Source: Opitutales bacterium (GTDB lineage: Bacteria > Verrucomicrobiota > Verrucomicrobiia > Opitutales > JABSRG01). From it: a stretch of DNA of 46,986 bases. The notes beneath the pieces are model-generated. The model had not been told where the DNA came from. It ran no database searches and was given only the letters and a program-made list of their open reading frames with translations. The stretch is from the NCBI GenBank assembly GCA_049599475.1, contig JBMYOQ010000029.1, positions 1-46,986 on the forward strand, read 5' to 3'. The position numbers were made by a program, and so were the translations under genes. This document shows, piece by piece, positions 1-46,986 of this stretch; position 1 is the first letter of the stretch, and each line of letters opens with the position of its first letter.

Positions 1-52
1 ATGGTGCACTTTCACCCGCAAATTACTGGTGCATTTTAACCGCAAACCGACA
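1..52. mobile_element. Terminal inverted repeat of an IS21-like element; the element body lies outside the window to the left
   Basis: Reverse complement reads TGTCGGTTTGCGGTTAAAATGCACCAGTAATTTGCGGGTGAAAGTGCACC: a TG terminus and two ~20 bp direct repeats 25 bp apart (3-22, 28-46). It matches 46936-46986 in inverted orientation. TG..CA ends with reiterated subterminal motifs are typical of IS21. Confidence 0.75.
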
Positions 53-221
53 CCAACCGCTCTCCGACAAGCTGCGGGAGATATCCTGCGCAATTTTCAC
101 TTTTACTCTCTTCCTCCTCGGGAGTCCTGCGCTTCTGGCGGATTACTGCTCTGAAGAGATCCTTGTCGACAGCTCGTTCTTCAGCACAAACATCATCCCC
201 GTTACAAACGGTTATGGTCTA

Positions 222-3200
222 TTGATCGAAGGGGATGCCGTAACCTCGGGCGCAGCCTATGAGCGCGATGCCATTCGCCCAGTCCACGCTGTAACGTTCA
301 GACTAGATGCCAGCCTAACCAGTGGAAGCGATGAATTCTACGCAATATTCAAGCTTTTGGATTCTGGGGGAGATGCTGTAACGATCCTGAATGAAGGGAA
401 GTCTACAGACTCGATTAGGACCGAGAACCTGACTGTTAGTCTTGAAGAATCGCGCCCCAGCATCACTCAGTTTTTTGCCGCAGACCTTGAGCCTGAATCA
501 CGGCTGGACCCTCTCGAGTCCTACTCAGTCGAGGTCACCGTGTATCGCAATCTTTCCTTCGGCGGCTGCCCCGGAGGCGTCCCCACTGGTAGAATTATCG
601 GCTTCCAAGTGGACTCGGCTACGAGCACCCCTACGCCAATCCTTCACTTTACCAACACTGACCCCGGAGACAGCGAACAGAATGTAATCGCAGTCTTGGA
701 CAATGGGCAATTCGACCAGACCTATGCGATCGATACGGCTGCTACCTCGGAACAGACAGAGTTCACCATCGATCTCAACTACAGTCTCTGGCGCTACGAT
801 GATTTCACCAGCCTCATCCCCAGCACTCACAAAGTCGAGGCAGTCTTTGATGTAGAACTCTTTGATAACAATGGGAACCCAGTTGCGATTTCACCATCGA
901 CATTCGTTATCCAGCAAAGCCTCAAAGAATTCGAGAATACCAACCCCAAAACTCCCAGCGCACTTTTCGACACCAATTCCACTATCGCATTCGCTCCAGC
1001 CGAACAACTCGACTCGGTAAACAATACTTTTTACGCGCGGGTGACACTATCCAGTCGTGAGATTCCTGGGAGTGCCGCGTCAGACCTCGCGTGGAATTCC
1101 GAGCAAACGTCTTCAGCCTCACTGATACACCTTGATGGCACCCTATACTTTGGCTCCGAAAGCGATGGGTATAACGGCGATGATATTCGCACCACCCTCA
1201 CCGCAACTTCCCTTGCCCCTCTCTCAACCGGAATATCAGGAGGCACCCGTCAACTCATTCTGTATGGTACGGACGGGTTCGTAAATAACTCGCCGGACCA
1301 CACCTATAGCCTCAACGACGGCAAAGCTATTCGCGTAAATCTCTATCCCAACGGTGATGCTTGGTTTACCGAACCGGAGCCCGGCGATTTCGGCGTCGTC
1401 GACAAAATATTTATCTCGGTCGACGAAGAGCGCGACCTATTCACTTTCCGCGGAACTCGTTTCGAGCGCCAGGATCCTTCATCCGGAAACAACGACGTCG
1501 AGCTTGGAACATCTGGCGCAGTTTCCAACCTGACTTTACTGCTCCCGACTGGACTCGGATTCGCTTCAGATCCGAGCGATCATACCTGGAGCACACGCCT
1601 GAGATTCTCAAATGAAACACTGAGTGATAGCCTCGAGCCAAAGTTTACGGAATACAGCGTCGAACCGGGCATAGATTTTTGGATACATGAGGAAAGCCAA
1701 CCTCTCGTGCACCGCATTTCTCGACTGCGTTGGGACGCAAGTTCAGGGCAAGCAAACTGGTCTGTCATCTTGAGCGGCGAAACCCTATGGGTCCGCGAAG
1801 ACGAAACCAATTTTCTTGCGGGGTTAAATGCGTCTCCTTGGTTTCTATCTCCTCAGAGCCTGCGACGCCCCAGCAACGAGGGCTACTTTTCTGCACTAGA
1901 CAGCTCTATCCCATCGACCCAGTTCTACATTGAAGTGGATAGCTATGGGACCGCCATGGTGAGCACAGATGCTTACTTTACTGCGGGCTCTTTCCCGACT
2001 CATTTCCCCTATGCCAGCGAGATTAGTTGGACAGGTCCCGGACAGCTATATACCTACCGCGACGACATCGATTCGGCGAGCAGCGCACTCACTAATAGTG
2101 CCCCCTTGGTAATCCGCTCACTCACAGGATGCAGTAGCATTCCAGGCAGTCCTTGCACCATTGTGGCTCCAGAATCTTTTTATTCCCTATTACCCGATTT
2201 TGGTAATCTTTTCTTCACTCGCGATGGAGGTCTTTGGTCTACCGGAAATACATCGACTCAGAGCGTAAATCACCCGCGCTGGGGCACGGTTACTCCGACA
2301 AATAATCTCGAATGGGGGTACATCGATGCAAGCCCTACATGGGCCCACCGCGTTGAAGGCGTGGACAGAGGCAACTTCCATATGCCAGGCGTCCGGATTG
2401 ATGGTGAGGAATATGGCAGCTTCGCCAGTGATCGCGCCGCGGCGGTCATGCTCTTGAGTGGGATGAGCGATCCAGTCTATGATGGACGCGTTGAGCGTCC
2501 CTTTCTGACACCGGACCCTTATCACCCATACGCAGAAGGCTTTTCGGATTATGCGGGTATCAACTTCACCATGGCAGATCAGAATAGCTACAATACTGCC
2601 AACGCATACTCGGTCCTGGGAGGGGAACAAACGGGAGCCTATACACTCGACGGTGTAGCGAAATATTACCTACGTACTAGTGGTCTTACCGGAAGGCACC
2701 AAAGCATCTTAGGCGATTCTAGCGACCAATGGAATCTGCGTATCTACGGTTACGATGTCACGCTCACGTCTTTTGCTCTGGCCTTTCTTAGTGATTATGC
2801 TGACAGCCGAGGGTCGCGAACTTCCGGCAATGTCTATGTCGACTATCCTGCAGATTTCGGTCTCGATTTTTCTAAATTGGAATTCACTTGCCTTGGTGAT
2901 CTGGGGGGTGCCGAACTTCCGCCAGCCGTCGGGACGCGCACTCTAAACTACTGGAGAGCGGACATCGAACCTCTCTCCCTGGCATTCGTCCGGGATCCCC
3001 TGGTTGAATGCTCTCCCGGGAATGGCACCATTACGCTAGGCGTGCGCACGGGCGTTGCCCACGTGCCCGATCCTCTCTTCCTGACAATGGGATTCAAAGA
3101 TGACGGAAATATCGTCAGTCGCGCCATGTCTGAGGCCGACCCAGCCATACCGGATTTCGTCAATGGCGAACTTTACTTGCCGAGCACGGTAAGCTTACGC

Positions 3201-5813
3201 GGACCATCCAAAGGTAATGGAAATTTCGAACAATATAATATCACGACGACGGGCGTAGGCTATTTCAACCACTACGGAATCAACTCGTCGACGCCCACAA
3301 ACCCATGGGACGTACTCCCCAGCGAGCGCCCTGACACAGGATTTGCGGCTTTTGCGGGGACCATCGACGTACCCTTCTTCAATGATTTACGCGTCCACGT
3401 GCACACCAGCGCTGAGGCAGGCAGCGAAATTGCCCCCATATTCATGATGGGGGGTTGGAATGAGAGCGGAAATTTCTGGGACAACCAATCTTTCGATACA
3501 GAACACCGCGGCTTCCCTGGGACTACAGATGCAGGCGACTACCGCTCAGGGGGTTCAGGCGACGAATATCGAGTACGTGCACAACGGAACTGGCTCGGCG
3601 TGGATCTGAGCTATCCTCTGGCTTGGAAAAGTGGTGGGCGTTCCTTCAATTCCACGGGCAAACAGGAAGCCGATTTTCTGGTCATCAGCGCCTATCACCA
3701 GATGCTCTACCTAAGCGCGGAAAATGCAGAACTGGCCGCGGGAGCCACTTACGAAGGGCTACCAAGGATAAATCTGGCCAACCTAGCCATTAACGCAATC
3801 GATGCCTCAACAGGTGTAAAGTCAGCACTGGAAGACACCATTTCGGAAGCTGTAAGTGACCTATTCAACACCGGAACATCCGCCATGCAGCGCCTTACAG
3901 CTGATTTGGCCGGAGAGCTCTTTGAAGATGCCATAGAAGCTGCGGTACAAGAACAAGTGACCATCATCCTCGATCAACTCGATAGCGCATATGACGCCGC
4001 CAACGATCAGTGGACTATAGACTACTCCTCGATTGCAGATATTTTTGCCGGCCAGACCCTTGCCGAGAAACTGCATCTAAGCCTGAAAGGCGACGAGTCT
4101 GGTATTCAGCTGGCATCAGCTTCCTCCGGCTCTCAATTGCCGAGCGTGATCAACAAAATAAAGGATGAACTGATCGCTTACGAGACTGCTCTGCTCGCAC
4201 TAAGCTATGGAGTAGACTACGACGGTGATGGAGACGTGATCCTCGATCCCAACTTCGATACAGCCCCAGGCTTTCCCGGGATACTCTATCAAAATCCATT
4301 AGGTGATTATGCTATCGGGTCTAGCCTAGTATTTAACCTCATTGAAACTTTAAGTCCCGATGTCGCGAACGCACTTAAAAGCGGCCTAGGCAGCTCCTTG
4401 ACTGCCCCGCTCGCCACACTTCTTGATGCAGAGGTCAATCAATACCTCGAATCCGCAAAACCTACACTCGGAGCTGTCCGGCAGTCTATTGAGGAAATTC
4501 GCGGAGTGATCCAAGAGGTCCGTGCACGGCTCGATGAAGACGGAGAATTCTTCGATGAACTTTGCCAGATATACGGCGGTGCTACCATCGACCTACCCGC
4601 ACCAGAATTCCAAGAAATCGCAAACGCAGTGGAGGCCGATATCGTTTCATTCATCGATGACCTTCAGGCTAACAATGATCGCTATTCGGACTACACACGC
4701 CAAGAGATCGAAGACTACATACTGAGCCGTATCCAGGTTCGCTTTTTAGAGACCCGTATCGTAACAGACATTCAAGAAGCTATCCGACATCGCGTATTCG
4801 ATTTCGAGGAAGCTGCCAACGAGGCGATTGATTCTGCGTTCGCACAGTTCAATCAAGTGATACGTAAGCTGATCGGCACGACACTCGCCGAGATTGATGC
4901 GACGATCGTTCCGTTCCTAGATGACATCGCCCCAGTTGTCGGAGGGGCCTCTCTAGAAGGGTATGCGCACATCAATGGAGACGCGCTCAAGCTCCTTCGT
5001 ATCGATCTCAAAATGCAGCTCAACGTTCCGGATCCGATGAATTTCCACGGATACCTTCAGATCAAGCAGTTGGATTCGGATGGTGACGATAGCTGTGGTG
5101 TGAGTGCCCCGGGGGTCACATTCAATGAGGTGCTTCTCGGTGCAAATGATGTACCGGTCGATTGGATATCTCCATCGCTCCGTGCAAACATCTGGGGCAA
5201 ATTTATCTTCATCGATAGTGGTAGTAGCTTCGGCCTCGGCGGTATGGGCGGCGGCTTCGACCTGTCCAATGGCCCGGTTTCATTTGAGTCCTTCTCGGCC
5301 GGCTCCTTCGGCGCATCCTTGATGTTCGGCAAAACGGAGAACTACCTCGCTGCCGAAGCTAATCTCCGTTTTGATGGTTTCAAAGCGGCAGGAGGTCTCT
5401 TCTTTGGACAAGCTTGCTCCGTAGCACCGCTTGAAATGGTAGACCCAGACGTATTGGAAGTGTTGGGACCACCCCCTTTCACCGGAGTATACGTATATGC
5501 CGAGTGCCACATGCCGATCTTCTCGGCTGGCTGCCTTTTTGAGATTTCCGCTGGCGTGGGTGCCGGTGCCTTCTACTTCGCAGAGGGCCCAACTTACGGC
5601 GGCAAGATCCTTCTAGCCGCGTCAGGCGAAGCCCTATGTGTCGTATCCATCAAAGGAGAAATCACACTTATTGGCCTTAAGCACGGCAACGATTTCCGCT
5701 TCAAGGGTAAGGGACGTTTCTCAGGAAAAGTCGGCTGGTGCCCATTTTGTATCAAATTCGGAAAGACAGTTTCGGCCACCTACGCCGGTGGGGACTGGGA
5801 TGTCGACTTCTAA
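222..5813 (+). CDS. Giant hypothetical secreted protein (>=1863 aa): beta-rich N-terminal region, helical acidic middle, Gly/Cys-rich beta C-terminus; true 5' end lies upstream of 222
   Basis: Long ORF. The frame stays open upstream through 54-221 and encodes a signal-peptide-like KLREISCAIFTFTLFLLGSPALLA|DY. Contains a DYDGDGD Ca-binding-like loop. No recognisable catalytic motif. Confidence 0.85.
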   Translation: MIEGDAVTSGAAYERDAIRPVHAVTFRLDASLTSGSDEFYAIFKLLDSGGDAVTILNEGKSTDSIRTENLTVSLEESRPSITQFFAADLEPESRLDPLESYSVEVTVYRNLSFGGCPGGVPTGRIIGFQVDSATSTPTPILHFTNTDPGDSEQNVIAVLDNGQFDQTYAIDTAATSEQTEFTIDLNYSLWRYDDFTSLIPSTHKVEAVFDVELFDNNGNPVAISPSTFVIQQSLKEFENTNPKTPSALFDTNSTIAFAPAEQLDSVNNTFYARVTLSSREIPGSAASDLAWNSEQTSSASLIHLDGTLYFGSESDGYNGDDIRTTLTATSLAPLSTGISGGTRQLILYGTDGFVNNSPDHTYSLNDGKAIRVNLYPNGDAWFTEPEPGDFGVVDKIFISVDEERDLFTFRGTRFERQDPSSGNNDVELGTSGAVSNLTLLLPTGLGFASDPSDHTWSTRLRFSNETLSDSLEPKFTEYSVEPGIDFWIHEESQPLVHRISRLRWDASSGQANWSVILSGETLWVREDETNFLAGLNASPWFLSPQSLRRPSNEGYFSALDSSIPSTQFYIEVDSYGTAMVSTDAYFTAGSFPTHFPYASEISWTGPGQLYTYRDDIDSASSALTNSAPLVIRSLTGCSSIPGSPCTIVAPESFYSLLPDFGNLFFTRDGGLWSTGNTSTQSVNHPRWGTVTPTNNLEWGYIDASPTWAHRVEGVDRGNFHMPGVRIDGEEYGSFASDRAAAVMLLSGMSDPVYDGRVERPFLTPDPYHPYAEGFSDYAGINFTMADQNSYNTANAYSVLGGEQTGAYTLDGVAKYYLRTSGLTGRHQSILGDSSDQWNLRIYGYDVTLTSFALAFLSDYADSRGSRTSGNVYVDYPADFGLDFSKLEFTCLGDLGGAELPPAVGTRTLNYWRADIEPLSLAFVRDPLVECSPGNGTITLGVRTGVAHVPDPLFLTMGFKDDGNIVSRAMSEADPAIPDFVNGELYLPSTVSLRGPSKGNGNFEQYNITTTGVGYFNHYGINSSTPTNPWDVLPSERPDTGFAAFAGTIDVPFFNDLRVHVHTSAEAGSEIAPIFMMGGWNESGNFWDNQSFDTEHRGFPGTTDAGDYRSGGSGDEYRVRAQRNWLGVDLSYPLAWKSGGRSFNSTGKQEADFLVISAYHQMLYLSAENAELAAGATYEGLPRINLANLAINAIDASTGVKSALEDTISEAVSDLFNTGTSAMQRLTADLAGELFEDAIEAAVQEQVTIILDQLDSAYDAANDQWTIDYSSIADIFAGQTLAEKLHLSLKGDESGIQLASASSGSQLPSVINKIKDELIAYETALLALSYGVDYDGDGDVILDPNFDTAPGFPGILYQNPLGDYAIGSSLVFNLIETLSPDVANALKSGLGSSLTAPLATLLDAEVNQYLESAKPTLGAVRQSIEEIRGVIQEVRARLDEDGEFFDELCQIYGGATIDLPAPEFQEIANAVEADIVSFIDDLQANNDRYSDYTRQEIEDYILSRIQVRFLETRIVTDIQEAIRHRVFDFEEAANEAIDSAFAQFNQVIRKLIGTTLAEIDATIVPFLDDIAPVVGGASLEGYAHINGDALKLLRIDLKMQLNVPDPMNFHGYLQIKQLDSDGDDSCGVSAPGVTFNEVLLGANDVPVDWISPSLRANIWGKFIFIDSGSSFGLGGMGGGFDLSNGPVSFESFSAGSFGASLMFGKTENYLAAEANLRFDGFKAAGGLFFGQACSVAPLEMVDPDVLEVLGPPPFTGVYVYAECHMPIFSAGCLFEISAGVGAGAFYFAEGPTYGGKILLAASGEALCVVSIKGEITLIGLKHGNDFRFKGKGRFSGKVGWCPFCIKFGKTVSATYAGGDWDVDF

Positions 5814-5846
5814 ACCATACGAGGAAACTCAATACACTTTATCGCG

Positions 5847-8800
5847 ATGCACCCGCTCAAAACTTTTACGACCAGCCTACTCTTCCTCTGCGCTACCCTA
5901 GGCTTCGCGCAGATCAACGACGCGTTATTCACGGTAGGGACCACGACCCGAGGCCAAGATTCTCGAGACTGGGCCTACATTCTATGGCAAAGCGAGGACC
6001 TCGATCTTCTTTCAGGAGGGAATGTCGCAATTTACCGAAAAGACGGAGACGCTACGTCGATAAACCCTTATAGTTTCGAGGGGTTAACATCTCTCCAAAC
6101 CAATACCACTGCGATTCGTGCGCTCCTCCAAAAGGGTGCTCAAATCGGCGACGACCTTCTAGTATTGGATGAACGCATTACAGACATGTTCGATATTCCG
6201 TTCTCCGGAGATCTTGAACTTGAAGATAAAGTCTCGGCCATCATGCAAGCAGCACAAGTCGACGAACGATACTTTGAGAATGTGGTGTTGCTTTCTCGGC
6301 TACATCCAGCCCTGAGCCTCTGTATGGGCCAATCTTGGGCTAGCCCAATTCCAGGCGGAATCAGCACTTTCGAAGTTCGCTACTGCGACGATGGCGACGT
6401 GCTCGACCCAGACAATGACTGCGTTCGCGTAATTGGCCGGATAACCGTAGATAGCCTCAACCCCCAATCCTTGCCATCTCCGGGCCCCGTCGTGGAAGTC
6501 CCCATTGGAGATGGGAGTGCAGTACAACGCGACCTCAACCTGCGCATGCGCTGGGGCACACCCGATCCTTTGCGTGAACTATCTCTCCTTTACTTCGGCT
6601 TTGATGTATACCGTGTCACGAAGACATTTGGCGATAGCCAGGGATGGAATGTTACTGCCCCGCTCCCCTCCGAGATTATCGCAGCCGCGGAGACTCCAGG
6701 GACGAGTGATAGCGTGGCGCGCGTCAATGATCTCCCAATCCTGGTTGATACAGATTTAACCAACACTGAGGCCGCAGACTTAAGTGACTATCAAACCTTT
6801 TTCCATATCGACGACAACGGACGTTTCCTCCCAGGTGGCGAACCCTTCGCGAACGGGTCACAATTCTACTATTTCGTCGCAGCTCGCGATGTCCTGGGAA
6901 GGATCGGCGAGCTTTCTGACCCGAGCCTAGTCACGATATGCGATCAGCTCCCTCCACCATCTCCGGCAGATGTGTCTGTAGAAAACACATACGTTTTCGA
7001 AGAAGGTAATCGCAAACAACATCTCAAAGTGCTTTGGCAAGCACCCGAACTCGATGCCGATGAAGCGAGCGAAATAGCGACCTATGAAGTTTATCGCTGG
7101 GAGAGCTCAGATGATTTTGTGCAAAATAGAACCAGCGCCCACCTATATCGCATCGCGACCCTTTCAGCATCCAGTTCAGTCGATGGGTTCTTTGAATACA
7201 CGGATAAAGGTCCCGGAGCTCCTGAAGCCCCAACCGACTACGGCAAAACATTTATCTACACCGTTCGCGCGACGGACTCTTCGGCTTGCGGTGGGAATTA
7301 TTCACCTCATTCCAATACAGCACTCGGCATTCTGCGTGATCGCGAGGGGCCCGGTCCCTTCGATCCGGAGGGAGTTCTCACCATTGAATGTGGGGAACCA
7401 GAAATCGTTGATCATACAACTCAACTACAAGCAAAAGCTGAGAACGACGATATTCTGTATTACTATTTCGAATTCAGCGCCCTTGCCCTCAATGACACGA
7501 ATTTGTTCGCAATCGAATACTGGCTAGGGACCGTTGGTTCACCAAACGAGTTGATCACCACACAAATCTTTCCTGGAGATTTAAACAGCACAGATCCCTT
7601 CGCTTGGAGTATCTTGAAGAATAATTGGACTTCCGATACACGCTTCTTCGCCCGGGCGTTCACATACGGGAACAATGCTTCGAGCTATTATGAAATTGCC
7701 GTCGTTCCTCCTGCAGATGGTACGCCGACCACCAGTATAGAATTCCTGGCGGACTACACACTCAACCTCACTTCACCTGCACCAGGATGCAACACCCACG
7801 AAATTCGCAATGATGATGGCTCCATCAATCCCATAGATTTCTTCTTTGTTTGGCCATCTGGCGCTGAGTCTTACAGGCTCTATCGATCAGTTGACGACGG
7901 ACCACAAACATTCGTCGCCGAAGGTAGCCGCGATCTCTATGCGGATTCACCCGTAGAAGAGGCTCAAGCACTCGACCCCAACCCTCCTTTCAATGCGTCA
8001 TCGATTTGTTACTACATTCAATTCTTTGATGTTCACGGCAATCCGAGCCAAATGTATGACCTGGGTTGTATTGAAACCACTGCGCGCACGAAGCCACCTA
8101 CACCTCTTTTAACCCAAGGTGAGTCCCTGGGAGATCACGACAATCCTATCGCTCGTATTCGTTGGCTATGCTCACCGTATGGCGTCGAGCGCTTCGTTCT
8201 ATGGATTTCTCCAATCAATCAACCACCTCTAGAGACTTTGAACGATGATGACCTGGAGACCTTCCTCCCGACCCTTCCGATCGTAAGCGGAGATCCTGCT
8301 CAATTTGCATCATTCCGCACTGGCCGCGTCGGTGCTAGCTTCATCGCACAAAGCCCAGGTGATTTCGCAGTGGAATTTCCTGTAGAGGTCGGTGTCCAGT
8401 ATAGAATAATCGCTACGTCCCTAGACTCCGCAGGTACTCTCAGCGATCTTTCCAATGAGATTCAATATTCTTGGACCGGTGAAGATTTCGATGGCCCGGT
8501 CGTTCCCTGGCCTTGGCGTCCCGTCCCCAGCAGCGTAGGAACCGCCTCCATCGACAGCAAAATCGTTGCAGAGTATTTCAACGATGTGGGTATCGGTATT
8601 CGCTTTGGCGATACGGCTATTCCAAACGGCGAAACGCTATCTTCACCTGGGTTCAATGTGGAAGTAGCCGTCCCACTGGATACATTCATCTATTCAGACA
8701 GTGTCGGTAAAAGTCTTTTTCCTGCAGCGATTTATCGGGTGCAAGTGAGCAATGATCTTTTCCCAAATGTATCCGGGGATGTCGTCCAAGTATCACCGCT

Positions 8801-9044
8801 CTTCGAACTCGAGAACCTGGCAACAGGTATCAATTCGAAACAGGGAAGCCCTGATACTTACCAGATTCTCGAGCCCTACATCTTCGTCGCCTATGACAAC
8901 GACGGAAGTACCGGACATGGTTTGTATCTCGCGGACACCAATCCAGTCCTCGGCGGGGCAGACTACACTTACTTCATTCTTCGATTCTCTGAAACAGGAG
9001 AGATCGATCGTATCTTCACAACCAATACCGTTAGCGTTCCATAA
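5847..9044 (+). CDS. Secreted protein with multiple fibronectin type III-like domains
   Basis: Signal peptide MHPLKTFTTSLLFLCATLGFA|Q; repeated FN3-like patterns (LRMRW..GFDVYR..YYFVAARD..G..S; LKVLW..YEVYR..YTVRATD; YRLYRSVD). Confidence 0.8.
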   Translation: MHPLKTFTTSLLFLCATLGFAQINDALFTVGTTTRGQDSRDWAYILWQSEDLDLLSGGNVAIYRKDGDATSINPYSFEGLTSLQTNTTAIRALLQKGAQIGDDLLVLDERITDMFDIPFSGDLELEDKVSAIMQAAQVDERYFENVVLLSRLHPALSLCMGQSWASPIPGGISTFEVRYCDDGDVLDPDNDCVRVIGRITVDSLNPQSLPSPGPVVEVPIGDGSAVQRDLNLRMRWGTPDPLRELSLLYFGFDVYRVTKTFGDSQGWNVTAPLPSEIIAAAETPGTSDSVARVNDLPILVDTDLTNTEAADLSDYQTFFHIDDNGRFLPGGEPFANGSQFYYFVAARDVLGRIGELSDPSLVTICDQLPPPSPADVSVENTYVFEEGNRKQHLKVLWQAPELDADEASEIATYEVYRWESSDDFVQNRTSAHLYRIATLSASSSVDGFFEYTDKGPGAPEAPTDYGKTFIYTVRATDSSACGGNYSPHSNTALGILRDREGPGPFDPEGVLTIECGEPEIVDHTTQLQAKAENDDILYYYFEFSALALNDTNLFAIEYWLGTVGSPNELITTQIFPGDLNSTDPFAWSILKNNWTSDTRFFARAFTYGNNASSYYEIAVVPPADGTPTTSIEFLADYTLNLTSPAPGCNTHEIRNDDGSINPIDFFFVWPSGAESYRLYRSVDDGPQTFVAEGSRDLYADSPVEEAQALDPNPPFNASSICYYIQFFDVHGNPSQMYDLGCIETTARTKPPTPLLTQGESLGDHDNPIARIRWLCSPYGVERFVLWISPINQPPLETLNDDDLETFLPTLPIVSGDPAQFASFRTGRVGASFIAQSPGDFAVEFPVEVGVQYRIIATSLDSAGTLSDLSNEIQYSWTGEDFDGPVVPWPWRPVPSSVGTASIDSKIVAEYFNDVGIGIRFGDTAIPNGETLSSPGFNVEVAVPLDTFIYSDSVGKSLFPAAIYRVQVSNDLFPNVSGDVVQVSPLFELENLATGINSKQGSPDTYQILEPYIFVAYDNDGSTGHGLYLADTNPVLGGADYTYFILRFSETGEIDRIFTTNTVSVP

Positions 9045-9046
9045 AA

Positions 9047-12000
9047 ATGATACGGAATATACACCTCAGATCCTGCACTTTTGTAGGGCTCGTACTCCTG
9101 CTGACTCTGCCATTCGCACGCGCAAGGGATCCCTTTCTCACGGAGACGCATAACGATCTCATTCTCCACGTCGATGTGAATGGCGACTCCCTAGTCGACA
9201 CAGTTCTGGCAGACAAAGCAGGGGCCACCATCGTGGTCGGACTCAATTTGGGTCCAGAAAAAGCACTCGTCTGGACTAATGTTATGCGCGTGAATGGATT
9301 CGAAGGAATCGATGGTCTGGCATTTGGTTCATTTGGCCCTAATGGGGTTGACGCAATCGCGGTTAGCCATCGAGCCTCCAACCGAGTGGCATTATTTGAA
9401 GAAACTGAGAACATTCTGAGAGCGCTATCTCCAGCACAGATTTTCCCAAGTAACATCGGCCCCGACGAGTTGGTTTCAATGCGCTTAGGGAGTATTGATA
9501 CCGCACTCGGCGAATTACTCGTCCAAACAACATTCAATGGGGCCGTTTCAGATGCCCAAGAAGGCCTGTATTACGAATTGGATCAACTGAACCACACTGG
9601 AGCGGGAACCAACCTACAGGGAGCAAAACATCTCCAACGCCTGCGGTGGAATGATTCTGATCTACCTGTTTTGGGAGTCATCCGCGAAGCCGAAGGGAAC
9701 GCATTCCTAGAGCTGTACGAAATGAAAGAATTCAAGGATAGCGGCCCGAAAAAGCTGATAGATGGATCCTATTCAGTTTCAAGCGGATCCAAGTACGCCT
9801 GGTCCATGCTAGAGAGCGAATCCTCAATCGCATTCACATACGTAACCGGAGGGAACACCATAAAAGGAGCTCTTCTTAGATCAGGAGCTTTGGAGGATGC
9901 ATTCTCTTACAATGAGCTGGGGAAGGGCACAATAGATATGCTTATGGCCTTCCAAAGCAGCGCCGGGGTCCGCCTCTTTTCGTTTCTCAGCGACGGATCT
10001 GTTCGTATCCTTGAAATGGATACACGCCTGAATATCGAATTGGATAACTTAATAACGCCTCTTAAGGGATTCGAATTTTCCTCTGCGAGTCCGATTGATT
10101 CAGATAATTTCTCACTAACCTCTATCTCTGGCGACACTGAATCCTATGAATTTTACGGATACGATGGTCGCGAACACAGAAGTCTTGGAATCAAAGAACC
10201 ACTGCCCTCTCGAAAGATCGCTCCTTCCCCGGATAATCTGTTCGTTTTCACAAACGAACCTTTCATCACATCTCAGCCCATTCTTGTATCTCGTGACCAA
10301 AAAGGAGATTGGACATCTCAGCCTGTGTTGAGCCCGGAAGAAACCACCGTTGAAGATTTTGACAACCCGAGCCAAGGTCTAGGCATTCCAACGACTAATG
10401 TAAGTTTCACAGATTATTCTGATGGCAATGGAAGATTCGTCTTAGGCAATCAGGTCCGTCCAGACATAGCCCTTTACAGTTTCGAAAGTCGCGTGGGCGC
10501 TGTCATTAGCGAGCTGGCCGCGGACCCCAGATCCGGCCAATATTCAGATTCAATCCAGGTTGCGCTGACAGCGGATAATCCGCAGGTACTCGTCTATTGG
10601 TCTATCGACGGAGATTGGTCCCCCTACACAGGGCCGATCCCGATATTTTCCGACTCCACTCTCTATTTCTTCGCTGAAGATAAAGATGATGGATCGCGCT
10701 CACCCATTTTTTCCGAAGACTACACCTTCATCCTACCCATCGAGTCTCAAGATGCAGACGGTGATCTAGTGCCCGATTTCGTCGAAGTAGATTTCGGTCT
10801 AGATCCGTTTCTCAGTGGCAATGACGCCGACGGTGATGGTGCCTTCGACCTGGAAGAAATCCTCGAAGGCAAGGATCCAAACGATGCAGGCGATACTCCT
10901 CCTTCGCAAGATCTCGCACTCTACCGATCAGCCTTCGACCTGGGCGCTATTCCGGAGGCCCACTCAGGATTGAGCTCTTCACCCCTGCGCTCACCACTAT
11001 CAGGAGATGATGCGTCTGCCGCCCTGCTAGAAGTCCATGAACTGCTCGATGCGATACTAGATCAGAAAGCAGTCAGCGCCGGCGCAATCCCTGGCGAGCC
11101 ACTACCCTCCGCCGTATTCGATGCGCTTCCGGGCGACACAGAAAACGGTTTTTTACTCCTCGCAACGCAAGCTTCCTACTCAATCTCAGTCTCCGGATCA
11201 ATCGAACCCATCGGACGAGAAATGCTTAGCTTAGTATCCATTCCGACCTTTGAAAACAGCGTGGTCCCCTATACCTTTTCAGAAGCGACGCTTGCCGATG
11301 GCGTTACTGCATGGATCGACGCAGCAAGTACCTACTATGAGTCTCAAGAGAGATCTCGTATCGACGAGCTCCTTACATTGGAATCTACAGCCAAATTTCT
11401 GATTTTCGAGAACATAATAGCCAGCTTATTCCACGACCGAGGAGACATCCCCTACCCAGCGGTGAGCCTAAGCCCCCACAGGGAAAGCGAAAGTGCGATT
11501 TCATTCGGAGACAGCCCAGACGAAGATCAGGTGCTCTACTTTACTCCGACAGGATCGGAACTTCTGGCACTTTCACAGTATCAAGAAAGCGCAGACAATG
11601 GCTACGACTTGGAGCTTCTGTTTTCCCAGATATCTGACGAGCTGGACAGCCCCACGAGTGCCTCATCATCCGCATTCCTTACTCTGGTCGAGGAAGTCTA
11701 TCGAATCGCCACTGCAGGCAGTGAATCACTTGGCAGCTTCCGGTCCCCAGTCGACACGCTCAGGGATTTCCTCAGGTATGGTCAACTCAATGCCAACTAC
11801 GCGGCAGCAGTGAGTGATAATTCTGGAATCACTGGCCTGAACGCGAGCACCCTCCTCGTTGCAGCAGATGTACCTACAGTCTTCACATCAGATCTTCCAG
11901 AACTCAGCGTAGACACGCGCACCTTGATTGTGACTCATGCAAACGAATCCGGCGCTATCCTCACAAGCGACGATAGCGTAGTCCCTGCATTGAGCGTTGC

Positions 12001-12598
12001 TGTGCTTTACTCGGAAGTGAGCTCTCTCGCAAATCAATCGTTTGGCCTCCTTCCAGAGACTACCATTCTTGTCACAGGGTATGTAGAAGACCCAAGTGAC
12101 AACCCATGGTCAGCTGATATGGTTCTAGATCCGATCAGCATTGAGTTACTTTCGGTTCCAACACCACAACAGGTAGACTCCAACAATAACCTCCTCGAAG
12201 ACTCCTTTGAAACTATCTTTTTTGGCGGGCTAACCGCAGGCCCTCTGGGAACAGATTCCGACGACGATGGGTTCAGCGATTTCCAGGAAGCCATCGAAGG
12301 CACGTCGCCCACTGACGGCCTGAGCTTTCCTTCAGGCTTCGCATTCTCACCCAGCCTACAAAACATACAAATGTTCGTGGATCTCGTAGCAGATGAATTC
12401 GTAATGCAATTCAACTACCCAGGCATCTTTTCCGAACAGGTGAACTTCGACATATACCAATCTGATGATCTTCGGACTTGGTCACCGACGGGTGTCCAAG
12501 CCACATACCTCGGCAACGGTAGCTGGGAAGCCAGTGTCGCCCAACCCCCACTCAGTCCAAAAAAATTCTTCCGTAGCGTGTTGAGCCTGGCGCCTTAG
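9047..12598 (+). CDS. Secreted surface protein: FG-GAP/VCBS-like N-terminus, chitobiase/Fn3-associated domain, thrombospondin-3-like Ca-binding repeats, putative verrucomicrobial C-terminal sorting domain
   Basis: Signal peptide; VDVNGDSLVD; PRSGQYSDSIQVAL..YWSIDG..YTGPI; DADGDLVPDFVE, DADGDGAFDLEE, DSDDDGFSDFQE; ends YQSDDLRTW...KKFFRSVL. Starts 2 nt after the upstream stop codon. Confidence 0.8.
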   Translation: MIRNIHLRSCTFVGLVLLLTLPFARARDPFLTETHNDLILHVDVNGDSLVDTVLADKAGATIVVGLNLGPEKALVWTNVMRVNGFEGIDGLAFGSFGPNGVDAIAVSHRASNRVALFEETENILRALSPAQIFPSNIGPDELVSMRLGSIDTALGELLVQTTFNGAVSDAQEGLYYELDQLNHTGAGTNLQGAKHLQRLRWNDSDLPVLGVIREAEGNAFLELYEMKEFKDSGPKKLIDGSYSVSSGSKYAWSMLESESSIAFTYVTGGNTIKGALLRSGALEDAFSYNELGKGTIDMLMAFQSSAGVRLFSFLSDGSVRILEMDTRLNIELDNLITPLKGFEFSSASPIDSDNFSLTSISGDTESYEFYGYDGREHRSLGIKEPLPSRKIAPSPDNLFVFTNEPFITSQPILVSRDQKGDWTSQPVLSPEETTVEDFDNPSQGLGIPTTNVSFTDYSDGNGRFVLGNQVRPDIALYSFESRVGAVISELAADPRSGQYSDSIQVALTADNPQVLVYWSIDGDWSPYTGPIPIFSDSTLYFFAEDKDDGSRSPIFSEDYTFILPIESQDADGDLVPDFVEVDFGLDPFLSGNDADGDGAFDLEEILEGKDPNDAGDTPPSQDLALYRSAFDLGAIPEAHSGLSSSPLRSPLSGDDASAALLEVHELLDAILDQKAVSAGAIPGEPLPSAVFDALPGDTENGFLLLATQASYSISVSGSIEPIGREMLSLVSIPTFENSVVPYTFSEATLADGVTAWIDAASTYYESQERSRIDELLTLESTAKFLIFENIIASLFHDRGDIPYPAVSLSPHRESESAISFGDSPDEDQVLYFTPTGSELLALSQYQESADNGYDLELLFSQISDELDSPTSASSSAFLTLVEEVYRIATAGSESLGSFRSPVDTLRDFLRYGQLNANYAAAVSDNSGITGLNASTLLVAADVPTVFTSDLPELSVDTRTLIVTHANESGAILTSDDSVVPALSVAVLYSEVSSLANQSFGLLPETTILVTGYVEDPSDNPWSADMVLDPISIELLSVPTPQQVDSNNNLLEDSFETIFFGGLTAGPLGTDSDDDGFSDFQEAIEGTSPTDGLSFPSGFAFSPSLQNIQMFVDLVADEFVMQFNYPGIFSEQVNFDIYQSDDLRTWSPTGVQATYLGNGSWEASVAQPPLSPKKFFRSVLSLAP

Positions 12599-12667
12599 GC
12601 GGAATGGATTTACATCGAATATCGCTCTGCAATTGAGTTTTTTCATGTAGTGTGTGACTCGTATTCT

Positions 12668-13339
12668 ATGGTCGCACTTCTGAAGTTCCTTCGTACCTAC
12701 TGGCCTTTGGCGATTATTTTCGCCGTCTGTATCCTTGCGTTCTTGGTGGATCTCGTGGCCTTTGCCCAAGACATCTGGATTTCTCAAAATCTCTTGATGG
12801 TTCCACACAAGATTTCAGGAGCCTGGGAGAACTTGCTGGCCGGCAATCTCGGATGGGGCTCGCTAAGCCCTCTAAGTACGCTAGTAAGCTACGCCTTTTT
12901 CCACGCGGACTTTGGCCACATCTTTTGGAACCTGCTGTTCATATGGATATTTGGCTCTTTGGTTCTACGCGAACTCGGCGCAGTTTGGTTTTTCATCTGC
13001 TATTTCTTGGCGGCGATCGCCGGGGGCCTCGCGCAGACTCTTTTAGACCCCCAGTCGACCATACCCACGCTTGGTGCTTCAGGGGCGCTCATGGGCCTAG
13101 AGGGCATCTACTTCGGCATGGCAATGCGCTGGCGATTACCGAATCCTGATGTATGGCCCATCGCCGAACCGATTCCTCAGGAACGTCTCATGATTCTAGC
13201 CGGATTCGGCATTCTCATGGACATTTCAGGCGTCATAGGCCAGAGCGGAAACATCGCCTACGGAGCCCACATCGGCGGATTCATCTGCGGCATGTTTTTG
13301 GCAACCGTCGTAATTCCAAGGCCGCGGAATGCACAGTAG
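12668..13339 (+). CDS. Rhomboid family intramembrane serine protease
   Basis: HADFGHIFWN, catalytic GASG and AHIGG motifs; multiple TM helices. ATG at 12668 preferred over the ORF-track GTG at 12650. Confidence 0.92.
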   Translation: MVALLKFLRTYWPLAIIFAVCILAFLVDLVAFAQDIWISQNLLMVPHKISGAWENLLAGNLGWGSLSPLSTLVSYAFFHADFGHIFWNLLFIWIFGSLVLRELGAVWFFICYFLAAIAGGLAQTLLDPQSTIPTLGASGALMGLEGIYFGMAMRWRLPNPDVWPIAEPIPQERLMILAGFGILMDISGVIGQSGNIAYGAHIGGFICGMFLATVVIPRPRNAQ

Positions 13340-13371
13340 ATTAGGTAAAATGCAGGTCTATACAGACGCTG

Positions 13372-15357
13372 CTATTTCAAAATATAGTCTATGGTATTCT
13401 GAACAGGATCGCCAACGTAGAGCTCCTCGATCATCGCTTGAGCCACATCCAGAGCTTCTTTGGCAGATCCGTATTCCTCCTCGTTGAGATATTTATGAAT
13501 TTGCGTGGTGAGGATCGAAGACACAGCAGGATATGTCACCATTTGGGGCCGATTACGATACATCCCATTTACAAACACATTGCGGGCATATTTTAGCGCA
13601 TCGTTCTGCTGATAGACCTCATCGAGTACGCTATCGATGACTGGGACACGAATTGCCGTGCGGATACGCCCATCAGGCATAATACTTTTTTCAAGGCTTC
13701 GTCTCCTCTGATATTTTTCACTCACCAAAAAGGAAATAATCTCGGCTGCGGCCTCTTGGGTCCCTTTCTCCAAAGCGTAAGGGGTTATTGCATACATCGC
13801 CCCTCCAAGCGCACTGAAGCCAGTATCTTCAAATGAGCTCTTAAAAGACAAGGGCCTAGCAATAGGGCGAACGGAGCCCATGTTTGGGTATTCTATGCCT
13901 TCATCAAAGCGCTGAAGGCTAGTGGTCCAGTTTCGCATCGCAAAAGACTTTCCCTGAGCAAAATGGCGCTCACTCGACTTTTCGTTCAGCCCAAAGGTCC
14001 CTTTCTGAATGTCTCTAGCTCGAAACGAAGCTGGGTCGATAAACTGAATTTCGACCATCTCTCGAATCCATTCCACCGTCTCGATCATCTTTGCATTATT
14101 CACATGCGGCGGTTTCTTCCTGTTGGGAACCGCGATGTTTCCCCCGCGGGCCCACAGGAATTCGAGTAGGTTGCACATAAAGCCTTCGTAATTCGCTCCC
14201 TGAATCACGACACCCGTCCAGTCTTTATATTGCTCTTGTTGGCGAAGCTCCAAAAAGAGTTCGACGAAGTCTTCCCAACTTTCTGGATCCTCTTTGACAT
14301 GATCTCCGCGCACCATAATTGCACTTACACTCGTGTAATAAGGAATCGCGTGGACGAGCAGTCCGGTATTACCTCCTTCCGGCAGCAATACACTCGCAGC
14401 CTTTTCCCGTAAACCAGACGATAATTTTAACTGGTCTATCTCGTCGAATTCTTGCAGGGAAACTACCTTGCCTGACTCCGCAAACAACTGAAGCCAGTGG
14501 TGGTCGAGCTCCATAATCTCAGGCTGAAAATCATCGTTTCGTTCAAATTCGAGTAGAATAGACCTCAGCAGTTCCGATACATTCTGATGTAATGGGTCAT
14601 CAACAGTTTGAGATGCATCGAGAGCAGGATCATTATAATCCAAGACTACTTCAAGGTTCGCCAAACCTTGATTCGAGAGATCCAAGTTAAAACTCTCCAT
14701 CTGGGTCTCGCGCGTCTCTGCGTTACCAAATTTCCCATCAAAATTCCCGGCGACTCCAAGAACCACAGGTTGGCTGAATGAATTGAGGAAAAGGACAACG
14801 CAGACAAGCAATACGGCAACGATTGAACTCCCCCATATAAATCGCTTCTTCCGCGCTTTGGCGCGCTTTTCAAACTCAAGATCCGCAGCTCGCTTCTTCT
14901 TTGGCTTCGGCCCTGGGTCTGGCGTCTTAGGCTCTTGAGTGGCGGATCCCTTTCCCCCTTTCAACGCCGCGATAACGACCTGAGAAAGCTCTTCAATCTT
15001 TTCCTCCATCGGAGGATCGATAGCCTCAAGCCAGTGCGTGGTACTTAAATAGTAAGCCAGGTTTCCCCCGGGACTCAGGCGCTCAATTCTAAGAGGTATG
15101 ATTGTTTTACCCTCCGTTACCGCTTGATGCACTTCACGCGACACGTGCTCGGACTCGTTTGATGAGCTGGAGAAAACGAGGATTACAACCGACGCTTCAC
15201 TGATTGCCGAAACAATCTGCTTCGGCCAACTCTCGCCAGGCACGACATCCCGGGGCGCTATCCAACAAGGAATTCCTTTGCCCTCAAAGCGAGCGCAGAC
15301 AGCATCTGCGATGAGTTTGTCGTTTTTTGAGAAAGAGATAAAAACTTTATGTGCCAC
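13372..15357 (-). CDS. TIR domain - single TM - extracytoplasmic sugar-binding (family 1 SBP, trehalose/maltose type) fusion protein
   Basis: TIR_2 motifs VFISFS..D, CWIAPRDVVPGESW, S..VSREV (putative catalytic Glu); basic linker then TM FIWGSSIVAVLLVCVVLFL; SBP motifs AIPYYTS, PESWED, QGANYEGFMCN..E..W..GG, FAMRNW, LGG, RP..Y..VS. Confidence 0.88.
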   Translation of the reverse strand: MAHKVFISFSKNDKLIADAVCARFEGKGIPCWIAPRDVVPGESWPKQIVSAISEASVVILVFSSSSNESEHVSREVHQAVTEGKTIIPLRIERLSPGGNLAYYLSTTHWLEAIDPPMEEKIEELSQVVIAALKGGKGSATQEPKTPDPGPKPKKKRAADLEFEKRAKARKKRFIWGSSIVAVLLVCVVLFLNSFSQPVVLGVAGNFDGKFGNAETRETQMESFNLDLSNQGLANLEVVLDYNDPALDASQTVDDPLHQNVSELLRSILLEFERNDDFQPEIMELDHHWLQLFAESGKVVSLQEFDEIDQLKLSSGLREKAASVLLPEGGNTGLLVHAIPYYTSVSAIMVRGDHVKEDPESWEDFVELFLELRQQEQYKDWTGVVIQGANYEGFMCNLLEFLWARGGNIAVPNRKKPPHVNNAKMIETVEWIREMVEIQFIDPASFRARDIQKGTFGLNEKSSERHFAQGKSFAMRNWTTSLQRFDEGIEYPNMGSVRPIARPLSFKSSFEDTGFSALGGAMYAITPYALEKGTQEAAAEIISFLVSEKYQRRRSLEKSIMPDGRIRTAIRVPVIDSVLDEVYQQNDALKYARNVFVNGMYRNRPQMVTYPAVSSILTTQIHKYLNEEEYGSAKEALDVAQAMIEELYVGDPVQNTIDYILK

Positions 15358-15479
15358 GTCTAATTTAATTTTAGTCCAAGCCAGCCGGATTCATTCCAAG
15401 CCCTGTATTTATCTACAGCTTAATCCACTGAGCCTACAGTCAAAGCTGTCGCTGAAAGGCACCTGTTGAACAATTACGA

Positions 15480-17783
15480 CTACTCGTCCACCTCTTTGCG
15501 ATATACCACGGACCAGTCAGACACCTCGTCAATCATATCGATAGCTAACAGATCCAGGGACTGAAGAACGGATTGAATATGCCCACCAATCGGTCCCAAC
15601 TCTGACTTATCACCCGAATGTGAAATACATTCGCTGAGCTCTAGAAATTCCTTCTTTTTATCCGCAAGAAAAGAACTCATATCCTTATAACGATCCGCAA
15701 GACGTGCCGCCTCTGTGAAGAATTTCACAGAGGCAAAAATACTAGCGAGGGTCGGCAGGACAGCACCAATGATCAGCGGAATTGCTGAAACGCTTTCATC
15801 ATTCCAACGATTGTAGACCAAAAATACCAAGAACAACAAAGTGCCGAATGCGGTTGTATTGAACACTACATTACCGAATGACAAGTTTCGGCTAATTACC
15901 TCATACCTTCCGGCATTTTTATGATGGTATTCGACTTGTCCAATCAACCAATCATTTATGAGCAAATTCAATGCATCAACATGTCCAGGGCGCCACATTC
16001 TGATCTCTTTTTTCCCGATAGAGAGCGACAAGGATCTCTTCTCTACAATGCCAGGCATATCTTCGGAGAAGGGATCTATTTCACGAATCCAAGCCCACAA
16101 AAGCCAATCCATGGCATTAGTTTCTAAATCGTTAGACAGACTCCTAGATTTAGTAACAGAAGGAGGACGCGTATGTCCAAACAACGGTAAATATCTCAGT
16201 GATCGCATGCGCTCCATGGTGTATCGAGTCACAATTGCCTTACGATTCCAACTCTTGTCCAAAGTCGCTTCTTTTCTGCTGTTTCCAAAAAATTTCCCTT
16301 TGAGGTAGATAATACCACCAAACAGCTTGCCCTCTCCATTCGCCCAGAACGAATTTAATAAAATACCTCCAACACAGAATGCCTGAAAGGAATAGATTGT
16401 AAGATCCATCAAGCGGGAAGGGTCCTCGAATGCTTCATGAACAATCGACCCGGCCAATGCAAAAATCACCAAAAGAAAATTCACCAAAAACGAACCTCGG
16501 TACCGCCCAGTATAATGTGAATTTAGTGATTTGATCACCACACGCTTACTTTCCATCGGCGGTTTGAGCCCAGGACCAAGAACAGGCTCAGTGTTCGAAT
16601 TCCCCTCAGAGTCAGCTGCTCTAGAATCAGTAGCGCTGGTGAATATAGTATCTGATACAGGGCCAACGGTGGTGTGCTCCTTCTTGCCTCCGACTCGGCA
16701 GAGAAAGACTGACTCGAAAAAACTATAAATTCTCTCATGGATTGTCTCAGCCTCTCTCTTAAACCAAGCACTCCTCCCTTGAGGAGGTTCAAACAGATCT
16801 TTCAATAGGGTAACATTCTCTGGTACCGGATGCCTCAACGTGGCCGCTGCTCGGGAGCCCTTCGTAACAGGAAATTCTGAATCATTAGCCAGAATACCAG
16901 CTAAACAGGAGAGCATTTCATCAATAGCATTCTCATTTTTGTCCGACGCACACGGACGCCTCCCACCTGCCATGCGGATCTCCTCTATGTCGTCGTCATT
17001 CCGCAGCCACACAAGGGAAGGTTCTTCCTCTTTGCCACGTAAACAAATGAATAGCACCGGGAGCTTTTGTCTTTGAGCCTCCTTCATGGTCTCAACCGTT
17101 CCACCCGCTCGATCCTCATCATAAGGGTCTACAATCGCTATCAGGCAATCGATCTGTCTCAACAAAAGCGCACTTTGTGAGCGGTGGCCGCGACGCCTTC
17201 TTACGGTCCTCAACTTTTCTCTAGACGGCGAGATATCGAACGTAGCCGGGGGCTTAGCTTCATCTAGCCCATAATGTATCAGTTCCCGTTTTTTAGGATC
17301 AAAAATCCCGTCGGCGGCGACAAAACTGTCCACCCGCTCAAAGGTCTTCTCCCAGTTTTCGATTTCGCCAATCTCCCGCTCAAAGCAATAGGGCTTCAAA
17401 GAATCATCGCTGGGATGCATCTGCTGACTAAAGGGAACGATAGCCTGAATATGTCCCTCCACATCGCTGCGACTTTTAACAGAGCTCACAAAGGTCGAAA
17501 TCGCCTGGGTATCTGAACCTTCTGCCAAGCCACACGCGAAGGTAAAGCGTGGCATTTTCTCTGTGTCATAAAAATCGATACAACTACGATTATATTTCGA
17601 ATCAATTTGTCCATAGATATCCGCTAGAAGCTGGCTCACGGCCTCGAACACTGGCGCTAAAACCTTCGGAACTGACTCTCCTTCATAAGGAACTAGACCT
17701 TTTAGATTAGCTTTCCCTGCCAAACCCACTCTTAGAGTCAGGCGCGGCTTAGGAACAAGAGACGTTTGGCCAAATATAAGCAT
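15480..17783 (-). CDS. SLOG-superfamily domain fused to two SLATT/DUF4231-like 2TM modules
   Basis: SLOG-like motifs LRVGLAG, GLAEGSD, DCLIAIVD..AGGTVET..A...LPV. First TM pair is followed by W...TRYTMERMR; second is WLIGQVEYH + TM pair + RY..M + E..DW. Confidence 0.75.
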   Translation of the reverse strand: MLIFGQTSLVPKPRLTLRVGLAGKANLKGLVPYEGESVPKVLAPVFEAVSQLLADIYGQIDSKYNRSCIDFYDTEKMPRFTFACGLAEGSDTQAISTFVSSVKSRSDVEGHIQAIVPFSQQMHPSDDSLKPYCFEREIGEIENWEKTFERVDSFVAADGIFDPKKRELIHYGLDEAKPPATFDISPSREKLRTVRRRRGHRSQSALLLRQIDCLIAIVDPYDEDRAGGTVETMKEAQRQKLPVLFICLRGKEEEPSLVWLRNDDDIEEIRMAGGRRPCASDKNENAIDEMLSCLAGILANDSEFPVTKGSRAAATLRHPVPENVTLLKDLFEPPQGRSAWFKREAETIHERIYSFFESVFLCRVGGKKEHTTVGPVSDTIFTSATDSRAADSEGNSNTEPVLGPGLKPPMESKRVVIKSLNSHYTGRYRGSFLVNFLLVIFALAGSIVHEAFEDPSRLMDLTIYSFQAFCVGGILLNSFWANGEGKLFGGIIYLKGKFFGNSRKEATLDKSWNRKAIVTRYTMERMRSLRYLPLFGHTRPPSVTKSRSLSNDLETNAMDWLLWAWIREIDPFSEDMPGIVEKRSLSLSIGKKEIRMWRPGHVDALNLLINDWLIGQVEYHHKNAGRYEVISRNLSFGNVVFNTTAFGTLLFLVFLVYNRWNDESVSAIPLIIGAVLPTLASIFASVKFFTEAARLADRYKDMSSFLADKKKEFLELSECISHSGDKSELGPIGGHIQSVLQSLDLLAIDMIDEVSDWSVVYRKEVDE

Positions 17784-17899
17784 ACTGAGATGAAGCGTAA
17801 CCTGCGCAGCAATTTGCCCACCCTATTTGCGAAATATGATAGAGTCTAGTTCTACAAACTCCCAGAAGACGCACAATAGTCCGAGCCAAGAAGCCCGTC

Positions 17900-18550
17900 T
17901 TAATCATCATCCTTCGCGGATTCTTCAGTAACCTTGAGAGAAAAATTAACACGACCTCCGGTATCAGCGACTAAAGGTTCATCATTCAACATTTCGGCCA
18001 TGCCGTTAGATTTGACCAGGAAGTTTGCAAGAAACAAGCTACGTTCGTAGAAAACGAGTGCTTCGCAATGATATCCATTTTCGTCCGCTTGTAGAAATTT
18101 GGATGGACGCGCAAACTCGTCGACGATTTCTTTTTTGGCTCCGTGAACCGCGAGGTCCATGGATGTCTCAACAATCGCGAAAGGTCCCTCATCGCCATGC
18201 ACAAATGCACAAAAAAATCCCAGGTAAGAGAGGACAGACGTTGGAGTCAACTGAGGAGGATTCTTTGCATTCATCGCATGAATTGGAGGAGAAGTCCCAT
18301 CGAGACGATGAAGATGCTCATCAAGCATCCAAGCACCCGCAACCAATCCATTTGACCACGTCAAATCTCGCGCAATTATCAAGTCCACATCATCCCACCA
18401 AGTAAGTGGCATTCTCTCTACTATGGTTGTATCAGCAGAAATAGGAACTGCGTCGTCTATCCAACCAACACGCCTGGCAAATGCATCAGTTTCCTCAGCA
18501 TTGAGTCGGATAGGTTTTATATTATAAAGAGGTATCGAAAATGGCTTCAT
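17900..18550 (-). CDS. Hypothetical protein (216 aa), translationally coupled to the upstream ankyrin ORF
   Basis: ATGA start/stop overlap at 18547-18550; globular-looking sequence with LDGTSPPIH..N, YLGFFCAFVHGDEGPF and GMAEMLNDEP segments. Confidence 0.8.
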   Translation of the reverse strand: MKPFSIPLYNIKPIRLNAEETDAFARRVGWIDDAVPISADTTIVERMPLTWWDDVDLIIARDLTWSNGLVAGAWMLDEHLHRLDGTSPPIHAMNAKNPPQLTPTSVLSYLGFFCAFVHGDEGPFAIVETSMDLAVHGAKKEIVDEFARPSKFLQADENGYHCEALVFYERSLFLANFLVKSNGMAEMLNDEPLVADTGGRVNFSLKVTEESAKDDD

Positions 18551-21192
18551 AGTGTTTCGTTAAAATATTCAGTTTCGATACTACGAAACCGTTCATAATT
18601 TAGGATTGAGGCTAGGTCAGAAGGCACTCTTTGATAGGTATCAACTGGAAGAGATTCTAGCCCAGATAAAACAGCTTCGAATGCATCAAATTCACCGTGA
18701 ATCACCAATCGATGTGTCAGCGGAAAGAAACCGGACAAATCTGGTATTATCTCTAATATCGACTCGATTACACTGGGCTGTTCTTCATCCAGGAGATGCT
18801 GGACCAAAGGGTGACTGAATTTCAAACTCTTTGGCAAAGGTTCTTCGAGCCGCTGAAAAAGAGCGAGAGATGCCTCGAGTTCAAACAAACCGGGATCTTT
18901 CTCCGGCCTGATGCCTTTGGTAAGGGCCTCTTTCAATACTTCAGTATGCCCTTTAGAAATCAACAGAAAGGCTCCGGATTCTCCTTTTTCATTCCGCTTA
19001 TCGAGAATTCCTTTAGCATGCACCAATACACTCTGTCCCACATCTTGACGGCTACTCACAAGCCAATCGAGTAAATCTTCGCCCGGGATGCATTCAAATT
19101 CCCCTTTCTCAACCAACCACTCTTCAATCAAGCGCTTTGCATCGGGAAAATGATTCGAATACTGACGTGCCTTTTCAGCATCTTCAGATCTCAGAGAGTC
19201 CGAACTAAGCAAAAGCGACACGCATTCTGATACTCGACTTGCAAGTGGTGCCCCTCCCCGAGAACTCGCGTTAAACGCAGTTACCTGAACTATTGGGTGA
19301 AGTCCGTCGACAAAATGGTGAGAGGCTGACGCATTGTTAAAAGGCTTCAAATCCTCACTAAGAAGTACAGCCAGAGCATCAGGCATGGCATTTCGAGCCG
19401 CCATAGCCAAAGGAGTGATGTGTTTTGAATTCTCCGCGTTCGGACCTACTAACAACCATTCCCTTGTTGCATTCGTCAGATATTCAGACCACAAAATTTC
19501 CCGAATAGCAGCCCCATGATTCTTCAGCGCTGCAACACGGATTACATTGTTTCCCTTTGCATCAAAAAGCTTTAGATTAGCATGAGGTAGAAGTGTCCTT
19601 ATATTTTCGAGACGAGAGTCCGTAGTCGCAAAAAATATTGGAGACTGACGGTATTCGTCTAAGACATCCACGTCACCTTTAGAGCTCACAAGGTGATTGA
19701 CAAAATAGGACTCTTTTGAGCGAGCGGCCTCATGGAATATTGTGATACCCTTTGGCCCCACGATCGATGAACTACTTTCATAAGACGGCAAGAGCCTATC
19801 AAATATCTCGATTCTTCCCGGCTGGATCGCACTTATAATCGGATGCCATTCGGCATTATCGGCCTGAGTAATATTCGCTCCCCTTTTGATTAACACATCA
19901 ACGACTTTATTTGCACCCCAGGCAGCCAACATCAAAGGAGTGTTGCCCGAAGGTGTCTCAAAATTCAGAAGATCGGGATTGGATTCAAGCCAACCGTCGA
20001 TGGTATCAGCTAGGTCATATCGAGCGGCAGTATGAAATATGGAAGTCTCACCGTTAACAACAGTGACCAATTCTTCTGGTTTCTCTGCAAGTGCCAATAT
20101 ATCTAAACAACTTTGCCTCAAACGATTATTCGAATCTGACAACTTAGCATCCATGGATGCAGCAGGCGACCAAACCGAGCGCTTGATGACTAACGTCCTT
20201 ACCGCGTTATGGATCATTTCCTTTAAATCGGAGCTTTCATCTTCAGAGTTGCGACGAATTCTCGCAGCGGTCCTTCGAAATGCTTCGATACTTGAAAGGG
20301 CTTCACGCTGCTCCTCATACCAAATCTGCGCCGGCTCCCAGTTATCAAGCAAAGCCTGATGAACAAGACGAACCCTTCCTGGCCCAGAGGGGACTAAGAG
20401 ACGCCGCTTTTCGTGAGACTCAATCAAGTCCCGCATGGATGCAATATCACTCGACTTTGGCATATCAACAAGGCGCATCTGCAAGTCATCATCTGCACTC
20501 ACGAGAGCCGACAAAAAGTTATCAAGCGCTACCGACTCCGGTATTCGCTCGGTACTCTTTCTCATTTCCATTCCGGGAACTGCTGGCAACCCGTGAGATT
20601 CTGTAGCAAAAATCCATAATACCCCATAGGCGATTTCCCTGCTCTCATTCACTCGTGATATGTAGCGCGTGACAAAATTGGGGAATGTTGCCAGATGACG
20701 ATTCGCTTCTTCAACATCCACAATATTGGGAACTCCCTTAAGTTCCATGCCAGGAAACGCTGCCAATCCTTGAATCTTAGTAGCATAAATCCAGAGAAGC
20801 CCGATATCAAACCCCTTTGGGTCAGCAGCTCGTCGTAAGAATTCCTTAATGCTAGGTGGAAGTGAGTTAACATATTCGTTTGCTAGATCTCCATCTACAA
20901 CGACCGGAAACTCCCCAATTTCTCGATCAATCATCCACCCAGCCTCTTCCCATGCGTCAGCAACCAATTCGGTCATCAATGGCGCTAAGTCGAAGAATAT
21001 CCCCCGACGCTTAATCTCACTCAGCTCTATTGCATCTGCCTCATCTGAAAAGCTCTTGGAAAAGCTGCTGCCTTCCTGGACTGTTCGATCCTGAAAGGTT
21101 GCGAACAGCCTATGAAGCCAGATACCTAGAAGCGGTAAGAACGATGCGTGAGTCTGCATGCGCCCAGGACACTTTTCAAAATCCTGAACCAT
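18547..21192 (-). CDS. C-terminal part of a frameshifted STAND NTPase: helical/winged-helix region plus about 8 ankyrin repeats
   Basis: nSTAND1-like LPLL..WL..LF, RRLLV and VRLVHQALLDNW motifs; ankyrin repeats GNTPLMLAAWG, GITIFHEAAR, QSPIFFA, GNNVIRVAA, HITPLAMAARN. The frame is open upstream to 21285. Confidence 0.82.
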   Translation of the reverse strand: MVQDFEKCPGRMQTHASFLPLLGIWLHRLFATFQDRTVQEGSSFSKSFSDEADAIELSEIKRRGIFFDLAPLMTELVADAWEEAGWMIDREIGEFPVVVDGDLANEYVNSLPPSIKEFLRRAADPKGFDIGLLWIYATKIQGLAAFPGMELKGVPNIVDVEEANRHLATFPNFVTRYISRVNESREIAYGVLWIFATESHGLPAVPGMEMRKSTERIPESVALDNFLSALVSADDDLQMRLVDMPKSSDIASMRDLIESHEKRRLLVPSGPGRVRLVHQALLDNWEPAQIWYEEQREALSSIEAFRRTAARIRRNSEDESSDLKEMIHNAVRTLVIKRSVWSPAASMDAKLSDSNNRLRQSCLDILALAEKPEELVTVVNGETSIFHTAARYDLADTIDGWLESNPDLLNFETPSGNTPLMLAAWGANKVVDVLIKRGANITQADNAEWHPIISAIQPGRIEIFDRLLPSYESSSSIVGPKGITIFHEAARSKESYFVNHLVSSKGDVDVLDEYRQSPIFFATTDSRLENIRTLLPHANLKLFDAKGNNVIRVAALKNHGAAIREILWSEYLTNATREWLLVGPNAENSKHITPLAMAARNAMPDALAVLLSEDLKPFNNASASHHFVDGLHPIVQVTAFNASSRGGAPLASRVSECVSLLLSSDSLRSEDAEKARQYSNHFPDAKRLIEEWLVEKGEFECIPGEDLLDWLVSSRQDVGQSVLVHAKGILDKRNEKGESGAFLLISKGHTEVLKEALTKGIRPEKDPGLFELEASLALFQRLEEPLPKSLKFSHPLVQHLLDEEQPSVIESILEIIPDLSGFFPLTHRLVIHGEFDAFEAVLSGLESLPVDTYQRVPSDLASILNYERFRSIETEYFNETL

Positions 21193-22679
21193 CTTATTGA
21201 TCGCTTCAATAACATTCCTGCTAAGAGGTAATCCAGCTTGGTTCGAAATCGTTGAAACAAACTGACGAAAACGCCTAAAGGAAAATCAACGTTCTCTCGT
21301 TCAGCTCTTAAATCGGTATACTTTTCTATTTCGAGAGCTCTATATGCCTCTTCTCGCATACTTTCCAAGGTCCCGACTAGATATACTTCATCCTTTTTTG
21401 AGAGTTTACCGAGAAATCGCACAACTTGCCACCAACCCCCTTTAATGTCCCGATCATACACTTCGGCCTGCAACAAATCGATGATTTCTTCGAACTGATC
21501 GATCGCCAAAATCAATTGCCTTTTGGACTCAAGAAGTAACCTCTCGACATGAGACGCCGCTCTTTCAGCTAATTTGTCTATATCAAGTATCGATTTTAAA
21601 CGGCTATTTGTCGGAATCCCCAGCTCTTCGCAGATTACTCCCCACAAACGGAAAAAGGGTGTGTGTTCGTCTCTACCAAAAAGGTGACCCACCCGAATGA
21701 CGACCACATTAGCATCAGCGAGTTTTGGAGGCAAATATTCTAGAAGGCCTTTCTGAAGTATGGAAGATTTACCACAACCACTAGGTCCTTCGAGTAGAAA
21801 TATCATGCCCTCTCGCCCGACACCTTCAAGCCTATCATGGAGCTTCTGGCGCAAATCATATCGGTCCGGCAATGAGAGTGGATCTCCGTAGTGAAAATGA
21901 TCCATGCCTCGCTTAAATGGAAGTGAGCCCGCCTTATCAGGAAGTAAATCGAGTAACACCTCTTTTGATGCAGCTGCCATCCTTTTCGACATCTGCCCGG
22001 CATCGGTGTATAGTTTCGCACGCTTCCCTTGCTGATCCGAGGCGAGCATTCTCAGTAGATTGAAGAGCGCTTTTTTTTGAGGAAAATATTCCTCTTCCTC
22101 AAATTTTTTGCGGGCCTCTAGACCTTCTTCAGTATAACCAAACTTTTTAGATTCATACAATTTGCCCTGATTAAAAGTAATATCATTAACGCTCCTAGCC
22201 GCACTAATACTCTTATTAGCGACGTATCCTACAAGGGTGCGAGTACCCTCAATCTGCCGCAAGCCAACCAGTAATTCATAGACAGTGCCCGTTAGCGGAA
22301 ACTTCCCCCGATCCAGTAGCGAATCTCGCTCACGAGGATCCTGCGGCCATGGATGAGTCAGACCAAAACTTCCCCACTCCTTCATAAGAGACTCAGCTTC
22401 ATCCGGTAATTCACCCTGCAACGGCATTCCGATACGCTCTCCGAACATTACAACCGTCAAGACTACACGTCCGCGGATTTTATCATCAATCTGCCGCTGC
22501 GCGGTGGCCCACACATTCAACGTGGTTCCACCTTTTGTCTTCTCTTCCCAAAGATACGGAATCACCGGATAACCGATAGACTGAGCAGACTCACGAAGGA
22601 GATACGCCAACTCTCCACGGGACTCTGAAAGATCATTGGACGAGGAAACTAAAACAAAGGGCTGAGAGAGATTATCCAT
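21126..22679 (-). CDS. N-terminal part of a frameshifted STAND NTPase: DUF4062/TIR-like domain plus nSTAND1 P-loop domain
   Basis: VSSSNDLSESR..WEE..QRQID..VVMFGERIG..TGTVYE (DUF4062-like); PFKRGMDHF; Walker A GPSGCGKSS; Walker B LILAIDQFEE. The last ~50 aa look out of frame. Confidence 0.82.
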   Translation of the reverse strand: MDNLSQPFVLVSSSNDLSESRGELAYLLRESAQSIGYPVIPYLWEEKTKGGTTLNVWATAQRQIDDKIRGRVVLTVVMFGERIGMPLQGELPDEAESLMKEWGSFGLTHPWPQDPRERDSLLDRGKFPLTGTVYELLVGLRQIEGTRTLVGYVANKSISAARSVNDITFNQGKLYESKKFGYTEEGLEARKKFEEEEYFPQKKALFNLLRMLASDQQGKRAKLYTDAGQMSKRMAAASKEVLLDLLPDKAGSLPFKRGMDHFHYGDPLSLPDRYDLRQKLHDRLEGVGREGMIFLLEGPSGCGKSSILQKGLLEYLPPKLADANVVVIRVGHLFGRDEHTPFFRLWGVICEELGIPTNSRLKSILDIDKLAERAASHVERLLLESKRQLILAIDQFEEIIDLLQAEVYDRDIKGGWWQVVRFLGKLSKKDEVYLVGTLESMREEAYRALEIEKYTDLRAERENVDFPLGVFVSLFQRFRTKLDYLLAGMLLKRSIRWFRILKSVLGACRLTHRSYRF

Positions 22680-22972
22680 GAGGAAAGATCCCCACCTAAA
22701 GCGCCCAAGGATGTATTTTACAAAAACACAAATTCGACTCAGTAACCTTACGGGAGATTTCTAGAAAATTCGCTATAGAAACTCCGATGCATTTTCTAGA
22801 CCTAATTTCCGCGAAACCCTAACAATCATGCCACATTCAAGTCACAATGCGGCAAAGTTGATCTAATTGATCAAATCAGTCTCATTTAGTAACATATAAT
22901 TCCATTTAGAGTCTAATAATTGCAGAAGACCCGTGGCATTAGTTGAACATACGACTCCTAAACACTTCAACA

Positions 22973-23785
22973 CTAGGCCAACAAATTCAGCACCGTCTCT
23001 TGGTTTGAGTTGGCTTGGGTGAGCATGGCTAGATTGGACTGGTATTGGAATTTGGTCTGAGCGTAGGCGGTGGATGCTGTCGCGTAATCCGTGTCTGCTA
23101 TCAAGCTATTGGCATTCGCTAGATTCAGTAGACTTGTGTAGAGGTTTTGCGAAGCAAAGAGCATCCGTGATTGCTGGGAACCATTTACTGCCCGCTGGAG
23201 GGCGACTTCGTCGGTGGCGTTCGTGAAGTCTTGGACACTTAGCTCACTTAATGAGCTCGCTGATGTAATTGTGCTGACACTACTGCCCGATGCGTTGAAA
23301 TCTGCCTGCGATATGGTGACTTCGCCTCCTCCCGATTCTGTAGTGCTCACGGACAATGCGCCGTCTTCTTCGGAGAACAGGTTTACTCCATTGAAGGTCT
23401 GTCCCTGGAGATCCTCTAGCTGCTGGGATAGCTCGTTAAACTCGGCGTCATATCCGGCGAGATCGCTCTCATTCTTGGTAAAGTCGTTCGACATGACTTT
23501 GAGCTCGGACATCCGGTCCAAGATCGAGCCCGCCGTCCTTAAAACTCCGTCCTGTGTTTGCAGAAAAGAAATCGAATTCTGGACATTCGTATTGGTAGCA
23601 CTTGTACGACTCATCGCAGAGTTCAACTTCGTAGACACAGCGAGCCCGCCGGCATCTACTGACGAACTCGTAAGCCGGGTACCCGAGGATAGGGCTGCCA
23701 GATTCTGCTGAAGCTGACTGCTGGTAGTGCCAAAACTATATAAAGACGAGCTGGCGGTGTTGTTTGTATTTATTACCAATGACAT
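22973..23785 (-). CDS. fliC: Minimal flagellin (D0/D1 only)
   Basis: MSLVINTN, LSSGTRL..DAGGLAVS, N.QNSISFLQTQDG, L.RMSEL, FNGVNLF, RAVNGSQQSR, S.IADTDYA, MLTQAN..VLNLL. Confidence 0.93.
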   Translation of the reverse strand: MSLVINTNNTASSSLYSFGTTSSQLQQNLAALSSGTRLTSSSVDAGGLAVSTKLNSAMSRTSATNTNVQNSISFLQTQDGVLRTAGSILDRMSELKVMSNDFTKNESDLAGYDAEFNELSQQLEDLQGQTFNGVNLFSEEDGALSVSTTESGGGEVTISQADFNASGSSVSTITSASSLSELSVQDFTNATDEVALQRAVNGSQQSRMLFASQNLYTSLLNLANANSLIADTDYATASTAYAQTKFQYQSNLAMLTQANSNQETVLNLLA

Positions 23786-24000
23786 AACTTTACTGAATGA
23801 ATAGACGTGTAAAAATCTGAGGATGGTAAGCGCGAATGCACGACCCTGCGGTCTTGCTAAATTCCATAATTGCTCAGATTGAAAACACTTCAGAACCTTC
23901 AGTGAGATTCCGATAAATGGATATCAGAATAATCTGACGGCCCAGAGGCGGCCGCGGTTTATGCGATGGTAAAGAACACGATTGGTGCTATGTCTTTCCT

Positions 24001-24027
24001 ATTTCGGCACCCGTTATACTTACTGAA
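24001..24027 (-). promoter_or_regulatory. Possible sigma-28 (FliA) promoter for the flagellin
   Basis: Minus strand GCCGAAAT (24008-24001) resembles the GCCGATAA -10 element; the -35 position reads TTCAGTAA, a weak match. About 215 nt upstream of the ATG. Confidence 0.35.
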
Positions 24028-24072
24028 ATAATTTACGGTGAAGTCCGTAGGCATTTGCGAGTAGCGTACGTA

Positions 24073-24104
24073 GAAAAGGCTAACTCTTTCGAGATAGCCT
24101 TTTC
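24073..24104 (-). terminator. Rho-independent terminator downstream of the TonB-dependent receptor (potentially bidirectional)
   Basis: GAAAAGGCTA-actctttcgaga-TAGCCTTTTC hairpin, 35 nt after the stop at 24140. Confidence 0.8.
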
Positions 24105-24139
24105 ATTAATATCAAATGTCGTAATCTCCGGGTACTCTC

Positions 24140-26296
24140 CTAGAAGCGTCCAATGATCGCCAGGCGTGCATTAATGGGCGCTCCTACAGTCGCTTGATGC
24201 GTGCTGTGCGCATTTGGAAAGTAAAGCTCATCGGTAAGGTTCTCTACATTCAGTTGGAGACGTAGATTCTCAGAGACCTGGTAATAAACCGCCGCATCAA
24301 AGCGTGTATAGCTCGGAAGTGTTGCGGTGTTGCTGTTGTTGATAAAACTCTCGCCCTGATAGGTGAGCCCGAGGCCCAGCCCCAATTTCTCAGTAAGCTG
24401 ATAAGTGTTCCAAATAGAGAACATGTGCTCAGGGAGTTCTCGTGGACGTAAATCGCTGCCTGCTTGCTCGCCATCGAGATAGCTATATCCAGCGGAGATG
24501 GACCATTGCTCTGTAATGTCGCCAAGGATTTGGATTTCAAAACCAGTCGTCTTCGTATCAGAAAATACCTGCAATTCCGGATCATTTGGATCCACGCTCG
24601 GAGAACTTTCCTCAATCTGGAAAACAGAAAAGGTCGCGCTTAGGCCCTGAGCGAAGTCGTATTTTACGCCCGCTTCGAGGTTGCTGTATTCGCTCGGGTC
24701 CAAGTTGCGATTGGAACTGCTGATCGATGCAAACTGTTCACCACTGCTTGGCAGGAAGGATTCACTGTAGCTCGTGTAGATGGATGCGTTTTCCACTGGT
24801 TTGTAGACAAGGCCGAGGCGTGGACTGATACGATCGTCCGTGCGGTCGTAGTCGTAATGCTCAGGCAAAGCCCCCTCGTCACGCGCTTTTACATCCAGCA
24901 CATCGATTTCGAAAGAATCATAACGAGCGCCCAAAACGACGTCCAAATGATCGTTGATGGCAATTTCGTCACTGAGGTAGAATGAGTAAACTGTGATATC
25001 CGCTTCGTTGCGATCGTTGAGATCTGTAAACGGCCCTGCGGTTGGCAGGCCACTGGCATTCACTCCCACTCCATTGCTGATGTTGATCGGCCTTTCTACC
25101 AGGAACGACTCCTGGTCTTCTGTGGCGTCGCTCGGGTCGAAGTCAGGATTGTAACGGTCATTATTATTCGCTGAATCGATGTATTCAAATCCTGCTACAA
25201 GTGTATGAACCAATGACCCTGTTTCGACTTCGCCAATCAAATCTCCAGCGACCATTAAGTTTTCGCGCTGGGTCGTATCGATATAACCGTCCAAGGTGAC
25301 GACATCCGGTGAAGCCGCCTGATCATAACCAGCAGCATAGAAATTTTCATACAATTTATCGTAATCCCCATAGGTAACACCCAAGCGCCCCTTCAAGTTG
25401 TCTGTAAAGCGGTGCTGCACCTTACCTTTTAAAATATGAGCTTCCAGGAGATTATTGTTCAGCTCTGGATCGCCAAACACGATGTCCTCAAACGCCTCGA
25501 CTGGTTCGCCGTCAGTTCCTGTAGGAATGCCTCGGTCGATGAAGCGCTCATGATCAATATATTCATAAGAAAGGTCGACGGTGGTTTGATCTGTAGGCTG
25601 CACTCTGAAAGTGGGGTTCACGCCGAAACGATCGCCATTGTAGAAATCACGATGATTCTCGAGGCCTTCATAAAAGCTATTTAGGCGGAAAGCGGCATCC
25701 TCACCGATCGCGAAATTATTGTCCATCTGCACGCTATACGCGCCAAAGGTATCCACGCTCGCTTCGTAACCATTAAAATTCTCTCCAACGACCCCTTTTT
25801 TGGTCACACGATTGAGCACACCTCCGGTTCCGCCACGTCCAAAGAAGAGCGCATTAGGGCCACGCAGAATCTCGATCTGCTCCATATTATACAACGGGCG
25901 GTAGTATTGAACATCATCGCGAAATCCATCGATGAAGAAATCGGCAGTAGACCGGACGCCGCGAAATACAACTGCATCGCGATGTCCCTCACCCTGAGAA
26001 TTGCTCACGCCCGGCGTATAGTCGATAATTTCAGCAATACTGGAAAATCCACGTAGCGAAATCTGCTCCGCCGTTACAATCGAAAGGCTTTGTGGCACAT
26101 CGATAATCGGCGTGGGTGTTTTTAGCGCATTGACCTGACTGGAGTAGAGATACTTACCCTCGGCCTCGAATGCTTCAAGAGTCGCGACGTCCTCTTGAGC
26201 GTGCGCATGAGAAGTTGAAAAAGTAAAAGTGAGAGCGATTGCGAATAGGCGGACGGTCTTCACTTCGGCCAAGAATGCTTTGATAGCTTGATTCAT
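24140..26296 (-). CDS. TonB-dependent siderophore-type receptor (Fiu/PiuA-like)
   Basis: Signal peptide ..AHA|QED; KTPTPIIDVPQSLSIV; GEGHRD..FRG; EILRGPNALFFGRGGTGGVLNRVTK; NVENLTDELY; terminal Phe. Confidence 0.93.
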   Translation of the reverse strand: MNQAIKAFLAEVKTVRLFAIALTFTFSTSHAHAQEDVATLEAFEAEGKYLYSSQVNALKTPTPIIDVPQSLSIVTAEQISLRGFSSIAEIIDYTPGVSNSQGEGHRDAVVFRGVRSTADFFIDGFRDDVQYYRPLYNMEQIEILRGPNALFFGRGGTGGVLNRVTKKGVVGENFNGYEASVDTFGAYSVQMDNNFAIGEDAAFRLNSFYEGLENHRDFYNGDRFGVNPTFRVQPTDQTTVDLSYEYIDHERFIDRGIPTGTDGEPVEAFEDIVFGDPELNNNLLEAHILKGKVQHRFTDNLKGRLGVTYGDYDKLYENFYAAGYDQAASPDVVTLDGYIDTTQRENLMVAGDLIGEVETGSLVHTLVAGFEYIDSANNNDRYNPDFDPSDATEDQESFLVERPINISNGVGVNASGLPTAGPFTDLNDRNEADITVYSFYLSDEIAINDHLDVVLGARYDSFEIDVLDVKARDEGALPEHYDYDRTDDRISPRLGLVYKPVENASIYTSYSESFLPSSGEQFASISSSNRNLDPSEYSNLEAGVKYDFAQGLSATFSVFQIEESSPSVDPNDPELQVFSDTKTTGFEIQILGDITEQWSISAGYSYLDGEQAGSDLRPRELPEHMFSIWNTYQLTEKLGLGLGLTYQGESFINNSNTATLPSYTRFDAAVYYQVSENLRLQLNVENLTDELYFPNAHSTHQATVGAPINARLAIIGRF

Positions 26297-26320
26297 TGAA
26301 TTCAGTTTCAGTATTGAAAT

Positions 26321-26401
26321 TGCGAATCAATCTCATTTTCAGACTTCGTCAAGAATATGTTTATAGAAATGTTAATGAATCTCGTTCTCAATAAAGTCTC
26401 A
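26321..26401 (-). promoter_or_regulatory. Fur-box-like sites in the receptor promoter
   Basis: 7-1-7 motifs on the minus strand: TGAGATT-G-ATTCGCA (26335-26321), TGAGAAC-G-AGATTCA (26390-26376) and TGAGACT-T-TATTGAG (26401-26387), against consensus TGATAAT-N-ATTATCA. A TTGACG -35-like hexamer lies at 26352-26347. Confidence 0.7.
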
Positions 26402-26528
26402 TTAAGATTATCTTTTTGAAGTAAGTTCGATCCCTATCAGCAATGGCGCTCTATGATTACCATGGGGCTCAGGACGGCGGAGAACGCTGGGCGCGATAGG
26501 CTCTGAGGATGCTGGGGGCAGCGGACCT

Positions 26529-26716
26529 AGGCTTACCGGAGATGGATACGAATGGCGCTGCGTTTAGAGAAGAAATGGGGTAGCAACCGATCTCCGAGAG
26601 GTTGAAGACAGCAATTTCGCCCAGCTGATACGACGCATTCGGCCGCTCGGAGATCGGCCGCTACCGATGACATCATCCTAAACGCTGCGCCATTCGTATC
26701 CATCTCCGGCAAGCCT
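26529..26716. repeat. Nested inverted repeat (MITE/REPIN-like): 39 bp outer arms enclosing an inverted GTAG-type REP doublet
   Basis: 26529-26567 versus the reverse complement of 26678-26716 match at 37/39 positions; inner arms 26579-26606 and 26638-26665 are GGTAG-hairpin REPs. Confidence 0.85.
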
Positions 26717-26718
26717 CC

Positions 26719-26834
26719 GTCGAGGACAGCGTCGCTCCCTACAATTCTTGAATGCCTATTCTAGCTTCGATGCGGATGGGCTATCGAGGATTGCTCTTGT
26801 AGGCCGCTACGCCCGTTCGGAGAACGAGCGCTAG
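26719..26834 (-). repeat. Additional REP-like palindromes
   Basis: Minus strand GTAGGGAGCGACGCTGTCCTCGAC (26742-26719) and TAGCGCTCGTTCTCCGAACGGGCG (26833-26810); the second shares the TCTCCGA loop with the inner REPs. Confidence 0.6.
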
Positions 26835-26851
26835 GAGGAGTTCTTTTCGGC

Positions 26852-27460
26852 TCATGGCACGAGGACTTCGTGTCGCCATTCGCCTTTCTCGAGGTGATAG
26901 AGTGAGCGGTGATGAAAGCGGCCGTCGTTATCACTGACTTTGAGATGCTCCACTTGGTTCGCTATGAAGTGGCCGCCGACCACGTGCTCGGGAATGGCGA
27001 GAGGGTCATGGGTCTCTTCCAAGTGTCTCACGTGAGCCCAATATTCCTTCTCCAAAGTCTCACGGCTCTCGCAGACCTCAGCAGGTCGGCGCTTTTCATC
27101 AGTCGTATAAAAGAGGTCCAAGTGCTTCGAGCGCACCGATAAGAAATCGTCCCAATAGCGTTGGAGTCGCTCTTGAGGCATCGGCGCGTAGTGGCCACTT
27201 ACCATAAACTGGTTTCCCTGCGTAGGATGCCAGACATACACTTGAAACTTACCATTGTCTTCCAAATGCCGGAACTTCGCGTGATATTTACTAAACACAC
27301 AGCCTATATGGGCATCCGTAACGTCGTGCATTATCACCGTCCGCACGCGCGGATCGCCCTCTGGACCTACGGTTGCCAGTTGGCAAAATCGCGCATTCCC
27401 ATCTTGGGCCGCTCGAGCAGCATTCTGAGATACTGCAATAAGCTCTAGTGGATTGCCCAT
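26852..27460 (-). CDS. Pyridoxamine 5'-phosphate oxidase-family FMN-binding protein
   Basis: CQLATVGPEGDPRVRTV, K...L, Q..VSG, GRFHHRSLY..GEW..L.P, which resembles PdxH. Confidence 0.8.
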   Translation of the reverse strand: MGNPLELIAVSQNAARAAQDGNARFCQLATVGPEGDPRVRTVIMHDVTDAHIGCVFSKYHAKFRHLEDNGKFQVYVWHPTQGNQFMVSGHYAPMPQERLQRYWDDFLSVRSKHLDLFYTTDEKRRPAEVCESRETLEKEYWAHVRHLEETHDPLAIPEHVVGGHFIANQVEHLKVSDNDGRFHHRSLYHLEKGEWRHEVLVP

Positions 27461-28074
27461 CAGTCTTCGGCGTGATCAAAGAAGCCGCGGGCTACGCAAT
27501 CGTCTATCAGCGATTTCACGAATTCCCATAGCTTCGGAGAACCGTGCTCTATGATCTGATTTACTTGGTAGACTTGCTCAGGTCGGACTTTATGGGTCTT
27601 CCAAGCATCACCTTCCGTGTAGACATTGTGAAGGAGGGGCATGATCCGATCGATAGAGCGAGCGAATCGAGCTTCAGCAGAATCGCCATTTTCAAATTCA
27701 TCCCAGTGTTTACGGAAATAGAGCTTCTGGTCATCGGGAAGCAGTCCAAAGATGCGCTCGAAAGCCTCATCTTCTTTGACAGCTTTCTCAGCCCGACCGA
27801 CCTCGTCATAGAGAAAGACATCTCCAGCATCGATCTCAACAATATCGTGAATGAGCAGCATCCGCACTACACGCATGATATCGATAGTCTCCACCGCATA
27901 CTCAGCAAGCACCATGGACAAGATAGCAATGTGCCAGCTGTGCTCGGCAGAGTTTTCATAACGCTCTCTACTAAACAGCAAAGAACGCCGCGTAATAGCT
28001 TTAAGGCGATCGATCTCACGGATGAAGGCGATCTGCTGGTGGATACGATCCAAAGGCTCGGCTGTCTCAGACAT
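27460..28074 (-). CDS. HD domain phosphohydrolase (HD_3, YfbR/HDDC2-like)
   Basis: LKAITRR, ENSAEHSWH, IHDIVEIDAGD, EARFARSIDR. Start at 28074 or 28086. Confidence 0.9.
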   Translation of the reverse strand: MSETAEPLDRIHQQIAFIREIDRLKAITRRSLLFSRERYENSAEHSWHIAILSMVLAEYAVETIDIMRVVRMLLIHDIVEIDAGDVFLYDEVGRAEKAVKEDEAFERIFGLLPDDQKLYFRKHWDEFENGDSAEARFARSIDRIMPLLHNVYTEGDAWKTHKVRPEQVYQVNQIIEHGSPKLWEFVKSLIDDCVARGFFDHAED

Positions 28075-28126
28075 ACACCCGACCATAGCCGCGCCCGATT
28101 CCCAATCAACTGCGAAGGGAGGAAAA

Positions 28127-29902
28127 TTACCAATCCATCAGCACCTCAAGGTGCTTCTTTCTGAAGGCTTCGAGCAGCTTGTGTATTTCCTCAGCATCCC
28201 CAAGCTCCAGAGCTTTCTTGGCCAACTCCACAGCATCTTCGGACTTGATCTCACGTATCAGATATTTCACTTCAGGAAGCAGCGTGGGTGTAATGCTCAA
28301 TTCGTCCACGCCCAGTCCCATCAGTAGGCCCGCGTATAAGGAATCTCCTGCCATTTCCCCGCAGAGTGACACACTGATACATTTAGAATTTGCCGCTTCG
28401 ACGATAGCCTTAATCGTCCTGATAATCGCTGGGTGACTCGGCTGGTATAGATGCGCAATCCGATCATTCAAACGATCCGCAGCCATCATATACTGTATCA
28501 AATCATTGGTACCCACGCTGAAGAACGAGCAGTGATCGGCCAATATATCTGCAGTGTAAGCCGCGCTCGGGATCTCGATCATCGTACCGACTTGAACGGT
28601 CTTGTCGTATGCCTGGCCACGCTCTTCCAGCTCAGCTTTAGCTTCTTCGAGGAGTAGGTTCGCTTTTTTGAGCTCTTCTACCCCACTAATCATCGGATAC
28701 ATGATACGGACACGCCCGATAGCACTCACACGAAGAATGGCTCTCAATTGATCTTTGAACAGGTCGGTGTACTGGAGGCAAAAACGGATAGCCCGGAAAC
28801 CCATAAACGGATTTTCCTCCTGAGCTTGCTGCACACCGGCTCCGCTCTTCAGGCTTTTATCACCACCTAGATCTAAGGTACGGATTGTAACGGTGCGAGG
28901 TGACACACCTTCCACGACAGCCTTGTAATACTCAAACTGTTGTTCTTCGCTCGGAAATGTATTGTCGCGCAAGAAGAGGCTCTCTGTCCGGAAGAGCCCG
29001 ACGCCCCGAGCACCGTTTTTATGCACCCATTCGACATCCTGCGGACCCTCGATATTCGCACGTAGAATAAACTCCTTTCCGTCTGCCGTCTGAGATGGAA
29101 GAGGAATCGTCCGCGCATAGGTATCCGTGATGTTTTTACGACGATCCTTGAGCTTGCCATATTTGAAAAGTGTCTTCGGGCTTGGGTTGATGATGACCAG
29201 GCCGTCATACCCATCGACGATGATGTCATCATTCGGGTCTATCGCCTCAGTCGCATCGTGAAGCCCCACAACCGCCGGAATCCCCAAGGACCGCGCCATG
29301 ATGACGGAGTGGCTCGTATGACCTCCAGTATCTAAGACCAGGCCCAGAACCTTGCCCTTATCGAGGCTTGCGGTATCTGAAGGCGCGATATCTTCGGCAA
29401 CGATCACGCGGTCTTCACTAAAGCTCAGCACATTCGCAAAGGCTTTGCCCAAAAGTGTATGCAAGAGACGTCTGGCCACATCGCGAATGTCGGAAGCACG
29501 CTCTTTCAGGTATTCGTCGTCGATACTATCGAAGAAATCGATGTAGCGCTGCGCCACCATTTGGAAACAGTGCTCGATATTGAAACGCGTCTCTTTGAGT
29601 TCCCGAATGATCTCATCGATCAAGGCTTTGTCCTCCAAAACCATCTGATGGGCGTCAAAGATTTGAGCCTCCGCTTCTCCCAGAGTCTTTGCGATCTGGA
29701 CTCGGACTTTGCTAATTTGCCTGCGCGTCTCGATGAGAGCGTCTTCAAAGCGATTCAACTCACCTTCAATATCTGACTCTTCGATATTGTAGGCGGGAAC
29801 ATCCAGCTCCGTCTGCAAGAAGACAAACGCCGCACCGTGAGCCACCCCAGGCGATGCTGGGATGCCCGTAAGCGTTATTTCTTCTCGTTGATCTTCAGAC
29901 AT
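28127..29902 (-). CDS. ptsI: Phosphoenolpyruvate-protein phosphotransferase (PTS enzyme I)
   Basis: GIPASPG, GGHTSHSVIMARSLGIP (phospho-His), GVGLFRTE, RTLDLGGDK, ENPFMGFRAIR, SVGTNDLIQY, CGEMAG. No N-terminal GAF domain. Confidence 0.96.
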   Translation of the reverse strand: MSEDQREEITLTGIPASPGVAHGAAFVFLQTELDVPAYNIEESDIEGELNRFEDALIETRRQISKVRVQIAKTLGEAEAQIFDAHQMVLEDKALIDEIIRELKETRFNIEHCFQMVAQRYIDFFDSIDDEYLKERASDIRDVARRLLHTLLGKAFANVLSFSEDRVIVAEDIAPSDTASLDKGKVLGLVLDTGGHTSHSVIMARSLGIPAVVGLHDATEAIDPNDDIIVDGYDGLVIINPSPKTLFKYGKLKDRRKNITDTYARTIPLPSQTADGKEFILRANIEGPQDVEWVHKNGARGVGLFRTESLFLRDNTFPSEEQQFEYYKAVVEGVSPRTVTIRTLDLGGDKSLKSGAGVQQAQEENPFMGFRAIRFCLQYTDLFKDQLRAILRVSAIGRVRIMYPMISGVEELKKANLLLEEAKAELEERGQAYDKTVQVGTMIEIPSAAYTADILADHCSFFSVGTNDLIQYMMAADRLNDRIAHLYQPSHPAIIRTIKAIVEAANSKCISVSLCGEMAGDSLYAGLLMGLGVDELSITPTLLPEVKYLIREIKSEDAVELAKKALELGDAEEIHKLLEAFRKKHLEVLMDW

Positions 29903-29953
29903 TAACAGCAGAGGAACTCAGGATATTCTTCAATGAAAGAGATGGCATTTTAG

Positions 29954-30859
29954 TTAGGCAAGGATTGTTTCGGAGAGGATCGATTCGCTTCCCCAAGCGT
30001 CTTTAATGACGTCGTAGATCGCATTTCGTTCAGCGCTTTCGTCGTCCAAAAAGAAGCAAGCACTTCCGCTCCCAGAGATCATCGGTTGAGCCCCCATGGA
30101 ACTTAAACTCTGAAAGAGCGCAATGTATGCGATAAATTTTTCTTTCAAGGGTGATTCGAAGCTATTGAAGCACTTGTTTTTAAGAGCCTCCACGGGTGCT
30201 TCATTCCAAATTTGAGCATCCGCCTCAGCCGATTCTGCGTCGCGATAGTCTCCACGCTCGGCCAGCTTTCCATAAGCCCAAGGAGTTTCGACTCCGAATG
30301 GCGGACGAAACACGGTGATCGCCCGCCCCTTCAAGCACTCCTGCAGCGCAGGACTAGCAGGTTCCAAAATTTCCCCACGTCCACGCATCCAATATGGGCC
30401 CTTATTCAGGAAAACTGGGCAATCCGATCCCAATTCAGCCGCCAGTTCATGCAAGTCTGAGCCACTCAGGGGATCATTCATCAACGAATTCAAAGCCAAC
30501 AAACAGGTAGACGCGTTGCTGGACCCGCCCCCGAGACCCGCCCCCATCGGAATGCGCTTCTGGATGTTCAAAGACACGCAAGGCAGCTCCGGCACTTTCT
30601 CACGGAAAAGCCGAACGGCCTTTACAGCCAAGTTTCGGTCGTCGGACGGGCAATCAGGGTGGTCGACTTCGCATAGGTCCGGGCCTTCCCTCTCGAGCAG
30701 CTCTACACGCATAAAATCCCCCCAATCCAACTTGCTGACCAAAGACACCAAATCATGGAAACCATCCGCACGTTTTCCAGTAACTGCTAGGTAGAGATTC
30801 ACCTTAGCCGGAGAGAGGCCTTCCCAGACTGTCTGGCTATCGCTAGAAAAAACGTCCAT
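29954..30859 (-). CDS. ispE: 4-diphosphocytidyl-2-C-methyl-D-erythritol kinase
   Basis: SPAKVNLYL, DGFHDL, KRIPMGAGLGGGSSNA, LGSDCP, SGSGS. Start revised to ATG 30859 because the ORF-track start overlaps pyrF. Confidence 0.95.
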   Translation of the reverse strand: MDVFSSDSQTVWEGLSPAKVNLYLAVTGKRADGFHDLVSLVSKLDWGDFMRVELLEREGPDLCEVDHPDCPSDDRNLAVKAVRLFREKVPELPCVSLNIQKRIPMGAGLGGGSSNASTCLLALNSLMNDPLSGSDLHELAAELGSDCPVFLNKGPYWMRGRGEILEPASPALQECLKGRAITVFRPPFGVETPWAYGKLAERGDYRDAESAEADAQIWNEAPVEALKNKCFNSFESPLKEKFIAYIALFQSLSSMGAQPMISGSGSACFFLDDESAERNAIYDVIKDAWGSESILSETILA

Positions 30860-30971
30860 GCGCCCTAGGAGATCAGGACTCCCCTGCCAGACAAAGCATA
30901 AACTTTCACAGAATCCCAATTTTCTCGAATCAGCCTTGCGCCCGAGCGATGCCCTTGATTTCTGATTAGCT

Positions 30972-31703
30972 ATGACTGATTCAGAAAAGCCCGCATGCAT
31001 CGTCGCACTCGACTACGCCGATTCTGATTCGATGTTTGCATTCCTCGACCAAGCCCCTCCTGCATCCATTCCATGGGTGAAGATTGGGCTGCAGGTTTTT
31101 TGCAAATATGGCCCTGCCATCGTCGAGGAAGTCGGAGCGCGCGGTTACAAGATTTTCCTAGATCTCAAATTGCACGACATCCCCAATACCGTGGCCGGTG
31201 CCGTCCAAAGCCTGGGCAACCTCCCCATCCACATGTTGACCCTGCATGGCTCTGGTGGAGGCGAGATGATGGCTCGGGCCGCCGAAGCCCAACAGAAGTA
31301 TGCACCGGACCTGCGCCTTCTCGCGGTGACCGTCCTCACTTCCATGGACGCAGCACAACTGGCATCGATCGGCGTAACAGATCCCGTACCGGACCAAGTG
31401 AAGCGCCTCGTGGGGCTCGCCCAGGATTCTGGCGTCTCCGGCATCGTGTGCTCTCCCAATGAAATTGAACTGATCCGCGAAGCTTACGGCGACGCACCGT
31501 TCCTTGTAACACCGGGAATCCGCCCAGCCGGATCCAGCACGCAGGACCAGAAACGCATCAAGACCCCAGGAGAGGCTGCTCTACTCGGAACTAATGCAAT
31601 GGTGATCGGACGCCCCATCACGAAGGCAAGCGATCCTGTGGCTGCTTACAAAGCTATCGATGATGAAATCGAAGGCGCGCTCAACCCCTCCGAATCAGCC
31701 TAG
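30972..31703 (+). CDS. pyrF: Orotidine-5'-phosphate decarboxylase
   Basis: IVALD, KIG, FLDLKLHDIPNTV, VTVLTS, VTPGIRP, DQKR, VIGRPIT. Confidence 0.97.
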   Translation: MTDSEKPACIVALDYADSDSMFAFLDQAPPASIPWVKIGLQVFCKYGPAIVEEVGARGYKIFLDLKLHDIPNTVAGAVQSLGNLPIHMLTLHGSGGGEMMARAAEAQQKYAPDLRLLAVTVLTSMDAAQLASIGVTDPVPDQVKRLVGLAQDSGVSGIVCSPNEIELIREAYGDAPFLVTPGIRPAGSSTQDQKRIKTPGEAALLGTNAMVIGRPITKASDPVAAYKAIDDEIEGALNPSESA

Positions 31704-31712
31704 CGGCCATTT

Positions 31713-32450
31713 ATGGAATACGCCGCAATTTTACTAGCAGCCGGATCAGGATCGCGCATGCGCGGATTCGTCGAGGACAAGCTCCTTGCACCCATCGCGG
31801 GAAAACCTGTTTTCCAGTATAGCCTCGAGATTTTTGCCAAGATCACCGACCTCTCCAAGATCGTGATCGTATATCGGGACGAGGATCAAAAGACAGCGCT
31901 CAACGCTATCTTCTCCGAAATGGAAAACGTGCCCTACAAAATACTCTGGGCCAAGGGCGGCAATGAGCGGCAAGACTCAGTATTTAACGGATTGGAGGCC
32001 CTAACATTTTCAACCGACACCGTGTGTATCCATGATTGCGCACGCCCCCTCGTCCGACCAGAAGCCATCGAAGAGCTCTTTAAAGCCGCCACCAAAGACA
32101 AGGCAGCCGTCCTCGCTCATCGGGTGACAGATACCATTAAACAAACCCCAGCACGGAGCCGTGGACGGAGGCGCATCCCGCTAAAAGATCTGCAACGCAA
32201 CCGACTTTGGGCTATGGAGACCCCTCAAGCCTTTAATTACGAACTCATCTTCGATGCCTACCGTGAAGTCCGCCTAACCGGAGAAGTGATTACTGATGAC
32301 ACCGCCGCGGTAGCAATCAAAGGCACACGCGTCACCATCGTGGAAAACCTTTATCCAAATATCAAAGTCACAGTCCCACACGATCTACATCTCATTGAAT
32401 TCCTGATACAAAATCCTGTAGATATCGAGCCATCTGATACTGAAGAATAA
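31713..32450 (+). CDS. ispD: 2-C-methyl-D-erythritol 4-phosphate cytidylyltransferase
   Basis: LAAGSGSRM, GGNERQDSV, IHDCARP, DTIK, ETPQAF, TDD, NIKVT. Confidence 0.96.
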   Translation: MEYAAILLAAGSGSRMRGFVEDKLLAPIAGKPVFQYSLEIFAKITDLSKIVIVYRDEDQKTALNAIFSEMENVPYKILWAKGGNERQDSVFNGLEALTFSTDTVCIHDCARPLVRPEAIEELFKAATKDKAAVLAHRVTDTIKQTPARSRGRRRIPLKDLQRNRLWAMETPQAFNYELIFDAYREVRLTGEVITDDTAAVAIKGTRVTIVENLYPNIKVTVPHDLHLIEFLIQNPVDIEPSDTEE

Positions 32451-32457
32451 AAGCTAC

Positions 32458-32952
32458 GTGAAAGTATTTCCACCTTACCGAGTCGGCTTCGGCTATGACA
32501 TACACCGCATCGAACGCGATCGTCCCTTAGTCTTAGCTGGAGTAAACATCCCATCACAATTTGGCTTAGCCGGACACTCCGACGCCGATGTCATGACCCA
32601 CGCCATCGCCGACGCTATCCTAGGAGCCGGAGGCCTCCCTGATATCGGGCACTACTTCCCTCCCTCAGATCCCTCGATCCGCGGAATCGACTCTCAGAAA
32701 ATTTTAGCCAAAGCACGCGAAGAGGTGGAAGCGATGGGATACCAAATTGGGAACATCGACTGCACCTTAATTGCCGAAGGCCCCCGCATCGGCCCATTCC
32801 GCGACCAAATGAAAGCCGCCCTAGGCGAAACACTCGATCTCCCCAACGATCGGATCGGCATCAAAGCAACATCCAATGAAGAACTGGACGATCTCGGCCA
32901 ACTACTTGGGATGGCCGCACATGCGGTGTGTTGCTTGATCGCAGTGGAATAG
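32458..32952 (+). CDS. ispF: 2-C-methyl-D-erythritol 2,4-cyclodiphosphate synthase
   Basis: RVGFGYDIH, GHSDADV..HA..DA.LGA, DIGHYFP, IKATSNE. Confidence 0.96.
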   Translation: MKVFPPYRVGFGYDIHRIERDRPLVLAGVNIPSQFGLAGHSDADVMTHAIADAILGAGGLPDIGHYFPPSDPSIRGIDSQKILAKAREEVEAMGYQIGNIDCTLIAEGPRIGPFRDQMKAALGETLDLPNDRIGIKATSNEELDDLGQLLGMAAHAVCCLIAVE

Positions 32953-32985
32953 GATCGAGGATGGCTCCGTCTGTGCTGGAGCTCA

Positions 32986-33507
32986 ATGGCCATGATTTCC
33001 GCACAGAAACTCCTTAAAAAGGCCCTGGAACCGATAAACATTGATTCATGGGCTGCGAACGTCGGGATCGCGATCCCCCGCATCCTCGGAGGCACAAGTT
33101 TGTGCATAGAATTCGGTTCATCTAAATTTGGGATGCCGTGGTCGACCACGGAGGAACTCGGACTGTTTCAGGTCGCTGCCTGGTTTCCAGAAGATGTATC
33201 AAAATTCGCCATTCCCTTCAGTCTGGCCCCCACCTTCTTCGCCTGGATGGCTGCAGCCACCGAAGCAATCGGCGGCCTCCTTCTGGCTCTGGGCATCGGA
33301 ACTCGTATTTGCAGCTTCTTTATAGCAGCGACAATGCTCACTGCCATTTTCATGCAAAAGTGGCCTCAAGCCATGGAATACGGAAGCAGTTGGCCCCTGC
33401 TCCCCGCAGCCGGTTTTCTCTGGATCGCAATCTATTCTCTAGTGCTGGGTTCCGGAAAAATCGGCTTAGATTTCTGGATAGTGAATGCGATCAAGGAAAA
33501 GGCTTAA
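32986..33507 (+). CDS. DoxX family membrane protein
   Basis: PRILGG, AAATEAIGGLLLALGIGTR, GSGKIGLD; several TM helices. Confidence 0.88.
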   Translation: MAMISAQKLLKKALEPINIDSWAANVGIAIPRILGGTSLCIEFGSSKFGMPWSTTEELGLFQVAAWFPEDVSKFAIPFSLAPTFFAWMAAATEAIGGLLLALGIGTRICSFFIAATMLTAIFMQKWPQAMEYGSSWPLLPAAGFLWIAIYSLVLGSGKIGLDFWIVNAIKEKA

Positions 33508-33588
33508 AACAACTGATTCCTTCAGTATTCTTAGCCTTTCCGACCAAAATGCAGCCATAGACTCCCGGGTTAAGGTCACTGACAACAC

Positions 33589-35544
33589 CTATATATCCCA
33601 CTTTTCCCTAAAGGGCCTAATGAATTCTTCGATCCTTTTAAATTTCTCAATCGCATAGGGACCTACTTCGAAACGGAGTTCATTCACGTTTTCACTATAC
33701 CACAAGAAGTCTTTATCGAGTTTCTCCAGTGCCTTCCGAAGTCGATCGGACTGTTTCACAATCGCCTGGAGGTCCCTCTTCTCCTGAATAATCAGCAGTG
33801 GGTCATCGAGATTCTCCAAATTTTCGATCGGGCTAATTCTACGAATCTTTTCAATTTCCTGAGAGAGGTCGCCGACCCACCTCTGCCACTCTTTAAAGGC
33901 GATAACTGGGGAGCCCACAGTCGTAGTGCTTTTCTGATACTTCAGGAGAAACTCAAGATCTGCAAACCCTGCCTCATTAATACCGAACTGGTAGAGATCG
34001 GGATACTGAGTTAGCTGAGACAAGACCGTGAATCCTCCATAGCCTGAGCCATAAATTCCGATCTTTTTAGGATCAACATATCCCTCCTGTATTGCCCATT
34101 GAACAGCGTCATAAACATCCCACTGCATCTCATCACCCCATTTGCCATACCCTGCTTCAACAAATCTCCGCCCGTACCCAGCGCTTCCTCTAAAATCGAC
34201 CTGAAGCACCATAAACCCGCGGCTAACGAAAAATTGAACCCGAGGGTCCCATCCATAGAAATCACGATACTCAGGCCCGTCATGCGGCATCACGACTAGG
34301 GGAAGATCTACCTTCTCCGTTCCAACCGGGAAATATACATAACCATTTAATAAGATATCATCTCTCGACCTAAACGAAAAGGGCTCTTGCGGAGCCATCT
34401 CATAAGCTTCTAGTTTTGGCCTAGACTTGCTTAGAGGTGCCAGAGTCAAAGCACCATTTTCAATTTCCAACAATGTATAAAACTCAGGTTCGTTTCCGGA
34501 ATAAGAAGTAGACACGAACCGAGTCTCATCCTCGCTCACCGATGAAATGTAATTCACCGTATCAGGATATTCCTGATCGAGTGCTGACTGTATCTGACCA
34601 AGCGACTCACTAAACCAAAGGTATTCGGGTTTTTCTTTTTCAATGACTGCACCCAGAACCTTTCGAGAATAAACAGAAGCACGTAGTGCAGATACATCGT
34701 AACGTGGATCATTCAATAAAACATCACCAACAGCCGATTTTTCAGGATCGTAAATGAATAGCCCAGATGGCCCTCCATCGCTCGAATGGGCAACATACAT
34801 AGTCTCATTATCCTCAGAGAAACCAAGCGGCTTCACGCGTGGAGCCGCACTCTGAAACCCTTCCACTATTTCAAAATTAGCCTTTTTACTTTTACGGTAA
34901 ATCAAACCGTACCGAAACGGCAAATCCGCATGAGACTCACGCGTCAACCCGGCCCGAACTTCTCCATTTCTCCCCGTGAACCATTCGACAACATTTCGCT
35001 TTGGGCTTGAAAGCACTCGTTTCGAACGGCCGGTGCTCAGCTTCTGCTGATAGACATCCGGATACATTGCGTAACGCGTATCATCAGCAATGAGGATAAG
35101 ATCACGCTCTTCCTTCATATAATCGAGGACCTTAAAATCTCGGTAACTCCCAAAATCCCGTGTATACTGGGGACTCAATAAACGGCCTCTACGTTTGATA
35201 TGCGTTGGGTTTTGCCCGTCGCGATCAATGGCATACAACTCATACGAGGAATCCTCATCATTTCCAAAGCTGAAGACCAATCGATCATTGGATACCCAGT
35301 CCATAAAACTAACGTGGTAGGGCCCATTCACAATTTGAGACAAATTCGCAGTTTTGAGATCTATTACGAATAGATTTGCCCACCCCCCATCAGGGGACAA
35401 GACAGCCAGATATTGGCCATCAGGAGATAGTTTTGGGGTAGAAAAATCAGCTACACTGAATAAATTTTCGATCGGAATCTCCTTAGAGCGCAAGCCAGTA
35501 GCCGACACAATCGACACTAGCACTAGTATGTGTAAAAACCTCAT
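33589..35544 (-). CDS. S9 (prolyl oligopeptidase family) peptidase homologue with degenerate catalytic motifs
   Basis: Signal peptide, beta-propeller and alpha/beta-hydrolase domains closely similar to 36137-38053, but with HDGP, YGSGYGG, QEKRD and no GHGF motif. Confidence 0.88.
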   Translation of the reverse strand: MRFLHILVLVSIVSATGLRSKEIPIENLFSVADFSTPKLSPDGQYLAVLSPDGGWANLFVIDLKTANLSQIVNGPYHVSFMDWVSNDRLVFSFGNDEDSSYELYAIDRDGQNPTHIKRRGRLLSPQYTRDFGSYRDFKVLDYMKEERDLILIADDTRYAMYPDVYQQKLSTGRSKRVLSSPKRNVVEWFTGRNGEVRAGLTRESHADLPFRYGLIYRKSKKANFEIVEGFQSAAPRVKPLGFSEDNETMYVAHSSDGGPSGLFIYDPEKSAVGDVLLNDPRYDVSALRASVYSRKVLGAVIEKEKPEYLWFSESLGQIQSALDQEYPDTVNYISSVSEDETRFVSTSYSGNEPEFYTLLEIENGALTLAPLSKSRPKLEAYEMAPQEPFSFRSRDDILLNGYVYFPVGTEKVDLPLVVMPHDGPEYRDFYGWDPRVQFFVSRGFMVLQVDFRGSAGYGRRFVEAGYGKWGDEMQWDVYDAVQWAIQEGYVDPKKIGIYGSGYGGFTVLSQLTQYPDLYQFGINEAGFADLEFLLKYQKSTTTVGSPVIAFKEWQRWVGDLSQEIEKIRRISPIENLENLDDPLLIIQEKRDLQAIVKQSDRLRKALEKLDKDFLWYSENVNELRFEVGPYAIEKFKRIEEFIRPFREKWDI

Positions 35545-35554
35545 ATCTTTAACG

Positions 35555-35580
35555 AAAACAAAAACTCGGCTCCCAAGCCG
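35555..35580 (-). terminator. Weak intrinsic terminator/attenuator before the degenerate peptidase
   Basis: Minus strand CGGCT-TGGG-AGCCG followed by AGTTTTTGTTTT, immediately after the stop at 35581. Confidence 0.5.
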
Positions 35581-36120
35581 CTACTTTACTCGCCGCACTC
35601 GAACCTTTTTACCCGTTTCGACGATTTCTAGAGTGTGCCCGCCAAAATTCGCTTTGCGTATTTCGACTTCCGGGTTCTCTAAAACAATATAGTATCGATC
35701 GGGCTTGTTGGACACTGCCCAAACCTGTCCATTGTCTAAGGTAAACCTCGAATTACGGTCCCAACCTTTAAATTTTCCGGAGATTCTTGCGGTAATCGAT
35801 TCAGGTCCTTTCAGGCTCTTCGGGACGGTCTCATCATCTTTCCAAAAATCTAGGAAACCGAAACCTTTCTTGGCTGCAGCTTCGACCTCAGCTTCTCGCT
35901 GGGCAAGCGCTTCCTGGGCAGCAGATTCATTAGAGACGCTCTCACGGTTCTGAATCCATTGCGCCAAGAGCTCCAGCTGCTCAGGCGTCAATTGGTTCAA
36001 GCCTGCGGCTTCAAAAGTATTCCCCATAGCACTACGCAAATCTAAGGGAACCTCCTCAGCGATACTGACACGGCCCCACACACAGGACCCCACAATCAGA
36101 ACAAATGAAAGGTACTTCAT
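35581..36120 (-). CDS. Secreted hypothetical protein with a C-terminal small beta domain
   Basis: Signal peptide; FEAAGLNQLTPEQLELL; ITARISGKFKGW..FTLDNGQVW; ends VRVRRVK. Confidence 0.82.
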   Translation of the reverse strand: MKYLSFVLIVGSCVWGRVSIAEEVPLDLRSAMGNTFEAAGLNQLTPEQLELLAQWIQNRESVSNESAAQEALAQREAEVEAAAKKGFGFLDFWKDDETVPKSLKGPESITARISGKFKGWDRNSRFTLDNGQVWAVSNKPDRYYIVLENPEVEIRKANFGGHTLEIVETGKKVRVRRVK

Positions 36121-36136
36121 CGCCTACGGAACTGAA

Positions 36137-38053
36137 TTAGTTCATTCCCCATTTTTTCATGAATGGCCCAATGAACTCTTCGATCTGATTAAATTCTAAA
36201 AAGCGATTCTCCTCTTTTCTAAAGCCATGACCTTCATCTGCTTTCACTAGCCATTTATACTCTTTGTCATGCTTGCGCATTTCACTTCTCAAAATCTCTG
36301 CCTGCTTGATGGGAACTCGCCGATCCTTCACTCCGTGTATGATGAAAACAGGATCATCCAGTCTCTCAATGTGACTTGTTGGCGAGTATCTATCGATTTT
36401 TTCTCGGTCCTCTTTCAGATTCCCAATTCGACTCTGCCAAAATGCAAAGTTCACATCCGAAACAGTCTTCTCCTTGCGCAGCATCTCCTCCAAATCGACA
36501 ACCCCGACAACATTGATTCCAAAATTGTAGAGATCAGGGTACTGCACAAGCTGCGACATTACTGCGTAGCCACCGTAACTGCCCCCATACAGTCCAATTT
36601 TCTTTGGATCGGCATAGCCTTTATCAACGGCCCACTGCACAGCATCATACACATCCCATTGCATTTCGTCGCCCCACTTCTTATTACCAGATTTCACAAA
36701 ATCTAGCCCTCTGCCAGTGCTGCCTCTGTAGTTGACCTGCAATACAACAAAACCTCGGTTTGCGAAGAACTGAACTCGAGGATCCCATCGATATGAATCT
36801 CTAGCATTAGGCCCACCATGCGGATTAACAATCATAGGAAGGTTTTTCCTTTCCTTACCCACTGGGAAATAGAGGTACCCCTGCAGCATCAGCCCGTCGC
36901 GGGCCTCGAAGGTAAAGCTTTCTTGCGGCGACATCTCCGCGGATTCAATCCAGTTCGCCGATTTCCCCAAGGGCACAATACTCAAGGCTCCATTCTCGAT
37001 TTTGAGTAAATTATATATGGCTGGTTGATTCCCCGAATAAGAGGTGACTACAATCTTACTTTCGTCTTCGCTCATGGACGACAAAACGTTGATCGTGTCT
37101 GGAAACGTCTGGTCGAGCGCAGCCTGAATCTGTGCTTTCTCCTCATCAAACCAGATAAAATCAGGCTTATCCCTCTCAACCGTTGCTCCAATTAGAGACT
37201 TTGAACGATCTGAAAATGAAGCGCCGACTACATCATACAATTCGTCGCCTAATATTTTTTCACCAACTGTCGAGTTCTCAGGGTTGTAGCTAAACAACTG
37301 GGAAGGGCCACCGTCTACCGTCGTTGTGACATACATTTCCTTGTTGTCATAATTAAATCCCACAGGGACGACTCTCGGAGACTCAGCAGAAAACTCCTCA
37401 ATCACACGAAAATCTGAATCCTCATTTTCCCTGTATACCAAGCCCAATTTAATCGCATCCGACGTATCTGAATCGCGAGTCACACCCACTCGGACAACAC
37501 CATCATGATCCGTTACCCATCCAGTCACATTCCCTGGATTTATCAGTACCATTTTCCTGCGACCGGTTTTTACATTGAGTAAATATACATCCGGAAACTC
37601 GGAGATTCTATCATTATTCGCCACCAAGATCAGATCGTCCTGGTCCTTGAGCATATCTATGACAGCAACAAATCGCGGCAGAGCAAAATTACTGTCTCGC
37701 GGATTCAACTGAGGAACAATAGTGACCGGGTTTTTACCGTCGCGATCGACTGCAAACATTCCAAACCACTCATCGCCATCATTATCCATCCAAAACAAAA
37801 GACGCTCATTATTTGCCCATGTAAAGCGATCAATATCATTCGCCTTGATACTGGTAACGCGATTGATAGACATCGTCGCCAATTCAATAACATGGATATT
37901 ATATCGCCTTTCGTAGGGAGCCAACACCGCCAGATATTGACCATCAGGAGATAACTGAAACCCTGTAAACTCTGATTTTTTGAATAAAGTCTCTACGGGG
38001 ATCTTAGCGAGCAAAGAGCTGCAGAGAATGAAAAGAATGGGCAATAATCTCAT
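36137..38053 (-). CDS. S9C family serine peptidase (dipeptidyl aminopeptidase/acylaminoacyl peptidase-like), secreted
   Basis: HGGP, VNYRGSTG.G, GGSYGGY (Ser), HGVKDRRV (Asp), DEGHGF (His). Confidence 0.95.
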   Translation of the reverse strand: MRLLPILFILCSSLLAKIPVETLFKKSEFTGFQLSPDGQYLAVLAPYERRYNIHVIELATMSINRVTSIKANDIDRFTWANNERLLFWMDNDGDEWFGMFAVDRDGKNPVTIVPQLNPRDSNFALPRFVAVIDMLKDQDDLILVANNDRISEFPDVYLLNVKTGRRKMVLINPGNVTGWVTDHDGVVRVGVTRDSDTSDAIKLGLVYRENEDSDFRVIEEFSAESPRVVPVGFNYDNKEMYVTTTVDGGPSQLFSYNPENSTVGEKILGDELYDVVGASFSDRSKSLIGATVERDKPDFIWFDEEKAQIQAALDQTFPDTINVLSSMSEDESKIVVTSYSGNQPAIYNLLKIENGALSIVPLGKSANWIESAEMSPQESFTFEARDGLMLQGYLYFPVGKERKNLPMIVNPHGGPNARDSYRWDPRVQFFANRGFVVLQVNYRGSTGRGLDFVKSGNKKWGDEMQWDVYDAVQWAVDKGYADPKKIGLYGGSYGGYAVMSQLVQYPDLYNFGINVVGVVDLEEMLRKEKTVSDVNFAFWQSRIGNLKEDREKIDRYSPTSHIERLDDPVFIIHGVKDRRVPIKQAEILRSEMRKHDKEYKWLVKADEGHGFRKEENRFLEFNQIEEFIGPFMKKWGMN

Positions 38054-38067
38054 AACGATTCCTCTAA

Positions 38068-39324
38068 TTATTCTTTAATAAATTCATCCTGAATATATTC
38101 ACACCAGGATTCGGAAGATTCTAATAGTTCGGGATCACTTTTCCCGGCCATACGAAAAGATTCCAAGGCAGGCACGTAGTCGCCCTTACCGTATTCAGCG
38201 TAGCCGCGTAATTTAAAATACATACCTTTGTCTGCGGGCTCATCGCCGGGTCTGGTTTTTGCCAACAGGGATATCACTTCCTCATATTCCTCGTTTTCCA
38301 GCAATATTTGGCAGGCGCGTAGGCAGGCTTCGATATCTCCGAATTCCTTTACGATTAGTTTGAGCACTTCTAAACTCTCGTCAAATTCCCGTGCCGCAAA
38401 CCAGGCCTGAGATAGGAGTTCCAAATTATCAAAATTGGCCTCCACTACTTTTTCCTTAAGACCTTTAGACAATACATGTGCGCCGTCATAGGGAACCCCG
38501 CGGTAAATGAAATAGCGCCCCAAAAGCAAATATTCTTCCTCCGATTCAAGCATCCCTTCCTCGTAGGCAATGACCAAGGCAGCGAGAGCCGATGGATCTT
38601 GTTTTATCAGCTGATACAAGCTCGAAAGGTTCTTCCAGAATTCTTGATGATCCGGAAACACAGCCAGACCTCTTTGGATTGCGGCGATCGCGCTATTCAA
38701 ATCCTTCGATTGATAATGCAGTGCAACCAGGAGTGCGTACAGCTCTTTTTCAGGGGTAGAGATAACCTTAATCGCATCCTCAGTGCGAGCGATGGCATAT
38801 GGAAAATCCTCAATACTCGCGGCGATAGCAGCCCCTAAGCGGTAGGAGTCGGAATCGGGTTGAGTGACATTAAAATCTTCATTCTTCGATTCCTCATACT
38901 TTGCCTGATACATCAAAGCATTATCTAACCATTCTTTATATACATTAAACGCCTCCTGCCACTCGGATTCGCCTGCATAAAGATTTGCGATGATATATTT
39001 CATCTCCTGGGTCATGAAGTTATTCAACTTCTCCTGAGCCAGCGCAATTTTGAATGCCTCGATCGCCTCGGACTCTCGATCTAAATTCAATAAGATGAAC
39101 CCACGTGCCCGCTGGATCGCGGCAGTCTCAACCGGCACAGTCTTATAATTTGCCAGTTTATTAATACCTTCCAAAGCCTCAGCAAATTTTCCTTCAGCCG
39201 TGGCTTCCTGGATTTTTAAATACGATTTGTATATCCGGTCATTGGTGAATTGCTGCGCGTTTAGGGCACTCACCATGAATAAGCACAAGCTACAGAATAC
39301 ACCTCTAATCAATGCTATTCTCAT
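38068..39324 (-). CDS. Periplasmic tetratricopeptide repeat protein (TtpD-like)
   Basis: Start revised to ATG 39324, which gives an ATGA overlap with the tonB stop; signal peptide ..ALNA|QQ; helical TPR patterns. Confidence 0.85.
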   Translation of the reverse strand: MRIALIRGVFCSLCLFMVSALNAQQFTNDRIYKSYLKIQEATAEGKFAEALEGINKLANYKTVPVETAAIQRARGFILLNLDRESEAIEAFKIALAQEKLNNFMTQEMKYIIANLYAGESEWQEAFNVYKEWLDNALMYQAKYEESKNEDFNVTQPDSDSYRLGAAIAASIEDFPYAIARTEDAIKVISTPEKELYALLVALHYQSKDLNSAIAAIQRGLAVFPDHQEFWKNLSSLYQLIKQDPSALAALVIAYEEGMLESEEEYLLLGRYFIYRGVPYDGAHVLSKGLKEKVVEANFDNLELLSQAWFAAREFDESLEVLKLIVKEFGDIEACLRACQILLENEEYEEVISLLAKTRPGDEPADKGMYFKLRGYAEYGKGDYVPALESFRMAGKSDPELLESSESWCEYIQDEFIKE

Positions 39325-39965
39325 TTTCTTAGTACGAAGGGTACGTTGATGTCCTGGACTGACTCCACAGCGACTCCGTCCACATAACGCGGCTCCCACC
39401 TCCATCGATATACCGCCCTCTGAGCAGGCGATACAAAAATACGATCCGTAAAGCTCAATACCTCGACGTTGGTGGGCCGACCATCCACACCGATGGAGAC
39501 GCGCATCTTCACGGCGCCTTCTAAGCCATCAGCTGCTGCCTTTCTTGGATAGACAGGGTCTATCCGGCTACGAAGCATGTTGCCTGAATTGCGATCACCA
39601 CTCCCCTGTTCCTGAAGCCCAATCCCCCCCAAAGAGGCTCCGGCTCCAGAGACGTTGGGGAGGTCCAAATTCGGTATCGTAATATCGGGTGCAGGCATAT
39701 CGGGTTGTTCGACTTCCTGCATTTCCATCCGTTTGGGAGGAGGTGGCTTCTTGGGTGGTGGCGGCTCTTCAGGGCGCTTGCGCTCCTTGACCTGGACTTG
39801 GTCTTCAATCTTTAATCGCACAAAATTTATAGACTGGAGATCTGAGCCTCCATCACTCAATGCGCTGCCAGAGTTGACGAGCGTCCGCATAAATCCAAAC
39901 AGGCTCAGGCTGATCGAAAGTCCGATCGCCAAAGAAAATACCCATTTTAGTAACTGCTTTACCAT
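39321..39965 (-). CDS. tonB: Energy transducer TonB
   Basis: N-terminal TM, Pro-rich PEEPPPPKKPPPP, PVYPRKA..GLEG.V, WRWEP. Confidence 0.93.
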   Translation of the reverse strand: MVKQLLKWVFSLAIGLSISLSLFGFMRTLVNSGSALSDGGSDLQSINFVRLKIEDQVQVKERKRPEEPPPPKKPPPPKRMEMQEVEQPDMPAPDITIPNLDLPNVSGAGASLGGIGLQEQGSGDRNSGNMLRSRIDPVYPRKAAADGLEGAVKMRVSIGVDGRPTNVEVLSFTDRIFVSPAQRAVYRWRWEPRYVDGVAVESVQDINVPFVLRK

Positions 39966-39970
39966 TACAC

Positions 39971-40375
39971 TTAATTCACTGATGCGAGGGACACCTGTTG
40001 TGCCCCTGCGAGTTTAGCCTGGTCCACAATGACCACCAGGTCGTTCACTCGAGATCCTTTCTCCGCCGCCAAGATTACGGAAGCACCCGGCATTTCCGCG
40101 AGCAGCTGTTCCACATTTGGCCTTACCGCTTCTAGGGATACGGCCTTTTTGTTCACCATGATATTTCCGCCCCCCATTAGCTGAATCACAATATTACCTT
40201 TATCGCTTTTTACCGCAGCATTATTCGACGGACTCGCCACATCGAGACCACGCTCTTTTACAAACGAGGTGGTAACGATGAAGAAGATGAGCATAATGAA
40301 GACGACATCCAGCATGGGTGTGATGTCGATTTCACCCTCTTCTTTGTTCTTTTTACGTTTACGTCTGCGGGCCAT
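39971..40375 (-). CDS. exbD: Biopolymer transporter ExbD (second copy)
   Basis: IDITPMLDVVFIMLIFFIVTTSF; DQAKLAG. Confidence 0.93.
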   Translation of the reverse strand: MARRRKRKKNKEEGEIDITPMLDVVFIMLIFFIVTTSFVKERGLDVASPSNNAAVKSDKGNIVIQLMGGGNIMVNKKAVSLEAVRPNVEQLLAEMPGASVILAAEKGSRVNDLVVIVDQAKLAGAQQVSLASVN

Positions 40376-40376
40376 A

Positions 40377-40778
40377 TTATTCAGCTGCTGCGGCTATAGA
40401 AATATCAACAACGCCCGCGCGGGCAAGTTGCTGCATGACATCGATAACGACTGCGTTATCCGCGTTCTTATCAGCGACAATCACAGTCTGCCCCTCAGGG
40501 TTTTCCGCCTTCATGCGCTCAATCAAAGTCTGAACCGCGGGCATCTCTACCAGAGATTTATTCACCCACACTTCCCCGTTCTCACGCACACCGACAAGGA
40601 TGCTTCCTCGCTCCTTGAGGTAGGCCGTCTGGGCTTCAGGTCGCGACACTTCGATTCCCGTTTCCTTGACAAAGGACGTCGTGACGATGAAGAAAATCAA
40701 CATGATGAAGACCACGTCGAGCATCGGAGTAATGTCGATTTTACCTTCGTCTTCTTCCTGTCTTCTGGAGCGCCTCAT
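40377..40778 (-). CDS. exbD: Biopolymer transporter ExbD (first copy)
   Basis: IDITPMLDVVFIMLIFFIVTTSFVKE; ADKNA..VIDVM..AGV. Confidence 0.93.
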   Translation of the reverse strand: MRRSRRQEEDEGKIDITPMLDVVFIMLIFFIVTTSFVKETGIEVSRPEAQTAYLKERGSILVGVRENGEVWVNKSLVEMPAVQTLIERMKAENPEGQTVIVADKNADNAVVIDVMQQLARAGVVDISIAAAAE

Positions 40779-41302
40779 GGTCGAGCCTCAATTTCAAGAG
40801 AGTCTGAAAACTTATGGACCCTGCGGTTTACCTCCCGTTCGAGGAAATTCACGAAGAGCAGGCCCGAGAGGGATGCCACTAAGCCCGCCATAGTAGGCAG
40901 GGTAGCCTGCGTAATACCTGCGGCCATGCCTCGCGGATTGCCCGTGCCTGTAATAGTCATCACATCAAACACTAAGATCATACCGGTCACCGTGCCCATT
41001 ATCCCGAGTAAGGGACAGATCGCGACTAGAGTTCGAATAAAATTGATACGTCGTCGGAGACTGAATTTCACCTCACTGATAAAAGAATCTCGTATTCTCA
41101 AAGCCTTCCAAGACGCACGATCCATTCGCGTCTGCCACATCTCAAAGTATTTCGATTGGAGCGGTCTATCCTGAAAGACGAAATAAACCACACGCTCGAT
41201 GATCAAGATCCACATTGCCAGGAGGACCCAAAAGATCGCCAATACAACGTTTCCCCCTTTATCGAAAAACTCTTGTATGTCCTGATAAAACTCGAGCAGC
41301 AT
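40775..41302 (-). CDS. exbB: MotA/TolQ/ExbB proton channel protein
   Basis: CPLLGIMGTVTGMI..F, MAAGITQATLPTMAGL. Confidence 0.92.
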   Translation of the reverse strand: MLLEFYQDIQEFFDKGGNVVLAIFWVLLAMWILIIERVVYFVFQDRPLQSKYFEMWQTRMDRASWKALRIRDSFISEVKFSLRRRINFIRTLVAICPLLGIMGTVTGMILVFDVMTITGTGNPRGMAAGITQATLPTMAGLVASLSGLLFVNFLEREVNRRVHKFSDSLEIEARP

Positions 41303-41303
41303 C

Positions 41304-42665
41304 CTATGCGTCCTTTGATTTCTCTTCCGAAAATGAAGCGATCAATCCCGCGCCCTGCTCCTCGATCAAAGCGGTGCAGCTGTCACTGATCGATTTCAAG
41401 AATGTATGCACTAAGATTAAGGGGATCGCCGCGACCAAGCCCAACACGGTAGTGACAAGGGCCTGGGAAATACCTCCTGCCATGAGCTTTGGATCACCTG
41501 TTCCAAACAGTGTAATCGACTGGAAAGTTGCAATCATACCCGTAACCGTGCCCAGAAGCCCCAACAGAGGAGCGACCGCTGCGAAGATTTTGATGGTAGA
41601 CAGACCGCTTTCTAGGCGAGGGATCTCCTTCATAATCGCCTCATCAATCTTGAGTTCTAGTGTCTCCACGGAGACATCGGGCTTATCGTAATTATTATAA
41701 ACAGAAACAATCCGGCCTAGGGGATTATTCGTCGGCTTAGAAAGATCCTTCAGCTGCGCTTTCATCTTCACGAGACTAAATGTAAGGAACAACCAGCGGA
41801 ACAAACTGAGGATCAGCCCTACTCCCAGCAAACCCAGGATCACGTAGCCCACAGTCTTTCCCTGCTCTATCCGCTGAGACAAATCCGGTGTATTCGCAAA
41901 AGCATTGAGCATTGCGCCCTGAGACGGGTCCAAAACGATCGGAAGCATCGCTTTATCCGAGGCATTGTAGAAGTCGACAACAGGGTCCAAATAACGCCCA
42001 GCCGGCTGACGCGGGAGCATCGCGAGTTGTCCAGTCTCCGGGAGAAAATTCAAAAAACCATCTTCGTTGAATGCATTGAACACTCCCACACGGACCACCG
42101 AAGCCGTAGACTCCACGCCCTCCGCATTGACGACGCGTGCTTCGTAATTGGATACCTTTCCTGATTCAACAGTCTCACGAAGAATCTCATACCACAGCTT
42201 CTCGAGTTCCTCGATTTTCGGGAGCGCTTTGGACTCTCCGAGGTCGGCGAAAAAATCGGATCGACCGGGTATTTCTGATGCGGTCAAGCTAGTCTCAACG
42301 ATATTTTTGAACTGTCCTGAAACCTGGCGGACATTGCCGAAGATTTCATTTAAATCCCCGAGCTCTCCCGAGCGCTGCGTCTCTAGATCCGCAAGCATGA
42401 GCTCATTCTTATCGTAGGTATCCTTTAATTCAAGACTGAGCGTCTTAGCATCTTCGAGTGCCTGTTTCACTTCTTCTAGCAAAGTCTTCTGCTTCTGAAG
42501 GTTGTTCTTAAATTCCTCCAGACGCGCCTCATTTTCTTTCGAATCAATGACTGAATTTTCTTCAACGCGTTTGAGCAGATCTTCGAGAGATGCCGGATCA
42601 GCCTGCACACATGGCGAGCCCAACAAGGCCAAACACGCAACAATTCCTAATTTGTGTAAGTTCAT
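41304..42665 (-). CDS. TtpC-like protein: periplasmic coiled-coil region fused to an ExbB/MotA-like channel domain
   Basis: Signal peptide, coiled coil, VVRVGVFN, LDPSQG, APLLGLLGTVTGMI.TFQSITLFGTGDPKLMAGGISQALVTT. Confidence 0.88.
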   Translation of the reverse strand: MNLHKLGIVACLALLGSPCVQADPASLEDLLKRVEENSVIDSKENEARLEEFKNNLQKQKTLLEEVKQALEDAKTLSLELKDTYDKNELMLADLETQRSGELGDLNEIFGNVRQVSGQFKNIVETSLTASEIPGRSDFFADLGESKALPKIEELEKLWYEILRETVESGKVSNYEARVVNAEGVESTASVVRVGVFNAFNEDGFLNFLPETGQLAMLPRQPAGRYLDPVVDFYNASDKAMLPIVLDPSQGAMLNAFANTPDLSQRIEQGKTVGYVILGLLGVGLILSLFRWLFLTFSLVKMKAQLKDLSKPTNNPLGRIVSVYNNYDKPDVSVETLELKIDEAIMKEIPRLESGLSTIKIFAAVAPLLGLLGTVTGMIATFQSITLFGTGDPKLMAGGISQALVTTVLGLVAAIPLILVHTFLKSISDSCTALIEEQGAGLIASFSEEKSKDA

Positions 42666-42676
42666 ATGCGTATAAA

Positions 42677-43510
42677 TTAATTGCTGACGGGAAGGATCAA
42701 AAGGTCCACGGGGATTTCCTTACGCGCTATTTTGAAAGCCCGCTTGATACTGAGCCCAAGCGCAGGGTCCTCCACTTCGGCCCATGCTGATTTCTCGGCA
42801 TCCCAAAGCGAAATCGTCGAACCATCGAGCGTTGATAAGAAAAAGGCCACTCGGCCAATACGTAAAAATTCGACAGTGGTATCGACACCGTTGATCTCGG
42901 CCTGCCCTTTGTAGGCCTCAATATTGCGCGAGTAGCTATTCTCTTCGAGATAAGCATCCATCACGTTTCTAAATTTCTCAGCGATTGTAATATCGCCGCG
43001 ATCCATTAAAGTTGCTAGAGTCTCAACGCGTTCAGTGCGCTCTTCGGCAAGGAACGGCGTGTCCTTTTCGACAAATTGGTCGAGCGCCTCGATCATTTTA
43101 AGTAAGAGAGGAATGATCTGCCTCTGAGTGTTTTGGAGATTTGCCAAATCTGTCTCCAATATTGCGATCTCTTCTTCTTGAGAAGATACCACTCGCTTCA
43201 TTTGAGCGTTGTAAGCATTGACCGTCTCTAATTCTCGAAGAACGGTTTTGTATTGGGATTCCAAGTCTACGGTAGTGTCCGCGATGGAATTAATCTCTTC
43301 CTGGATTTCCGCGGCTTTCTTTTCGCGGGATGCTACATTTTCCACGGCATCAACAATCGGTTTAGGCGATTTTGGCGCGACCGGTGGTTTAGTGGATTCA
43401 GGAGCTGTTGGCGGCTCAGGTGCTTTGGGAGCATCCTGTGCTGTAATTTGAGGAAGCGTTCCAACAATTCCAATTACGGTCAGGAGAGATAGATAGGTTC
43501 GAGATTTCAT
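42677..43510 (-). CDS. DUF3450 (TtpB-like) periplasmic coiled-coil protein
   Basis: PLLLKMI..L.QFVE.D.PF..ER..R, EKFR.V..AY..E..Y, FLRIGRV, DLLILPV; Pro-rich N-terminal linker. Confidence 0.88.
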   Translation of the reverse strand: MKSRTYLSLLTVIGIVGTLPQITAQDAPKAPEPPTAPESTKPPVAPKSPKPIVDAVENVASREKKAAEIQEEINSIADTTVDLESQYKTVLRELETVNAYNAQMKRVVSSQEEEIAILETDLANLQNTQRQIIPLLLKMIEALDQFVEKDTPFLAEERTERVETLATLMDRGDITIAEKFRNVMDAYLEENSYSRNIEAYKGQAEINGVDTTVEFLRIGRVAFFLSTLDGSTISLWDAEKSAWAEVEDPALGLSIKRAFKIARKEIPVDLLILPVSN

Positions 43511-43539
43511 TTCATGGTTTCGCCCACATTGGGCCAGTT

Positions 43540-43590
43540 AAAAAAGGAAAATGGGTTGGTGGCCAAATTTTTGACACACCAACCCAAAAT
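43540..43590 (-). terminator. Intrinsic terminator/attenuator between the receptor and the energiser genes
   Basis: TGGGTTGGTG (43552-43561) pairs with CACCAACCCA (43577-43586); on the minus strand the stem is followed by TTTTCCTTTTTT. Confidence 0.75.
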
Positions 43591-43612
43591 GAATCAGAAT
43601 CCGAAGATCAGA

Positions 43613-46399
43613 TTAGAAATCACGTGTCAAACGCACGAACCAGAATGCTGGTTGGACAATATTGACAGCAGGATTAATTGTGAGTGTCTCGTCCTTGTCA
43701 CGAGGAGGCTCTGAGTTGAACACGTTGTTCACACCCACAGTAATCTTCGTATCGAAGAAACCAGAGTAAGAAACTTGTGGATTGAATGTCCACTGGGCCT
43801 CTGTTGGTGGAATATCAAACTCATCGAAGATGGACTTGTATTCGTCGATGAAGTAGGCGTAAACCGAAGCAGCCCAGTCACCCTTGCGCCATGAAACAAC
43901 ACCTGATCCACGCCATTCTGGGTGGTTGTCTTCACCGGCAAGCTCAACGCCAGCAAACTCGTAGGAAGTGATGTATGTCGCGTCAACCGATGCACGGAAT
44001 TCACCGAAATTGTCGGTTTCTTTGATGTATTTAATACCAAAATCCCAACCTTCGTATGTTGCTTCGTCGATGTTTTGGAAGTTCGCGTTTACGAATGCGA
44101 TAGTACCAGCACTTTCACCAATTCCAGCTGGGTTACGAACAACCAAGCCAGGAATTTCATCTTCAAGGGCAAGTGCCTCAGATGCCGACAGCGAGTCGAT
44201 CAACTCGGACTGATCGAATTTGAAGTACTCAGCTGAGAATGTGAAGTCTTCGAGGACAGGGACGTCCACCGGAGAAAGAATAACGCCTCCGTAGTAAACA
44301 TCTGTCTCTTCAGCATCAAGAAGTGGGTTACCACCAGAGATAGAACGAACCTGGTTAGGCGCATCGTTCGGACGCTTCGGGTCAATCAGGAATTGAGGCG
44401 AGAAGCTAACTCCCTGCTCTGAATACAGATAAGGAAGATCTGGAGCACGGAAGGCCTCACTGTAAGAACCTCTCAGGAGCAACCACTCGGTAGGACGCCA
44501 CTTGATGGCCACCTTTGGCTTGGTTGTTTCACCGAAGTCACTGTAATCCTCATAACGGGCAGCCACTTGAGCTTCTACTGTAGAGATAATTGGAATCGAA
44601 AGCTCTGCATAGGCAGAGAAGACTTCGCGATCGCCGAAGGTGTTAGAACCTTGAGATCCACCAATTATTTGGCCGGTTTCATTCAAGCTTGTACCAATAG
44701 ACTCTAGAGTATCTTCACGGTATTCCATACCAAGCGCAATTCCGAGAGGCCCTGCAGGCAGCTCATAAAGGATACCTGATGCACTCACGTCGGCAATCAA
44801 CACTTCATACGAATCATTGTTTGGATTCGCGATGGTGTAGTAATCGACAACACGAGGGTCGTTGGTTCCGAATGGATTCGCGTATAAGGTTTCCCCATCA
44901 ATTTCTACACCGTTAAGAGCATCTTGTAGAAGTTGATCCTGAACAGACCCCTTGTTCAAGTTCGTCAGGCTAGACTTTGAGTAACTCACTGCAGATTCCC
45001 ATGACCAATCGAAACCAATGTCTCCACGGAGACCCGCGACCAATCTTGGGTACTCGATTGTAAGGTCATTGATACGATTACCAGACTCGATCATCCGCCA
45101 GCGCAGACCATCGATGTCGCCACTCAAATCAACTCCAAATGGGTTGTAAGGGTTGGCAGCTGGCATCTGTAGGAGTCCGAGTGCAGAATCACCATTCTCG
45201 TTAAAGAAGAATGCTGGTGATGGCGCCGAGTGAGACTCGATTTCAACCCTGCGATAAGATACTTCACCAAACGCCTGGAGCATATCTGTAATTTGATGCT
45301 CGATAGACGTATAGAAGCCGAATGTGCGGCTTTCAGGGATAAATCCGGCTTGCTCTTGATAGTTGTAGAACTTGTTACCGTCTTCAAAATCGGAAAGCCC
45401 TGGAGTGCTCGTGAACGGGAAAGCAATCGGGCGACCTAATGCGTCGACACTTGCAATAGATGCGCGACCAGATGGGAAAATCTGATTCGCTGGATCGTCA
45501 GGATCTCCAGTCGGATCAATCAGATAGGCTGTTGGGTCGAGTCCACGTACGTTCGCGGAAGTATTCGCTGAACTGCTCTGGTCAAAACCACCAAAATCAG
45601 ATCCATCAGGACTATCGGTGTAATCAAGGTCGCGGTTAAAAACAGCGTCTTGTTCAGTGTAGTCGAAGGTGAAAACAATGTTAGTCTTCTCTGAAGAAGC
45701 ACCAGCTATAGCAAAGAACTTTTTCTCAAGACCTCCGGTATCAAAGTAATCTCCGACAGATGTTTGCACCTGCAGACCTGAGAAGTCTTTGCGCAGCTTG
45801 AGGTTAATGGTACCCGCAACAGCGTCTGAACCGTAAATAGCGGAGCCACCGTCCTTCTGAATTTCAAGAGATTCGATCGCTGCAATCGGAATACTATTGT
45901 AATCGAATACTGACTGGAAGCCATTGAAACCGGGAGATGGGTAAAGAGCAGCACGACGCCCATTGATCAAGGCAAGTGTATTGTTATTTCCCAATCCGCG
46001 CAGGTTGACGGTACTAACACCTGGGGTGAAGGAGGTACCTGAATCAGTACTGTTCAAACTTTGACCGCTCGCGAAAGGCAACGCGCGCAGTGCATCACCT
46101 ACCGTCGAGAAACCAGTAGCATCAAGCTCTTCACGGGTGATCACGAGAACCGGTGAAGGTGTCTCAAGATCGATACGCTTAATGCGAGAGCCGGTTACGG
46201 TGTATGTTTTTACATCTTCTTCCTCTGAGAGGATCTGCTCTTCAGCTTCAGGAGCTTCTTGAGCGAAGGCGGTACCCGCGATAGCCAAGGCCAAGGCCGA
46301 GGTTTTCGTCAGATATCCCGCGTTTTGAAACCAACGTTTAGCACAGATCGAATCTGGCCCAACCGTAGTTTCTACGTCTGGATTTTCGTAGTTGTTCAT
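43613..46399 (-). CDS. TonB-dependent outer membrane receptor (928 aa)
   Basis: Signal ..TAFA|QE; TonB box TVTGSRIKR; VNLRGLG..TLALINGRR; KDGGSAIYGSDAVAGTIN; RYEDYSDFG; FRAP; GNP.L.AE; terminal Phe. Confidence 0.95.
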   Translation of the reverse strand: MNNYENPDVETTVGPDSICAKRWFQNAGYLTKTSALALAIAGTAFAQEAPEAEEQILSEEEDVKTYTVTGSRIKRIDLETPSPVLVITREELDATGFSTVGDALRALPFASGQSLNSTDSGTSFTPGVSTVNLRGLGNNNTLALINGRRAALYPSPGFNGFQSVFDYNSIPIAAIESLEIQKDGGSAIYGSDAVAGTINLKLRKDFSGLQVQTSVGDYFDTGGLEKKFFAIAGASSEKTNIVFTFDYTEQDAVFNRDLDYTDSPDGSDFGGFDQSSSANTSANVRGLDPTAYLIDPTGDPDDPANQIFPSGRASIASVDALGRPIAFPFTSTPGLSDFEDGNKFYNYQEQAGFIPESRTFGFYTSIEHQITDMLQAFGEVSYRRVEIESHSAPSPAFFFNENGDSALGLLQMPAANPYNPFGVDLSGDIDGLRWRMIESGNRINDLTIEYPRLVAGLRGDIGFDWSWESAVSYSKSSLTNLNKGSVQDQLLQDALNGVEIDGETLYANPFGTNDPRVVDYYTIANPNNDSYEVLIADVSASGILYELPAGPLGIALGMEYREDTLESIGTSLNETGQIIGGSQGSNTFGDREVFSAYAELSIPIISTVEAQVAARYEDYSDFGETTKPKVAIKWRPTEWLLLRGSYSEAFRAPDLPYLYSEQGVSFSPQFLIDPKRPNDAPNQVRSISGGNPLLDAEETDVYYGGVILSPVDVPVLEDFTFSAEYFKFDQSELIDSLSASEALALEDEIPGLVVRNPAGIGESAGTIAFVNANFQNIDEATYEGWDFGIKYIKETDNFGEFRASVDATYITSYEFAGVELAGEDNHPEWRGSGVVSWRKGDWAASVYAYFIDEYKSIFDEFDIPPTEAQWTFNPQVSYSGFFDTKITVGVNNVFNSEPPRDKDETLTINPAVNIVQPAFWFVRLTRDF

Positions 46400-46797
46400 A
46401 TGTAGTCTGAGTTTTCCCGGACCTTAGGATTGGAGGCCGAGAAAAATTGAGAGATAATTTTTTTTCTGAGACAAAATAAGCACACATGAGCGCTTTGAAA
46501 TTGTGGTGCCTGAGAGAGGCCGAATTTTTTAAAGAACAAAATTTCATAAAAGCCGCTTATGATACGCACAGTCTGGAGTGGCTGTTATTGCGCGTACGCA
46601 CTCGCCGATAAAGTATTAGCAATATCAATGCTAGGGATGCCTTTTTTTCACAAATTGATAGTCAAAAATCAATAACCGTTTTCAACTAAGGACAGAGGAG
46701 CGACTTTCGGGAGTTATGGCCCGTCGATCGCGAGTATCCGTTTTGGCTAAGCCATTTGATTAGACAAACTTTTTACATTCACAACGCCTTATTAGTA

Positions 46798-46826
46798 GAG
46801 CTACTCATAAGCGTTATGAGTAGCTC
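46798..46826. repeat. Perfect 13 bp inverted repeat with a 3 nt spacer
   Basis: GAGCTACTCATAA-GCG-TTATGAGTAGCTC. Confidence 0.85.
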
Positions 46827-46935
46827 GATGACTTCGCGTGATTAGAGGCGCCAATCGCTCACCTCGAACATCCATCAACCTCGCTAAAACGAAGAGATAA
46901 TAGAGGACCTAAGTTTCTAGTTTTACTTTGCTAGA

Positions 46936-46986
46936 TGTCATTTTGCGGGTTAAAGTGCACCACTCGTTTGCGGGTCAAAGTGCACC
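46936..46986. mobile_element. Terminal inverted repeat of an IS21-like element; the element body lies outside the window to the right
   Basis: TGTCAT followed by TTTGCGGGTYAAAGTGCACC twice (46942 and 46967, 25 bp period); inverted match to 1-52. Confidence 0.75.

Follow-up and report, generated by a model that had tools for sequence, protein, structure and literature searches.

A low-GC island encoding STAND-ankyrin, SLOG-SLATT-like and TIR proteins in a marine Opitutales bacterium: a candidate Thoeris-like conflict circuit with a three-gene conserved core

Do the four adjoining genes of a low-GC, 9.6-kb island in a marine bacterium of the Opitutales form a single conflict system, and is that system already known under a name? 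An earlier note, made from the letters of the DNA, had proposed an undescribed four-gene, Thoeris-like circuit with two sensors converging on one SLOG-gated membrane effector. Here we examine this proposal within the window, by which we mean the whole stretch of 46,986 nucleotides that was analysed.

A single insertion between rhomboid and flagellin genes

The span 13372-22679 holds five minus-strand ORFs making up four genes, one of which is frameshifted: ORFs of 517 aa (21126-22679) and 881 aa (18547-21192) for gene A, and of 216 aa (17900-18550), 767 aa (15480-17783) and 661 aa (13372-15357) for genes B, C and D. The gaps computed from the ORF coordinates are -4 nt between the STAND gene and the gene for the 216-aa protein, then 116 nt and then 122 nt, in agreement with the earlier note, which had seen four co-oriented genes with gaps of -4, ~116 and ~122 nt. 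It had also rightly placed them between a rhomboid and a flagellin gene. Both neighbours belong to the core genome: on the left a rhomboid protease gene (12650-13339, plus strand; PF01694, E 9e-28), with orthologues in 5/5 family genomes searched, and on the right a flagellin gene (22973-23785, minus strand; Flagellin_N E 6.5e-20, Flagellin_C E 3e-10). On one contig of a genome of the same genus (G001), the orthologues of flagellin (80% identity) and rhomboid (64%) lie only 45 nt apart, and the entire four-gene block is therefore an insertion, a single island of 9633 bp that runs from rhomboid stop to flagellin stop (13340-22972). Its AT-richness, previously judged by eye, is confirmed by windowed GC, which is 0.464 for 13340-22972 against 0.505 for the genome, a value as low or lower being found in only 3.0% of 1740 equal-length genome windows; gene D (0.485) is slightly richer in GC than genes A to C (0.45-0.464). 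A search for repeats flanking the island found none, no known defence genes were seen beside it, and the viral contigs and plasmids searched held no relatives of its genes.

Domain architecture of the four proteins

Gene A is read in two minus-strand frames that share 21126-21192. The first (21126-22679, 517 aa, the final ~45 codons out of frame) carries a TIR-fold N-terminal domain and a P-loop NTPase core, which matches the Pfam nSTAND1 model (PF20703) at E 1.3e-10, scoring 42 bits where the cut-off is 27.1, and has the Walker A motif GPSGCGKSS; on these two grounds gene A belongs to the nSTAND1 NTPases. The second (18547-21192, 881 aa, open upstream to about 21285) continues with the helical/winged-helix part of nSTAND1 (model positions 282-378, E 4.4e-6, 27.0 bits), ankyrin repeats (Ank_2, E 3.6e-20) and a C-terminal helical region. 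It is 31% identical to its G001 orthologue over 692 aa and is covered by the A3 profile over model positions 473-1285. All of the homologues of gene A that were found (38/38) are single full-length proteins of 1118-1557 aa. The domain call of the earlier note, STAND-ankyrin, is solid.

The same note had given both sensors a TIR or TIR-like enzyme; a TIR domain stands for gene D, and for gene A a TIR-like predicted fold only. The N-terminal domain of A (residues 1-255; 21915-22679, minus strand), with invariant residues S12, S13, D16, R21, Q61, E81, G84, W111, P128-T132 and E135, is predicted to be a Rossmannoid fold of the TIR/nucleoside-deoxyribosyltransferase type. Foldseek matched its AlphaFold model (pLDDT 87.1) best to the plant TIR 7xoz (E 9.3e-4, probability 0.98, TM 0.32/0.43), and VIA-align to the TIR of MAL (Z 10.4, rmsd 3.5, 137 aligned), followed by TIRAP (9.6), TIR-SAVED (9.4), the RPS4 TIR (9.3) and then MilB/NDT (8.0-8.7); the top Z only modestly exceeds the background of 7-8 quoted by VIA-align. 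Given that deoxyribosyltransferases and LOG/DprA proteins come close behind the TIRs (Z 7.2-8.7), the head matches the TIR/DrHyd/SLOG assemblage and not TIR specifically. Assignment as a TIR by sequence profile was rejected: no Pfam TIR family matched the head at E<=0.1, and hhalign of its alignment against a 97-sequence TIR_2 alignment returned a probability of 1.5%. The models nonetheless predict a flavodoxin-like fold of the TIR type, to which the sequence profiles add no TIR match.

Gene B (17900-18550, minus strand, 216 aa), whose start overlaps the stop of gene A by 4 nt, encodes an uncharacterised alpha/beta domain with no match in Pfam, PADLOC or NCBIfam. Its model (pLDDT 93.5) found no matching fold in the PDB (Foldseek best E 0.16; VIA-align best Z 5.9 over 51 residues). 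The domain is widespread, with 1242 representative clusters at E<=1e-3. Among the best 150 of these clusters there are 58 proteins of at least 800 aa; in 49 of them the domain sits C-terminally, and 27 of the 58 share A's TIR-fold N-domain as well. Pfam recognised nSTAND1 plus ankyrin repeats on 9 of 30 examined. What the earlier note had counted as a separate component, an 'unknown protein', is, judging from these fusions, a detached C-terminal domain of A that is fused to it in many other bacteria. B is most likely part of the receptor's sensing or regulatory end.

Gene C (15480-17783, minus strand, 767 aa) would combine a SLOG-like cytoplasmic domain with two SLATT-like modules of two TM helices each. 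The SLOG-like domain (about residues 1-290; 16914-17783, minus strand) has invariant P11, P13, R18, G20, G23, A87, G89, D91, G227 and T229, and the motifs GxAEGxD and GGTxE/D are conserved in the family; the ATG at 17783 retains a conserved N-terminal strand, PRLTLRVG, that is missing from the 719-aa database gene call. The membrane part (about residues 410-767; 15483-16556, minus strand) appears as two TM hairpins with amphipathic helices after each, and has hydrophobic segments at 430-448, 639-657 and 665-683 and a weaker one near 462-482 (four helices in two pairs). The earlier note had read the architectures of the proteins correctly, but on C itself the Pfam evidence stays below the cut-offs: cpYpsA (SLOG) is the sole match, at E 0.02 and 15.1 bits, below the cut-off of 26.2, and no SLATT model matches at E<=0.1. 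No relative was found by sequence search of the PDB. Among eight family members, DUF4231 matches five, DprA two and YAcAr one (the last two weakly, E 0.05-0.15); the homologue in a Rhodobacter MAG matches SLATT_3 at E 1.1e-3, SLATT_1/DUF4231/SLATT_3 occur on 10-46% of the members of the Atlas neighbours of C, and an Atlas model of residues 1-241 of C aligns with YpsA SLOG clusters at TM 0.70-0.73. These weak profile matches, motifs and structural leads hint at SLOG plus two SLATT modules, and we use the name for C in this tentative sense.

Gene D (13372-15357, minus strand, 661 aa) has the TIR-TM-sugar-binding architecture first read from its sequence, and this call is solid. The TIR domain (residues 1-135; 14953-15357, minus strand) matches Pfam TIR_2 at E 3.7e-21 (76.3 bits against a cut-off of 28), with Glu75 in SEHVSREV, which going by the general TIR motif is the candidate catalytic glutamate. 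A Lys/Arg-rich stretch precedes the one TM helix at 173-191. The periplasmic domain (residues 200-661; 13375-14760, minus strand) is a family-1 extracellular solute-binding protein: it matches SBP_bac_8 at E 8e-9 (36.1 bits against a cut-off of 27), and a phmmer search of the PDB returned 1eu8, a trehalose/maltose-binding protein, at E 2.7e-17 (residues 66-447) and MalE3 6dtq at E 1.1e-14. No homologue shares the full architecture, 96/96 non-self matches covering the TIR alone.

A conserved three-gene unit and its possible function

We counted as informative the distinct loci holding an A-type gene plus B (n=6). C adjoins A-B in four of them, in three gene orders: A-B-C in the window and on contig C99 of G001 (proteins 31/40/28% identical to the window's), C-A-B in the Rhodobacter MAG (L011, identical to L103), and A-B with a convergent C in a metagenome (L105; L106 is the same sequence, truncated). 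D is present in 0/3 of the other A-B-C loci. The conserved unit is thus three genes, for the STAND-ankyrin, 216-aa and SLOG-SLATT proteins, and not the four-gene system of the earlier note, as the four co-occur nowhere else in the searched data. At the two remaining loci A-B stands without C: in a Pyrinomonadaceae MAG (L010) no C was found within -6/+4 kb or anywhere in the 7.3-Mb genome, and at L104 B is followed by an IS fragment and an ALTTAQ-repeat protein. SLOG-SLATT genes are rare (3/61 relatives, 6/401 phylum genomes), and the A family occurs in 1/401 phylum genomes. The closest relative of C (in G003, 44%) adjoins a DGR, with no A-B nearby. The wider C family adjoins TIR or STAND genes in 4/6 phylum loci, with TIR at L097, L100 and L101 and nSTAND1 at L102; 4/6 of the neighbouring TIR proteins are TIR-TM-X, and membrane-anchored ones (TIR-TM-repeats) stand beside SLOG-SLATT relatives in 3/6 sampled loci. 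The neighbourhoods thus bear out the expected association of SLOG-SLATT relatives with STAND and TIR genes, but D is absent from all other loci. D belongs to the TIR-TM-sensor class found beside SLOG-SLATT relatives elsewhere; it is itself specific to this island, and is a plausible second, envelope-facing input to C, at somewhat less than even odds.

We propose that the island encodes a Thoeris-like, NLR-like conflict circuit built on this three-gene core, probably anti-phage and acting by abortive infection, and put the probability of this reading at roughly 0.55. The ankyrin/B end would recognise an invader-derived protein, and NTP-dependent oligomerisation of the STAND module would gather the TIR-fold heads, which would make a signal derived from a nucleotide, and from NAD if they behave as TIRs do. 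That signal would be bound by the SLOG-like domain of C, a putative inner-membrane protein, whose SLATT helices may then breach or depolarise the membrane.

A different partition of the genes, which we consider unlikely, would make A, with or without B, a self-contained NLR-like system in which the TIR-fold head is itself the effector (e.g. by NAD+ depletion) and C is not the receiver; C would pair only with D as a two-gene TIR plus SLOG/SLATT Thoeris-type system, and two independent systems would lie side by side. The 2/6 loci with A-B and no C, the genome G449 in which C was not found and the commonness of fused A-B proteins all fit such independence, as does the N-terminal TIR effector on a STAND protein, a standard tripartite architecture in the accessible part of one source (10.64898/2026.10.19.760177), while a C-D pair would resemble the three loci that have a TIR gene beside SLOG-SLATT relatives and no A-type gene. 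However, C stays next to A-B in 4/6 loci and three orders despite 23-44% identity among the copies, a canonical TIR gene is absent from 3/4 A-B-C loci, and D has no counterpart elsewhere.

The state of gene A raises the question of present activity. Its lesion lies at 21262-21275 (minus strand; coding strand GGCGTTTTCGTCAG), within the nSTAND1 module, and amounts to one base missing in a T-run: in a three-frame translation against the homologues P0009 and P0016, the homologue frame resumes one base back, after DFPLG. A contig from an independent metagenome run (X2) is identical over 21205-21542, with 0 differences and 0 gaps, although contigs are blind to minority variants and ribosomal slippage. 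Owing to this one lost base, the STAND arm is probably inactive in this genome, a search of which showed A and B to be present in one copy each. The island as a whole could on this evidence be a decaying remnant without current function, its sensor gene dead and the rest being lost; we hold this to be rather improbable, as the ORFs of B, C and D are intact and of full family length, and the single base is the sole lesion. Moreover, such decay would concern present activity and not the nature of the module.

It is very improbable that the locus serves physiological signalling and not immunity, with D sensing a periplasmic disaccharide, a TIR product gating a C channel to tune membrane potential or motility, and A-B as an unrelated regulator: the likeness of D's outer domain to trehalose/maltose-binding proteins, the adjoining flagellin gene and the failure to see phage or known defence genes nearby would suit it, but the block is a low-GC insertion missing at the same site in a sister species, its distribution is sporadic and rare, its association of STAND, TIR and (in relatives) DGR cassettes is typical of conflict systems in the accessible part of PMC7159879, and the position beside flagellin is a coincidence, flagellin and rhomboid adjoining each other even without the island.

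Comparison with known systems

For the preferred reading, a Thoeris-like and NLR-like conflict circuit, the closest known systems are Thoeris types I, III and VII and Shaseng. The four-gene block matches none of the named systems of PADLOC-DB 2023 and NCBIfam 2026, as the earlier note had supposed. SLOG-SLATT fusions and networks of TIR, SLOG and SLATT domains were reportedly predicted by comparative genomics by Burroughs, Zhang, Schaffer, Iyer and Aravind in NAR in 2015. That prediction is cited in the available part of PMC7159879, which also describes GTPase-centric conflict systems in which SLATT proteins come with effector domains related to nucleotides (calcineurin phosphoesterase, PNPase, TIR).

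Type VII Thoeris, in the available portion of its preprint, consists of a TIR (ThsB) and a SLATT effector (ThsH) with a canonical cADPR signal (bioRxiv 10.64898/2025.12.03.692087), and Shaseng, likewise as far as its accessible text goes, is a defensive system of two TIR proteins and a SLATT protein (bioRxiv 10.1101/2024.12.27.630466). As in these accounts, the island would pair TIR-family candidate signal generators with a putative SLATT-type effector of 2-TM modules, and one effector can answer to two TIR-type proteins. Unlike them, effector C would add an N-terminal SLOG-like domain and has two SLATT-like modules, one generator would be a 1400-aa STAND-ankyrin protein with a head that is TIR-like in fold only, the other TIR (D) is anchored in the membrane and bears a binding domain in the periplasm, and a fourth protein, B, is present.

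With types I and III the island would share a SLOG-type domain that presumably receives an ADPR-derived signal made by a TIR; the part of the type VII preprint available reports that the SLOG of ThsA binds 3'cADPR and that type III combines several TIRs with a SLOG effector, its signalling being uncharacterised (bioRxiv 10.64898/2025.12.03.692087). A TIR gene also lies next to the putative effector, as in Thoeris, D being 122 nt downstream of C. In contrast to type I, with its ThsB TIR and SIR2-SLOG ThsA, the output would be membrane helices and not SIR2, and the SLOG of C is nearest, weakly, to those of the YpsA/cpYpsA type. PADLOC matches on D are confined to the TIR (SAVED_TIR at E 4.9e-8, Aga_TIR and ThsB), and assignment to Thoeris type I/II, with a ThsA of SIR2-SLOG or Macro-TM build, was rejected, the ThsB models reaching only E 0.011-0.018 over about 45 residues of D; neither ThsA nor any other PADLOC model matches C.

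Gene A shares the tripartite layout of bacterial STAND/NLR-like receptors (nSTAND1 of Kaur et al. 2020; Avs, bNACHT), namely an N-terminal effector or signalling domain, a STAND NTPase and a C-terminal repeat sensor, as set out in the accessible parts of two sources (10.64898/2026.10.19.760177; PMC7159879). Membership of Avs or another named STAND system was rejected: PADLOC returned PDC-M72A and 'Ankyrin' alone, which match the 881-aa ORF in its ankyrin region, and nothing on the 517-aa ORF. Gene A differs from those receptors in its divergent head of predicted TIR fold, which has no Pfam family, in having a further C-terminal domain, which has no recognised fold and here forms a gene of its own (B), and in its linkage to a separate SLOG-SLATT gene. 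The earlier claim of an undescribed Thoeris-like circuit therefore holds as regards the name but not the principle: signalling from TIR to SLOG and from TIR to SLATT has already been described, and the island is a variant of that known logic.

The inserted island and the linkage of its genes

Five open reading frames, all on the reverse strand, lie between a rhomboid gene (12650-13339, forward strand), which forms the left flank of the island, and a flagellin gene (22973-23785, reverse strand), which forms the right. Those of 517 aa (21126-22679) and 881 aa (18547-21192) are the first and second frames of A, an nSTAND1-ankyrin gene; they are followed by B (216 aa, 17900-18550), C (767 aa, 15480-17783), which would encode a SLOG-SLATT protein, and D (661 aa, 13372-15357), which encodes a TIR-transmembrane protein with a sugar-binding domain. 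The gene spacings of -4, 116 and 122 nt claimed in the earlier note are confirmed by the coordinates. In G001, which belongs to the same genus, the orthologues of the flagellin (80% identity) and of the rhomboid protein (64%) share one contig with 45 nt between them; the distance in the window is 9633 nt, and thus the block from A to D is an insertion. The GC content of the island is 0.464 against 0.505 for the genome, a value as low or lower in 3.0% of 1740 equal-length genome windows, so that the AT-richness first judged by eye holds up. No repeats above chance-size matches flank the island, and Rfam gave no match within the window. Scans of 13200-23100 found 12 promoters against 12.5 in shuffled sequence and 9 terminators against 9.5, and since these counts are at shuffle level they are uninformative on operon structure. 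Upstream of the rhomboid gene, 222-12598 of the forward strand holds three successive giant open reading frames (1863, 1065 and 1183 aa, the first of which may extend past the window start); none matches a Pfam family at E<=1e-5, and the sole hit among them, weak and from NCBIfam, links the third with the cell-cohesion protein MtsD (E 3.7e-4).

That A, B and C form a functional unit is argued chiefly from their linkage, which is far beyond chance. C adjoins A-B in four of the six informative loci, in three different gene orders, while members of the C family turned up in just 3 of the 61 relatives and 6 of the 401 genomes of the phylum sample, and the A family, sampled by taxonomy with three candidates scored per genome, in 1 of 401 phylum-sample genomes (the window's own) and 1 of 401 in the family of genome G450 (G450 itself). 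The four loci are the window, where A-B-C is followed by D; contig C99 of G001, where an A cut at its 5' end by the contig end is followed by B, C and a diversity-generating retroelement (DGR), with 31%, 40% and 28% identity to the window's proteins; a Rhodobacter MAG (L011, identical to L103) with the order C-A-B and unrelated flanking genes; and a metagenome contig (L105, identical to the truncated L106) whose entire 7.7 kb is filled by A-B and a convergent C. The other two have A-B without an adjacent C: one is in a Pyrinomonadaceae MAG (L010), whose 7.3-Mb genome (completeness unstated) gave no C-family match, and in the other (L104) an integrase-core fragment and an ALTTAQ-repeat protein come after A-B. 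L107, where A and B are fused and only about 700 nt of contig remain beyond them, was left out of the count as uninformative. The 4.8-kb stretch of L104 that is open on both strands is the ALTTAQ-repeat gene itself, and masked sequence was rejected as its source. D is absent from every other locus carrying A and B, and thus the proposed four-gene co-occurrence stands for A-B-C, with D present at the window only. Searches of PLSDB plasmids (tblastn) with C and with residues 1-493 of A gave no match; a scan of metagenome contigs with search alignment A7 gave 174 pattern matches but no relative; and viral contigs yielded nothing for alignment A8 and one weak 60-residue match for alignment A4.

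The STAND-ankyrin gene and its detachable domain

The 517-aa and 881-aa reading frames share 67 nt in different frames. A search with the first of them returned 38 homologues, every one a single protein (1118-1557 aa), and the two are therefore one gene with a frameshift. The upstream frame ends in ...ENVDFPLG and the downstream frame reads FRQFVSTISNQAGLPLS..., while homologues run through this point in one frame as DFPLGEVRGFL... or DFPLVDVRDFV.... The switch falls within GGCGTTTTCGTCAG (21275-21262, coding strand), which is one base short relative to the frame of the homologues. Programmed -1 frameshifting at the run of T was considered, but no classical slippery heptamer is present and a run of four T is short for transcriptional slippage, so that a plain mutation is rated more likely. 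The entire stretch is contained in the probable source run (X1). The lesion is not a private assembly error, since an independent marine metagenome run (X2) has a contig over 21205-21542 (depth about 3.6) with 0 differences and 0 gaps, although a comparison of contigs would not reveal minority variants. The sensor gene A is broken in the window's genome.

In Pfam, both halves of A match nSTAND1 (E 1.3e-10 and 4.4e-6), and the second half also matches ankyrin repeats (E 3.6e-20). The first 255 residues match nothing in Pfam, PADLOC or NCBIfam, and are conserved in 28 homologues with S12, S13, D16, R21, Q61, E81, G84 and a PLTGT motif among the invariant positions. An AlphaFold model of this head, built with the homologue alignment (pLDDT 87.1), has as its best Foldseek match the TIR domain 7xoz (E 9.3e-4, probability 0.98, TM only 0.32/0.43). 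VIA-align against 48,161 chains ranks the TIR of MAL on top (Z 10.4, rmsd 3.5, 137 residues aligned), followed by TIRAP (9.6), TIR-SAVED (9.4) and the RPS4 TIR (9.3), then by the CMP hydrolase MilB and nucleoside deoxyribosyltransferases (8.0-8.7), and by LOG and DprA (7.2-7.6). Given these structural matches and a probability of only 1.5% when its profile was compared with that of 97 TIR_2 domains, the head belongs to the TIR/deoxyribohydrolase/SLOG assemblage by fold only. Hence the suggestion of a TIR-like enzyme survives as a predicted fold and a putative activity, but not as a TIR recognizable by sequence.

B had been described as an unknown protein, which is right insofar as it matches nothing in Pfam, PADLOC or NCBIfam, but it is no orphan: HMMER against 1.84 billion representative proteins found relatives in 1242 clusters at E<=1e-3, 466 of them at E<=1e-10. 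By length, the best 150 of these 1242 divide into 77 of at most 360 aa, 15 of 361-799 aa and 58 of at least 800 aa. In 49 of those 58 long proteins the B domain ends no more than 40 residues from the C-terminus; the A profile matches 30 of the 58, with the N-terminal domain of A included in 27. Pfam annotation of 30 of the best 150 gave nSTAND1 with ankyrin repeats in 9, ankyrin repeats only in 6 and nothing in 11, besides single cases of FGE-sulfatase, TIR-NB-ARC-TPR, TIR/CHAT/beta-helix and Peptidase_S41. We conclude that in B the C-terminal domain of A has turned into a separate, translationally coupled gene. A predicted complex of B with residues 600-880 of A scored 0.14 against a mark of 0.32 and is given no weight either way. 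The model of B itself is very confident (pLDDT 93.5) but resembles no solved structure: the best Foldseek E is 0.16 and the best VIA Z is 5.9 over 51 residues, and its ESM Atlas neighbors are clusters of hypothetical proteins only.

The B domain is not confined to the A-B-C system, since stand-alone homologues are conserved at 78 loci on genome contigs (L012-L089; MAGs of Micavibrio, Alphaproteobacteria and Bdellovibrionales) that lack any STAND or SLOG-SLATT gene within 10 kb. In 14 of these loci a right-handed beta-helix protein of 2200-3250 aa is encoded directly upstream, and the remaining neighbors are housekeeping genes (O-antigen ligase, RelA/SpoT, TerC). At one locus in an Acidobacteriota MAG (L027, 5583-11078), a B-type gene is directly followed by one for a TIR-NB-ARC-WD40 protein (1620 aa), which gives the B domain another type of STAND partner.

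The SLOG-SLATT gene and its TIR neighbors

The C family comprises eight proteins, C included, in an index of 5.8 billion. When aligned, they share the N-terminal strand PRLTLRVG with a Gly-rich loop behind it, the motifs GxAEGxD and GGTxE/D, and two hydrophobic hairpins with conserved amphipathic helices after each. The 767-aa start of C is the correct one, since the invariant strand at the N-terminus is missing from the 719-aa database call (P0001). On C itself Pfam finds cpYpsA alone, below cut-off (E 0.02); across the eight members it finds DUF4231 in five, DprA in two, and cpYpsA and YAcAr in one each, and the homologue in the Rhodobacter MAG matches SLATT_3 (E 1.1e-3). In the Atlas, the clusters nearest to C carry SLATT_1, DUF4231 or SLATT_3 on 10-46% of members, and the model of residues 1-241 aligns with YpsA SLOG clusters (TM 0.70-0.73); the family profile reached a best E of 0.75 against PDB sequences. 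The best reading, of lead quality, is that C would combine a SLOG domain with two SLATT-like modules. The SLOG-SLATT-SLATT assignment proposed earlier is thus backed by the motifs, the matches of relatives and the Atlas leads, but not by an above-cut-off Pfam match on C.

D carries a clear TIR_2 domain (76 bits, E 3.7e-21), a single transmembrane helix at 173-191 preceded by a Lys/Arg-rich stretch, and an outer family-1 solute-binding domain (SBP_bac_8, E 8e-9) whose closest resemblance is to 1eu8, a trehalose/maltose-binding protein (E 2.7e-17). By the positive-inside rule, its TIR should be cytoplasmic and its binding domain outside. Of its 97 matches, the 96 other than D itself cover only 16-46% of the query, namely the TIR domain, and the partners fused to that domain are of BON, WD40, TPR/TolB-like, FGE-sulfatase, kinase or PBP-like type; the architecture class is common and the exact protein a singleton. 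The window's genome has two further TIR_2 reading frames on other contigs (C92:11192-11596 and C35:41989-42225, within 497-aa and 730-aa open frames) and one SLOG-SLATT gene only.

Six additional loci from the phylum sample (L097-L102) represent the wider C family. In L097 (genome G265, 4518-15785), five genes in a row encode a protein with SAM and superinfection-immunity domains, a TIR-STAND-TPR protein (1322 aa), a SLOG-SLATT protein (694 aa), a SLATT_1-like protein with six helices (628 aa) and a TIR-transmembrane-ankyrin protein (885 aa), so that this locus resembles a more elaborate version of the circuit in the window, with canonical TIR domains. In L100, a TIR-transmembrane protein (484 aa) and a TIR-transmembrane-TPR protein (864 aa) surround a SLOG-SLATT protein of 763 aa; in L101, a TIR-transmembrane-TPR protein (794 aa) and a TIR-TPR protein with no transmembrane segment detected (1206 aa) lie beside one of 568 aa; in L102, an nSTAND1 protein with a transmembrane segment is near a 519-aa member; and L098 and L099 hold orphan members amid housekeeping genes. 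Canonical TIR neighbors therefore occur at three of the six loci, and four of the six such TIR proteins share the TIR-transmembrane-outer-domain layout of D. The adjacency of such proteins to SLOG-SLATT genes lends class-level support to a link between D and C; on this basis, and with D in the same insertion, we put the chance that D is part of the circuit at somewhat below even.

The closest relative of C (44%), in genome G003, has a DGR and a Roc-COR-LRR gene as neighbors, but no A-B. DGR cassettes directly adjoin the SLOG-SLATT genes both there (L008, 7357-10220) and in G001 (L009, 5920-9097), each with an FGE-sulfatase-fold target, a reverse transcriptase, a second FGE-sulfatase target and three repeat copies. 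Template-to-variable mismatches fall at coding-strand A in 16/18 and 19/25 cases in L008, and in 24/49 and 21/44 in L009.

A possible circuit and its relation to known systems

Burroughs et al. in 2015 reportedly predicted SLOG domains as sensors and SLATT modules as pores. The island's gene block is real and its logic is familiar: STAND sensing, TIR-family signaling, a SLOG receiver and a SLATT pore. The most far-reaching reading, to which we give a probability of about one in five, is that a single bacterial immune effector, a SLOG-gated double-SLATT pore, would be served by two receptors of opposite topology. One would be NLR-like and cytoplasmic, a STAND-ankyrin protein in which a divergent TIR-fold head generates the signal, while the widespread, new-fold B determines specificity or regulation; the other would be TLR-like, with a periplasmic sugar-binding domain that switches on a cytoplasmic TIR, so that NLR- and TLR-type inputs converge on one nucleotide signal.

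As had been supposed, no named system matches the island: neither PADLOC (2023) nor NCBIfam (2026) returned a system model, and, as far as our searches show, the A-B-C(-D) arrangement is not described as a named system in the literature. It consists of the divergent TIR-fold head on an nSTAND1-ankyrin protein, the detachable C-terminal domain of unrecognized fold, the effector with one SLOG and two SLATT modules and, here only, the TIR-transmembrane-sugar-binding receptor. If the three-gene module works as we infer, it would add a STAND front end to TIR/SLOG/SLATT signaling, assign a function to a TIR-fold domain outside all recognized sequence families, and provide a context for an uncharacterized B domain that is found in 1242 representative clusters, as a rule at the C-terminal end of STAND-ankyrin proteins. 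The layout of D, a membrane TIR with an outward sugar-binding domain, is the closest bacterial analogue to that of a Toll-like receptor, and the recurrence of the TIR-transmembrane-sensor class beside SLOG-SLATT genes makes it a testable idea that bacterial TIR signaling can be triggered from outside the cytoplasm. The case is weakened by the fact that the sensor gene A is broken in the window's genome.

Several known systems share parts of this design. In the relevant passages of one preprint (bioRxiv 10.64898/2025.12.03.692087), the SLOG domain of type I Thoeris binds 3'cADPR, type III combines several TIR proteins with a SLOG effector through signaling described as uncharacterized, type VII couples a TIR to a SLATT effector via canonical cADPR, and 29 putative effector classes are distinguished, many with transmembrane helices. 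Shaseng, as outlined in another (bioRxiv 10.1101/2024.12.27.630466), consists of a SLATT protein with two TIRs and confers protection on E. coli, and the tripartite STAND layout, nSTAND1 included, is restated in part of a 2026 preprint (bioRxiv 10.64898/2026.10.19.760177). Where the Thoeris types validated so far rely on small, separate TIR sensors, the A-B-C module would place an NLR-like STAND protein at the front end.

Follow-up and report, generated by a model that had tools for sequence, protein, structure and literature searches.

A TIR protein with a predicted periplasmic solute-binding domain on a genomic island of an Opitutales bacterium: candidate membrane receptor of a Thoeris-like cassette

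The fusion protein P0001, encoded in a window of 46,986 nucleotides (the whole stretch of DNA that was analysed) from a marine bacterium, joins a TIR domain through one transmembrane (TM) helix to a solute-binding protein (SBP) of predicted periplasmic location, and its gene directly follows that of a 767-aa membrane protein with SLOG-like and SLATT-like parts. In the reading that we favour, with a probability of roughly 0.45, P0001 crosses the inner membrane once and acts as a receptor, the signal-producing (ThsB-like) part of a Thoeris-like cassette. The periplasmic SBP would bind a small molecule of the glucoside type, which is probably neither trehalose nor maltose in plain form; candidates are an envelope glycan fragment or an osmolyte, either of which would signal attack by appearing or disappearing. 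Closure of the SBP lobes, or clustering, would bring the TIR domains together, and the clustered TIR would convert NAD+ to an ADP-ribose-type messenger; this messenger may bind the 767-aa neighbour at its SLOG-like domain, upon which the SLATT-like helices of that protein would open a membrane pore and cause arrest or death of the cell, a step that draws on the predicted role of SLATT domains (available parts of PMC7159879 and PMC9503650). Beyond the anatomy of the genes, every step of this scheme is one that we infer; the odds are slightly better than even that P0001 is coupled to the SLOG-SLATT gene, and evenly balanced that it is gated by a sugar-type ligand.

The P0001 gene (13372..15357, reverse strand, reading from 15357 to 13372) consists of 661 codons with zero internal stops, and its GTG start aligns with residue 1 of close TIR relatives. 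The predicted cytoplasmic TIR_2 domain (aa 1-135; 14953..15357, reverse strand) matches PF13676 at residues 5-113 with 76.3 bits against a cut-off of 28; residues 283-553 match SBP_bac_8 with 36 bits (cut-off 27), and the SBP_bac_1 score of 25.1 lies slightly below its cut-off of 26 (Pfam scan). The TIR domain is followed by a Pro/Lys-rich linker (14842..14952, reverse strand), which ends in the basic sequence KRAKARKKR (aa 164-172), a positive-inside signal, and then by a single predicted TM helix at aa 173-191 (14785..14841, reverse strand; KD19 2.75), the sole strong hydrophobic segment of the protein, with seven Lys/Arg in the preceding 15 residues and none after it. A weaker hydrophobic segment at 48-66 (KD 1.65) falls within the TIR core; four soluble SBP fusions, used as a control of the hydropathy scan, gave no segment. 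The model places a helix at residues 158-193; it was built from a mixed TIR/SBP alignment and left the SBP N-lobe unresolved, and the SBP (aa 195-661; 13375..14775, reverse strand) was remodelled alone. Since the window also encodes TonB-dependent receptors and ExbBD (Pfam scan), the host cell has a periplasm, and the TIR is predicted to lie inside and the SBP in the periplasm, with a single TM helix between them. The original prediction had described this fusion in one frame, with the basic stretch, the single helix, an intact putative catalytic Glu and a complete SBP; these observations are confirmed throughout, and the interpretation placed on them is supported in part. Promoter and terminator scans remained at chance level (12 vs. 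13.4 and 9 vs. 9.9, respectively), and no RNA data set was listed as carrying this sequence.

An assembly chimera, a possibility that the original prediction had itself raised, is not favoured: the public contig X1 covers positions 11500-23200 without any difference from the window, although none of the listed pieces from a second marine study (X2), which include pieces identical to the SBP part of P0001, crosses the TIR-SBP junction. The X1 contig is not independent evidence, since it is possibly the source of the DNA studied here.

The TIR domain of P0001 carries, in helix C, the conserved putative catalytic Glu of enzymatic (NADase) TIRs, and it is predicted to be an enzyme. This residue, Glu75 of the SREV motif (S73-R74-E75-V76; codon at 15133..15135, reverse strand), has Glu in its column in 95 of 95 TIR relatives and aligns with the Glu of TIR-STING (6wt6) and of the TLR1 TIR. 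The domain is ca. 50% identical to those of many TIR-TM proteins; a TM segment follows the TIR in 85 of the 95 relatives, in 80 of them as a single helix, a share that is biased to multidomain proteins because the search was restricted to sequences of 363-1157 residues. Among these length-filtered relatives, TIR plus TM is the norm; since caspase-TM-PBP proteins have also been described already, a novel topology is not supported. The C-terminal parts of the TIR relatives are highly varied (where the search gave an accession number alone, the Pfam name is the one we take to belong to it); one is a PstS-like PBP with OmpA, in the protein P0051 with the architecture TIR-TM-fn3-PstS-OmpA.

The AlphaFold2 model of residues 195-661 (pLDDT 89.5, pTM 0.92) identifies the SBP as a complete two-lobed fold of the TMBP/MalE3 class. 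The best Foldseek matches were 6dtq and 1eu8 (E ~7e-22, TM by target 0.80-0.81), and superposition on 6dtq gave a VIA Z of 29.6 and an rmsd of 2.9 for 309 aligned residues; Thermotoga maritima MalE3 and Thermococcus litoralis TMBP are closest by sequence and structure together. A homodimer prediction for the SBP scored 0.00, which speaks neither for nor against a dimer. The available text on Athe_2310 gives D69, F119, D121, E225, W243, G278, G279, W280, and R351 as conserved disaccharide contacts (PMC12096829). In a motif alignment, seven of these nine are kept in P0001 (D285, Y341, E459, W477, G518, G519, and R603) and two are changed (D121 to S343, W280 to A520), so that the full disaccharide contact set is not present; W288 is also kept, and T479 replaces the Tyr after W477. 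S343 and A520 are the equivalents of D118 and W287 in Thermus thermophilus, and the loss of these two conserved contacts makes trehalose or maltose, after which the original prediction named the SBP type, doubtful as ligands. Judging from PDB titles, T. thermophilus single mutants at the D118 and W287 sites still crystallised with maltose or trehalose, and sugar binding by P0001 is therefore possible. In LpqY, as far as the available text goes, binding was lost in the mutants E241A, W259A, and R404A (PMC7949145); by alignment, the three residues would correspond to E459, W477, and R603 of P0001. Since these are all kept, the pocket appears altered but not destroyed: two contacts are lost, and the Asp/Glu/Trp/Arg core is retained in the alignment. 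The SBP has also lost several positions that are conserved in its own clade (W520A, P478T, and G345S).

A role in transport was pursued through the search for a cognate permease. The Pfam scan of 30 window ORFs called neither an ABC permease nor an ABC ATPase, in line with the original statement, and the index genome G000, which is 96.6% complete, gave 14 BPD_transp_1 matches, 13 of them of peptide, sulfonate/nitrate, phosphonate, phosphate, amino-acid, or molybdate types; the 14th holds a stop and was left unscanned. A permease HMM, built from up to 120 of the 128 permease segments of SBP loci, produced a single weak match in G000, to the ModB gene (E 9e-5), and no sugar permease of the CUT1 (MalF/MalG) type. 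As a control, such a permease was present in 68 of 80 metagenome loci of related SBPs, and the 12 loci without one were mostly short; no permease was found at L006 (20 kb) and L007 (3.7 kb), which hold the two closest SBP kin seen in context. The SBP is not considered part of a transporter, given that a genome of this completeness yielded no ABC permease of the sugar type; a component of a CUT1 importer was rejected, and it is very probable that P0001 has no transport function at all. The repurposing of the SBP, as originally proposed, is thus upheld by the lack of a carbohydrate-type permease in G000, L006, and L007, together with the defence-type island in which the gene lies.

Full-length homologs of P0001 were not found in any of the searches, including a profile scan of 401 genomes of the order; among 96 matches, P0001 matched only itself over its full length, and the search with the SBP region gave one match. 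Its closest SBP kin form a divergent clade (SH-aLRT 99-100), within which P0001 sits on a long branch (1.7-1.8); the profile of this clade matched two of the 401 genomes, the second without a TIR, so that the fused form occurs in one of 401. Complete kin in this clade have two to three N-terminal TM helices and no TIR; in the simplest history, a TIR-TM module would have taken the place of the membrane anchor on an already orphan SBP. A second family with the order TIR_2-TM-SBP (P0219, P0247, and P0248; 47-52% identity to P0219) carries a canonical TMBP-type SBP that belongs to another branch than that of P0001, and its TIR is 35% identical to that of P0001 over 88 residues. Common ancestry of the two families as TIR-TM-SBP proteins was rejected (one clade, AU p=2e-136, in a test on 22 rows with a quick tree, a long P0001 branch and a group named after the first tree was seen). 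Since the SBPs of the two families sit on separate branches, the architecture arose at least twice. A scan of 185,579 genomes for the P0219 family yielded one unrelated locus. The same SBP class also occurs in kinase-TM-SBP, KaiC-SBP-AraC, and NB-ARC-SBP fusions; signalling proteins that contain it are P0290, P0292, P0136, P0182, P0187, and P0230.

P0001 lies at one end of an island of 9,633 bp (13340..22972; GC 46.4%) between a rhomboid gene and a flagellin gene; in the same-genus genome G001 these two genes are 39 bp apart, which marks an empty site. The GC content of the island is at or below the lowest 2.5% of 408 genome windows of the same size, and its ends show no target-site repeat >8 bp. 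Its four units share one strand: an NLR-like nSTAND1-ankyrin gene (18547..22679, reverse strand), a gene for a 216-aa orphan of no known family (17900..18550, reverse strand), which also separates the STAND-ankyrin and SLOG-SLATT genes in G001 (40% identity), the gene of the 767-aa protein (15480..17783, reverse strand), and the TIR-TM-SBP gene. The STAND-ankyrin gene is broken into two overlapping frames (22679-21126 and 21192-18547) by a frameshift at ca. 21,260-21,290, a point across which the G001 homolog continues in one frame. A DUF4062/TIR-like assignment of the STAND N-terminus was rejected (no Pfam match, hhalign probability 1.3%, no similarity to the N-terminus of the STAND protein in G907). 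It is probable that P0001 takes part in the function of this defence-type island. Separately, one X2 contig diverges exactly at the stop codon of the SLOG-SLATT gene, position 15480, with 37 loose letters; this gives a weak hint that the slot downstream of the SLOG-SLATT gene varies between strains.

The 767-aa protein has three TM segments over threshold in the TM scan (three to four in its relatives), and its SLATT-like membrane part is the C-terminal half. Its Atlas features resemble (0.93-0.95) those of clusters in which 11-46% of members are SLATT_1, SLATT_3, or DUF4231 proteins, and its N-terminal part reaches an Atlas TM of 0.70-0.73 to YpsA/DprA SLOG clusters and an hhalign probability of 98.5% to a YAcAr-like protein of genome G929. 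The direct domain matches (cpYpsA, E=0.02; SLATT_4, E=0.016; and SLATT_1 for the relative in G752, E=9e-5; NCBIfam for the SLATT models) are all under the curated cut-offs, so that the assignments are given here as SLOG-like and SLATT-like. No Thoeris effector match was found in PADLOC or NCBIfam, libraries that may lack newer types, and an internal duplication of two SLATT-like halves was not shown.

Members of this SLOG-SLATT family were found in seven genomes, G000 and six others, drawn from four overlapping samples of 7, 401, 401, and 351 genomes; none occurred in the plasmids, viral contigs, and PDB sequences searched. A STAND gene lies upstream in four of the seven, and a TIR_2 gene lies within two genes on the 3' side in four (G000, G278, G907, and G752; three of six without the index genome). 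In G278, the SLOG-SLATT gene is preceded by a TIR-STAND-TPR gene and followed by a second SLATT-like gene and a TIR-TM-ankyrin gene; in G907, it stands between an NB-ARC-PPR gene and a gene for a soluble 399-aa TIR_2 protein; in G752, where the upstream side is off the contig, a CHASE2-4TM-TIR gene is convergent and not co-transcribed. Two of these three TIR neighbors (G278 and G752) are thus receptor-like, and none is a close relative of the P0001 TIR. The SLOG-SLATT gene had no visible TIR neighbor in G001 (STAND-ankyrin and 216-aa genes upstream, FGE-sulfatase genes and a reverse transcriptase downstream), G003 (a similar RT cassette adjoining), and G929 (patatin and a small SLOG-like gene). 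The index genome has three TIR_2 matches, and the five other genomes searched have 0-6 each, in a search that missed the G752 gene; since defence genes cluster anyway, adjacency to a TIR is weaker evidence than raw TIR counts imply. The recurring TIR/SLOG-SLATT pairing is suggestive and does not constitute a statistical test; the island and the pairing of SLOG-SLATT genes with TIR receptors nonetheless contribute more than the topology of P0001 does.

The adjoining SLOG-like/SLATT-like gene, which the original prediction had missed, points to a TIR that produces a signal for a separate effector and not to a direct sink for NAD+. P0001 could still be complete in itself, a view close to the original prediction, its SBP sensing a ligand or damage and its clustered TIR depleting NAD+ directly, while the SLOG-SLATT protein answers to a different sensor, for example the STAND protein. 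We consider this unlikely, although it is the strongest of the alternatives: Glu75 is kept, no effector context is known for the majority of TIR-TM relatives or for the second TIR-TM-SBP family (their neighborhoods were not obtained), the SLOG-SLATT gene lacks an adjoining TIR in three of seven genomes, and the upstream STAND protein in G278 has a TIR of its own; yet unrelated genomes repeatedly have a TIR gene immediately 3' of SLOG-SLATT, and one insertion is common to the TIR-TM-SBP and SLOG-SLATT genes on the island.

A somewhat smaller probability attaches to a decoy or guard function, in which the SBP has ceased to be a sugar sensor and serves as a lure for phage or competitor proteins directed against periplasmic binding proteins, or else restrains the TIR for as long as a host metabolite is bound. 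The long SBP branch and the altered pocket within an intact fold would suit such a function, as would the protein-binding ankyrin repeats of another receptor TIR beside the same effector (G278) and the occupation of the same slot in G001 by FGE-sulfatase genes and a reverse transcriptase, which resemble DGR-type variable binders. The pocket has kept its core polar and aromatic residues, though, and no interacting protein is known.

It is also improbable, to a slightly greater degree, that P0001 is a decaying passenger without current function, which arose when a common TIR-TM module was joined by chance with an orphan SBP that had a membrane anchor, and which a degenerating island carries along. 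The singleton status of P0001, its occurrence in fused form in one of 401 genomes of the order, the conserved SBP positions that it has lost, and the frameshifted STAND gene, which fits decay, are consistent with this history; against it stand the intact 661-codon frame, the confidently predicted fold, the retention of Glu75 and the pocket core, and the independent origin of the same architecture in another family that has conserved it at 47-52% identity. Very unlikely is a nutrient or osmotic receptor outside defence that uses its TIR as an interaction or second-messenger domain, after the manner of the kinase-TM-SBP and KaiC-SBP-AraC fusions: signalling proteins often incorporate an SBP of this class, but the gene is part of a mobile island of low GC that also contains STAND and SLATT-like genes, and G000 yielded no sugar uptake system of this class.

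The preferred reading of P0001 as a membrane receptor that signals to the SLOG-SLATT protein invites comparison with Thoeris. As far as the available text of the Thoeris preprint shows, validated operons combine TIR and SLOG in type I, where a TIR signals to SIR2-SLOG, and TIR and SLATT in type VII, where a TIR signals to SLATT through cADPR, while type III has several TIRs and a SLOG effector (10.64898/2025.12.03.692087); a literature search on type III found nothing relevant. As in Thoeris, a TIR gene with the Glu adjoins a gene with SLOG-like and SLATT-like parts on a defence-type island; unlike in Thoeris, the P0001 TIR is predicted to be membrane-anchored and to carry a periplasmic SBP, and the candidate effector unites SLOG-like and SLATT-like parts in ca. 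700-780 aa without a match to any effector model. A configuration similar to the P0001 cassette may be among the 29 putative types listed in the preprint (10.64898/2025.12.03.692087). By analogy, P0001 would be a membrane-bound counterpart of a Thoeris sensor, and its membership in Thoeris is that of a candidate only. The SLOG-like/SLATT-like proteins form a family of candidate effectors that as yet has no name.

On the side of the binding domain, P0001 shares its fold and most pocket residues with TMBP (1eu8), T. maritima MalE3 (6dtq), and the T. thermophilus alpha-glycoside-binding protein (6j9w); it differs from them in its low identity (ca. 21%), in the changed D118 and W287 equivalents, and in being fused to a TM helix and a TIR where they have a signal or lipoprotein anchor, with no cognate permease found. 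Closer in overall plan are the caspase-TM-PBP proteins of the EACC1 system (PMC7159879) and bacterial metacaspase-CHASE2/ANF_receptor proteins (PMC3501461), which likewise combine a cytoplasmic death-type enzyme, a TM segment, and an extracytoplasmic ligand-binding domain; these carry a caspase, and the available text of the two sources describes no SLOG-SLATT partner. Among receptor-like bacterial proteins are also DGR targets that are predicted to face the periplasm (available text of PMC10907252). The uncharacterised proteins P0219, P0247, and P0248 have the same domain order as P0001 and keep the Glu, and P0051 is comparable in both respects. A literature search whose coverage left most subscription journals outside found no paper joining a TIR to a solute-binding protein; fusion of a TIR to the carbohydrate-binding NPCBM is mentioned in the available text of PMC8195603.

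The Toll-like topology of the original prediction stands as regards compartments and fails as regards order. Animal Toll-like receptors have an N-terminal LRR ectodomain, type I topology, and an inside TIR that serves as a scaffold. P0001 shares with them, by prediction, a single TM helix, a binding domain outside, and a TIR inside; unlike in animal TLRs, its TIR is N-terminal (type II, reverse order) and a predicted enzyme, and an SBP takes the place of LRRs. The resemblance is an analogy and not receptor homology.

In a wider and rather doubtful extension, P0001 would represent a receptor-type branch of bacterial TIR immunity, in which membrane TIRs with interchangeable outside domains (the SBP here, ankyrin and CHASE2 elsewhere) watch the periplasm and, in parallel with an NLR-like STAND sensor inside the cell, pass their signals to a single SLOG-SLATT pore effector; P0001 would then exemplify the conversion of a transport binding protein into a sensor for damage signals of the sugar type, a form that evolved at least twice. 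Finding the small-molecule trigger of a bacterial TIR is usually the hard step; since SBPs are easy to screen for ligands, P0001 would be unusually tractable and would give a direct way to such a trigger. Thoeris TIRs, as described in the available text, respond to phage infection inside the cell (10.64898/2025.12.03.692087). If the reading proposed here is true, a TIR would read the periplasm through a two-lobed SBP, and TIR signalling would be triggered from outside the cytoplasm by a small molecule. Animal and plant surface receptors do likewise for damage signals.

The SLOG-SLATT gene beside the TIR-TM-SBP fusion gene (15480-17783) belongs to a so far unnamed family of proteins of 670-785 aa, with further members at L097:10117-12474, L098:3839-5923, L101:9692-11734, L120:8851-11073, L121:8835-10997 and L122:9437-11449. 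The proteins combine a SLOG-like N-domain with a SLATT-like C-terminal half containing 3-4 TM segments, and share 38 invariant residues across seven family members; their genes recurrently neighbor STAND, TIR, patatin or RT/FGE-sulfatase genes, and the family is a candidate new defence effector. In the same-genus genome G001 (L098:5920-9097) and in genome G003 (L097:5357-9989), the SLOG-SLATT gene is directly adjoined by a DGR-like cassette, an RVT_1 gene with several FGE-sulfatase genes. As a separate observation, a single contig of the second-study run X2 departs from the window sequence at 15480, exactly at the SLOG-SLATT stop codon, with 37 loose letters; the contig perhaps represents a strain carrying another gene downstream of SLOG-SLATT.

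A frameshift around positions 21,260-21,290 breaks the nSTAND1-ankyrin gene of the island (18547-22679, minus strand) in two; the frame of its G001 homolog is open at this point. The N-terminal 250 aa of the gene's product matched no family. The 216-aa protein (17900-18550, minus strand), of no known family, has a counterpart in the same position in G001, conserved at 40%. The orphan flagellin gene (22973-23785, minus strand) is conserved in G001, where it adjoins rhomboid, and lies apart from six clustered tandem flagellin paralogs on contig C1 of the host genome. Three large tandem ORFs (222-12598, plus strand; 1863, 1065 and 1183 aa) yielded one CHB_HEX_C_1 repeat as their sole Pfam match, and no paralogs were found in this genome.

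Elsewhere in the genome, contig C35 carries a tandem TIR-TM pair (L004:5157-8286), consisting of a TIR_2-TM-TPR protein (724 aa) and a TIR-like-TM protein (320 aa), with similar pairs in G001 and G003; on contig C92, a type I restriction-modification locus has a TIR_2/SEFIR-like gene (L003:6140-7624) inserted between its hsdM and hsdS genes.

A divergent SBP clade (L002/L006:10774-12603; P0098-P0103, P0368, P0377) is membrane-anchored by 2-3 TM helices and conserves a GNGDGQ motif; no permease adjoins the SBP genes in the two members seen in context. The SBP class of the TIR-TM-SBP fusion also recurs in cytoplasmic KaiC-SBP-AraC and KaiC-KaiC-SBP fusions (P0136, P0182, P0187, P0230, P0161, P0139).
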